The position numbers were made by a program, and so were the translations under genes. From positions 12,276,001 to 12,340,000 of the forward strand of contig OZ281495.1 in the NCBI GenBank assembly GCA_965637545.1: a stretch of 64,000 bases of DNA. Direction: 5' to 3'. Shown piece by piece: positions 1 through 64,000 of this stretch. Source of the DNA: Phallusia mammillata. Lineage: Eukaryota. The notes under the pieces are model-generated. The model did not search any database. It had not been told where the DNA came from and worked only from the letters and a program-made list of their open reading frames with translations. Each line of letters opens with the position of its first letter. Position 1 is the first letter of the stretch.

Positions 1-120
1 TGTTTGTTGATTGTTTTGTCCTCGTGCATTTTTTCAATGCTGTGGTACGTGTAGATATACCATTTGTAACCATCTTTTACTATTCACACTTTATTTATAT
101 ATAACTTGCCACCTACTTAC

Positions 121-1363
121 ATTGCACGTTAAGTTTTACAGCTCTGCTCTCTGATCGATGATGATCATGTGACCTTTGATGGCACGTCACTAGTCTGTTG
201 TTATCAAGTGGCGTAAGTATCAGTTGTACCCACACAAACTGAGCGAATAGTAAAACAAAACAAAACATTTCATATTGCACCATAACAAACATATCTTTTT
301 TTTCGGATAACTTGATCCGTATTTTACCTGTTTTCCAATGTATGATTTGTTTCCAAATACAACACTGATATTATCTACATTTGCATCAAACTGATCGCAG
401 AATAGCAGTACGCTGTCATTATGCTTGAACGTCTGTTCTTTGCCGGCATTGTTCAAATCCAACACTTTACCTGTGTCAGTTTACATACACTTCAGACAAA
501 ATAAAATCCGTTTGTAAAGCTTTCGATATTGTCGGCGATTTTTACCTTTGTAACATTTTGGTGTTGGACCTTCCCATTGAGCAAACTTGTTACAAGTTAC
601 AGTGGCTTGACGTCCTATGATAGTTGAATTTTCGATCAACACTGTGTTGTTGCATTGTAAAATTGCCTTGCGTCCATAAACCATGTCTTGTTCATTAAAT
701 GGTTTGGAAATGATATCATGTTTCAATTTTGGACAATCTATGGACGTTCAACTGATTTGTTATATCCTCTACTATAGTCTATAGCCTATGTTACCAAAAA
801 ATCCATATTATCAATAAAAAAAGATTAACTCAGAAATATAGAAATATAGAGTTAACTTACATTTTATTGAGATTTTCGGGGTGACATAATTCATTCTTCT
901 ACTACAACAGCAGAAAAAAATCCAGTCTTGCAACTGGATTGAACTTTCATTGAACAAGTTTGGTTTTAGTATAGTTATGCGAAAAATACTTCTGTTTGAA
1001 GATTTTCGTTCCTCTTCAATATTAATTAGTGATTGATTGAATACGCTGATGCGGTTGAACCAGCTGGCTATTTGATATGTTTTGTTTTTATACCAGTTAA
1101 AATTTAAGTAATGACTGCCGGGTCTGTACGTAAAGTCAATGTTAATTGTGATGTTTGAAACACCGACAGCCCATTGAAATGACTGATTGTTAAGTCCGTT
1201 CGTCGATGCAACCGACGCGTTCCAACATTCACCTAAAAGTAACACAGTAAATAGTACTTTCTATTTTTGTTGTTAAGTGTATCAACTCACCTCCATATGT
1301 GCCCGTGATCATTACAAAACATAACAAGCTGGTAAAATTCCACTGAATGAGACAAGAATACAT
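121..1363 (-). CDS. Ig-Sushi-Ig membrane receptor paralog 1 (5' part only; gene continues beyond the window start)
   Basis: Exons 1363-1291 (ATG, signal peptide MYSCLIQWNFTSLLCFVMITGTYG), 1232-861 (V-like domain), 737-546 (Sushi: CP..C..C..W..P.C), 470-328 and 238-121 (Ig with C..C). All junctions are GT-AG with consistent phases, and the exon layout matches paralogs 2 and 3. Confidence 0.88.
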
Positions 1364-2338
1364 TTTGCAAAGTAAAAGCTCTAAGTAGGCGAACGTTCGA
1401 CAGCTGTCTGATACATTTCTACACACAAAGTTTGGATTGCAACTAGCTCACACAAAAGGTTTCGTGTGAGTGTGTGGTGCGGTGTTTCGTGTGAACGCCT
1501 ACACATGATATGCACCTCCTGTTCTTACGCCTTAAATAACCGTTAGTCAAAGTAAGTTCTTGCTTTAAAGCGTTAGTATAAGTGACATCACAAACTTTTG
1601 ACAGTCATTTTTTGGTGTGTCAGAATTGGAAGATACCGTCAATTGAAGTAGTTGTAGTTGATACTGCAGGGTCATTCTGCTTGAAACAAACCAGCATTGA
1701 GTCACGTTTTGCACCCTACCCTTGTAACAGTCACATGCCACCAATCTGTGGGGCTTCAAAATCTTTATTGCTTAGGCCTAGATCATCTTGAGGTGAAATT
1801 GTGTCCAGACTATTGTGATATTAAGGGTAACAACAGGGCTCGGACACTGACTGTTTGTAATGTAAGCTAAACGATCAACTGCTACGATCCAAAAATAATT
1901 TTCGCAAAACATTTAAGCGAGATTAATACCTTCACGCCTTTTTTATGTTGCACTTTTTATTCCAAGAAATAACCCACTTGTTTTTTATTCAACGTTAAGG
2001 TGAATTTGACGCAGCGTTTCGCAAACGTCATAAATATCGAAGATGTCTAACATCATGCTCTGAATCTGAACAAGTGATGGCAATCCATGACATGACAAAT
2101 TTTTATTTACAAATATTCGACGAACAAACTATGTAGAGAATGAAAATACGAACGTTTTAGAGAGCATTTGTTGTCTACGTTCAATTGCAAGCTGGCATTT
2201 AATATTCATATGCCCAACGACCGTTTTAAACAAATACGAAGCTTGTCTAAATGTTGTTTGCAAAGCAGAAGAGGCAATGGACGTTGTTACCTTAAAATCA
2301 TACACTTTTTCAAGTTATTTTTATAATAAGCGTTTGAT

Positions 2339-5300
2339 TTATTTGTATTGGTTTGCCACCGGGAGTTCGTAGATTTCACTTTCCATTGGATACTTAGGCT
2401 TCATATCCATGTACCGACTTGTGTTGGCTGATCGCATTCCCATCCTTTGAGATGGACCTGGTCGATTCGGTCTACAAAATATGATAAATTATTACCAGTT
2501 TTTACTTTGTCATGATGTTAGGACATAGTCGTTAATGAAAGCACTTAAATTCGAACACATAATTTCAAATCACAACATATTCCTTCAAAACGCATTTTAA
2601 ACAGTTTTTTTCTCGAAAAAGGTTATACATAGCGAATTTCCAATTTAGTAAACAGTTTTGCTAAATTGGATATTTGAATAACGACTTTTATCCAACTACA
2701 ATTTATTTAAAACATTTTTTCGGTGAAAAAATACCTTCCTACTGTCGAAATTGAAACCTCCTTTTCATTTGGTGCAACACTGTAACGGGCGGTTGAACTC
2801 GATTTCTTATCTAAAACAGTCGATTTTATGCTAAATACATTTCTTTTCTAAATATATAAAATATAAGTGGCACAACTAGTTAACCGATATTGTCACTAAG
2901 AAATCTACAGTTTAAGTTATGTTTATACAAAACAAGTAGTTGACAGAAATCAAACCCGATTTGCATCATGTACAAGCAATTAAAATAGCAACAATATTTG
3001 CATACACAGTATGGTGCAGATAAGCATTTTCGATACCTTTATTTTGACTTCTATTTTTGGTCCAATCATTACCAATCTTGAAACTCAAAAGCAATGCTAC
3101 CACAATGGCACAGCATAACACTGCTATAAGTGCAGCCACGGTAGAAGATATGGAATCACTTTCAACAGCTGCATTTCGACTATCAGTACCAGTTTCATTG
3201 TTCGCAGTAACGATTAATTTGACCTCGTGAGTTTCTGGCGACTTAATCACAATTAGATATTGGCCCAAGTCCCTTTCGGTCACCTGCAATGGTTTTCAAG
3301 TTCAAGTATTCATGAACTTTAGTGTGATCATTCATGTATCAACTTACGTTTGTGAAGTGGAGAACAACTTTGTTTTCAGTATGATTGGTGACATAGTAGA
3401 TGTTGCCAACTTCTTTGCCTACGAGAGAAAATAATGTTGTTGCAGGAACGCAGTTGCAAAGTAAATATAAATCTACGCAACAGATCAGTTGCCGCCTACT
3501 TTAGCTTGACATGAACACGAACTGGTGGACTTCCATATTTAGCGCACTTCGGATATTACTGGGTTTGGTGTTTGCTTGTTATAGGTCTTGCACTAATTGC
3601 ACCATGGTCTATCTGGATCACGGTGTGATAATTTTGCCATAAACATACAAACCAGTCTGTCATTACCTTGTATGAATGCTGTAACTGCACTGTGGCCTGA
3701 TATTGTGGGATTGGATTTAAATTTGAACTCCACATATCCATCTTGATACAAAGTCACACTTGAACTTACAATCATGTTTGGTGGAATGAGAGGTGGAACT
3801 GCAAAGGTTAAAAAATAATTAAAATCACTCAGTAAATTATATCGAAGTTTTCCTGAGTCGCCGAAACATTTGCGAATTGCATGCGAACTCTGCCATAAAC
3901 AAACAGTTGAGTGTAAAATGTTTGCCCTAAAAAAATATTTGCCCCCCCCCAAAAAAAAACAGTTTGCGTGTAAAATGCGTTTAAAACTTTTTTGTAAATC
4001 CAGCTACAACTACACGAAAAATCGATGATGTGATAGGTTATTTCCTTTTTTATTTATGTAAAACATAGAAAAACTCACCCACAATTTTTTGATAATCACA
4101 TGTTGTAAGTAATCTGACTTCTACTTACATTGTACGTGAAGTTTCACAGCTCTGCTCTGTGATCGGTGTTGATCGTGTGAAGTTTGATGACACGTCACCA
4201 GTTTGTCGTGATCCACAGCGGTTAGGATCAGTCTAACCCACACAAACTAAACAAAGCAAAACCAGTCGAGTTGAAACAACAATACCCTATTTTCCGTTCA
4301 TTTTTATGGTATAATTTAATTTTGTACCTTATTTCTGATGTGAGTTCTGTTTCTAAACGAAATGCTGATATTATCCATCTTTGTATTAAACAGGTCGCAG
4401 AATAGCAACAAGCTGGTATTGTGCTTGAAAGTCTGTTCTTTGGCTGCATTATTCATATCCAACACTTTACCTGTACAAGCAACGTGTTTTAACAAAATTT
4501 GCCTTTTATAGCAAAATTTGTCTTGTGAACCCCTCCGCTTCGTATAAAAAATGTTTGCTTTTTACCTTGGTAGCATTCGGGTATTGGACCTTCCCATTGA
4601 GCAAACTTATTACAAACAACAGTGGTATATCGTCCTGTAATAGTTGAATTTTGAACGAACACTGTGTTGTTGCATTGTAAAATTGCCTTCCTTCCATAAA
4701 CGCGGTCTTCCTTTTCGAGCGGTTTAGTGAAATCCAGGTTTGTGACCTTCGGACAATCTGAAAATATTGATGTCAACCTAAAACTATGTTCACATACTTT
4801 GTGAATAACCTAGTTTTTCACCGCCTGAAAACACTTGACATGACATTTATACTTACATTGAATTGAAATGTTTGGTGTAGAATACGTTAAACAGCAGCAG
4901 TACTCGCTCCTGTCAAAAATTTGAATTGAACTCTCATTAAATAGGTTGGGTTTTAGTATGTTGATTCTAAAAGTGATTTTTGTCGTGTATAAGGCTGTGA
5001 CAGTGGCCAGGGATGTGTTGTATATATTAAGCTTTTCAGACTTTTCACCATAATACCAACGAGCCAGCCTGACAGTACTTCCATTTTTATCGTGGTTAAT
5101 ATACAACAGACTTCTCTTAAGGTAGCGAGAAGCGTAGTTTATATTAATAGTTATGTTTTCGACACCAACAGCCCATTGAAACGACTGATTATTGTGTCCG
5201 TCCGTTGATGCAATCGACGCATTCAAACAGTCATCTAAAAAATACAAAATAAATTTTCTTTTCCCTAATGCAGTTTACATAGGCAGATAATTTTGTTTAT

Positions 5301-5412
5301 AATTCAAACCTATTACCGAATTTATTGAACATGACTTACTACTGTAGGCTCTTGCAATCATCGCAAAACATAGTAAGTTTCCTACAATCCAATCCGTTTG
5401 GATCAAACACAT
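2339..5412 (-). CDS. Type-I membrane receptor paralog 2, 520 aa: SP - atypical V-like Ig - Sushi - Ig - Cys-less Ig - TM - Tyr-motif tail
   Basis: Exons 5412-5340, 5234-4857, 4757-4566, 4470-4328, 4246-4129, 3798-3667, 3418-3348, 3283-3037, 2810-2735, 2471-2339 total 1563 nt, with an open frame from ATG to TAA. TM is STVAALIAVLCCAIVVALLLSF. Tail ends ...SRYMDMKPKYPMESEIYELPVANQYK*. Confidence 0.9.
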
Positions 5413-7298
5413 TTTGCTAATTCTCTGAAAGCCTTTACTTCTTGCAAACAAAACGGTTTAAATGGTACAAGGCATGTCATGCAAGGCTTGATCCACCCAC
5501 GTAAATTTGATTTCGCGTGGTTCACGTTGCCTTCTTAAGATGGTATAGCCCACATCTATTGCCTACCATTTGCACAAACAACCCAGTCAACTACAAACTC
5601 TCCCAATATTTTTGGCTGTGTGACCGAAGTCACTATGTGTTTAAACATAATGGTTTTTAGTGCCAACAGCAAATGCGATAACCCACGGAATATTACAATA
5701 TAATGCATGCATTTTACTTTTATAAACCATACCCAGAAAAAGTTTTGCTGTTTGACAACATTAGACTACAACAATGGTATCATTTTACTTTGTTCTTTCT
5801 AGCTCGATTTCAGCAATAGTAAACCACTATCCGTAATAACAAAAACAAATGTTCTTACTTATTTCTTCTTTTTAAAATAACTTTTACAAAAAATTTGCAA
5901 TATTTTGATTTCAATGCTGACAAAATTGACTCAAAATTTTCAGATTTCTCAGTCTTATATTGCTCCAAGCCTCCAACAAACTTGCAGCCAAATGTTAAAA
6001 ACGAAAGAAACAAAGTAAAGCTAGTTTTATCACATTTTTTTGCTATTCGCGTGAAATTGTATAATGTCATGTTAGTGTGTGTCTAAATGTTTTGACTTTG
6101 TGGCATAAACTTTCTCAGTCCATCCGACCTGAAAAAATTAGCCAATTGAAAAGCAAGATTGTATTGGTGTGTACCGACTTTAATATCTGGACAGAGGTGT
6201 AAACTATGAATATTATCTACCTGACGTTAAACATTTGGAAAGGTTCATTATTGTCAATAGCTAATGCTGTGTTGCTTAAATAATGTTTAATAAAGATCTA
6301 TTTACTCAACATTTAAGTGGTTTAATGAAAATTGCTTTGTGTCTTTCAGCGTATAAGTTTAATTGATTGTTTGATGTCGTTGCTGGTACAATTGGCCACA
6401 CACAAAAAAATATCACCACAAAACATCATACTTAACCAATCGGCTGTATGAAAATAAAGTGCTCGTGTATGTCATAAAATGTAGTTTTAAACCCCGGGGC
6501 TAATGTGGTTTTGTAGAATCCGTGAAACTCAGAAAGAAGCCATAACTGTTTTGGGGTCCCTCAATGGTGGGAATCCCTGGTTGTGCCCTATGCAGCAAAT
6601 AAAAGAAACGTGACAGCTATTTTTTTTACTTTTTGTATTTGAATTTTTGCACCTGTACACAAATCGATAAACATTTGTGTACAAAGTGCAAAATTATGTG
6701 CACACAATTTTCCAAATTAATTACATTTTCATTAATTACAGTGCCCAATTTGTCACACACATTGATTACAGTGCCCAATTTGAACTTAACGCACTAAATC
6801 GTCAGTACCCTCTTGTGTGGCTAACGTCCCCAAGTAGCGCTGATGCCCACGTTGTATACGTATTTTACTTACGTAACATGCTTGTACAGGTGTTTCTGTT
6901 TATCTTGTATATCACAGGTTTAAGTGGTTTTGGCGTTAAACTTGAAACTATGTAAACAAACATATTTTCTTGTGAGGCTGCGTATAGTTTGTTTCGTCTA
7001 ACTGGCATCATAGCAAATTGTTCCCGTCCGCGTACATTAAAAAAAATAATCTTGAGACAGGATGAATTAACAAAAAGGGGCCGTTACCAGAAAATAGTTA
7101 AAAACTACATCCTAAACGTTATTCTGGCTACAAACAAAACGATAAAAGTTAAATAATATAAAATTTTATTTGCAAACATTCGGCTAACAACCCATGCAAA
7201 AAAATAAACAAGTTACACACGTTAAATAAAAAGAAGCTTTGTGCAAGATTGATATTGATACCGCAAACAGATTCAGGCGAGTATAACGCCCGTTTCAT

Positions 7299-9985
7299 CT
7301 ATTTGTATTTGTTTGCCTCTGGGAGTTCGTAGATTTCGCTTTCAGCTTGGGGATTCGGCGTAACATTTATGTACCGACTTGGGTTGACTGGCTGCACCGC
7401 CGGCCTTTGGGAAGGTCCTGATTGATTAGGTCTATAAATATGGTGAAATTGGACAAATTTTTAAACTTAAATTGTACATCACGGTATAGCGATGCGTAAA
7501 ATAAAAAAGGATAAATTTGGGGTTAAGGCTTATGCAATGGTTGAAGTGAAACCATAAACCCCTACAGTTTCGGTCCATCTGCCTATCACAGTTTACCTTC
7601 TTCCTGTGGAGTGAGAAACTGCTGTATTTTCTTTCGGCGAAACAGAGTAACGGACAGTTGAGCTCTCGTGATTTTCTAAAACAACAAAAAATTAACTTTT
7701 ATCACGAAATCTAACAAAATTACAACAGCAATGTGACCCAAATCAAACCCGTTTTATTTTAACTTAAGCCCGTATCCGAACCGGACCTACAGAGCCCAGT
7801 CCGACTTTCAACTCTGGTCTTAGGTACAAGAAAGTGACAAATGTTACTTCACATTTAGTGCAATAAACGATATTTCTTACTTTTGTCTTTGCTTCTTTGC
7901 CTGATCCAATCTTTTCCAATCTTGACACCGAAAACTAAGACAACTACAGTAACACAGCATAAGACTGCAGTTAATGCGGTGACGGTTGAAGATTCATAAG
8001 CTGCATTTTGACTATCGTTGCCAGATTCTTTGTTATCAGTAACGATAAACTTGACTTCGTGGGTGGTTGCGAAAATTTGTAGAGACTTTATCACGATTAG
8101 ATATTCGCCCAAGTCCAAATCAGTCACCTGCAATGAATTTCAACCTCGGTGTTCAAAACAGGTTTTAATAAGTTAAGTTATGTACAAGTTCAATAACTTA
8201 CTTTCGTAAAATGGAGAATTACTTTGTTTTCAGTTTGCATGGTGACGTAGTAAACATTACCAACTTCTTTGCCTACAAGAGGAAATAATGTTGTTACTGG
8301 AATGCGGTTACAGAGTGCAGTATAAGACAACAGGATGCAGCAATTGCCGCCTACAATTTGATATGTGTCTTGTTTTGATGCACTTTAATGATTAGTTTAC
8401 TCCGGATCTTGCAACGCTGTGCGCTTGTCATTATACCACCATTGTTAACTACATGTGGCAATTACCCTTGGACATAACATCAGTGTTATTACCTTGCTTA
8501 AAAGCTGTAACTGCACTGTAGCCCGATAACGTCGGGTTGGATTTGAACTTGAACTCAACATATCCAGGTTGATCCAAAGTCAAACTTGAACTTACAGTGG
8601 TGTTTGGTGGAATAAGAGGTGGGACTAGATTAAGTAACATATAAAAATAAAATTACGACCTTCCGCAGTTAGACAGGTTAGGGGACATCGACGGTCAGAT
8701 TATATGCCGAAACTAAAATCAATATAAAATAAGACAATTAAGGTAACCATGTTCATACGTTGTATTCATAATCAACCCTTCTAGCTTGCTACCTACTTAC
8801 ATTGTATATTGAGTTTAACAGCTCTGCTCTCTGATCTATGTTGATCATGTGACGTTTGATGACACGTCACTAGTTTGTTGTTATCCAACGCAGTAAGGAC
8901 CAGTTTTACCCAGACAAACTGAAACAAGAAAAAACAATGTATCGTTTGTCCCTCAATGAAGTTCTCTTATTCGTGTTGCTAAACTGACAATACAACTTTT
9001 TTACCTGATTTCCAAAGTACGTCTTGTTTCCAAACAAAATGCTAATATTATCCATGTTTGCATTAAACTGGTCACAGAATAGCAAAACGCTTGCATTATG
9101 TTTAAAAGTCTGTTCTTTTCCAGCATTGTTTATGTCCAGCATTTCATCTACACATCAAACGATGGTCAGATATTACAAATTTAACTTACGCACTGTTATT
9201 ATAAAAATATTGTTTACCGTTGTAACATTCTGGTATCGGTTCTTCCCATTGTGCGAATTTGTTACAAATGATATCAACTTGACGTCCCACGATAGTCGAA
9301 TTTTTAACAAACACTTTACTGCATTGAACAGTTAATTTGCGTCCATAAACTAGGTCTTGCTGTTGGACTTGCGTTGTTCTTTGTACATTTTTAAGTCTCG
9401 GACAATCTGGGGATGTATAAGATAAAGAATTGAGATCTTTAAATAAAGAAACTAATTTACTTTACTTACGTTTAATTAAAATGATCGGCGTTGTGAAACT
9501 TAGCTCTGATCTACACAACCAGGCAGTGTCATAAAGCTGAATTGAACTTCCATTAAATAATTGAGTCTTCAGAATAGCGATGCTGAGAATACTACTTTTT
9601 GATGAGCTATTGCTTGTTATTGTAACTAGTGATTGGTTGTAAACGCTTAGACTGCCACTATACCAATTTCCAAGTCTGTATGTTTCATTTTTATAGCTAT
9701 AAATCCTTAGGTATACATCATACAGATAGTCATATGTGACATTAATGTTGATTGTTACATTTGTAAAACCAACAGTCCATTGGAACGATTCATTTTTGTA
9801 TCCGTTAGTTGATGCGACCGATGCGTTCCAACATCCTCCTGTAATATTTTCGGGATTATTTCTTAGTTGTTACGTAATGCACTTGCTAACAAACTTTACA
9901 AAACCTACTTACCTGTACATACGCCTGCAAACAGCAACAAAAATACCAAAACTCGAAAAATGCACTGAAACGAAAATGTGCTCAT
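7299..9985 (-). CDS. Type-I membrane receptor paralog 3, 517 aa, same architecture
   Basis: Exons 9985-9913, 9838-9470, 9406-9218, 9147-9005, 8918-8801, 8624-8493, 8272-8202, 8127-7881, 7675-7597, 7431-7299 total 1554 nt, with an open frame from ATG to TAG. Tail ends ...PSRYINVTPNPQAESEIYELPEANKYK*. Confidence 0.9.
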
Positions 9986-10489
9986 TTTGTGGCCTTCTAG
10001 TCTAACATACTAATGTTTCGGCTGTATCAACGTTCAGTTGACTGGTGTATAAAATAGGCATGTAAAACAAGGTATACAAGCAGCCCACACAGAACAGTTT
10101 CGTGCAGTCTATATGCGATCCGTATTTGGTGTGTTAACGCCTACGTGTTGCTGCACATTACACTCGGTAAGACAGGTCAAATGGAATTGTTGCAGATCAT
10201 TTTTAAACACGTGTAACGAATTGCGTTAGTTGTTCGCCTATTTTCAGTTTCTATGTGTTTCACAAGACGAAGTTCATATTGTTGAAAGAAGTCGATTATT
10301 GTACAGTATTAATGCATAATCACATTTATAAAATATGTATTAATCACTTTGGTTTCTATTATACACGTAAAAGTTTTAATTAGACTAAAATCCAACGAAA
10401 TAATTGTTGATCATGTCTATTCTGTATTAGGACAATATTAAAGTTCAACAAGTCAACTTTGTAGAGGTTTTCTGGCAAATGTATTTTAT

Positions 10490-10980
10490 TTTGACGTTTT
10501 GACGTCCTATGCAGGTCGCCTTCATCAGGGTGAATGACATTAAACGCGCGTAGTACAGTGCATGGTGAACAAAGGAAAAAAAGAATGGAACGCAAGCATG
10601 TCACTACGCAACGAAAACACTGCGCGATACAGAAATAAAAGCTCCCGGGCCACAACAGACCCCGCTTTAAAATCAATACGGTCGCCTTGTGATTGGAAAG
10701 GGCCGACTTCTTTGCGTCGCTGTCGGCAACATCCCGTTGATGTTCTTTTAGCAGGTGGTGAGTGACTTCGGCATAGGCATTGGCGTCCAACCTGCCAACA
10801 CTCTGCGCAAGCTACTGAGTCACCGGAAAGATCCCACCAATACCTTTAAACAACGACTTTTGTATTTCTGGTCCCTGCGCCGAATGTTCCTTAATAAATA
10901 TCGGGGAGACTGATAGGTATCGGAGAGACACTCAACACCCGCCGAAAAGAACATCAACGGGGATGTTGCCAACATTGCAT
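10490..10980. mobile_element. Degenerate Penelope-like retroelement fragment (GIY-YIG endonuclease region) with an internal inversion
   Basis: The plus strand 10750-10975 gives (with frameshifts) QPANTLRKLLSHRKDP, PCAECSLINIGETDR and LNTRRKEHQR/DVAN. The minus strand from 10749 leftwards continues KEHQRDVADSDAKKSALSNH...PDEGDL. These match the Penelope P.ntL...KD / C..C...YIGET.R / R..EH motifs. An inverted repeat of about 25 bp lies at 10725-10749 and 10945-10970. Confidence 0.75.
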
Positions 10981-13900
10981 CAGGAAATGTGTTGAAATGT
11001 CGCCAAACAACAAAAAGAAGGTTGTCAAATCTGTCAAATGATTTGTCTTTCATACGTGAAGCTACTAGATAACAATCATAAAAGGATAATAACTACTAAG
11101 CTAAACAAAAAAGCAAAACTGGTATGTTAGTATGTGACGGTAAGCTTGTGCATCACGGGCTGCAAACAATGTAATGATACATTTACAGCCCTAGCAAAAA
11201 ATGGCATACAAAAAGAGAGGCAACCCTTTTTCTTGATGCTCAGGTATTTGTGTGAAAATTGTACAACATTTTTGGTCGCAAACATTGAAACTGTTGATGA
11301 CATTGCGGTGTTAGACTAATAGGCCATAAACTATGGAAAGCATGGGAATCGCCAGGTTAGCCCCAAACCTGGAAGTACGCGCTGTAAGAAAAAACGTGAA
11401 GTGATCGGGCGTAATCACCACATATATGTCTAGAGTGCGTATACGGTCAATAGTCCCTATTGACTTAATATTGATATTAGCCAGTTACACAAACACAATG
11501 CATCACATCGCATCACATTACTACACTATTAAAGCTAAAGTTTTAGTTTCAGACATTCAGCAGCGTCACTTTTGTCTTGTAACAGCAGCAGGCGTTTCGT
11601 AGATTGGACTTGCAGTAGGGGCTTCGTAAATTTGAGTTTCTCTGCAAAGAGTCAAATATTTGACATGCATTGAGTTTTATGATACACATGTTGTATTTTA
11701 AAACGTAGAAATAAAACACATGTCTACTACGTACACAACGCAAAATTATGCTTGTAATATTCTTAATCACGCTAAGTTTACCTCTGCGCAAGTGGCGATT
11801 GACGTGTTTGGTGGAGCACATGTCCGAACAGGCAAATTATTGTCACCTTAAAACCAAAACAATGGTTTATGCCAGCGGTGGCCAAACTACGGCCCGCGGG
11901 CCGCATCCGGGCCCCAGTCCTGTTTCATCCGGCCCGCCAAACACCTTGCCTGTTTTTTTCCAAGCACCATATTAGATAAGAGCTCTTCAACCGGGGTTCC
12001 GTACAACCCTTTCAGGGGTTCCGTGAACTTTAAGGGTTGCACGGAAAATAGCAATTCGAACACGAATGGTTCATAGTGTCATTAACCCTGTTTACATGCG
12101 TCGTCTGCAAACGGATCGGATTAAGCCTCAAGCCGGCTTGAGATTTGATCCATTGCAGCGTCCTATTTACATGCGCATGGCGCAAGGCTCGATCCGCTTC
12201 GCCTTGTACGGTGAACTTACCCCAAAAATAGTAATTTATTTTGCTTTGTTGGTTAAAAAGTCGTTGTTTAATTGTAAATCGCAGCCATATGGCAATTATG
12301 CACCTTTGTTTACAATAAGACAAGAAATGTTATTTAGATCATTTTGTCAGAAAAAATTCAAGCTGTTGCGGAGCGAAAAGCTGTCTTTATGTATTGTATT
12401 TGTCAACTAAAATGCCAACAACTGTTTCTTTTCTAAATTGTATTGGTTTCAGAAGTTGCTGGGCTTTCCTCTAGCTATAAAGTATAGTTCTGAGTAGTTC
12501 ACTGTGAATCTGTTTTCAGCAAGTTTGTTGGTTATGAAGCATGATGGCATTAAACAAGGTTGGGAAAATAGCCATTACATTATGTTTGAGACTGATTACT
12601 AACTAAACACTTCCTGCAGAAGTCATTGTAGGTGTCTGTAAAGTTAGCTTTGTTGGTATTTCTGACTGCTTTTTAAATCACTACAAATATTACTTGATAA
12701 TTGTATTGAAACAAAACATGTATAAACCCAGGTCACAAAAAGGTAAAGCAAAGTTGCAACAACACTGTATAAAATACTATTTATTCAGGTACGTTTTTGG
12801 TTTCATTCATTCAGCAAGTAAAACATGTATTTTTGGTTGCAAATCTTTTGACACTATCAAGAGGATGATGGTAATGCTATGTCATAATGTACAACAGACC
12901 TTAAAGAAGTGCTTAATTGTTTAAAAATCTCAATATCCTTGCTTCTATGTTTGATGAAGTCTGTCATAAATTTTACTTTTTACACATTTGACAAAGACAT
13001 ATATATCTGAACCTACACCAATGAGTACTGGTCAAAAAGCGGAAGGACACAACAACATGAATACATTTACAGCACCATGGTGTAATTTAAAATACTCATT
13101 GAAATACAGGCTTCACATCAGTTATCATTTTATCACTGTTTTGTGTGTTTGGTGTTCTGTTGTGTGAATACTGATATGATATTTTTCATTTAGTTGCTGT
13201 ATCTTTCCACAATTGTCTTTTTATGGACTCCACCATTGCCTTTCTGCTTGTGCCCTGTTCATTTTCGTTCCCAAATAAATCCGAAAATGCATCATGTTCT
13301 TGTGTTGATGTTTGTCTTACAAAAAAATAACATGTGAATATGTACTGACCCAGTGGGTAGACAATTAAAACACACCGTATATCTGACTCCTTGTATAAAC
13401 AAACTAATGCTGTTTAACTAAACCTAAAAGACGCAAACTAAAATAATGTTCCCACATTATATTTCAATAAGGCATGTCACGCAAGCGCCACTGGCGACTA
13501 AACACGCAACACAAAAGTCACCGCGCCACGAATCAACTGTGAGATATCAATTCTAATGCGTACTCTAGTCACTTATGCACTGAAGGTAACTCTAGGTAAC
13601 TTAAGGTAACTCTAGATAACTTAAGGTAACTGATTTTAAGTTTAAAACACGTCGGTCTTTATAGCATTCAGGTCATATAGTTGTTATGCGGCATAGTTAT
13701 AAAAACGTACGCCCGAGAAGATTAACTGAGTTCTAAACCGTAATTATTCTTTAAATCGCTTATAGAAGTGTCAAGTGTAACATGGCTGGAAGCAGTTTAA
13801 AACGTTGCTTCACGTTAACACGTAAGGGGACGATAAAACGATAGCCTTAAGCAGTAATTGACCGGTTCAGTGATAAGAAAAACAGGTTTAAATAGCCGGT

Positions 13901-14047
13901 CAAGCTTTTGTGTAGAAAAAAGGCGAGTTATGAACGGGTTTGACCGGGCCAATAGCTACGTCACAACAATTACATGCAAGTTTTAAAATTAAAAGTCCAA
14001 AGTCCGATATGTTTTAAATGAAAAGTCCAAGGTCCGATACAAATACA

Positions 14048-14410
14048 GTGCCTTAGTACCATTACAAAATAGCCACATGTTATTATGTAGGTGTTAGTCC
14101 CACAAAATAAAACTTAACATGTGATTGTTAATACATTTAACAGTATATAGCATTGGGTGGTGCCTTAGTATCATTACAAAAAACAACAACATGTTATTAT
14201 GTAGGTGTTAGTCCCACAAAATAAAACTTAACATGTGATTGTTAATACATTTAACAGTATATAGCATTGGGTGGTGCCTTAGTATCATTACAAAAAACAA
14301 CAACATGTTTTTATGTAGGTGTTCGTCCTACAAAACAAAACATGTGAATGTGGAATGAAGTTAAAACCAACAGTACATGCTATTGGGTGCTGCCTTACAT
14401 TACAAAATAG
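14048..14410 (+). repeat. Tandem repeat, ~112-116 bp unit, about 3 copies
   Basis: The unit starting (G/C)TGCCTTA recurs at 14048, 14160, 14274 and 14390. Confidence 0.85.
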
Positions 14411-14967
14411 CCACACAATTTTATCACATTGTATAGATTTTGTTACAGTTATGACAGAATGGCTTTACATTTATAAATCACATTTACATATGGTTTGTGG
14501 TGTTGTGTGATGAAATAGTTATGACATGCATCTACTGTTCATGCTCACTTCAGTCACTTGCATTGAAATCAATCTGAATATAGTTTCTTAATATCATCAA
14601 AAAATGTCCACTTATTTTTATGCTGTTGTTGCATTTCTGCAAAACTGGGTTTAAATAATTTTACACTTAACAGAAACATGTTTTCTATATAGCAAAACCA
14701 GCATTGAGGTAAAACATTTAGTAATCCTTGTAACTATTTTTCTTGAAAGATGTATGTTTTGGAACAAGACTACACTTACATGTCATACTCTACCATTTGT
14801 TAGGCATTTGTATGTCATGTATATAATACCGACCACAGAATTTGCAGAGGGGTTTCTAAATCTGCTAACATCAATTGTCACCACCATATATTAAGTACAT
14901 AAACTGAAGCTGAACAGATAGGCAAATTAAAAATTTTTCTAGTTGGTCAACCTGCAAGCAATGGGCC

Positions 14968-15358
14968 GGGTGACACTAAAACGCTGAATGGGCGGGACGG
15001 GCGGGACGTCGCGGAAACCGTTAAATATCGGGTAAATTGCTGACGGTTAGTGCTATTAGGGTTGGGTTGAGGTTTTGTAAAAGTATGTGAATCAAAAAAT
15101 GTCACTGCCTAAAACTTATTCAGCTGTTTCCTGACATTCAGCAAAAATGCTTGGGCGGGAAGTCTCCCTCGGCCGCTGAATGTTTCGCTCGGTCGCGGAA
15201 GGTATCCGGGGGAATTATTTTTAATGATTTTCTATTATAAAACCTTATCCCAACCTTAATAGCACTAACCGTCAGCAATTTAACCCGATATTCAGCGGTT
15301 TTCACGACGTCCCGCCATCTCGCGCCCGTCCCGCCCATTCAGCGTTTTAGTGTCACCC
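14968..15358. mobile_element. Mutator (MULE)-type MITE (fourth layer)
   Basis: Long imperfect TIRs (over 100 bp) starting GGGTGACACTAAAACGCTGAATGGGCGGG; perfect 9-bp TSD CAATGGGCC at 14959-14967 and 15359-15367. Confidence 0.85.
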
Positions 15359-17003
15359 CAATGGGCCTGACAACAAGCCGACTATACTTTCCCGTTGCAC
15401 ATTTCGCCTGATCGGCAGTTTACACCCTAAGTCTATTTCTACAAAATGCTTTCCGATGCAAAGCAAATAAACTGGCAAATAACATATTTTTACCCTCCAA
15501 CTAACCTGACAACACAGCAAACGCGCCTTAACAAGAAGGCGAATTAAGCACGAAACGGATTAAACCACCTAGTCGGGGCGGATCGAGCGTGAAACGGATT
15601 CAATCCGTTTCAGCGGCAAAAACGAGAGAAGCGGATTGACGAAACGGATTAGAATCCGTTTCAAGCGTCCATGTAAACAGGGTTATTGTTTCGAACAGCA
15701 ATGCTCGCCTGTGCAATATTGTTAACCTTTGTTATACGATTGATCAATTGTGACGTAATATACACAACCTTGTTACACTCTAGCTAAGTTGCGAGATTAA
15801 TGTAGAAACGACCGATCCAAATAACACGGCAATGCGTTTCAGTTAACCGTTTAATTCAAGTCAACCTTTGTGATGTGCTTTGGATGTGTATGCATCTTTT
15901 TTCTTTGATGTAGCCTAGGCCTACTTGTATTACATTCATTAAAATTATTTTATGGGGGTTCCGCAAAGTTTGACAAAATACCGTAAGGGTTTCGCGTCAC
16001 TAAAAAGGCTGAAGAGCACTGTATTAGATAATATATATATTTTACAATAATATATTATTTTACTACTACAATAATATATATTTCTGAAAAAGGAAACAAA
16101 CGTTTGTAATTGCCACAAATTAACTTGTAAACATTGAATTCGCCCATAACATTAACAGCTATAGACATTCTATGACGTAACAATGCGTCTGATGGTTTCT
16201 ATCATCACGCCATGTTCTGACCTGAAGTAACCTGAGGTTTTCGGGTGCTGTGGTGTGCTTTTTTAAACGAGGTCATTCTATTGCAGGGGTGGCATATATA
16301 TTTTACAATAATATATATATTTTACTACTACAATAATATATATTTTAATAAAGATGGCAACCAGTTACGACAAATTTTACGTAAATCTTATTTAATCCGG
16401 CCCTCCAGTGGCAAGACAGTTGCAAATTTGGCCCTCTGGTAAAAAAGTTTGGCCACCCCTGGTTTATGCGATGAAACGTTTTGGATTCTTGACCAAAAGG
16501 CTTTGTTCGTGTTCTACCAATTATCTCTTAATACGGATATGTTATTTTGAATGCGTTTGGCATAGTCAGTAAGTAAAGAATGAAACCTTATTTGATATAA
16601 GAATGAAACAGGGTATGAAGAAAAGATGGGTTACATACAAGCAAGTAGCTACAGCGCTGCCGACTATCTGTTCAAAGCCAGCACACTCATAGCAAAATTA
16701 GTGGTAACAAGTAGTCAGAATTTTTTTGTCTGTTTTCGTTTAAATTGGCCTGGTCCAAATATGTAATTATCATTAGGTTTTATATATTCACAGTACGTTG
16801 CATCAAATAGAGTCCGAGACTTGATCGATTTATGTTTGACAATAGACCACAACTTTTTCACAGTGCAAAAGATCAAAACTATTTTTTCTAAATGGTGTCC
16901 TATATTTATTTATTTAGGATTCCAGATTAAATGTAATTCCTCATAAGGCCATCAACTTTTTCAAGCTGCAACTTTCACTTTCAGCGAAGCAACACACCGT
17001 TAC

Positions 17004-19923
17004 CTTTAATCTTCTTTAAATAATTTTGTCCCACTTTTATAGCAAGAAGCAATGCAGTCGCAAACACAAGGCAGAGGACAACTGATTTGGTGTGTTGTTG
17101 TCAATGTTATCTTTTCCTGTGTTTTCAGTAACAATTATTGTCACTTTATGAGTAGTTGCAAAGATTTCTGAAGACTTTATCACGATCAAATATTAGCCAA
17201 GGTCCGACTTGGAAACCTGTAATGTTAAGTTGCGTTTTTGAATATGGCATAAACATTACAAATATTATAAAAAAGTGACGTTTGTGAAATAGAGGACCAC
17301 TTTGTTTTCAGTTTGTTCCGTAACGTAGTAGAAATTTGCAACTTCTTTGCCTGCAAGTAAAAAGCTCTTGTGGGAACACTAATTTGAATTATACTAGTTT
17401 ACCTTTTTAGCAAACAATGCATTTGCGCGATTCAACCGGTGTTACAATTTGAAACTTGTCACAGCTACTTCGCATTTACTAACTGATATCTTTTACATGT
17501 GACATTTATATTTACCTTCCTTGAATACCGTAACAGCACTGTGCCTCAAAGTTGGATTAGATTCAAAAGCGAATTCCACTTTACCAGGTTGTTGCAATGT
17601 TACATTGGAATACACTAGTATATTAGGGGAAATGAGTGGTGGAACTGAAATAAAAAATCGGTTTATTAGTCTCTTAGTGTTAAAAAAGTAAGGTAAATGG
17701 TTCATTTCCAAATTACCAAACGAGAGAACATAACTCGAAAAAGGTTGTTTCATACAATCACAATATTTTGTTAATAGCAAACTATTTCCCAACGGTCCAA
17801 ATCAAGACTCCATATGACATAAGCCCGGAGATCAGGTTCTCCTAATTACTACGCTGCTAGGACTTACGGATATATCGTCCTATGAGTTATATAAATCTAA
17901 TTGTATGCTTTGGAAGTTTTGCCTTAGTAATATAACATAGCTTACCTTTTGATCTAAGTTAGAATTAGTACACGAAGAGTGAAAGAAATTTACCCATAAT
18001 TGGCAATTCACTAATAGGCTGAATGACGTAATCTAGATTAACGTGCGTAATTTTTGTGACGTCAGTTGATAGCTAAGCTAGTTATTGTTAAAAGGTAAGT
18101 AGAACGGTACAAAGACAAAGTCAATCTTCTCAAATACGCTATGTGGGATAGTTTGATTCTATATTAGGCAAAAACACAAGCTAATGAGTGCCATTTTATA
18201 ATTGATTAAAGCCCGTGCATGCCCTGAAAAATAAAATAACAACGGTTTATTGATGGTTTCGTTTTTGTAACTTGCTTTAAGTTTGTTTTATGACTGTCAC
18301 TTATACATTACGTACAATATCCGCCACCAACTTACTACGTTGAGTTGAACAAATCTGCTTCCTGATTGACGTTGATCGCGTGATGACTGATAGCACGTCA
18401 CCAGTTTTTTGTGATCCGAAATTTTTAGTTGGTATTTGACCCACGCAAACTAAATTACACAAAACCTAGCTGGTTAAGGTGTAACAATAAAATGAAATAA
18501 CAATTGCAAAGAACTTTGTTCACTAGTAAGTCATTATTTAGAAAAAAATGTGCCTTGTTTTCAACGTAGGTGTTGTTTCCAACGTAGGTGTTATTTCCCA
18601 ACGTAATATTGATGTTTTCCATATTTGAATCAAATTGATCGCAAAATAGCAATACACTTGTGTTGTGCCTAAAGGCTTGTTTCCCAATAGCAGAGTTCAA
18701 ATCTAGAACGCGGCCTGCGTAAAAGGAGCAATAAAATTATTTCATTTAAACATTTTTTAACGTCCGAAAACCATAAATCCCAGCAACTTGATTCGGGAAA
18801 TCATATCTAATACTATTGCGATTCTCGTGACGATTTACATTTCTCATACTTTAAAGCAGTGGTTCTCAAACACTTCAAGCATGCGGCGCCTCAATCAACT
18901 TAATTTTCTTTTCGAGACGCACTTTTCAGAGTCAGTCAGACTGTTGACACTTCAGAAAATAATAAGCTTTAAAACGTTGTTGTGCATAACACACCAGAAA
19001 ATGTTAAAATAGCAAACTTGGCGGCTCTTGGCGTAGTAGTGTTGAGAGACACACTTCGATTTGTATAATTCAGGATAAAAAAGTATTCGAATTTGTTGAA
19101 AAGTTTTGTTGAAAAGTATTGTTTTTTTCACAACCAACTTTGATGTATTTACCTTTGTAACATTCTGGTGCTGCACCATCCCATCGTGCAAACTTGTTGC
19201 AAGTAAAATTGGCTTGACGGCCTACAACATACGAATTTTTAACAAACACTGAATTTAGACATTGGAGTGTTACTTCGCCTCTATCAATCAGGTCTTGCTG
19301 GTCGACTTGTGTTTTGTATATTGCACATTTTCGGGAAGTGAACAATCTGGAAATGTGTAAGGTTAACGGGTTTAATGTGTAAGGTAACTTATTTGAAAGC
19401 ATAACGCACTTTTCTTTACTTACGTTTAATCAAAATGTTTGGGGTAGAGTAACTTGAGTTATAATAACAACCCTGTGCGTACACGACAATCGAACTTCCC
19501 TTCACAAAGTTAGGCGTCAGAATAGTGACACTGAGAATAATTCTTCCTGGTGTAGTATTTCTTGCTGCGATTGTCACTAGAGATGGGTCGTAAACAAAAG
19601 TACTTCCGTCAAAATAAAAATTTGCAAGAAATTGGGCCTCATTGTTATGGCTACGAATGTCTAGGTACAGATCATACGTATAGTTAAATGTTAATTGTTA
19701 CATTGTTACATTTGTAACACCGATAGCCCATTGAAATGATTCGTTGTTGTATCCGTCAGTTGATGCAACTGACGCGTCCAAACAGAGCCCTAAAAACAAA
19801 TCGAACGTGTATTTGTGACTTTAAAGATTATGTTGACAAAATTATCATACCTGTACATCCACCAGTAAAAACCAACAAACATAACAACCTTCCTAAAATC
19901 GAATGCACTAGAAAGTTACACAT
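17004..19923 (-). pseudogene. Receptor paralog 4, pseudogene
   Basis: Homologous exons 19923-19851, 19789-19424, 19346-19153, 18714-18554, 18449-18332, 17644-17516, 17350-17280, 17216-17004. Lesions: in-frame TAA at 19698-19700, a frameshift in the Sushi exon (194 nt), TAA at 17193-17195, and a frameshift before the TM segment. No tail exons were found. Confidence 0.88.
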
Positions 19924-21445
19924 ATTGTCATGTACTTTCGTGACCTTCCAACAGACAAAACTTAACTATATTGATGCATAAGAGAGTTAAAACTGGCTTA
20001 AAAAAACATTTAGCCCACATATACCATATATGATGTGTTATTCGAAGTTTTTACACCTACATGCATTGCCTACTAATGACACTCATTTTTACATCAGGAG
20101 TCAATTCCGACTAGAAAGATTTCCAAAAAGCATTTTTGAACAGTTTTTCTGTAGCCATTTCTAACAGCCAATAAACCTAATATCTTTTTAAAAATATGCC
20201 ATACATATGTGTTTAACTGACGCGTTTGTCACAAAAATATTCTTTTTCCATCAAAAAAATAATAGGTATAATTGGACAACAAAAGGAAAACATTACACTA
20301 CATTTTCGCAAGTTATCTACAATGAAATATTTGTAGAGATAGTGCAGTATCGCTTTAACTTGACAAAATAAAGCCAAACATATCTAATATACATGGGTCA
20401 GTATCCTTTAAAAAAGTTCTTGCAACATTTTTGCGTGAACCAATGCGAAAAACAAAAGTTGACGTTATGTTGTGGGTGAATTAATCAACTCCCACAAATC
20501 AGTGCGTAATTTTCCACACCCACCTTCACTTTCCATGGAAAGTGGTTGCAACCACTTCCGTGTCATGTCGATTCTGTAACAGCCAAACGAAAGTTTCCAC
20601 TTTAGTGAGTCAGACAATTCAAATCCGCTTTTATTTTGCAACGCTATTTTATGCTGTATGTTAACTGGTTGTTAACGTTGTACACTGGTAAAATATGTCT
20701 TGATAGTGCATTGTAAATTTAGGCTAAACGAATCATGAGAAAATGCACTTAAACGCAATATTATCCTGTTGTATCTTATCTACCCAAAACATGAAGTCAC
20801 GATCATAATCAAAACCATGTACAAATTACCATTTCGTTTTAATTTCTCATAACAGACGGATAACAACCAACGTCTGTAAACATTATATTGGACTATTTTT
20901 ACCGCATTATTGGGTAATTTCATTCCATTCTGCCATTTACTGTAAGATTTTTGGGCCGGAAGGTGGTGTGCTTAAAACCGTTTATATTTTTTGAACGACG
21001 TTTTTACACCTTCCTGTCGCATTTATAACAAGTACAATATCAAGGATACACGGATTCCGCACAATAAAATGACACAAAACAAAAAGTTACCTAAAGAAAT
21101 TAACTGGAAACAGAAGCTATTTTGAACTCGAAATGCGTATCGAGAAAAAAAACGTGATTAACCGTCGCTCGAACTTGCTCATACGTGCTGAGACATATAA
21201 CGTATATTTGGCCAGTATGTATTTTTAGAAAAAGGGTCTGTGCACGACAAACGTTGGTTTTTAAGTATATGGCAAGATAACAAGCATATGATATATTCTG
21301 TTTTAAAAAGGTTGCATATTTTGCAAGTTACCTATTTTAGTAATTTGTCATTTGCTTAAAGTTTATAAAGGTGTATGTTTGATAGTTGTAACAGAAAAAT
21401 ATTGCTGTAAATGCACATGAAGAGAAGAATTGTAGTTCAATAGTT

Positions 21446-22396
21446 ATGGATGATAAAGATTTTTCTGATATGACACTTGTTCGACTTGACGAAACAGATA
21501 CAGCTGATGTGCAGAAGTTCATCAACGAGCACTACATACCAAATTGGCCGTTTCTTAAAGCTGCATATTTTGACCCAGTGAAAGTGAGAAAGGCGTTTTA
21601 TCAAGCGATAGAAAAGGATATTCAAGACAACACTTCTTTGGGTAAAAATGATTGTATTTAACGTTTTCGTTACATATTTTTGTTGAACTTTTAAAAATTA
21701 AGCACTCATTACCAACATAAAAGATTTGCTAGTTTGAGATATGCTCTCTACCGGTCGGGTTCGCCGAGAGGTTTCTTTGAATTCGGGTTGGGGTTAGGGT
21801 TGGGAATTAGGAATAAATCGGGATTCATAATCTAAAAACTTTTCTACGCAAAAATGTTGCTGAACGTTAATGTGCATTTGTAAGGTTAGATTATTCTTTA
21901 GATGCAGTTTGACATGGTGATGATGACAATAAAATTTTGTATTACAGGTTTTAGATTGAAGTGCAATGGAGAACTTGTTGCTTGTATCATTAATTCGATA
22001 CAAACAAAGCAGACAAGCACAACGCCTGATGAAAATCCTATTCTGCCTAAATACTCACGATTCAAGACATGGTGTTTGCAAGACATCTTTTCTCGATTAA
22101 ACACCTACCGATATCTTTACATGGGCAAGTTGGCCGTAAATCCAAAATACCACAGACACGGCCTTGCTAAAAAGCTTGGGTTAGCTTGTGAGAAAGTGGC
22201 CTGTTTGTCAGGCTGCAATAACATAGTAGCGATGTCCGTCAATGCATACGTGGGCCAAAATATGAAATCCTTGGGTTATGACCTTTTGCACGAGGTACGG
22301 TTGATTGAGTACGTGGATGACGCCACTGGTTTGAAGCCATTTTTAATTGAAAATCCGCCACATACCCATGCTGCAGTATGGCGTAAGAGTGTATGA
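21446..22396 (+). CDS. GNAT acetyltransferase, insect arylalkylamine N-acetyltransferase (iAANAT)-like, copy A
   Basis: Exons 21446-21641 and 21948-22396. Acetyl-CoA motif A LAVNPKYHRHGLAKKL; C-terminal YVDDATG..PF.IENPPH matches the iAANAT-like family. The 5' end is uncertain: an in-frame acceptor at 21393-21394 may link to an unidentified upstream exon. Confidence 0.82.
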
Positions 22397-23652
22397 GTAG
22401 TTGTGACACAATGTGTTTTAAGTCATTTTTTTGTGTTTATATTTGTATGTTCTGTTCGATTTGAAAATGTATTTCAAGTAAACAGCAACAAAATTGCCAT
22501 TGACAACATTAAAAACCACTTTTTTCGTTACTTGCATTTTCGTATTGTATTTTTTAAAGCGCAACCAATTAGTTTAAGGCTCATTAAGCTGATTGCTTTA
22601 GTGCTGTGTGTTTGCGGCAGCTTTGTCAAAGTGGCGATTTTCTTGTACAATTATGCTTGTTTTGAGTTGCGGGTTGTTTTTTTTAGAAACGCGTTTTATT
22701 GGGCGGGTTATTCTAGAACTTTTTACTTTAACAATAGAACTTTCATTTTTCCATTAATACTCGCTTTCCAAAAAGAGTGCGTTCTTGTTCCGACAAAGAT
22801 ATAATCATACCGCCTTTCAGTGAATCCCAGCTGAAAGCAGTAATGTATTTGAAGAATATCTTTTTCTCAAGAAGACGTTGATGTACGACATTGTCTGTCG
22901 GTCAAAGCATTGGATGAGGTGTTTTGCATGTTGTTTAGCCCAGAGCAAGTTTGCATTGGGATTCGGATAAATGTGGGTCATTATGAGAATACAACTGCTT
23001 TTTAACTGGGTTATATTGCTTTTAATTTATTGTTGCTATAACGCATACAAAACAACGTCGCTCAAAATATGTGATGTAATTATTTTTTTCAAAATTCAAC
23101 TGTTGCCGATGCTTGAATGAAAACGTAGTTGAATTTTTTTCAATTTAATCTAGTCTAGCGTTTATATCTGTGTCTTATTCGAATTAGTCTATTTACGGTA
23201 CAAAGTTACTTTGCGTTTCTACAACACCTTATGTTTATGATGTAATAAACTACTTTGTGATTACAATAAAGCCAGATAATAGCAGCATGTCAATTGTCCA
23301 ATTACTCTGGTCATAACCAAAGTATTTTATATAGAGTTTGTTCATAACTGAAAGTGCTTGATTAAAAGGAAGAGTGCTGTTTTATGATTTTTTTTGCATT
23401 TTTTGTTCTGAATCTATTTTATAGTTGTTGCTTTTCTTTCATATAAATTTACTGGGCCACAGAATTTTTGTTGAATGAAAATGGGCCACGAACGAAAAAA
23501 GGTTGAGAACCACTGGTCTAGCAGTTAGTATAGCATGTCATATATGATTTAGACTTATATTCTACTGCGTTTGCATATTATACAAATGTCTTGTTTCAAG
23601 TGTTAGGATAATGCATTAACAGGAAAGGTTCTATGCCAATAAGGAACTGAAG

Positions 23653-24548
23653 ATGCTGATAGGGCGAACTATTTATTCCTGTTGTTCAGGACTGACTAAA
23701 TTTGTTTTAACCAACGGTTTGAACGGCCGTTGGTTGTATGGCTTTCAAAAGGATACGTTGAACAGTTTAAAGCAGAATAAAAATTTGTCAACAACCAGCA
23801 ACCAGAAGTTTCCCGCCTTGAAAACAATTGTTGAGGATGGCAAAGATTTTTCTGATATGACACTTTATCGACTTGATGAAACAGATACAGCTGATGTTCA
23901 GAAGTTGATCAATGAGCATTACATACCGAATTGGCCGTTTCTTAAAGCTGCATACTTTGACGCAGCGAAAGTGAGAAAGGCGTTTCATCAAGCCATAGAA
24001 AAAGATATTCAAGGCAACACTTCTTTGGGTAAGTTTTATTTGGAAAAAGTTCGATTATCAGGGGATTTAACTAAAAAAACAAGCTTTGCTTTACAGGTTT
24101 GAGATTAAAGTCCAACGGTGAACTTATTGCTTGTATCATTAGTTCGGTACAAACGAAGCAGAAATCCACAAGCAATGATGAAACCTGCATTCTGCCAAAA
24201 TACTCGCGATTTAAGTCATGGTGTTTCCGAGACGTTTATGCTCAATTAAACATCGACCGTTACCTTTACATTGGCTAGTTAACAGTTCACCCACACTACA
24301 CCAGACGCGGACTCGGAAAACAATTGATTTTTGCCAGTGAAGATATGACCCGTTTTGCAGGCTGTAATAACTTGGTAACAATGCCTGTCAATGCACATGC
24401 GTACAAACACCTCGAGTCATTAGGTTATGACGTTTTGCACGAGATACGCTTGATTGAATATGTGGAACATGTCACTGCTGGAACAAAACCTTTTACGATC
24501 GAGAATCCTCCACATACACATGCTGTGGTTTGTAACAAGAATGTGTAA
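23653..24548 (+). pseudogene. iAANAT-like GNAT copy B with an N-terminal extension and one premature TAG
   Basis: Exons 23653-24028 and 24097-24548 (68-bp intron), highly similar to copy A. In-frame TAG at 24276-24278 where copy A has AAG; the frame is otherwise open to the homologous stop. Confidence 0.75.
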
Positions 24549-25142
24549 CTGTAAACAGTTTAAGCATATACTAATCAAGAAAGATCCAATTGGCTTTCAT
24601 TGCCATTTTCTGTGTTTTTGTCTGTATTTTCATCTTCTCCTCAGGATAACATACGATATGTGTGGTGTTTGTTTACTACGTTCTGTCATGTTTAGAACAG
24701 TTTTACCTAAAGTGCTACAACACCTCAAAATGTGTGTTCATATTTTGTGTACATTACAAATATCCTGACAACATACCTTATACGGCTAACCTATAATCGA
24801 AATAAATGTACAGTAAGAAAAAAAAACGTTTTGCATTTATTCCAAAGAGATTTTGCTAAAAAATACGTTTTATAAAATTATATTGTGGTTTGAGATTACG
24901 AAGTATAAATACTGAAACAGAAATAACAAAATACACTTGTTATGGCGCATGGGCGTTTTAGTTGGTTTATAAAGCAGTTAAGATTTAATATAGTTTTTTT
25001 TCCGAAGCAAACAAAAGTTTATATCTGGCTATAGGAATCGATGCGTTGGTAAGTTTATTGACACGTATAACGTTACATCGTTTGTGAATACAAAAACAAA
25101 TAAACACTGAAAAGGGAAAGAAACGATTAAGATTGCGTAAAC

Positions 25143-25356
25143 CAGTGATTCTCAAACTTTTTTTTGTTGCGACGCCTCTGGAAAAGTCTTCTGGACTTGC
25201 GACGCACCAGCAAATAAAAGTCAATTAAGAAACTTATTATTAAAGTTGTGTTAATTGATACAACAACAAAATTACGAAACGGAAATATTCTGCGACGCCC
25301 TTGGAAAATTGAAACGACGCACCAGGGCGTCGCGACGCACAGTTTGAGAACTACTG
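25143..25356. mobile_element. hAT MITE
   Basis: TIRs CAGTGATTCTCAAAC / GTTTGAGAACTACTG; perfect 8-bp TSD GCGTAAAC. Confidence 0.9.
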
Positions 25357-25492
25357 GCGTAAACGATCTGTTTGCGCAAACCAAAAATTTCAAAGAATGA
25401 AAATTGTTAAATATTGTAACACAATCATAAAAACCAGTTTTTCGGCGCAAAAAGCTAAAAAAATGCTTTTCAGTTAACGAAAATGCAACTAG

Positions 25493-26408
25493 TTACAGGT
25501 GCTTGTGGCATATCACAGCATGAGTATGTGGTGGATTCTCCCTGGTAAAGGGTTTGGATTTTGTGACGTTGTCTACGTAATCAATTAATCGTATTTCCCG
25601 CACGACATCATAACCCAATGATTTAAGATTTTTCAATGTAAATGCATGGGCAGAAACCGCTACTATGTTACTACAACCGGATAGCTGGACAACTTCTTCA
25701 AACGAAATAGCCAACTGTCTAGCTATCCCAAGTCGGGCGTAACTTTGATGAACAGTCAACAGACTTATGTTGTAAAATTTGTCAGTGTTTGAATGAGTAT
25801 AAATGTCTTGTAAACACCATGACCGAAACCGTGTAAATACGGGTAGATTCCAGTTTTCTTCGCGGATTCTTGATACCTGATGGTTCGTGTGAACCGAGCT
25901 CAATAAACACGCGATGAGTTTTCCGCTTCCATTCAATCTTACACCTGCACATGGATCGTAAAGCAAATTAATAAGCTTATCTTTAATTTTGCTATATTTT
26001 GTAATTCCAGAATGTAAGCCTACAAACAACAGCAAGTCGTTAATGTATATGTAAAAGTATGTTTGATTAGTTAGTGGAATACTAAAACCAAAAAAAGTAA
26101 AAATGTTTCTCACCTAAAGAAGCATTGCCCTTGATATCTTCTGCTAATATCTCATAAAACGCGTTCCTCACTTTTACTGGGTCAAAGGAGGCAGCTTTGA
26201 ACAGCGGATAATTCGGTATGTATTGCTCAGTGATCAACGTTTGGACCTCAGTAGTATCAGTTTTGTCAAGACGGACAAGACTCATATTTTGGCCGAGGGC
26301 AGATGCATTTGTGGATACTGTGTGAATTTGACCGCTGTTGGTCTGAAGTGGTTGCTTGGAACAAAATGCAGATCTAACCAAACACAGTTTTTTGAACATG
26401 CGGTACAT
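25493..26408 (-). CDS. iAANAT-like GNAT copy C with a presequence-like N-terminus
   Basis: First ATG at 26408 (MYRMFKKLCLVRSAFCSK...). Exons 26408-26114 and 25944-25493, using the acceptor homologous to copies A and B; an in-frame alternative acceptor at 26020 would add 25 aa. Motif LTVHQSYARLGIARQL and terminal ENPPHTHAV are present. Confidence 0.85.
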
Positions 26409-27413
26409 TCTAACAAACACTCGCTTAATCGATTGGATTTACCACGAAAAACCTAAATAAAAGAAGTATTTCATGCGCCATGTCGGTTGGAGTTACTTGT
26501 TACCGTGGGGTGAGAAATTCGTTACAACCAAATATATATATACTGGATATAACGATGAGAGTGCCGTTAATTACTATCTACACACCTTTTGCGGCAAAAT
26601 CGCCATTTAAAGCTCAATAAATTAGCGTCTTCGTGAACGGAGCGTGGTAATAAATTAGCATGCTACTAAAATTTGTCATTGAGGGCCGGTCTGCAGCAAA
26701 CTGCTTCATTTTCGTTGGTCCGTAAAGCGAAAAAGTTTACGTGAAGGCAAACTTCTGCTTTCTTTCTCCCTTATCGCTGCTTAGTTTGTTAGTTCCTACT
26801 ACAAAGCGGTAATGTTTCACATTACACTTTATCAAACTTAACTCGCACTGATTATATCACTTCAAATGAAAGTTACATATAGATACATGCGTTTGTAATT
26901 GAAACATGTAGTTTAGTTAAATGTAGGACAACTTGCGCAGTCATCAATGCGTCATAAGTCACAATAGTGGAGTGTGCCATCCAGTATGAATAATAACTAT
27001 ACTGCGTTTAAGCATCAACCTACATCGTACATTTTTTGCTACTTTTAACATGAACGGATCGAATAGAAAAGGAAAGGGACGTTAGTGGATCGGTTTATTG
27101 ATTTTTGAAAACATAATACCAGGAACAATATTCTACCATCGGCAATTAGATGAAACAACACATTAGACTCCATTACAGCAAGTTTAAAGTATACATATGT
27201 AAAAAGGAATATACAGAGAGCAATGGATACAAGAAGATATATATTTTTTGTTCTCAGACTTTTAGACAATAAACGCTTACCAAAAATCAAAAAAATCAAA
27301 TAAACAACTACAAATGATCAAACAATGAGATATAAGTAAGGAATAAACGTTGTTTGCTTGAACTGCTGGCGAATGTAGCTAGTAGATATCTCTTATTTTT
27401 CAGATACCGTTAA

Positions 27414-29701
27414 AGGGCCCCGGCAGCGGCGATGTGACTTTTTCTACATTTTAGCCATTTAGAATTGCCATAATTCAGGGATTCCGAATCACTAATTTTT
27501 TTGGTCCTATGGTTTGTCGTTTTCGAGATATTCAATCAAACAATGAGCTCTCGAGCGACACCTTGGTTTAAAATGCAGCAGCGATTGTTACGTCACCTCG
27601 TACCAACTTCTAACAATGGCACAGGTCAGCTGTTGTTTTTGTTGCTTGTTTTGCCTTTGATGTGTACATTTTTTACTGTTTACAACTGATAAAATTAACG
27701 TAGACACTTAGTTGACCGTTAAGGAATATATAACAACTGTTTGCTTAAAAAGGTAGGTGTTTTGTTGTTGACAAAAGCTATTTTCCACGTAACAGACTTA
27801 TTGTAGGTGTTTATGTACTAACTATGTGATAATGGAGGAAAGAAAATCATGCGTTTGTTGCCATGAAATTAGTAAGTGCAACAGCAGTCAGCCAAGTTCA
27901 ACGAATATTCTGGGTCGAATCTGCTTTGTATAAATGCACATCCTGGATTTGAATATATGTCTCAACGTGTATGCATTAGAAGCAGCATATTATCGATTTA
28001 AACGTCAATTCGGAAATCATGATGAGGGTAACACCTGTCACGAGTAAGTTTTACTGTACTAACCACTAACATGCAATATGCCACCAGCAACCTCTATGTA
28101 TTCAGGCTTTACAGATATACTGCCTACAGAAAATTTGTTGAATGGTGCTGGGGAAGACTTCAGAGTTACGTTGACTGACAGCCACTTGACAACTATAAGT
28201 TGTGAATTCCCTTGTGACGTTGCTGCACAACAATACATGTGGTTGCATATGCTTTTCACCCAAGGTCCCAACTCTTTGCAATATGCTTTGTTAGAAAGTG
28301 CTGTCAGTTTCTTTTGGACTTCTAAATTCAAAACCATAAACACAAATATACTGCTCATCTTTTATTTTCTTCATACTTGTAGCTACATGCCAAACATAAT
28401 GTTTTGTTTCTGACGATTCTTCACTAATGTATTTAATGATTTGTGGATGCCTGTCAGTCACAAAGTCTTAAATAAACAATCCTTTGCTTGTGATGCTTTC
28501 AATGCATCCCAAGAATCCTTCTTTTTCCATAGCATTGCTGTTTGCCACTTCATTGCCCTAGAAAATATTATGAAATTACCAACTGAATACCTGAACAAGG
28601 TTAATAGCAACAATTTTATTGTTGCAAAGATCCACCATTGTGTATGTACCAAATTTAGCTGAGTGTCCAGGGAAATCTGCAGTTAATTTACTTCTGGTAC
28701 CCCATTTACGAATTCCTGACTTTTCCACTTATTTGCAACAGAGAGCAGTACAATCTTGAGCCACAGTCACAAGTGAAACAATTTTTTTTTATGGTGGGCA
28801 CTGTGGCACCTTGACATTTCGGGCAAATTTTTAGGTGAAGAAGTTTTCTTTTACACACAATATATTTTGGTTCATAGCTTACATTGGGTGGTTCCCTACA
28901 TGAAAATGTATTGATATTATCACACCTTTTTTTCATAACCACACTTTTTTGTTATTACCAAGTACATGGCATGACAATAAACCAAGTTAGTTTGTATAAT
29001 GGTAATATTGAAGACTATAATGTTAAATGAGATTATGTCAGAATAAAATGAACTAAAGCATACCATACGCTGTGTGACTACTTTTCTTGCAGCTTCTCTC
29101 ATTGCCATGTCTTGCTGAAGAAGAATGTTCTCATAAATACATGGAATGGCATTTGGCTTTAACACCACAACTTTGCCATACCCCTGTCATACCGCAATTT
29201 ATTTGTGAAACATTCATCTGTGAAATGTAGGCTACAAAGAACATTGCATTTTGTTGGTCCCTTCCACTTTCTTTTCATGTTAACATATTTAATCCAAGCT
29301 GACCGCAATCGCTTTATACTTGGAAAGCGAAATAGTGTCATATTGCTGGCCTTTTGATTTCCTCTCGAATAGCAACCATAGAAAGGACACACTGCAGGCA
29401 TTTTTGCACACTTGAGTATAAAAATGAAAGCAATTAAACACCAAAATACCTAAACTGACTAACGTAATTGGCGTCGCAAAATGTTATACAACAAACAAGC
29501 TCCAAACCAAGTTGGTACGAGGTGACGTCACATGACGTTTGAGCTAAGTGACAAAATATCCGCAGGGTGTCAGTGTTTTTAGATTTAGAACGTAAATATT
29601 TGACTGGTAACTTCGATTTTTGTGGTTTTAAACCTGGAATCGTGTTTCTAAAAATACGACAAACAACATATTAAAAAATAATTTTCCGGTGCCGGGGCTC
29701 T
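27414..29701 (-). mobile_element. Degenerate Kolobok DNA transposon (THAP domain plus DDE transposase remnants)
   Basis: TTAA TSDs at 27410-27413 and 29702-29705; TIR AGGGCCCCGGCA / TGCCGGGGCTCT. The minus strand from 29401 encodes a THAP domain (CPFYGC..FRFP..W..LCSLHF..LKPNAIP, with a frameshift), then PGHSAKFGTYT, MEKEG, VTDRHPQI and PWVKSICNH..KWLSV segments with stops and a truncated C-terminus. Confidence 0.85.
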
Positions 29702-30205
29702 TTAATGCACACGGGACGAGTTAAATGCAAAACCATGCATCCAACAGGAAGCGACCTACATATAGAGCGGTGTCGTTTTACATTTTACACTTAAAATGTA
29801 TCTAATATTGTTCTGTCATGTTACTTTGTGAAATGAACTATGTTTGGACAAACTGAGTCAATGCAATATTTATCGACTCACGACATTATCGTTTTCAAAA
29901 ACTTTAAGTAAATTTTATATAAGCATCACAGAAAAGCACCCCATTTAGCATTACGAAATATGGATTTACCTTTACCAGCCTGCGTAGATGTTAATTTCCG
30001 ACTAGCAGTTGTGAACAATTAAAGAAACTGTTCGCCTTTTTATTTAAATTCTTTGCACCGTAAACATAGGCTATGCAAAACTTTATCTGTAATTGTTTAC
30101 AAACGTAACTAGCATTCAAACTAGTTTTTAGTATAAAACTGGATCTGAGCTAAATCCAATTACACTTTCGTAATTTAACAAGTTAACTTTACTCCTGTCA
30201 CATAA

Positions 30206-32849
30206 ATGGGAAGGCGATCGACTTCGATATTTTTTGTATCTGATTTTGTGATGTTTAGTGTGTTGGGGGTGTTACTTCTCAATGCCCTTTTAGTTTCAGG
30301 TATGTACGAAAGAGTATTTGTTCACATCGTGGCAACTATTTTTTTGTTCGTCCCACGAAAGTCATGACCAAACATTTTTAATTTTAGGTGCTTCTTTGAA
30401 TTCATCAGACACGAATTCACGCCCAAAAAGAAATGTTGTGCCGAGAATAATAGGTAAGTCAGCTGTTGGATCTGATGGTGTTAGATTGGGTCTAATTTAA
30501 ATCGATGTATGTTTTGCCTGAAACGAGTTTATGTAATAAAGTACCATTTGAATCCGAATACATCTCTAATTACTTTGATCGCAAATATGTTTTTCTAATA
30601 GATAGAGGACCAAAAAAGCACAGTGCCGATAAAATGATCTTTATTAAAATTTACATTGTTTCGTTTTTAAGGGGGAACCTACGCAGAGCCAGGAAAGTGG
30701 CCTTGGATGGCTTTAATTTATACAACTTATTACGGGATTACAGGGGGTCTTTCCTGTGGAGGAAGTCTGTTGAATCACCAATGGGTGCTAACTGCAGCTC
30801 ACTGCGAAAGGCAAGCCGATAGGTTTAACTGTATTTTTACAATATAGACAAAGTGGAACGCTCAAGCTGCTTCGCAAAATTTAATGATATAAATGGTTGT
30901 GTTGTTAAATCGTTCTTGATAGTGGCGGTTTTGTCTTGTACTAAAGTACCCCCCAAACTGGTTTCCTGTCTCTTTGTAATACGCAGAAGCATCGCATAAA
31001 TTTTGCGGCAAAATCAAGATTTCTTTCCAACTTGTAAAGACAAGTAGCAAAAGCATTAGAAAGTGTTATTTTGCTTTGCTGATTTTGGCAACACAAACTA
31101 CTAACCAGATTTATTCAACAGACTTCTGTTTTCTCCAACTGCACGCGTCGCTTTGGGACTTCACAGTCGCACAGCTCTTACAGGACAAGAGCAAATTTTT
31201 AACATATCAAGAATCATCATACATCCGAACTTCAGCAGACCCACTTTTAACTACGATGTTGCACTGATCAAGGTTACTTAAGAATTGATCACACAGTCCT
31301 GTTAAGTGATAATTTCTGCAAATTCTGCACTAGCACGATTTAACGCTTTCAAACGTTTTTGCACGTTGTCATAGAAGGCTACCTATTTTGGGTCAAAATG
31401 ATATGTTTTAAAACCGCCAGTGGGCGCTGTAACCTAACACAAGCGAACTGTTTCAGGGAGCCTTTCCCACATAAAATGCCAAACCGAAACGTTGAGATTA
31501 TATGGATTTTCATCTAAACATGTTGTTTTTGTTCCTATTTCTCTACTTACATTACCGATTTTTAATTTGAAGCTTTCTCGCCCGGTTGTGTTGAATATAA
31601 ATGTGACCTCTGTTGCCATTGTACCACCTGGAACACGTACAGATAACACTCACGATCCTAGTTTTATCTTATCCGAATGCTATGCAACTGGATGGGGAGC
31701 TGAAAGTAAGTGCCACAGCTTAAAAAAATTGTTAATTAACCTCTCCATTTGTTAAGAATTTCAAAAGGCACCACATTAAGGCTAGGCTAATTCTCTTCCT
31801 GTATTTCTTTCTCTATTGAAATAATTGTTTTGTCATATTCATGTCGCTTTATAGCCATTACTTGTTTCAATAGAATACCTATAATCAATCAAACGCAATT
31901 GTTTAATGCTTCGGTGAACTATAGGCTCCTTTTTTCTGTTAACAGGTGCGCCAAGGGGACCACCAGGACAAATTTTGAAACAAGTTCGTTTGACGATTTT
32001 TCCTCGCTTGTTATGCTTACCTGCAACTTCGAAGTTTGGCCGAAAAAAAGTTCATGAATCTGATCCCAAGTTTTGTGCCGGAAGAACTGATTTTGTACCC
32101 AAAGACACTTGCAGTGTATGAACAATCCCACCTATAGTGCTTATTCATTTTTAGAGATAATTTAAGCAGAAGTATGTGCTCAAACACACAAAAAAGAATG
32201 TTTAAATACCGGTTTACGCGGGGTGTGTGTAATAAGCTTTATTTAATTTGTGCAAATAATTTGTGCAGAGTTGTAGATATTTAATGTCAATTTGGACAAG
32301 CATTTTTTTGTTTGCAGGGAGATTGCGGTGGACCATTTGTCTGTCGGCACAACGACACAAAGTATTATGTTCACGGTATTACTTCATACGGGAGAACGCG
32401 TTGTGGTCACACATCAGAACCTGGCGTATATGTAAAGGTACACTTAAATACGATATACCTTTTCCGATAAAGTGATTGCTCCTTTTTTCAAGTACCATTT
32501 TGCCTGTTAGGGTAAATCGTTTCCCTCATAAAAAGAGGGTTTTGGGTCATGGGGGGCAAACATTGCTCGTTTACAAACAATTGACCAATTTTCATTCTTT
32601 GAAAAAGGAACATTTATGGAGGTGTATTTTTTAATACTGTACAATTGTCGTGACGTAGTATGTAATTTTAGACGTAAAGCTGTTGTTTTGCCTTTGGCTG
32701 AACCAAAGCACAGCATTGCAATGCGTAAAAATTAGATAACGTCGGATGGCAACACTTCTCGCTGACACACTAAACGTGAACAAATGCTTTTACAGGTTGC
32801 TAATGTCTCAAGCTGGATCAACCAACAAATGTATTGCGGTAACCCATAG
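30206..32849 (+). CDS. Trypsin-family protease P1 with catalytic Ser replaced by Cys (GDCGGP)
   Basis: Exons 30206-30299, 30388-30453, 30672-30810, 31122-31272, 31573-31705, 31946-32115, 32318-32437, 32796-32849. Signal peptide; activation site PR|IIGG; TAAHC; NYDVAL; KDTCSGDCGGP (TGC at 32324-32326). Intron 3 has a GC donor. Confidence 0.88.
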
Positions 32850-34312
32850 ATGCAATGAAGAATTAACTACAATTATTGTTACCCCTCCATGATTGATTTT
32901 TTACATTTGTATCTAATGACAGCATTGTAGCGTATATTTGGAAATAAAAAAAACAACGTAAGAAACGTTTTGTCTATGTTCTTGTACATTACAAATTGTT
33001 GGTGAAAAGTTGATAAATGTAGGCATGGCGATGAACCCAAAGGAACAAATACAAACATATAAGTTGTTTTATTAACTGAGAAAAAAGCAGAAAGTCTACA
33101 TCTGCAAGTATTATACAACAAACACAAACCACATATATCATATTAGTATGTTAGTTAGTGAAGTGCGACCAATCCGATTAAGCGGTATTTGACGTTTGCT
33201 TAATTTATTGCTTTTAGTGGTGCACGCGGTTTGTAAGCGAGGCACTAAATTAAACTGGCATTTTACTCCGTAAAGGTTTAAACTTTAAACGAAGGTTGCA
33301 ACTTCATGTTTTCATGGTTTTGCAAGAAACAGTAAACTTTTTCAAAGGGACAGAATTTAGCTATGCTATTCTATGTCGTAAACGCTGCTTTGCAGGCTAA
33401 GGCTGCTCTTTTCCTAAGTTATATGTCAATAAAGTTAGTCGTTTTTGAATTTTTTTTGCAGATTTCAGCAGCTTTCGCTTTGCTCGTTAATACTCACGTT
33501 CTGTCTGAAGTCCTGTAGTTATTTATTTAGTTGTTGTATAGGAATACGATGAAAAGTAAGGCATAAAACGTGGCGCTGGTTGTTACAGGATAAAAGTGTC
33601 GTCCGTTTTGGCATGTCAGCAAAGTGCAGATGGGAAATATTTTGCATGTGCGAATCCGCAATGAAACAAAACGCTTATAGAACGAAAAGCGGTTGAATCC
33701 AAAGCCAAGAGACTCGAAAAGACAAAAACGTGCTGGAATGCAGATGGTCCAGCAGTGATGTATAAATCAATAACATATATACATAATTTAACGAATACAG
33801 CACAAAATACTTTTTATTTGATCCAACACGCTTAAAGTGTGCGGGAGTCACAAAAACTACTGGTTTTAAAAATGCATAAACTACATATAGAGTGGAATGG
33901 TTTACATGTATCAACGTTTGATTGTGTGCAAGTGTTTTAGTCATACTACTTCATTCATTTATAATCATAAAATGTTTTGATGCAAGTTTTTCATTTTTGA
34001 AAACAATACAGTTGACTATTTGCAAGCATAAAAGGAATGCCTGGAATATAGCTTCCCAAACATTTGTCTACCACGAAACACCCTTGTTGGTTTCTCAGTA
34101 AATGCAACTAAAGTTTTTTTTATTTAAATTAGTTCGGCTACATAAATTATGTTAACACCTTTTGTTTAAATTCCCGGATGAATAAATTATGCAAGCTGAT
34201 GTGTTAATAAGCGTAACTGTGTTTATACGCGTCTCTAGTATAAATGCTTGCTTCTAGTGTAACACAACTTTGTTTAACTAGTGTATCAAGTTAACGTGAG
34301 ATTTCGCATACA

Positions 34313-37300
34313 ATGGTTAAGCTAGTTTCGTTTTTTGTATCCAATTTTCTGACGACTACTGTGCTAGGGTTGTTACTTCTGAATGTTGTTGTTAATTCAG
34401 GTAAGTACGTAAATCTATGAGTGTATACACTCTTGCATCAATACATCGGCGACTTTTACGTTGTTAACAATCCCCAATTAAACGTAATCTTTTATTGTCA
34501 CGACTAAACTTCTTTGAATTCAAGGATCTGACTTGAATTCAGCAGACGTCATTTCTTACCCTAAAAGAAAAGTTGAGAAAAGAATTATAGGTAAGTTATC
34601 CGTAAAAATTCCAAAGCGATCTAAAACCGTTAAAAATAATGATCAACGATGGCGGCAAAAGGTTTAGTCTAGTTTTTATACACACACGATGTGTCTCAAA
34701 TTAGTTGTTGTGTAATCGACTGCAATCCAACAGGTTGTTATAGTATTCGACCATGGAATTAATTGAAATGTATCAAAAAGGTTTCTTCATCGAGCTTACT
34801 GGGTTTGTTTTCAGGAGGGACCTACGCACAACCCGGAAAATGGCCTTGGATGGCTTTAATTTTTTCAACTCTTTATGGGATTGAAGGAAAGCATTTCTGT
34901 GGAGGAAGTCTCGTGAATCACCAATGGGTGCTAACTGCGGCTCACTGCGATCAGCAAGTCTTTTGTTAACGTTTTTTTTACATTACGCATTAGGGTAAAT
35001 GCTTAAAGTTCTTTACAAAATATACATCAAAAATAAGTAGCTTTTTATGTCTGTGTCTGCAACTTGTCCTATTCACCGACGTTTTAACTCAACCTTCGCC
35101 AGGTGACTGTGAGCAATTCGCTAATCACATGTGCAATTCATCCGTACAATTGATGCAAGACATTTTTCGTTTTGTGAGCAAAGCAAGATTATTACAAACT
35201 CTAGTAGGAATAATTATGAAATTTTAATTCAGTACGTACTGTTTGTACACGCTAATTCACTAATTTAAGTAGTATTAAAATGTTACACAGAATTTTCCTT
35301 TCTCCAACTGCACGCATCGCTTTGGGACTTCACAAGCGTACAGCTCTCACAGGACAAGAGCAAATTTTTAAGTTAGCAAGAAGTGTTATTCATCCAAACT
35401 TCAGCAGACCCACATTGAACTACGATGTAGCACTCCTCAAGGTAAATTGTTACAAAACCCTCCATGAAATACTAATTATCAGACTGCTATTACCAATAGT
35501 TTAAAAAGAGGTGGCGATTCATATCAGTTGATTTTTAAAGAGAAATTTAATAGTTAAATTATTAAGTCTTTATCAAACGTTATCCCCCTTTGACTGTGTT
35601 TCTGAAAAAAATGGTATCCGTTAGTGGGCGCCATATTGCCACAAATCGGTCTCGAAGACTTGGTCGAATAGTTCAGGGCGCTTGATCGAGATTTGTTCTC
35701 GGGAACGTCTTGATTTAACCCCCCTGAATAAACGTAGCAAACTTACTTTAAATGATTATATTCCAAATCTTACATTTACAATTTTATTTTTGATTTTAAG
35801 CTTTCTCGCCCTGTTCTATTCAATATAAATGTGACCTCTGTTGCAATTGTACCACCTGGAACACCCACAGATAACAACTACAGTCCCAATTATATCTCGT
35901 CTGAATGTTATGCAACTGGATGGGGAGCTGAAAGTAAGTGACTGTACGCAAAACGCAATTTATTGAAAATAAAAAAGACGCTACATTTTACACTAAACAA
36001 GCCTTGCGTTAAACTTGGTGGGATTCTGTTGAAATATTTTTTAAGGTTTTAAGTCTGATAGCTAACAAGATCGAAGCATCCCGTTTCAGTCATGTATTAC
36101 ATAAGAATGAAAGCAATGTTAATCAAAAATACGATGAAATATTAATATATTTTGATGACATCTTGCATGTGAGTTGTGTTTTTCAACCAACAGGCGCCCC
36201 ACTAGGCCCACCAGCACAAGTTTTAAGGCAAGTTCGGTTGACGATACTACCTCGCATGCTTTGCTCGCCTGGAACTTCAGAGTTTGGCCAAAAGCAAGTC
36301 CATGAAACTGATCCCAAGTTTTGTGCCGGAAAAACTAATCCCATTCCCAAAGATACTTGCAGGGTATGAATACTTTAGTGTTTGATGTTTAATTTCAACT
36401 CATCGGTTAGTTAAAAAAAAGGGCACAGCAAATGAATGTTATGTGGGCTTTCAAAGTCGTGATTTTTTTTCCTGCAGGGTGACAGTGGTGGACCTTTCGT
36501 CTGCAAACATAACGACACGAAATATTATGTTCACGGTATCACCTCATACGGAAAGACCAGTTGTGGCATTACATACGCACCTGGCGTATATGCAAAGGTA
36601 GGGCTACAATGATAAAAGTTTTAACAGCTGTACTCCATTTTACCTGTTTGACTCGTTTCGGGGACTTTACAGAATAAACTGATTTTCGGCGTAGCATATA
36701 AACTTTTTGGTATGTTTTTGAGATTGTAAGCATTTTCATTCTCTGAAAGCCAATGGTTCTCAACCAGTGCCCATGGCCCCCCAGGAGGGCCACAAGCTGT
36801 TGTTCGAGGGGGGCACGGGTGTAGAGTCACCAGAAACAACCACTAAAAGCTATTTTTTAACTTTATTTCCTAATTTAATCGACTGTTTCATATACCATTT
36901 GTCCATATTGAAGTTTTTCACGATTACGGACTCTTGTTTACTCTATTTGACCTGTTTAGAGCTGAAATTAGTACCGAATTCCAACACGAGATTGCAATTT
37001 ACATTTTTTAAGGGGGGCACAGGCCCTACAGGGTTACTTGAAGGGGGCCACGAGGCCAAAATGTCACTTTTAGGGGGCAACGGGTCACGAAAGGTTGAGA
37101 ACCACTGCATTAAACGAAACATTTTGCCTATTACGGCCTTAAACCTTAAATGTTTTCTCTGTGGAAATTTTTATTTCGACTAGCTTTATTGATCCAAAAA
37201 TGAGAACATTGCTTGTTGGATATACTATGTTTACAAAACAAATACCCAACGAAACACTGGCCTTTAATTTAAAAGTCAACTATGTTAATTGTGAAATGCG

Positions 37301-37491
37301 TTTTTGCACTGCATATAATCTTATTGCCCGGTTAATCTTATCTTCTACTGCCGTACATTCAGTCATCAAGTAGATTTTCCATCCCGTTTTTTATGTGCTT
37401 TGTAGGCTACAATAGAAATTTAGAACTGTTTTTGCAGGTTGCAGATGTCTCAAGTTGGATCAACCAACAAATGTATTGTGCTAAAACATAG
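34313..37491 (+). CDS. Trypsin-like serine protease P2 (triad intact, Asp189)
   Basis: Exons 34313-34400, 34525-34590, 34815-34953, 35291-35441, 35801-35933, 36194-36363, 36478-36597, 37438-37491. KR|IIGG, TAAHC, NYDVAL and KDTCRGDSGGP are present. Tandem duplicate of P1. Confidence 0.9.
36751..37107. mobile_element. hAT-type MITE in the last intron of P2
   Basis: TIRs CAATGGTTCTCAACC / GGTTGAGAACCACTG with GGGGGCCAC subterminal repeats; the TSD is degenerate. Confidence 0.7.
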
Positions 37492-39301
37492 ATGAAATGC
37501 ATATGTGGCTAGACACATTATCACCACTGCATGCTATTGACGTTTTTGGCATTTTTATTTAATGGCATCGTACCACATATTTGGAAATAAACAACCATTG
37601 AAAATGTTTGGTTTGTGTGATCTTATTTGGGAAGTACACAAATGGGAAAATTAAGGAGGAAAAAGTAGCTTGTTTTGTAACTTAAAGTAAAAATGCAGAT
37701 TGTTTGCATCTGCAAGAATTTCATGATTATAAAAATATGCTTACAAGCATTTCCTAAACTAAACGTAGGGGAATAAGTGGTTTACCTTTCCCGGTTCATA
37801 AGTTTACTTTAAAAACATGATTTTTGATCAGTTTTAACTTATTTCTATGGTAGCCAATGAAGCGCGACCAACTTACATCAAAACGTTTTTGGTACGTTGG
37901 AGGCATTTTGCGATGATTGCTTGTCTGTGTGCTGCACGCTTTTCAGTGGAAGTATGTCAGGGAACAGGTGTTATCTTGTGCGAAGCATGATAAAGGGTTG
38001 TGGTCTCAGAGTAATCATACTTTTGAACTCTTCTGTTGCTATTATTTATTATTTGAATACAAATAGAATTATGAATATGCCTTCTTAAAAACCTAAAAGT
38101 TTGCTATGATTACTTCAGTGAAGCTAGGTCTATGCGTTTTAAAGTTATTTTTAGGTTTCAATTGAAGATTGATATGCCCCCCTTCGCATTCTTTGTTAAG
38201 ATTCGTTGTTCAACATTAAAATGATGCAGCTGCAAAATCGGGATTTGATTGAGAATTGATTGATGAACTTAATAAAACAAAACGTTAAACTGTCTTCAAG
38301 GTGAGTAAAACACATTTTTTTTCAATGTATGTTTACTGCAATCAAATACAGCAGCTAAGTACATGTTGTACTGATAATGTCAATTAAACTGTGATAAAAA
38401 GTGTTTATCTATCCAAGCCTTGGATCACCTCATAATACCATACAACAAATATATATACACTATTATAAAGTTTGGAAAAAGTGGATTTGGATTTGGTTGG
38501 AACTGTTCAACAGCAAATTGGAATGTCTTTTTTTTGTTGCATCTTCTGCAAATGGGTGAATTGTTTTGCTTTTAGCTGGTAAGTGTTTGCTTATATCACA
38601 AGTTTTTGATGTACCATATTATTATAATGCCAATACACAAACGTTCATGTATTTTTTCGGAATTGGATGGCAACATGTCAATGCAGTTGCTATACTTTGT
38701 TGGAAGGAAAATGCCAATTTGTGTTGACAGCTTAGTCTGCTGCATTGCGTACAGGAACAGTGTCGGTGATGCTTGCTTCAAATCTTTTATGACAAGTTTT
38801 TGACCTAGGGTTTGTTTGTTTGTTTTGTATGTACAACTGTTGTCTTTGTATCACTGAACAAAAACCATCAACTGGTGAGACCACGGATGGTAAGGACTTT
38901 TTTTGGTAAATCCACGATATATATTTTTTTTATTTGCCTTGTATGAATATAAATATGAGTTGGTTGTAATGGGTGGTCTTTCACCAAGAATGGGTGCGAG
39001 TGCCAAACCCAACCACAAATGCGCATAAAAAGCCGAATTCCTAGAGCACTAAATGTTCGTGGTTGCTCCGGTAGTAGGGTAACAACGTGCATACCCGGGG
39101 GCATGTCGGACAGTATATGATTGTCTATGTTTTGACATGATATTGCCTTTTTTATTTAACAAACATAATATTTCCATCCTCTTAAAATGAAAACTTTAGT
39201 AAATTTACGGTTCTCGGACGCTTAGTTTTAATTTTGCTTTAAAAAGCCGGAAAGCCAATCCTCTTGCTGTTTGGCTCTCTGGACATCGAAATCGTTGCAC
39301 C

Positions 39302-41319
39302 TGTGGTGTATCGTGTATTACAGAACAAATAAGCGCAAATATCATACGAGTTACTGTGATTGCATGAACGTTGTATTTCGTCATCGTCACCTTATCAGTG
39401 CTCGACCTCGATTGTCATTTGTCGCTATTTAACACCTTTTACCATCTGTACAGTTACGTCATCGCCACCTTTCTCACTATATACGTTCATGTGTGTTGTA
39501 ACGATACCAGAGACAAGCTTTCTCTCTATCAGAGAGACGCTAACATCTCTATCACACATAAGAACGTATAACTCTCTTAACGCAATAAACTAATATCAAG
39601 GTTAAAACGCCATCTTCCTTGTTGGACTAAGCCCAGACAAGCAGTAGCTCAAATAGCCAGGGACTTAAAGTATGAACATCTACAGCGAAAGATACATCTG
39701 TAGTAACAACCACGCACGTTCTGCGTTTTTGTTCGAACAACCGCGACGGCAAATCCCCTGCAGAAATTGGCGAACCCGACGTGATCTTGACGCTCAACTA
39801 CGAAGCTCAGCTGTCCATTTACAGTTCCTTGGCAATTTCAAACCAACAGTCTTCAAGACGATTTTGCCAGTTGGTTTAATTCAACCATCGGTCAACCGTC
39901 CGCAATCAAGATGGTTTACCCGGACATGTCTATCAGCCAACATACTGAGGGCAATACGTACTCGTTGATACCTAACGGAGGAAAAACCGAGAAGCCGCAA
40001 TACCTCCGTTATCTGAAGCACAAAAGTCGCCATGACAAAGAAGAGCAAGAAAAAAGAAGACGACAAAGCAAAATGGTCCACAGCGTCGATGACGATGTTG
40101 CTTGTTAAAAACACTAAAAGTTAAGTTTCATTTTTGATGCATGTTTTATTACTAAGCTACGCCTAACTTTGTGTTATGTTAGAAAACTCTTTAATGACTA
40201 CGTCAAAACGCCTAACCCTGTGTTATGTCCAAACTTCTAATGACTTCGTCAGTATTGTTATACGACCTTCCCTATAGTGACTACCATAGGTTCGAACTGT
40301 ACAAAATTGATTTTAGACTTGACATGGCAATGCAATTCTATACGATAAACGAATTTTATTTAGCTAAAACGTGCTAAGGAAAAATGCAGAGGGAATGCTT
40401 CATATTAGCGGTAATTCTGGTGTTTAAGCTAAACGCATAGGGCACTGTTTATACAAAGCGCCATAGTCGCGCCATAGTCGCGCCAGCGTTCACTGAGCGC
40501 CGAAGCTAGATCATTTTGAGCACATTTCACTACGGGCACGCTCTCGTAGGCAGTAATGCTGTTAGTCGCCAGGCATTACTTTACTTTATACCATCCGACA
40601 AAGCGACACATTTCATAAGACTGCAGATTGCACCACACTGCCAGTTAACACATGTTGGAGGCACTGCCCCAGAATTTCACATGTGCATTTTCACTTTGCC
40701 CGCACCAAACCGTGTACATTAGCCAACCCTGCCAAGTGCTATGTCTTGTTAAGTTTCTTACACATTCGAATTTCTAACACAAGCCAGATGTCAAAACTAA
40801 TTTCTTTGTATACACCTCTACCTGCATGCCACCACACGAAAGACACGCTCTCCGGAAAAGCACTTTTCGGCGGGGTGGCCTGTGTGGTGTATCGTGTATT
40901 ACAGAACAAATATGCGCAAATATCATGCGAGTTACTGTGATTGCATGAACGTTGTATTTCGTCATCGTCACCTTATCAGTGCTCGACCTCGATTGTCATT
41001 TGTCGCTATTTAACACCTTTTACCATCTGTACAGTTACGTCATCGTCACCTTTCTCATTATATATGTTCATGTGTGTTGTAACGATACCAGAGACAAGCT
41101 TTCTCTCTATCAGAGAGACGCTAACATCTCTATCACACATCAGAACGTATAACTCTCTTAACGCAATAAACTAACTTCAAGGTTAAAACGCCGTCTTCCT
41201 TATCGGACTAAGCCCAGACAAGCAGTAGCTCAGATAGCCAGGGACTTAAAGTATAAACATCTACAGCGAAAGATACTTCTGTAGTAATAAGTACGACGTC
41301 ATCAGGAATAGCCCCTACA
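39302..41319 (+). mobile_element. Non-autonomous LTR retrotransposon (TRIM/LARD-like, probably Ty3/Gypsy-derived)
   Basis: 5' LTR 39302-39762 and 3' LTR 40883-41319, both TG...CA and near-identical except at their 3' ends. 4-bp TSD CACC. PBS at 39768-39785. The ~1.1-kb interior has no RT or integrase motifs. Confidence 0.88.
39768..39785 (+). promoter_or_regulatory. Primer-binding site, tRNA-Trp type
   Basis: TGGCGAACCCGACGTGAT lies 5 nt after the 5' LTR and matches the tRNA-Trp PBS TGGTGACCCCGACGTGAT at 16 of 18 positions. Confidence 0.75.
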
Positions 41320-42856
41320 CACCATTGCTAACGGCATATTCATGCGGTAATCGCTGAGTTACTTGAATGATAAAGACTTGAAGCATACTCTACGTTTGTT
41401 TTTGTTTTTTTATCGTCATATTTTCAATGATCTGAAACTATTGTGAGTATAAGGCTAAATTGCAACGGGGATACTTCGGCCGACATGTCCGACCTAATTC
41501 GTGGTGACATGTGAAACAAAAATACATAGCCGCCAGGTTTTCTGCTTCTCAAAATCAAAGTATGCTTATGTTACCGAATTATTTCGGCAGGTCTGATAAA
41601 TCGATCTTATGCACCAAGCCTGCTTAGCCTGCACGCGCGAATTAGTATTAAACGTATCCGGCCCGCAGTGTATAGAAAAGTTTGGTTAGTGCAACTGGAC
41701 ATCCATTTCAGAGTAATGAAGCGTTTACTTTAAACAATAAGTTCGAAATCAGTGCCGACATAATTCCAATGCATTCATTTACAATTGTTTGCAAGTGAAA
41801 ACTTTGCAGCCAGATTGTGCTGCGCCCCCCTTGCGAACCCTTCACGCCCCCCAGTTTAAGAACCCCTGCCTTAAGGGAAAGCAGCGAGGGTGCCATAACA
41901 CAAAAACGTAATTAAGGTGCCACAACGAAAAAGAACAAAAACAATAAGTGACGGTGACAAAACCTAACAAGCAAGTAAAATTTCGCTACACTTGTAGAAA
42001 AATCGCTTCTAAAGTACGCCTGACACCACAATAAAGTCACTTTCAGTTAACTACAGCTAAAACGTAACCTTACAAACAAAAATTTGAAATTTAGTTATGG
42101 CTTAAAAACCAACTATGCCTACTTTAACTATTACTCATCGGCATAACCATACATGATCCCAAACACTATGTTTTTTATTAAGGCATAAAGGTTTAATAAA
42201 AATGACATCACAATATTCCACTGTGACGTCACATGCCCCGTCTGGTATATCCTCCTGTCCGAGAATCGGCTGTCTCCCCAATATTAGCAATCACGATTGG
42301 AGATTTTAAGGAAGTTTTAAAGTCTGATGTTACGTATTTTTTAGTCCACTGATTCTGACTTCTGTTTGATGCGATAAAGAACCTCTCGTTATTGGTACAG
42401 AATTATGGAACAGAATGCTATTAGTTTGTTAGCAAATATACCTTCTGAAAGCGGGGTTAATTTTACACAGGTGATAGGTTTTTAAACTATATAGCATACT
42501 GCTGATGTGGTTGTTCAGAATAAGTCGGCTTTGGTTCAAGCTTTAGATTAAATGAAACGCCTTTCATTCGGACCTGACTAACACTACTTTGGCGGCTTGC
42601 CCCTTGTCCCGATTTGGACTGACCTACAACTTTGATGGCATTAACAGTTGACTTTGATGACATTATTAGCACGGCAATTCCTGACCCGTTTGGTTCATGA
42701 GTTAAAATAATTAAACTATTCCCTTAACTTAACATTGGCTGATAAACGGAAAATTTGCTGTAATTGTTTTTATTGAGTATATTTGCTGCAACTCTGGCTA
42801 TTTATTTCACATCATGGTCATTTAAAGTTCTGTTGGATTTCCGTGATGTCTTCATG

Positions 42857-49228
<6,372 letters not shown>

Positions 49229-49783
49229 TACTTCTCGTTGTCATAAAACTCTGTGTACCAGTTATATTTCTCAGGCTAAGATATTATACTGTGTCCGCAG
49301 TATAATATTATTAACCTGCACAGCCCTATACACATAGCTCGTACCGATTTATTGTTACCGTCCTTATTGTTTCGTCGTTACCTGATTGCATCGTGGCAAT
49401 CGGAAGTTTCGTGCCGCTATTTAAATCTGGTTGACTCATTGTTTAACGCAGGATGCATTCCACGTGATTACTAAGCTTTGTTTGCTCTATAACGCTATAC
49501 AATCGCAGTTTTGTTGCTAAATGATTAGTATAGGTTTAAGGTCTTGGTTAGTCAAGCAGTTTACAGTAAATCCGTTACGTTTTTTTATTATTATTGTAAA
49601 TTAAGTGTAAAAACTTTTGTATGTTTAGACGTCCTATTTTGTCTCTTCCAAATGACCTTTTCAAAAATTTTATCCATTAGTATAACTACATGTCAAATGA
49701 ATCATTTTATTTTTGTCAAATTCTTCACAATTAAACATTGGCATGTGATTACTCTTGAAAGTATTCTGGTAGTCCATTAGTGT

Positions 49784-52760
49784 TTATGGAGACATATTTC
49801 TGCTAATCCATCCACGGCACTCGGCAACCTGTGCATCAAATATATATTACATTAACGTTAGAAGCACATATTTACTTGTACATTTATAAAAGCAGATCTG
49901 CAACAAATTTTATCCTTTGTATCGTTTTTGTTCTGTTCACGCGTGAAATATCATGCGGGGATTAATGATTTGACGTGGTAGGATATTTACGTTTCAAAAA
50001 TAATAATTATTCAAATCAAGTGAAAATGCCAACTTTCTATGTTCCAACTTGGCCATTTCAATATGTGACTGCAAAACTAAAAATGTAAAACTTCAGGGAC
50101 GTAAGTTTCGCACATGAAGGGAGTGGGCGCTTTTTATTTCATTTTTGTGTATGAAACTGACCTTGGTATAGACGCCAGGCAAATTTTGTCCGCAAATAGT
50201 TGTTCCGTATGAAAGAATTCCATGAACATAGTATTGGTTGTCCGAATGTCGACAGACCAGTGGACCGCCGCTGTCACCCTGGATAGAAAAAATGACTTTA
50301 AATTTGGAACTAATCGTATCTCAGATGCTAAACAATAGCTAACTTGACCGGTTTTTGACATAAGTAAAAATTTAATTTTTTTGCAATTTAAACAAAAGAA
50401 CACGTTTCCCCAAAACTTTGAATTTCTCCGTGTTTCAGGCCTAACACGAATTTGGTTTGGTAAGCTTAAATATTCAACAACTCATTAAATTACCGTCTTA
50501 AAATGGCGGGGCTTCATTGCAACATGATCAATTATAAATCTGTTGCAAAGACTGTGTTTGAATTAGGTTTGATGATGGCGAAAAGCTAAAATTAAATTAG
50601 TGTTCGAGTTTGCCAAATAAATTGATAGATGTATTCACTTCTGCTACAGATCTGCTAGCAAACGCTTACTTCGCATGAGTCTTGGCCAGGTAAAGTTCCA
50701 CCACAGAATTTCTGTTGGCACGCTGGAACAACACGATATTGGAACTTTTCCGCATTTCGCAGCGTCAGTGCGTAGCAGAGGTTTTGTGGAAGTATGAATG
50801 ATTTAAGCTTCTTCAACGTGTCTGACTGAGTTCCTGCATCTTATAATTTAAACAATAAACATTGACACATTTATTTTTGATGGTATTCTATTAGTCATGC
50901 TGTATAATACGTGTATATCAAAATTCTCAGAATTTGAAGTTTATAGAATTTACACAGGCGACCAAGCGTAAAAGGTCCCAAACGCCAAGCTAAGTTTATC
51001 AAAAAAATCGTAATACTTGGTTAAAATCTATATCGCTAGAAAAATATCGTTTTTGGAGCAGGCAAACTGTTCCCGGTAGTGATTATAAACAATTTGTAAT
51101 TGTTAAACTGCATTTAAATACGTGACATTTTGCGTTTAAACGTACTACTTGTTTTTCCCCATCCCAGTGTGAAACAAGCGTCTCTCGGAAAACTCGGTTC
51201 AGGATCATTGCAACTCGCCGCTGCAACAAGGTTTGCTGGACTAACGTACTGGTTGATTGTAATGACCCTTGATAGCTGCATAATTAACAGTAAAAATAGT
51301 ATTAAAAACAGAAAACAAAAACAAAACATGAAGCGTCAGAGTTAGATTTTTGCGACAATCATTTACCACTATCTATTAAATTTTACCAAATTTCCTGTTG
51401 TGCGAAAACGTGCATATAAATATAGCGGTTATACAAGTTGTGAGGATTGAATGGTCTCTTACTCCTATTATTGGCAATGTTTGATGCCATAGACCGCGTA
51501 CCAGTTTACTCGATCAACTTTTAAAAGGATAAGGACTTAAGGTAAGCCAACACCCTTGTGTTTAATTGTGGTTTGTGCCAACTGATTTAAATAGTGATCA
51601 GAGAGCAGATAAATTTGTATTTATAGTTAGTGTTTGTGGTATCATAAAATCCAACAAACTGATAACAATAGTTTTAAGTAAGTACAGACAGAATTGTAAT
51701 AGTTTTAATCTTTAAAACTGTACTTCATTAATATGAAACGTAAAATAATTAAGTTGGTGCACCATGAAAGCTCACGTATCATGGTTGCCGAGGTAGTGCT
51801 ACTATCACAGGAACTTACACAAGAGGTTTGGGAAGTTCGATACGTGGCGCAACGGAGCTTAGGCGTTTGCAATGGCGATGGTTGCTGACTTAGCAAATTG
51901 CTGACTCAGCAATTATTTGCAAACGCATATGCTCCGTTGCGTCACTTATTGGACATCCCCAAACCTCTGGTGTAAGTTCCTGTGTTAGTAGCTCTACCAG
52001 TTGCCGACCCCTGGCACAGATGTTTACCTTGAGTAATGCTATGTCGTTTCGGTAGGAAATCCGGTCGAATCTGGCATGTAAAACAATTCTGGAAACATTG
52101 AAGACTTGCTCGTTTGCTGACATCACTGATCTCGTGTGTTCTCCTAGGATGATGCCATAGCGACTAGCAATATTTCTTTGAAAATGTACAAACAGAATAA
52201 TGGCTGATACAATGTATAGAATTTTCGCAACAACAAACATAAAACTTAAATCAATTCGGCCTACGTTTCAATGCAATGGGCAGCTGTAAGCACCCATTGG
52301 TTGCTGATAAGAGATCCACCACATAAAAATCCATTGACCTTCCCGCCTCGCAATCCATACAAGTAAGCCATAAAGGGCCAATCTCCTTCAGAGGTAGGTG
52401 TTCCACCTAAACGTCAGAAACAAAGCAAATTTTGGATTTTTAAAAAGTGTGAGTTATGTTTCAGAAAAAAGTTCTTACAACTGTTCTAAAACACACTTAC
52501 CTAATATTCTTGGAGCTGTACTTGCGCCTGCAAATAAAAGAACAAGTTTTCTGATGCGCCATACATTTTTTTGCAAATACTACTAAAATCTGAGTCAATA
52601 CTTTTCAAAAAAAAAAAACACGATTGTGTCAACTGTTTTAGCAGTAAGTTATCTCATGTGAACACTAACCTGAAGTTGTCTGGGCGCACATTAGAAATAT
52701 ACCCAGGACAGTGAATTGAAATACACTCGTAGCGGTCGTAGTGGATGCTTGCTCTTTCAT
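49784..52760 (-). CDS. Trypsin-like serine protease P4, 289 aa
   Basis: Exons 52760-52670, 52527-52501, 52406-52265, 52175-52028, 51275-51146, 50839-50670, 50278-50162, 49828-49784. PR|ILGG, TAAHC, RNDIAL and QDSCEGDSGGP are present. Confidence 0.9.
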
Positions 52761-54300
52761 TTTGAAATTTTTCCTTTGATTTTCAGTCAAATAGTTAAGC
52801 GTTCTCCTATACACTGCATAAGAATAATATTTGAGAAGTTACCTTCCTTATTTCCAGTCGTTACAGCAAAAATTATAGATGTGCAAGCGCAAAATCAAGG
52901 CACATAAATACACCAACAGCTAGTAATACCGAACCTCTCGTTTGATTCTAGGTCTTAATGATAGTTCCTAATACTGTAAGCTCTTATTTATAATTTGTAC
53001 AAGTACAATGCTGTATGAACATTTGAACGCAAGTTTAAATGCTACAGTTTGATAATTCAACAAAACACGCCTTTGCGAAAGCTGCTAAGAACAAAAAATA
53101 GCTTCTGTAAACAAATAGTATCATTCAACTATTTCGGTTAACATGTAAATTTAAGGTTGGGATGGGCAAATATAATATTTGGATTAATTCGTAAATCGTG
53201 ATCGGAGTTCACTTCAAAAATAGCAGTTGGCAACAAACGCTAATTAAATACTTGGACTAGATTGTACACGCCTATACTCGTTAAATAGATGCAAACAAAC
53301 AGATAGTAAACAAAATTGCGTGTTTGAGCTTTATTTTCAACTTTGTGTGGTATTTAAATGTGCCTTTCAATTTTATCTGAAAAGAATAACTAGATTGTGT
53401 GTCAATTTGTGAAAGCAACAAATTTTAATTCGACGTAATATCATGGCGTGTATATTCAGGTGTGGTTGGTTAAATGACAAGATATTAAGCAATTCTCAAT
53501 TAAATTTATAATGAACATTGTGCATGTGCACGTTTGAACAATATAGTCAACTTAGTGTAATTGGAGCAACCTCTCAAGTTAACCTAACGTACAGGACAGC
53601 AAAGCAACGAACGTTTCAACTAAAAGCCTAAGGGCAAGTCTTTTTTGTTTTGTGGAAATGATAAAAGAGTATGAAGGTAAACAGCAACGTCAACAACACG
53701 ATCCGAATGATCAAAACAACGCCTTGCGTAAACGTTACTCAATATTCAGTCCAAGATCACGATTGAGCATTTACTTCACTTGGGGAGGCGAAAAATATTT
53801 GCATTGAAAATCCGTGCGAGGCTATTGTCGAACAATAAAAACATATGTTATGAAAGGCTGTTTGTCGTCACATTACTGTCTACTGCCACAATGCTGTGTC
53901 ATCCAAACATTTCCACTATGGAGTTCGTAAAACTGATTTTTGTACCCTAATTGGCCCACAACAGAGTTTTGTATTTACAGTAGCGCTTTATAAAAACCTC
54001 ATACACAGCATGAGATAGTCAAGTCGGAATGCACGCATTAGGTACACTTACAAGTTTGGTAAGCATCAGCGAATTTTCTTTCTGGTTTTCCAGTGGCATT
54101 GTTTGAATCGTTTTTAAAAGCACCCAAGTCATGCATTGTATTACATTTTATGAAAAGAGATGATTGTTTGCATGATATTTTTGTAAACGGAGAGAAGAAG
54201 ATTGGAACTCTTTATATTTTCGTTACAATAGTGTTTTTTAGAATATTTTGGTTAATATTTTATTCCTGAATAAGCCTGTGTAACTATCGAAATTTACAAG

Positions 54301-56658
54301 ATGAAAGCACAAACATCCAAACCAAAAATATTGCTCAGAAGTGTTTTAGGTGTATTTTTACTCAGCGCTCATGCGGTTTCAGGTGTGTAATTGTTTCTTT
54401 ATGTTCTTATAATATATACGTAACTTCGGTGAGTATTGGAATTATTAAAATGCTGAATTTTAAAACAGACCGTGTGGCGTCTTTTAGAAATTTAGAAAAT
54501 AAAAATAATTTTATGTTTCAGGGGGAAGCTCGAACATTCCAAGCGCAAGGATCCTGGGTTTGTACAAAAATCTCATAAAATCATAACGCAGTTTAATTCT
54601 ATGTGATTTTGTTTTTAAGCCGCAATTCATTTATGTTTGTGGCATGTTGGTATTTTCCGTCTGCATGTATTGTCAAAAGTGCTATAATACTTAGATAAAA
54701 CTAATTTTGATGTGAGTTTTGCTCGTTACATCTTGTTGTTTCTCACTTACTTCTTAACAAGTAAACTGAAGATGGTTAGTTAAAAATATCTGCATTTGAT
54801 GCAAATGTACAGCAAACGTAAGTTTTTTGTGTGCAGGTGGGTCAACAACTTCCGAAGGAGACTGGCCATTTATGGCTTATTTGTTTCAGAGGGGAAATGG
54901 TCAGTTGAATGGCTTCATATGTGGTGGATCTCTTATCAGCAATCAATGGGTGCTTACAGCTGCTCACTGCATTCAGTCGTAAGTCCATATTTCTACAGTA
55001 TACGCATAAATAACTAAAAATGTCAATATATAAAAATTTGACTTAAAAATCCACTTTGCATTTATTTGTTTAGAATTACTCCTCGTCTTTATGGTGTTGT
55101 GTTGGGAGAACACACGAGATCAGTGATGTCGGCAAACGAGCAAGTCTTTAATGTTTCGAAAATTGTTAGGCATCCAAATTTCAATGTAGGATCCGACTTC
55201 GGAAAGTACCTAAACGACATTGCCCTAATAAAGGTAGTGGAATTTCGTGATTACTTCAACTGGCAAAGTCATTTTGTAAAAGGTTTTGTTCATATTGTAG
55301 CTGTCAAGACCAGCTGCAATCAGTCAGTACGTGAATGTTGCAAACTTGGCCGAACCCGCAAATTGTACTGATTCACAACCGTCGTTTCCTTCTGGTTCGT
55401 GTTATACACTTGGGTGGGGAAGAACTACTAGTAATTAAAGAAAATCCTTTGTTTCAATGTTCAGAAACCGTATACCAAAGGTAGTGGCATACTTTTCATG
55501 CAATTCCTAACTCGACGAGCTTTTATAACGAGTTTCAAGAACAAATTGGTCACAGGAAGCGAAAGGAAACAACTAATGCATTGATCAGAAAGATTTATTG
55601 TTGACTAAAGTCCATTGTATAATACTTACAAATCCATTTTCTTTTATCCAGATGCAGGTAACTATTCCGACACTCTCAAGCAGTTATCATCACTCTACTA
55701 CCCCCAGTCGTTCTGCAATTTATTTACTGTAACATACTCGTCACAGTACGGAGGCCGTTCTGTGCAAAATTGTGAAAAACGCATTTGCGCTGGGTTGCCT
55801 GGACGACATGGGCAAGATTCGTGTGAGGTAATTTTGTGGGTTTGCATTATCCTTGTCAAGGTTGCGTTTTGCAAGATTGACAACACAGCTGAATTAATTT
55901 TATGTAATGGTAACTTAATATTAAAGTTTAAAAGTAGGATGAAACAGAATCACTCAGTGGTGTCAAGATTACATCCAAAAATGAAAGCTATTTAAGAAGT
56001 TTTACCACATCATCAATTAACTGCATCAGGTTTATCAGCGTTATAAGCATAAATTAAGTTGCTGCTTACGAAATGTGATAAATCCAATAATCGATACTAT
56101 TTGTAGTTGAAACAATGAACTTGAATCAAGCAAACTCCAGGTCAACTGATTTAAAAAAATATGTTCATTATAACATGGCAGATTTCGATTCTGAATTTTG
56201 CGAGTATTTTTTCAGGGTGATAGCGGCGGTCCATTGGTCTGTCGACATTCAGACAACCAATACTATGTACACGGCATTTTGTCATACGGCACAACAATTT
56301 GCGGGCAGGGTTTGCCGGCTGTGTTTACCAATGTAAGTTATATTACATGACAGTACACTATTTTTATTTGTAAAAAAAATCGACCAAACTTATGCATGTA
56401 TTTCAGTTTCCGCAGATATTTTAAAGGTGTTTCTTTGATTAAACCAGAAACAAACAAGCCAATATATTTGCATAAAGCATGACGTTTCGACATCAACTTG
56501 TGTCATTCTCAAATGAATAAATCTAAAATCAAGCAGTGCGTAAAACCAGTAAAAACAGTAAAAAAGGCAATGATTACATAAATTCTTTATTCTAAAATGA
56601 AAATTTTTTGCAGGTTGCCGAAATGCGTACATGGATCACTACAAACATGACTCCATAA
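54301..56658 (+). CDS. Trypsin-like serine protease P5, 295 aa
   Basis: Exons 54301-54382, 54522-54557, 54837-54978, 55074-55233, 55301-55430, 55652-55827, 56216-56332, 56614-56658. AR|ILGG, TAAHC, LNDIAL and QDSCEGDSGGP are present. Confidence 0.9.
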
Positions 56659-58800
56659 ATTATGGAGATCCACGCAAGCATTAGTAGATATCATTTGTTT
56701 GACATTCTACCACAAAAATAAAATGCTGCGAATGTACATGTGTAATTAAAGAAAAAAAAATTTTTTTCTGTGCGAAGTTTGTGGCTTTAATTGTAAACAT
56801 GTAAGTGTTTACAGGTAAAGTTGGACAAATTTAAGGCCAAACGATTATACAGTCAATGCCGTTTGAAATGAGAAGAGATTCTTCGGTCGAAGGCATTGAA
56901 TGAGTACCACCCATCTAGTGACATATCAAACAAAATGGCGTCGTAACCTGTAGTCATTTTAATCCGTCGTAGTATCGGTCTATCTTTGATATTCCATGTG
57001 TAATTTCGATCAATTATCTGGAAAACATAGCCCAAGGTACGTTTAAGAATGTTGGAGTAATTAAAAAAAAACAATTTTCAAATGTTTTTAGACAAATTTA
57101 ACTCTACTTATTGTACCGACCCTTTAAAGTTTGAAACCAGGCTTGTTGTTTTTTCTGACTGACTTTTTCTCATCAGTTATCAGGACTAGTTAAATGTATA
57201 ATACTTTAAACTTGGGAAGGCCCTAATACTAAAGTACAACGCAACGTGAACAGGTTACAAATATTTGTTGTAATTAAAGGAGCATTTAATTGTATTTTTT
57301 GTGAGTCCAGTTACGAAACTGAAAAAAAAAAACGAAAAACAGGAACATAGGTTTGTTTATTAGGTGAAATTAAACAAAACTTCTGACTGTAAAATAGCCA
57401 CCTGTTGTATTCGGGATGAACCAAGTTAGACCACATTTTCCCTCTTTACAAGCTGTTACAATTACGGCAGGCAAATTCAAATACGTAATTACAAAGAAAC
57501 AAACAATGTCTTGTAGCTTGGATCAGTCTACGCAAGTTAATCTGATAAAACCTTACTATATGTAAAAGTGCTGGATTCTGACTACACTCGCCTGAGGGCA
57601 AATCATGGCTTGCCGAAGCTATCAAACCATTTTCAACGCAAAAAAGCAAAGTTAAGAAATTGTTTGAAATTACATTGAATTAACAACATATTGCGTCGAC
57701 TTTATTTAATTTTAAATCAAACTCGAATCACGTTTTGCCATTTTTTATGGAAGACAGAATATCTATGGTACGATCCCACGCAAAATTTACATTGAAAATT
57801 GATACCAGGTAATATAGCCAGACAATTACAACTTGTGCTTATTAAAGGCTGTTCTTGGTCACGTTTGTGTCTATATACCGCTCGTGGGTAGATTGCGTAA
57901 CACTAACGCTTCAACTTTTGGCTTTCTTATTCTGTCTGTTCCTTGTGCCGACCACGCAGTGTATTGCAATCACGCAAGGTCATTTTTGTATTACCCAAAC
58001 CCTCACAACGGTAAATAGCAACGATTTTATTGACTTGAATAAACTCTTTGGTCAACTTGATTTATTTTTTTCCTAAAGTCATATCACGATGCAGTGTTAA
58101 TTTGACCTGGAGGCAGAATATCTTAAACCCAATCCCACCAAAATTTGCATAAAATTCCGTATCAGGCGATACAGCACAAAAAGACGCCACGGTATTGTAT
58201 CTTTACTGCCAATAATATCTTTTTTCACAGAGCCCAGTTATTTGAGTTAACAGCAAGACTGGTATAGGGTTAGGAACTAAATTAAACCTTAGAAACCCAG
58301 GAAGTTGGTTTCATTGTTATTGTAAAACCTCACCCCAACCCTAATAGCCCAACCTGTCTGCATTTGTATACAATTTAATTTAATTGTTTTTAATTTAAAA
58401 ACTACATTTAAATGCGAAATTACGTTGCCATAGCGCAGTGCGACGTGGAGTTAAGATTATCATGCATCTACCACGGTTTTAAGGGTGCAAAAACATAATC
58501 AATAAACGCTTAAATTACGGTAAAATTTGTAGTGTTTTATATCACATTGCTTCAGAATGATAATTTAGTTATTTTTCGCTTCAGAAGAAAGGTTTTCGAC
58601 TTCTGATTTTGAGACAAAGGTGTTGTTATGTTTGCAAAACAAGCGAAATCCTCAGTATCAGAAACAAATATGTTTTCTTAAATCTGTTTAAGTGGTTTTT
58701 TTTTGCACAAAACAAACATCTGTACATTCGCAGCATTTTATTTTTGTGGTAGAATGTCAAACAAAGGATATCTACTGATGCTTGCGAGGATCTCCTTAAT

Positions 58801-60771
<1,971 letters not shown>

Positions 60772-61570
60772 GTAAAATTGTCAATTTCCTTTACTTTTTA
60801 TCGATATAAACTAAAATAGTTTCTTGTAGATAACAAAGTTTACATTAAATTAAACCGCTTTTTGGCAGTTTGTAAAACGGACAAACTTTAATGTCAATAC
60901 AAATACTAGTTATACCAGTTTACATGCGTTTTGGCGATAAGGTGGAGTATTATTCCCCATCACGCTTTCCTCCGCTTAAACTCCTTAAAGATTGAATTTA
61001 AACCCAAGCATTTCGGGTGAAGTCTAAATTCCGACTTGACTCTTTGCTGTCTTGCGCTGGCCTTATATAGCGAGTTTCAGTGTGATTGCAACACATGTTT
61101 CACAATATTTAAATCGAAATTATTTAATGACATAATCCAGCACCCAACGCTAGTATTATAGGTATACGTGTGTAGCTAAATTGAACCTTTAACAATAACA
61201 TGTTGTCATTGTTCAGCTCTACCGCCTGGTACGGACATTTATGCAAATATTGCGTGAAATTGGGTTTCAGATATTCGGCCTCCCGGTGCAGAAAATACTA
61301 AATCGTGACATGCGTTATGCAAAACATTACTTAAAATTGACCATAGATGTTATATGAGTCTCTATAATTGTTTTGTTAAGATAGTTGTTTACCGTTGTGC
61401 GGGTTTAGCACAAACCAAAATCTATGATCTGCCCTCAGGCGGATAGGCAGTTGATTAGTTGCACAACATTCTGCGTTATATTTTTATCAGCTCCATTTGC
61501 GTAGGCTGAGCCAAACAGCGAAAATGCGTTTATTAGAGAATGCCGCTATTGTTATATCCACATTATAGGG

Positions 61571-61857
61571 CAGTGGTTCTCAACTCGTTTCAGGCCATGG
61601 ACCACCGGCCCAGTAAAAATAATATCGTTGACCATTTCATTTTTGAGCAAGTTTGAAGTACGCATGCGAAACGACCATTTGGGCTTGAAACATAATTCTT
61701 TAAAACCGATTTTCAAGAAGTGAGATAAAATTATTACCAGCTAACATTTTGATACTCTTTCAACATGTAATATGCAATTATCTCTAGTTTATCACTTAAT
61801 TTAGTGGACCACTCTAAAAGTCATCGTGGTCCATGGACCACCAGTTGGGAACCACTG
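61571..61857. mobile_element. hAT MITE
   Basis: TIRs CAGTGGTTCTCAACT / AGTTGGGAACCACTG; perfect 8-bp TSD TTATAGGG. Confidence 0.9.
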
Positions 61858-64000
61858 TTATAGGGACTATACTATTAAACATATTGTTGCTGACAGATAT
61901 AAATGGTTTTAACATACTGAAACAATACCACAGGCCGAGAAATATGACGAAACTCACATTTAATATAAGACACACGTTATACCACAAAAAAGGCAACTAC
62001 ACACAACTTTTGCTTGACACAACGTTACCCGAAGACGCCATTTTGTTTAATATCTTGCGACAGTTTGCAAGGGCAACAACATCAGCATGATGAAGGTTTG
62101 TGCTTAAATTTGGTCGCTAGAAGCGGGAAAACATCACGATTGGCACCAGGTCGTTTGTCGGATGTTATTTGATTGTTAAAATCGAAAATATGGCACCTCA
62201 TTCGTATTTACATTTTGAACTGAATTGTCACAAAACATTAGTTGCAGAAACAAACTAATATTTTATTGATAGTTTTCCAATGTAAACTTTTATGTTTCTG
62301 TTCAATAGCGTTGAAATTTTAATAGGAAAGATACCTAAACACTTGAACTTGGGACATGTTGTTCTATGACGTCAGGTATGCTGTTGTAGGAAAACTTTAA
62401 TGAAACTTTGTCAGTTAAACTTCTTCTGTAAGAGTTATACAACCATTGTTGCGTTGTCGTTACAGCTTGAACGTTACTATAAACGCACTTAGTTTATCAA
62501 TATCAAAAATTGTTGATTGAGGTGATGTTTATTTTTTTATATCGTAGCATTTTTGCTGCGGTCCCAATCAAATATCGTGGTAGGTTTGTCTCAGTAAAAC
62601 GATAGCGGGAGTCAACAGATAAAAAATGATGATTATTTGTATACGAAAGTATTTTCACCACAACATGTAGAATGAATAAATATCGTCAGATTACCTCGCA
62701 GACTAAGAATAAAGTAATTATTCTCACATAATCGCCCGAATTCTTTTGTTTCGTTTCATTTAACAAAGATTTTTATCTCGCTGAAAAACTCATTGAAAGG
62801 ACAAAATTTCAAAACTCATACTTATTAAGCCGTACGGTCAGACAATACGTCGAATTAAAACAACACTTTATAAGCTTTTTGCATATTATCTATTTTAGTC
62901 TTTGGTGGCCTAGACATCACGGTGCCCGCGAGGCAAACTTGCCAAAAATGGCGTTCGAATGTGTCATCGCGGTGTGCAGTAGCCTTACTGTGTATTATTT
63001 TCGGCATATTTATCGAATAATTACCCTGTATAGTATTGTATAAATATAGCAAAGTCAATTTAAAATTAATTTTTCCTCAAATTAATATTCAAAGTATTCA
63101 CAAAAAAATCGTGTTAATTGCAGTAATCAGAAACGATTACTGATGGGTTTAGGTTTAAACTACAGGCCATATTTTCGCTTAGGACTTTACCACGTTATGT
63201 CCAGTCATATATGCTGTATGGATTGGACAACGTTTTAACTTGTAAAGGACATAATACTATAGCAAAATGTATTTACTCTTACGTGTTTAAATTACAATTT
63301 TAAATGTGCGTTAAATATAGTGATTTATTTGATCAAACAGATACATGGATCCCTTATTTTGAGTTCAAATGAGAAGAACTTCCGAAGTTTAATTAAATGC
63401 ATTTGGAACAGTCTGATTTTTAAAAAAAAGCTCCCTAAAAGCAGGTTCAAACATTTGCCGTCAATTCCAATAAAGAACTTTTGCTGATTGGTTCAGCCTA
63501 CGGTTACCAACCCGATAAAAATTCTCAAAAGGTGGTGTAATAGACATTCCTACTAATCGCTTAAGGGCAAGTCATATAGCTTATAATTTAATGCTGAACC
63601 AAAACAAAATAAAATCTTTGTTGGACTTGATTGAATGGGTTTCTAAACTCATATCACGATGCAGTGTTATCTTGAACTGGAGGCACGTATATCTTAAACA
63701 CAAATCCACGCAACAGTTGGCTAAAATTCTGTATCAGGCGATGCTGCTTAAAAAGACAACATGCTACTGTTAAGAAGCGTTTTTTAGTTACACTGACGCT
63801 TATACCAGCGTACGCTGTGAGATTATGTCACCCACGCCTTTCGGTTAAATATTTTTTAAAACGTGTCTTGCAAGCATTTCATTTCTCAATATATCGAAAG
63901 CGCCCGACATAATATAGCTATGAGTCGAAATCGAAATTCAGCCGAAATGGTTAGGTTTGAGTTCAATCTTCAGGCGGAAATTGCGTGTTGGGGCACAATA

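What the first reader, a model, noticed from the sequence alone, without database searches (positions are those of the whole stretch)
121..19923. Tandem array of Ig-Sushi-Ig-Ig transmembrane receptors: candidate undescribed recognition or immune receptor family
Seen: at least four tandem paralogs share one exon plan giving SP, V-like Ig, Sushi/CCP, Ig, Cys-less Ig, TM and a ~70-aa tail with tyrosine motifs and no kinase domain. The distal domain is highly divergent, the proximal domains are conserved, and one copy is dead. Established: tandem, birth-and-death arrays of Ig receptors with variable distal domains and Tyr-motif tails are typical of recognition systems (KIR/LILR/NITR-type arrays, Hydractinia Alr genes), and Botryllus fester uses a Sushi domain. 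Inference: a single Sushi between Ig domains in such an array is an architecture I do not recognise from a named family, and may be an invertebrate-chordate innate immune or allorecognition receptor set.
Basis: partly seen in the sequence, partly recalled or inferred. Interest (0 to 1): 0.87.

Follow-up and report, generated by a model that had tools for sequence, protein, structure and literature searches.

The report
FcoR-like Ig-Sushi receptor gene cluster
Four neighbouring genes (two complete, one cut by the window edge, one dead) encode surface receptors laid out like the 'fester co-receptors' (FcoR) described in 2024-25 for tissue compatibility in the colonial sea squirt Botryllus, so the array is real but its layout already has a name.

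Summary
Four tandem minus-strand paralogs lie at 121-19923.

- **Gene B (2339-5412):** 10 exons, all AG/GT splice sites, 520 aa.
- **Gene C (7299-9985):** the same exon plan and phases, 517 aa.
- **Gene A (121-1363):** runs off the window start.
- **Gene D (17004-19923):** a pseudogene with two in-frame stops, two frameshifts and no tail exons.

Tools confirmed the Sushi domain (above Pfam's cut-off), one transmembrane helix, and a tail of about 77 aa with tyrosine motifs. The first domain is a beta-sandwich, best matched by V-set Ig, but one of two models also fits lectin-like sandwiches. Domains 3 and 4 look Ig-like only by sequence signature. I could not fold them, because spliced proteins have no reference to hand to the tools.

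The claim that the architecture is unnamed is out of date. Signal peptide, Ig, Sushi, Ig, Ig, membrane helix and tyrosine-motif tail at 520-610 aa is the published FcoR family of Botryllus schlosseri, which includes an FcoR-only cluster.

Sequence homology to FcoR, expression, polymorphism and species were not tested. Other agents of this scan call the genome Phallusia mammillata, a solitary sea squirt. The scan had already reported an FcoR-like cluster 7.7 Mb away in this genome.

Verdict: probable new member of a known kind. Moderate interest.

The parts
121..1363 (-). Gene A, 5' part only. Exons 1-5 are 1363-1291 (signal peptide), 1232-861 (domain 1), 737-546 (Sushi), and 470-328 plus 238-121 (Ig2). 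The gene continues beyond the window start.
   Evidence: Splice-aware modelling and translation, 299 aa open.
2339..5412 (-). Gene B, complete, 520 aa. Exons: 5412-5340 signal peptide; 5234-4857 domain 1; 4757-4566 Sushi; 4470-4328 and 4246-4129 Ig2; 3798-3667, 3418-3348 and the start of 3283-3037 Ig3; rest of 3283-3037 stalk and membrane helix; 2810-2735 and 2471-2339 tail.
   Evidence: All nine introns are AG/GT and the reading frame is open. The Sushi exon scores 21.7 bits against a Pfam cut-off of 20.7. One hydrophobic helix starts near residue 416 and there are 15 N-glycosylation sequons in the ectodomain.
2360..2419 (-). Gene B tail motifs: SRYMDM (2419-2402, YxxM type) and EIYELP (2377-2360, YxxP type). 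RYSV lies in exon 9 at 2787-2776.
   Evidence: Translation and coordinates.
7299..9985 (-). Gene C, complete, 517 aa, with the same 10-exon plan: 9985-9913, 9838-9470, 9406-9218, 9147-9005, 8918-8801, 8624-8493, 8272-8202, 8127-7881, 7675-7597, 7431-7299.
   Evidence: All introns AG/GT, same phases as B.
7320..7379 (-). Gene C tail motifs: SRYINV (7379-7362), which fits the broad ITIM consensus S/I/V/L-x-Y-x-x-I/V/L and the FcoR 'core-1' motif YxxV, and EIYELP (7337-7320). RYSV lies at 7652-7641.
   Evidence: Translation and coordinates.
17004..19923 (-). Pseudogene D. The signal-peptide exon 19923-19851 is intact. The domain-1 exon 19789-19424 has an in-frame TAA at 19700-19698. The Sushi exon 19346-19153 has a frameshift. 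The Ig2 and Ig3 exons are recognisable (18714-18332, 17644-17280). The membrane exon 17216-17004 has TAA at 17195-17193 and a frameshift. No tail exons were found.
   Evidence: Six-frame reading and exon profiles.
9986..17003 (.). A 7-kb spacer between C and D with no family exon. It holds a 114-bp tandem repeat at 14048-14341 and short open frames with no Pfam match.

Best explanation
This is a tandem cluster of FcoR-like receptor genes. B and C are intact, A is open as far as the window shows, and D is decayed.

Each gene encodes a heavily N-glycosylated type I membrane protein, in this order:
1. signal peptide;
2. a ~125-aa distal beta-sandwich, most likely V-set Ig-like, with non-canonical cysteines;
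3. one Sushi/CCP module;
4. a two-cysteine C2-like Ig domain;
5. a cysteine-less Ig-like domain;
6. stalk and one membrane helix;
7. a tail of about 77 aa.

Proposed mechanism (inferred, not shown). The divergent middle of domain 1, residues ~31-90, binds a ligand or partner. Src-type kinases then phosphorylate tail tyrosines, which dock SH2 proteins. Part of the tail is shared between paralogs (RYSV, EIYELP) and one motif differs: YMDM in B, a PI3K-type YxxM, and SRYINV in C, an ITIM-type motif that also contains YxN. Paralogs would therefore couple similar recognition to different outputs.

The family most likely shares ancestry with the Botryllus fester co-receptors. This locus resembles the FcoR-only cluster on Botryllus chromosome 9 rather than the FF/FcoR pairs.
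For: - **Copies and models.** Four co-linear copies, conserved exon plan and phases, open 520-aa and 517-aa reading frames. dN/dS 0.1-0.5.
- **Sushi.** Pfam PF00084 at 21.7 bits, above the 20.7 cut-off, covering the whole model. Matches to DAF and Crry CCP modules at E 4e-4.
- **Domain 1 of B.** pLDDT 66, pTM 0.67. Foldseek top hits are almost all V-set domains such as CTLA-4, CD28 and VHH. All but three of the VIA-align top 50 are Ig V domains, Z 6.3-7.9, 86-107 residues aligned. ESM Atlas V-set clusters match at TM 0.52-0.56.
- **Membrane helix and tail.** Single hydrophobic helix and tyrosine motifs.
- **Published definition of FcoR.** Signal sequence, N-terminal Ig, Sushi, two further Ig domains, one membrane helix, tail with tyrosine motifs. 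Size 520-610 aa, and a third haplotype with FcoR genes only. First Ig domain encoded in one or three exons, clusters evolving by birth and death. A splice variant within exon 8 lies between the third Ig domain and the membrane helix; exon 8 here encodes the same region.
Against: - **No sequence comparison with any Botryllus FcoR.** Spliced proteins have no reference to hand to the tools, and no FcoR sequence was at hand. Shared ancestry rests on architecture alone.
- **No domain-1 relatives.** The domain-1 profile found no real relative in 1.84 billion representatives.
- **Domain 1 of copy C is ambiguous.** With its low-confidence N-terminal strands kept, it matches jelly-roll sandwiches (carbohydrate-binding modules, MAM, reelin) as well as V-set.
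- **Ig2 and Ig3 are unconfirmed by tools.** Half-domain exons give no Pfam or PDB match.
- **Tails differ from the published ones.** They lack canonical hemITAMs and the [A/D]VYxxV pairs. B has no YxxI/L/V at all.
- **No fester-family partner gene in the window**.
- **No transcript evidence**.
Confidence: 0.6

Rival explanations
1. A lineage-specific receptor or adhesion family that reached the same domain order independently by exon shuffling of Ig and Sushi modules. It would be unrelated to Botryllus FcoR and have its own function.
For: No sequence link to FcoR was obtained. Domain 1 has no detectable relatives. The tail motifs are not the published FcoR motifs. The Sushi exon starts and ends in phase 1 and the Ig-type domains span phase-1 boundaries, so whole-domain units are easy to shuffle. 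The Botryllus authors state that allorecognition genes have no obvious homologs outside familial clades.
Against: Five successive modules plus a tyrosine tail, in the same order, at the same size, in the same subphylum, again in tandem clusters with dead copies, is a lot to arise twice. Botryllus FcoR paralogs themselves average only 32% identity, so failure to detect domain-1 relatives is expected even for true homologs.
Confidence: 0.25
2. The distal domain is not an Ig domain but a lectin-like jelly-roll sandwich. The proteins would then be glycan-binding receptors rather than Ig-type recognition receptors.
For: Copy C's whole domain-1 model matches a phage baseplate, carbohydrate-binding modules, reelin repeats, MAM and a galectin at Z 7-8.7 over 100-120 residues. 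Its Foldseek list mixes carbohydrate-binding modules with V-set domains. The domain is 122-125 aa, lacks the canonical Ig cysteine pair, and its most conserved 30 N-terminal residues add strands in that model.
Against: Those N-terminal strands have pLDDT 40-53. With them trimmed, TCR V-delta is the best match (Z 7.8). Copy B's model gives V-set lists almost throughout in three searches. All Z values are in the range the tool calls 'middling'.
Confidence: 0.15
3. The array is a decaying or silent remnant: the copies are not expressed and have no present function.
For: One copy is clearly dead. None of the listed runs guessed to be RNA holds the stretch's sampled words, and the two I laid gave no contig. 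No protein from these genes is in the public protein library that was searched.
Against: B and C keep ten open exons with all splice sites intact. dN/dS is 0.1-0.5 despite saturated synonymous divergence, which unconstrained copies would not retain. The RNA runs are small and of unknown tissue.
Confidence: 0.08

Closest known systems
Fester co-receptors (FcoR) of Botryllus schlosseri (Rodriguez-Valbuena et al., PNAS 2025, PMC12582321; preprint PMC11507803; review PMC12065747)
   Same: Type I membrane protein with signal peptide, N-terminal Ig-like domain, Sushi, two further Ig-like domains, one membrane helix and a long tail with tyrosine motifs. Size 520-610 aa (here 520 and 517). First domain in a single exon in some members. 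Exon 8 covers the Ig3-to-membrane-helix region. Multigene tandem clusters with birth-and-death turnover. An FcoR-only cluster exists on chromosome 9.
   Different: Sequence homology was not tested. No adjacent fester-family (FF) gene or HECT ligase was seen in this window. The tails carry RYSV, SRY(M/I)(D/N)(M/V) and EIYELP instead of the published canonical ITIM (I/L/V-x-Y-x-x-I/L/V), hemITAM or paired [A/D]VYxxV motifs. Paralogs here are closer to each other (48-78% by domain) than the Botryllus average of 32%. By other agents' notes the host is a solitary, self-fertile ascidian of another order.
Fester family (FF: fester, uncle fester) of Botryllus
   Same: N-terminal Ig-like domain followed by a Sushi domain; polymorphic multigene family of ascidian surface receptors.
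   Different: FF proteins have three membrane helices, short alternatively spliced exons after the Sushi domain and no tyrosine motifs. The proteins here have two more Ig-like domains, one membrane helix and tyrosine motifs.
Vertebrate leukocyte-receptor-type arrays (KIR, LILR, NITR, NILT) and Hydractinia Alr
   Same: Tandem Ig-superfamily receptor arrays with variable distal domains, tyrosine-motif tails and pseudogenes.
   Different: By my knowledge of these families, none has a Sushi module between Ig domains. No activating type with a charged membrane helix and short tail is seen here. There is no sequence relationship.
Regulators of complement activation (CD46, DAF, Crry)
   Same: The Sushi exon matches their CCP modules. 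The FcoR Sushi was likewise aligned to CD46.
   Different: These proteins are strings of CCP modules without Ig domains. Here there is a single CCP between Ig-like domains.

Membership tests
FcoR (fester co-receptor) | Type I membrane protein: N-terminal signal sequence and a single membrane helix | tested here: met
   Hydrophobic N-termini are spliced in phase 1 to domain 1 in A, B, C and D. The hydropathy window passes threshold from residue 411 in B and C and nowhere else after the signal peptide; the hydrophobic run itself starts near 416. No dedicated predictor was run.
FcoR (fester co-receptor) | First extracellular domain is Ig-like (V-type in some members) | tested here: inconclusive
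   Copy B's model matches V-set domains almost throughout. Copy C's model gives mixed V-set and jelly-roll matches unless its low-confidence N-terminus is trimmed. pLDDT is 66-68. The published FcoR domain 1 is similarly weak (Foldseek E 0.5 to 2.7e-5).
FcoR (fester co-receptor) | Second domain is a Sushi/CCP module | tested here: met
   PF00084 at 21.7 bits against a cut-off of 20.7, model positions 1-56 of 56. DAF and Crry CCP modules at E 4e-4 to 1e-3. Four cysteines and the conserved tryptophan are present.
FcoR (fester co-receptor) | Third and fourth domains are Ig-like (C2-type) | tested here: inconclusive
   Signature only. Ig2 has two cysteines 42 residues apart and a D-x-x-x-L-V-T-C strand-F motif. 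Ig3 has D-L-G-x-Y-L-I with the cysteine replaced. Half-domain exons give no Pfam or PDB hit. Spliced domains could not be handed to the folding tool.
FcoR (fester co-receptor) | Cytoplasmic tail over 60 aa with two or more tyrosine motifs (ITIM, hemITAM, core-1 YxxI/L/V, core-2 [A/D]VYxxV) | tested here: inconclusive
   The tails are about 77 aa with 4-5 tyrosines. C has SRYINV, which fits core-1 and the broad ITIM consensus. B has no YxxI/L/V, only YMDM, YELP and YSVA. Neither has a hemITAM or core-2 pair (compare).
FcoR (fester co-receptor) | Size 520-610 aa | tested here: met
   520 aa (B) and 517 aa (C), against the range given.
FcoR (fester co-receptor) | Multigene tandem clusters with birth-and-death turnover | tested here: met
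   Four copies within 20 kb, one of them a pseudogene with four lesions. Copy-number variation between haplotypes was not tested.
FcoR (fester co-receptor) | Head-to-head pairing with a fester-family gene (chromosomes 5 and 11); absent from the chromosome 9 FcoR-only cluster | tested here: not met
   No other Sushi-like or domain-1-like exon anywhere in the 64 kb. A, B and C lie head-to-tail about 1-2 kb apart. This is compatible only with the FcoR-only type of cluster.
FcoR (fester co-receptor) | Detectable sequence homology to Botryllus or Botrylloides FcoR proteins | not testable with these tools
   No FcoR sequence was obtainable: the papers' supplements are not held. The spliced query has no reference. 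The domain-1 profile search returned only spurious repeat proteins.
FcoR (fester co-receptor) | Genotype-specific expression in vascular or ampullar cells, and polymorphism | not testable with these tools
   No RNA holder was found. The two DNA runs appear to be the same genotype.
Fester family (FF) | Three membrane helices and no tyrosine motifs | tested here: not met
   One membrane helix and 4-5 tail tyrosines.
ITIM-bearing inhibitory Ig receptors (functional class) | S/I/V/L-x-Y-x-x-I/V/L in the tail | tested here: met
   Met for C only (SRYINV, 7379-7362). B has SRYMDM at the same place. Phosphorylation and phosphatase recruitment were not tested.

The most novel reading that the evidence does not exclude
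FcoR-type receptors are not an invention of colonial botryllids. A solitary, self-fertile ascidian of another order would carry at least two FcoR-like clusters without fester partners. The Botryllus tissue-compatibility receptors would then have been recruited from an older ascidian immune-type receptor family whose original job was something other than colony fusion or gamete self-recognition.
Probability: 0.45. Interest if true: 0.7.

Novelty: new member of a known kind. Interest (0 to 1): 0.5.

Why it matters
Invertebrate allorecognition genes are said to appear abruptly, with no homologs outside close relatives (PMC12582321). If this cluster is truly homologous to Botryllus FcoR, and the genome is a solitary ascidian as other agents of this scan report, it gives that family an outgroup. 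It would show that the receptor scaffold predates colony fusion. It would also make the ancestral function testable, through where the genes are expressed, whether they are polymorphic, and which SH2 proteins bind the tails.

If the resemblance is convergent, it is a second example of the same modular solution. The family appears to be unannotated: no protein from it was found in the public library searched.

Tried and rejected
1. **Pfam on single exons with flanks and exact exons.** Only Sushi is detectable. Ig2 and Ig3 are split over two or three exons and stay invisible.
2. **Profile of domain 1 (A, B, C) against 1.84 billion representatives.** Three hits, each matched in 8-18 short stretches. 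The one I inspected (P0002) is an unrelated repeat protein. There was not even a self hit, so these genes are not in that library.
3. **PDB sequence searches with domain 1, Ig2a and Ig2b profiles.** Nothing meaningful.
4. **ESM Atlas by features with domain 1.** No usable hit.
5. **hhalign between the family's own domains.** No internal similarity, uninformative.
6. **Species identification.** The GNAT open frame at 25496-26113 gave no hit in the search for homologous proteins and only generic eukaryotic GNAT clusters in the Atlas. There is no tRNA or Rfam family in the window. The species therefore rests on other agents' notes.
7. **RNA support.** No run on record as RNA holds the stretch, and two guessed RNA runs gave no contig.
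8. **Searching this scan's notes by sequence.** Blank.
9. **Supplements of both FcoR papers.** Not held, so no FcoR sequences were available.
10. I did not hand the spliced 520-aa and 517-aa proteins, or the joined Ig2 and Ig3 domains, to Pfam, folding or homology tools.
11. **Rejected: one-to-one ortholog of a conserved adhesion molecule.** The copies form a tandem array at about 50% domain-1 identity, one is a pseudogene, and domain 1 has no relatives.
12. **Rejected: membership of the fester family proper.** That family has three membrane helices and no tyrosine motifs.


Full report
**What is in the sequence**

The window is AT-rich (about 36% G+C). Its first 20 kb carries short open stretches on the minus strand that repeat in the same order. 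tblastn of gene B's exons against the whole window finds four co-linear copies and nothing beyond 20 kb. Profiles built from each exon and searched against every six-frame open stretch give the same four copies (E 1e-10 to 1e-66 for all but D's shifted membrane-helix piece, 1e-3). They find no other credible exon, only one 10-residue chance hit at E 0.006. The repetition is far beyond chance.

**Gene models**

- Gene B (2339-5412) splices into 10 exons, every intron bounded by AG and GT, and gives an open 520-aa protein.
- Gene C (7299-9985) has the same ten exons and the same phases and gives 517 aa.
- Gene A has exons 1-5 in the window (1363-121) and runs off the start. An earlier first-reader note (s1-403094) describes the rest, which I could not see.
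- Copy D (17004-19923) keeps an intact signal-peptide exon but is a pseudogene. It has TAA at 19700-19698 in the domain-1 exon, a frameshift in the Sushi exon, TAA at 17195-17193 plus a frameshift in the membrane exon, and no detectable tail exons.
- The finding's limits, 121 and 19923, are exactly A's last visible exon end and D's start codon.

**Domains, and what was and was not shown**

- **Sushi.** The exact Sushi exon passes Pfam's gathering score (PF00084, 21.7 against 20.7 bits, whole model). It matches CCP modules of DAF and Crry (E 4e-4). It has four cysteines and the conserved tryptophan.
- **Membrane helix, glycosylation, tail.** The hydropathy window passes threshold from residue 411 in both B and C; the hydrophobic run itself starts near 416. 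There are about 14-15 N-glycosylation sequons in each ectodomain. The tail is about 77 aa with 4-5 tyrosines.
- **Domain 1 has no sequence relatives.** It is one exon of 122-125 aa. It has no Pfam match and no meaningful PDB sequence match. A three-paralog profile found nothing real among 1.84 billion representatives.
- **Domain 1 fold, copy B.** AlphaFold gives an all-beta model (pLDDT 66, pTM 0.67). Its matches are almost all V-set Ig domains:
  - CTLA-4, CD28 and nanobodies by Foldseek (E 7e-3 and weaker, TM 0.45-0.5);
  - sodium-channel beta4, CD226, nectin-1 and TCR V domains by VIA-align (Z 7.9-6.3, 86-107 residues);
  - V-set clusters in the ESM Atlas.
- **Domain 1 fold, copy C.** This replicate (pLDDT 68) is less clean. 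With its low-confidence N-terminal strands kept, it matches jelly-roll sandwiches equally well. Examples are carbohydrate-binding modules, MAM, reelin repeats and a phage baseplate protein at Z 7-8.7. With those strands trimmed, TCR V-delta leads at Z 7.8.
- **Verdict on domain 1.** I rate V-set Ig-like as the better reading, at about two in three, not as established. The domain lacks the canonical Ig cysteine pair. It has a cysteine at position 2 and one to three cysteines near position 112.
- **Ig2 and Ig3.** These are split over two and three exons. They show classic Ig strand-F signatures (D-x-x-x-L-V-T-C, and D-L-G-x-Y-L-I with the cysteine lost). No tool could confirm them. A spliced protein has no reference, so I did not submit it.

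**Pattern of divergence**

| Region | Amino-acid identity between copies |
|---|---|
| Domain 1 | 48-54% |
| Sushi | 52-66% |
| Ig2 | 68-78% |
| Ig3 | 78% |
| Stalk and membrane helix | 62% |
| Tail | 55% |

- dN/dS is 0.1-0.5 wherever dS could be estimated, so there is purifying selection and no domain-wide sign of positive selection between paralogs.
- Synonymous differences are higher in domain 1 (pS 0.70-0.80) than in Ig2 and Ig3 (0.42-0.55). This fits homogenisation of the proximal exons by exchange between copies, or an older split of domain 1.
- Within domain 1, the first 30 residues and residues 91-107 are conserved. The divergence is one central block, about residues 31-90, the C to D strands in the model. 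Invariant positions are no more common in strands than in loops (27% against 32%). I therefore do not confirm the 'three CDR-like loops' of a sibling note.
- DNA identity between copies is about 70%, introns included, so the duplications are old.

**The tail**

- B and C share T-x-R-Y-S-V and E-S-E-I-Y-E-L-P.
- At one position B has S-R-Y-M-D-M and C has S-R-Y-I-N-V.
- From established SH2 specificities (my knowledge, not tested here), YxxM is the PI3K p85 type and YxxP the Crk/Nck/Abl type. SxYxxV fits the broad ITIM consensus, and YxN is the Grb2 type.
- There is no kinase domain and no charged residue in the membrane helix.
- A signalling role through phosphotyrosine docking is therefore an inference.

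**Comparison with what is known**

The lead came from an earlier follow-up in this scan (s1-349154). It called another cluster 7.7 Mb away in this genome 'FcoR-like'. I read the sources myself.

- The fester co-receptors of Botryllus schlosseri are defined as type I proteins with a signal sequence, an N-terminal Ig domain, a Sushi domain, two further Ig domains, one membrane helix and a tail with tyrosine motifs (PMC12582321).
- They are 520-610 aa, and one polymorphic haplotype, on chromosome 9, holds FcoR genes only (PMC12065747; PMC11507803).
- Their first Ig domain is encoded in one or three exons, and the clusters evolve by birth and death.
- A splice variant inside exon 8 lies between the third Ig domain and the membrane helix. 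Exon 8 encodes the same region here.
- Their domain 1 is also only weakly Ig by Foldseek (E 0.5 to 2.7e-5).

The architecture, size, exon logic and cluster behaviour all match. What does not match, or is untested:

- There was no sequence comparison.
- There is no fester-family partner in the window.
- The tail motifs differ from the published ITIM, hemITAM and core-2 sets.

The literature held describes FcoR only in Botryllus and Botrylloides.

**Organism**

I could not identify it from this window, and run names were coded. Four follow-up notes on other windows of this genome name Phallusia mammillata. I use that as an untested lead. That species is solitary, and a review lists it as self-fertile (PMC9265791). 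If the lead is right, colony fusion and gamete self-sterility are both unlikely functions for these genes.

**Expression and polymorphism**

- None of the runs guessed to be RNA holds the stretch's sampled words, and the two I laid gave no contig. This does not show silence.
- Two DNA runs from one study give contig sets of identical lengths and positions, differing only in one short alternative contig, so they are probably one genotype.
- Alternative contigs at about 92% identity cover only 2378-4100, the 3' half of gene B. Their depth equals that of the reference contigs.
- 4660-8194 is one clean contig at that same depth.
- This could be a divergent second haplotype or a close paralog elsewhere.

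**Verdict**

Its reading as an unnamed architecture is superseded by the FcoR family. The most likely account is a new, unannotated FcoR-like cluster, probably in a solitary ascidian. Homology, expression and function remain to be shown. The scan had already found a sister cluster in the same genome.

Noticed in passing
window 2378-4100: In both DNA runs, alternative contigs about 92% identical to the reference cover only the 3' half of gene B (Ig3, membrane helix, tail) and include a 63-bp indel at 3923-3987. Their depth equals the reference contigs' depth. 4660-8194 is a single clean contig at the same depth. This is either a very divergent second haplotype or a close paralog that shares only the proximal half.
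   Followed up: partly
window 2735-2810 and 7597-7675 (exon 9 of B and C): Exon 9 is 76 or 79 nt long, entering in phase 1 and leaving in phase 2. Skipping it would shift exon 10 into a frame that ends after about 21-23 residues with no tyrosine motif. Such a variant would remove the signalling tail, much as the tail splice variants reported for FcoR3 and FcoR4 do. No RNA data were available to test this.
   Followed up: no
window 4857-5234, 9470-9838, 861-1232: Synonymous differences are clearly higher in the domain-1 exon (pS 0.70-0.80) than in the Ig2 and Ig3 exons (0.42-0.55). Only the first ~100 nt of the domain-1 exon still align between copies, at 78-80%. This suggests exchange between copies in the proximal exons and a conserved N-terminal 30-residue segment of unknown role, which is poorly modelled by AlphaFold.
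   Followed up: partly
window 18555-18605: An 18-bp tandem duplication (2.8 copies) inside pseudogene D's Ig2a exon repeats a six-residue unit (GNNTYV).
   Followed up: no
window 14048-14341: A 114-bp tandem repeat (2.6 copies, 94% matches) lies in the 7-kb spacer between copies C and D. The spacer has no family exon and no Pfam match on the two open frames I scanned.
   Followed up: no
window 21902-26420: There are at least two, probably three, paralogous GNAT-type N-acetyltransferase genes on both strands (Pfam Acetyltransf_1 and Acetyltransf_10). The nearest Atlas clusters are arthropod and nematode GNAT families. No close relative was found in the large protein collection.
   Followed up: partly
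window 30000-62000: Trypsin-fold exons at 51890-52240 and 60037-60357 (Pfam Trypsin), with look-alike open frames at 55066-55371 and 59852-60136, point to a tandem array of serine protease genes. Other first-reader notes exist on two further genes here, at 30206-32849 and 46463-49228.
   Followed up: no

What the first reader, a model, noticed from the sequence alone, without database searches (positions are those of the whole stretch)
861..19789. Membrane-distal domain varies in three CDR-like loops on a conserved framework
Seen by aligning exon 2 of the four copies. The framework C.(N/D)AS(V/I)AST.G..N.SFQW.(V/I)G..N.TI and IL.P/T.....SSI is retained, while three segments differ in both sequence and length. 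After the B-like strand: DFTYRPGSH / NYASRYLKRS / NVTYDYLYDV / FNYTYDL. After the L/IA.W strand: FNRISVFN / YYGEKSEKLNIYN / YSGSLSVYN / YFDGSTFVYD. After SSIQ: WIFFCCCSRRMNY / RSEYCCCLTY / TAWLCRSELSF / AQGCYYNSSY. These loops are rich in Tyr/Trp/Arg. The later Ig exon (KEQTFKHN.S.LLFCD.F) is nearly invariant in copies 1-3. Inference: the variable segments map to the BC, C'C'' and FG loops of a V-type fold and form a diversified ligand-binding face, like antigen-receptor CDR1-3.
Basis: partly seen in the sequence, partly recalled or inferred. Interest (0 to 1): 0.8.

Follow-up and report, generated by a model that had tools for sequence, protein, structure and literature searches.

The report
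Variable loops in FcoR-like receptors
Four tandem copies (one a dead gene) of a cell-surface receptor laid out like the published Botryllus 'fester co-receptors' differ mostly in the outer loops of their first, antibody-V-like domain, a modest extension of a known family and not a new kind of receptor.

Summary
The quoted motifs are all present. Four minus-strand tandem genes each carry a single phase 1-1 exon for a ~122-aa N-terminal domain (D1). Copy 4 is a pseudogene, with a TAA in D1, a shifted Sushi frame and a second stop.

Variability has four troughs, not three: the predicted BC, C'C'', D/DE and FG. The opposite-pole loops are conserved (p = 4e-4). The C, C', C'' and D strands also vary.

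Positive selection could not be tested. Synonymous sites and introns are saturated, and dN/dS stays below 1.

The layout is signal peptide, Ig, Sushi, Ig, Ig, TM and a tyrosine-motif tail. This matches the FcoR family of Botryllus schlosseri (PNAS 2025), whose first domain was already called V-type. Other follow-ups in this scan reached the same FcoR reading for clusters elsewhere in this genome.

The parts
861..1232 (-). Copy 1, D1 (V-like) exon. In-frame core is 862-1230. Variable segments: BC 1114-1134, D/DE 991-1026, FG 877-918.
4857..5234 (-). Copy 2, D1 exon. Core is 4858-5232. Variable segments: BC 5113-5136, C'C'' 5038-5049, D/DE 4978-5007, FG 4873-4905.
   Evidence: In two other individuals the middle (4953-5123 or 4953-5162) does not lay at 85% identity.
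9470..9838 (-). Copy 3, D1 exon. Core is 9471-9836. Variable segments: BC 9717-9740, C'C'' about 9657-9659, D/DE 9594-9626, FG 9486-9521.
19424..19789 (-). Copy 4, D1 exon of a pseudogene. In-frame TAA at 19698-19700.
   Evidence: A Sushi frame break and a second stop are seen.
9905..9985 (-). Copy 3 signal-peptide exon. The equivalent ATG is at 1363 (copy 1), 5412 (copy 2) and 19923 (copy 4).
9213..9406 (-). Copy 3 Sushi exon, phase 1. Equivalents: copy 1 about 541-741, copy 2 4561-4758, copy 4 19148-19345 (frame broken).
   Evidence: Pfam Sushi 22.1 and 21.5 bits against a cut-off of 20.7. Splice site.
8796..9142 (-). Copy 3 second Ig-like domain, split over two exons (8999-9142 and 8796-8918). 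Equivalents: copy 1 322-468 and 116-241, copy 2 4322-4465 and 4124-4246, copy 4 18575-18709 and 18336-18452.
8196..8643 (-). Copy 3 third Ig-like domain, first two exons (8485-8643 and 8196-8315). Copy 2 equivalents: 3659-3817 and 3342-3461.
7858..8133 (-). Copy 3 exon 8: last Ig3 strands (DLGEYLIVI), stalk and transmembrane helix. Equivalents: copy 2 2966-3289, copy 4 17040-17225 (with a stop).
7284..7682 (-). Copy 3 cytoplasmic-tail exons (7599-7682 and 7284-7433) carrying RYSVSP, SRYINV and EIYELP. Copy 2 equivalents: 2734-2817 and 2324-2473, with SRYMDM and EIYELP.

Best explanation
The window holds a tandem, birth-and-death array of FcoR-type immunoglobulin-superfamily receptor genes. Copy 1 is cut by the window edge, copies 2 and 3 look intact, and copy 4 is a pseudogene.

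Each gene encodes a signal peptide, an N-terminal non-canonical V-like domain (D1), a Sushi domain, two further Ig-like domains, one transmembrane helix and a tail with tyrosine motifs.

D1 keeps a strongly constrained scaffold. This comprises the N-terminal block, the A'/B strands, the E-F turn, the F and G strands and the loops facing the Sushi domain, with six conserved N-glycan sequons. The paralogs have diverged in sequence and length at the membrane-distal BC, C'C'', D/DE and FG loops, and on the C-C'-C'' strands.

Inferred: this distal surface is the ligand-binding face, so each germline paralog offers a different specificity, and engagement is read out through the tail tyrosines. Also inferred: the one conserved cysteine pair (residue 2 and a Cys in the FG loop) replaces the canonical B-F disulfide and tethers the CDR3-like loop to the N-terminus.

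Shown: the gene anatomy, the variability pattern, purifying selection on the scaffold and high inter-individual divergence. Not shown: binding, positive selection, the disulfide and expression.
For: Anatomy comes from tblastn and tblastx between copies, the splice sites and Pfam Sushi above its cut-off.

Variability: top loops differ from bottom loops at p = 4e-4, and indels sit at BC, CC', C'C'', DE and FG.

The scaffold is held by selection on the protein, not by recent gene conversion. dN/dS is 0.09-0.19 among copies 1-3 while pS is 0.62-0.69.

Conserved sequons lie at residues 4, 15, 26, 50, 72 and 99, and cysteines at residue 2 plus the FG loop in all four copies.

Other individuals differ by about 4-9% where alignable, and the middle of copy 2's D1 is replaced by unalignable sequence of similar length in two independent samples.

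The architecture, exon 8 lying between Ig3 and the TM, a single-exon D1 and clustering all match FcoR as described in PMC12582321.
Against: The models are shallow (3-4 sequences, pLDDT 66-70) and no coordinates were available. The loop-to-face mapping therefore rests on DSSP strand order alone.

Structural scores do not separate V-set from other sandwiches.

No dN/dS exceeds 1. Loops diverge fastest in any beta-sandwich.

No RNA contig covered the locus.

No published FcoR sequence could be compared: no supplements are held and the profile search of 1.84 billion proteins gave only spurious hits. The organism is coded and I did not identify it.
Confidence: 0.6

Rival explanations
1. Relaxed constraint only. 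The loops and edge strands of old, saturated paralogs drifted neutrally. The conserved pole reflects the D1-Sushi interface and glycosylation. No diversified binding face is implied.
For: dN/dS is below 1 in every partition, at 0.34-0.89 in the loops. Synonymous sites and introns are at the shuffled baseline. One of the four copies is a pseudogene. The circular-shift control is only 9 of 129.
Against: There is a top-versus-bottom loop asymmetry. Tyr/Trp/Arg are enriched in the variable loops. The middle of copy 2's D1 is hyper-divergent between individuals while the neighbouring exons still lay. Published FcoR and FF polymorphism is concentrated in the ectodomain or the Ig domain.
Confidence: 0.25
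2. D1 is not an Ig V-type domain but another beta-sandwich (MAM-like, jelly-roll or CBM-like, or phage-tail-like). The CDR mapping would then be meaningless.
Against: Those targets span 130-180 residues for about 103-119 aligned, whereas V domains are size-matched and colinear. V-set dominates Foldseek for both models, and 9 of 10 Atlas rows for copy 3. The exon is phase 1-1 and sits N-terminal to Sushi and Ig exons. The E-F turn and F strand keep the spacing of the D-x-G-x-Y-x-C pattern as N-E-S-S-I-Q-L (my reading). The published FcoR first domain was classed Ig-like or V-type.
Confidence: 0.1
3. The mosaic pattern arises from segmental exchange. Conserved 5' and 3' blocks are homogenised between neighbours, or the central BC-to-E segment is swapped in from other paralogs, instead of loops being selected point by point.
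For: In two individuals the copy 2 allele breaks at the same point (4953) and is replaced across residues ~24/37-94 as one block. Intergenic recombination is reported for FcoR genes. blastn aligns only the 5' 114 nt and a 51-nt E-F block between copies 1 and 2.
Against: Synonymous divergence in the conserved blocks is high (pS 0.62-0.69), so there has been no recent homogenisation. Nucleotide identity of the N-terminal block (0.73-0.80) equals that of the Sushi and Ig2 exons.
Confidence: 0.15

Closest known systems
FcoR (fester co-receptor) family of Botryllus schlosseri (Rodriguez-Valbuena et al., PNAS 2025, PMC12582321)
   Same: Both have the domain order signal peptide, N-terminal Ig-like (V-type in some members), Sushi, Ig, Ig, a single TM and a tail with tyrosine motifs. 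In both, the first Ig domain can be a single exon and exon 8 lies between the third Ig and the TM. Both form tandem polymorphic clusters with copy-number variation, and one published cluster lacks FF partners. Neither gives a sequence-level Ig signature. Foldseek E-values fall in the same weak range.
   Different: No sequence comparison was possible. The tail motifs here (SRYINV, SRYMDM, EIYELP, RYSV) are not the ones quoted in the paper. Its main text does not describe loop-level (CDR-like) variability, the Cys2-FG cysteine pair or the sequon pattern. I did not confirm the species.
Fester family (FF: fester, uncle fester)
   Same: Both have an N-terminal V-like Ig followed by Sushi, the same loci and comparable diversity.
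   Different: FF proteins have three transmembrane helices and no tyrosine motifs. The genes here have one TM and tyrosine tails. No FF-like gene was found in the 64 kb.
Hydractinia Alr allorecognition genes (PMC9546547; listed, not read here)
   Same: These are invertebrate histocompatibility-complex IgSF genes whose domains lack the canonical Ig residues, according to the abstract.
   Different: They come from a different phylum. By my recollection they have no Sushi domain, which I did not check. No homology was tested.
Vertebrate single-V receptors and antigen-receptor V domains (CTLA-4/CD28, Nav beta4, MPZ, VH/VHH, TCR delta V)
   Same: These are the best size-matched structural hits, and the variable segments fall where CDR1, CDR2, HV4 and CDR3 lie.
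   Different: There is no Pfam V-set match, B-F disulfide or conserved Trp. Diversity is germline and paralogous, with no RSS next to the exon.

Membership tests
FcoR (Botryllus fester co-receptor) | Type I protein with a signal peptide, N-terminal Ig-like domain, Sushi, two further Ig-like domains and a single TM | tested here: met
   Exon map of copies 2 and 3. Sushi passes the Pfam cut-off. Ig2 and Ig3 are inferred from Cys and DxGxY-type motifs only and were not folded.
FcoR (Botryllus fester co-receptor) | Cytoplasmic tail with two or more tyrosine motifs (ITIM, hemITAM, core-1 YxxI/L/V, core-2) | tested here: met
   Copy 3 has RYSVSP, SRYINV (core-1 and the broad ITIM consensus) and EIYELP. 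Copy 2 has RYSVAP, SRYMDM and EIYELP. There is no canonical hemITAM or core-2 pair.
FcoR (Botryllus fester co-receptor) | First Ig domain encoded in one or three exons; exon 8 lies between the third Ig and the TM | tested here: met
   D1 is a single phase 1-1 exon. The stalk/TM exon is the eighth exon. Compared with the text read.
FcoR (Botryllus fester co-receptor) | Sequence similarity to deposited FcoR genes | not testable with these tools
   No supplements are held. The profile search of 1.84 billion representatives gave only 3 spurious hits. The metagenome scan was empty.
FcoR (Botryllus fester co-receptor) | Found in a botryllid ascidian, at the chromosome 5, 9 or 11 clusters | not tested
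   The organism is coded. Divergence of 4.4% between individuals is compatible with the 3.6% heterozygosity reported for B. schlosseri, but this is not diagnostic.
Pfam V-set (PF07686) / canonical Ig V domain | Match to the sequence profile | tested here: not met
   No Pfam family at E <= 1 for three D1 exons. No Ig chain found with the profile against PDB sequences.
Pfam V-set (PF07686) / canonical Ig V domain | B-strand Cys, F-strand Cys and C-strand Trp | tested here: not met
   The only cysteines are at residue 2 and in the FG loop. The B strand reads N-I-T-I-N-I and the F strand S-S-I-Q-L.
Pfam V-set (PF07686) / canonical Ig V domain | Nine-strand sandwich with C' and C'' strands; structural similarity to V domains | tested here: inconclusive
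Rearranging antigen-receptor V gene segments | RSS (heptamer, 12- or 23-nt spacer, nonamer) at the 3' end of the V exon | tested here: not met
   There is no 12-spacer match. Five weak 23-spacer matches (3 mismatches each) do not abut any D1 exon. Each D1 exon ends in a GTAAGT donor.

The most novel reading that the evidence does not exclude
FcoR-type receptors may carry a germline 'CDR' system. On this reading, paralog and allele diversification is focused by selection on four membrane-distal loops of a disulfide-less V-like domain. Its CDR3-like FG loop would be tethered to a conserved, glycosylated N-terminal peptide by a Cys2-Cys(FG) bond. That would give a concrete structural basis for epitope-specific recognition of histocompatibility ligands in the sister group of vertebrates. 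The published main text does not describe this.
Probability: 0.3. Interest if true: 0.6.

Novelty: new member of a known kind. Interest (0 to 1): 0.35.

Why it matters
Tunicate allorecognition receptors are the nearest invertebrate comparison for the vertebrate V-domain immune receptors. Suppose the paralog and allele differences of FcoR-type D1 domains really sit on CDR-equivalent loops. It would then be clear which residues to swap to test how germline receptors tell hundreds of histocompatibility alleles apart. The family, its V-like first domain and its polymorphism are already published, so the gain here is a sharper map and not a new system.

Tried and rejected
1. Sequence homologs of D1. 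Pfam, the ESM-Atlas feature search, a profile against 1.84 billion representatives (3 spurious repeat-protein hits), PDB sequences and JGI metagenome contigs all gave nothing usable.

2. Organism identification. A neighbouring 206-aa ORF had no hits and Rfam found nothing in the window. I gave up on this.

3. dN/dS among paralogs. pS is 0.65-0.8 and many dS values are undefined. The only unsaturated pair (copies 3 and 4) includes the pseudogene. This cannot test positive selection.

4. Comparing D1-middle divergence with introns as a neutral yardstick. The introns are 50-100 nt and at the shuffled baseline of about 0.63-0.68, so the comparison is uninformative. The long blastn HSPs across introns exist only because short introns are bridged by conserved exons.

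5. Reads.
- Only contigs were served, and most variant rows were cut from the output (624 not shown), so no codon-level polymorphism table could be built.
- The 'goes back 4634' joints are cross-mapping of copy 2's own Ig2b exon onto copy 3, because the laid stretch starts at 4300. They are not a rearrangement.
- No RNA contig lay on the locus.

6. An FF partner or further copies in the window. Relaxed tblastn found only weak chance-level hits.

7. RSS scan. Nothing lies adjacent to the D1 exons.

8. Model coordinates are not exposed, so the Cys2-Cys(FG) distance and surface mapping could not be computed.

9. Spliced full-length proteins have no reference, so they were not sent to any search or fold tool.
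Full report
WHAT IS THERE

The window is AT-rich animal DNA (GC about 0.36, no N runs). Between 1 and 20,000 it holds four tandem copies of one multi-exon gene, all on the minus strand (tblastn; tblastx).

For copy 3 the exon series is:
- signal peptide, 9985-~9913
- D1, 9838-9470
- Sushi, 9406-~9213
- second Ig-like domain in two exons, 9142-8999 and 8918-8796
- third Ig-like domain, 8643-8485 and 8315-8196, plus the start of exon 8
- stalk and transmembrane helix, 8133-7858
- tail exons, 7682-7599 and 7433-7284

Copy 2 has the same series between 5412 and 2324. Copy 1 runs off the left edge of the window after its Ig2b exon.

The D1 exon is bounded by an AG acceptor and a GTAAGT donor and is phase 1-1 in all four copies. 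The Sushi exon that follows is also phase 1. The Sushi exons of copies 3 and 2 pass Pfam's gathering score over the whole model, at 22.1 and 21.5 bits against 20.7.

THE OBSERVATION

Three corrections are needed.

- Copy 4 is a pseudogene. It has TAA at 19698-19700 inside D1. The two halves of its Sushi exon lie in different frames, and its stalk exon has a second stop. It has also lost four of the six conserved N-glycan sequons.
- The later Ig exon is 60-79% identical among copies 1-3, not nearly invariant. Only the KEQTFKHN.S.LLFCD.F motif is fixed.
- Variation is broader than three loops (see the variability section).

Among the folded ectodomains D1 is the most divergent, at 48-53% identity among copies 1-3. 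Sushi is 60-70%, the Ig2 exons 63-85% and the Ig3 exons 75-78%. The stalk/TM and the tail are as divergent as D1, at 46-58%.

FOLD

D1 matches no Pfam family and no PDB sequence. It has nothing real in 1.84 billion representative proteins, nothing in the Atlas feature search and nothing in JGI metagenomes.

AlphaFold2 was run with only the paralogs as its alignment. It gave all-beta models of moderate confidence:
- copy 2: pLDDT 66, pTM 0.68
- copy 3: pLDDT 70, pTM 0.68

The copy 3 model has strands at 7-10, 15-18, 27-34, 41-49, 51-59, 62-65, 71-77 and 81-88, a helical turn at 91-94, and strands at 98-105 and 118-121. This reads as A, A', B, C, C', C'', D, E, turn, F, G.

Search results:
- Foldseek against the PDB is headed by CTLA-4, VHH, VH, Nav beta4 and MPZL1 for both models, but only at E 7e-3 to 1e-1 and TM 0.4-0.5.
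- In the ESM-Atlas shape search, 9 of 10 rows for copy 3 are V-set families at TM 0.53-0.57. For copy 2 the result is a mixture of phage tail proteins (TM 0.66-0.67) and V-set (0.50-0.53).

I conclude that D1 is a beta-sandwich whose best size-matched and most recurrent match is the V-set, but this is not proven.

The canonical Ig residues are absent. There is no B- or F-strand cysteine and no conserved C-strand tryptophan. The only cysteines conserved in all four copies are residue 2 and one in the FG loop. I infer a non-canonical disulfide tying the N-terminus to the FG loop. It could not be measured because model coordinates are not exposed.

WHERE THE VARIABILITY LIES

Mean pairwise identity by segment:
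- N-terminal block 0.69, A' 0.83, A'B loop 0.61, B 0.62
- BC 0.23, C 0.33, C' 0.32, C'C'' 0.07, C'' 0.23
- C''D 0.63
- D 0.21, DE 0.11
- E 0.45, EF 0.54, F 0.48
- FG 0.32, G 0.60

A 7-column BLOSUM62 profile has four minima, at BC, C'C'', D/DE and FG. The C, C', C'' and D strands score 1.06, against 2.51 for A', B, E, F and G (p = 0.003). Columns are not independent, and a circular-shift control on identity gives only 9 of 129.

Indels sit at BC, CC', C'C'', DE and FG. Tyr/Trp/Arg are about twofold enriched in the three loops.

Six sequons are conserved in copies 1-3. They lie in the N-terminal block and in the A'B/B, CC', C''D and EF regions. On a V-type fold this is the Sushi-proximal pole plus the N-terminal strand, which would leave the distal loops mostly glycan-free. 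That last point is an inference.

SELECTION

Among copies 1-3 the conserved scaffold has dN/dS of 0.09-0.19 with pS of 0.62-0.69. It is therefore held by purifying selection on the protein and not by recent gene conversion. Nucleotide identity of the N-terminal block (0.73-0.80) is like that of the Sushi and Ig2 exons.

In the variable parts dN is 0.6-0.8, but dS is saturated or undefined. No partition exceeds 1. The only unsaturated pair (copies 3 and 4: 0.89 in the loops, 0.49 in the scaffold) includes the pseudogene. The introns are too short and too diverged to serve as a neutral yardstick. Positive selection is therefore neither shown nor excluded.

OTHER INDIVIDUALS

Contigs of the likely source sample hold 93-95% of the sampled words of 4300-10200. 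Two other studies of the same species label hold 36-38% and 17%.

When laid at 85% identity or more:
- One individual (X3) spans copy 3 in a single piece, 6635-10185, with 156 differences and 36 gaps. That is about 4.4%, close to the 3.6% heterozygosity reported for Botryllus schlosseri.
- Around copy 2 the alignable pieces differ by about 7-15%.
- In both X3 and X5 the alignment stops at 4953 and resumes at 5162 or 5123. In X5 the gap holds 163 other letters where the window has 169.

This corresponds to residues ~24/37-94 of D1, from BC through E. Non-coding patches nearby are equally unalignable, so this shows deep allelic divergence that does not spare the D1 core. It does not show selection.

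X5 gave no depth over 9028-10200, which could be absence or divergence. No RNA contig lay on the locus. Most variant rows were cut from the output, so no codon-level table could be made.

COMPARISON WITH WHAT IS KNOWN

A lead came from an earlier follow-up note in this scan, on another cluster of the same genome (a second note). It sent me to Rodriguez-Valbuena et al., PNAS 2025 (PMC12582321). That paper describes the fester co-receptor (FcoR) family of Botryllus schlosseri as follows:
- two or more tyrosine motifs in every tail longer than 60 aa
- a first domain that matches antibody V domains at Foldseek E 0.5 to 2.7e-5 and is classed V-type in 7 of 26 proteins
- a first Ig domain encoded in one or three exons
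- an exon 8 between the third Ig and the TM
- polymorphic clusters with copy-number variation on three chromosomes, one of them lacking FF partners

Every architectural feature I could test is met here. No FF-like gene lies in the 64 kb.

Sequence membership could not be tested because no FcoR sequences are held. I did not identify the species.

The paper's main text contains no mention of CDRs, loops, cysteines, disulfides or glycosylation. The loop-level map, the Cys2-FG pair and the sequon pattern are therefore small additions, if they hold.

VERDICT

The V-like/CDR-like reading is plausible and partly supported, but the positive-selection part is untested. The likeness to antigen receptors is by analogy only: diversity is germline and paralogous, and no RSS abuts the exon. 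The system belongs to a family published in 2024-25, so I class it as a new member of a known kind, of moderate interest.

Noticed in passing
window 2324-2473 versus 7284-7433 (minus strand): The last tail exon differs between copies 2 and 3 at one tyrosine motif. Copy 2 has SRYMDM (a YxxM type) and copy 3 has SRYINV (YxxV, which fits the broad ITIM consensus). The downstream EIYELP is identical in both. An earlier first-reader note reports the same thing.
   Followed up: partly
window 7737-7785: This short segment recruits many unrelated contigs with loose ends in all four runs, and depth spikes there. It looks like a dispersed repeat, lying just 3' of copy 3's TM exon.
   Followed up: no
window 9028-10200: One individual (run X5) shows no contig over the 5' half of copy 3, while its 3' half is covered. 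This could be presence/absence or very divergent haplotype variation.
   Followed up: no
window 10000-17000: A gap of about 7 kb separates copy 3 from the pseudogene copy 4. It contains a GC-richer stretch (0.41 at 10-12 kb) and several 60-136-aa ORFs of unknown nature, possibly a transposon insertion.
   Followed up: no
window 21902-22396 (+) and 25493-26113 (-): Two paralogous ORFs on opposite strands share long motifs such as ...SGC.NIVA.S.....KSLGYD...NPPHTHA... One of them had no homolog at E <= 1e-3 in the word-indexed protein search.
   Followed up: partly
window 16827-16865, 18260-18298, 26383-26421, 49186-49224, 53960-53998: Five 23-spacer RSS-like matches with 3 mismatches each, against 1.5 expected (0 of 100 shuffles reach 5). 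None lies next to a V-like exon. They are probably A-rich chance matches.
   Followed up: partly
window 57180-57302 (+): A weak Sushi-like tblastn hit (E 0.016) lies in the protease-rich right half of the window. It may be a CCP module of one of the serine-protease genes noted by first readers.
   Followed up: no
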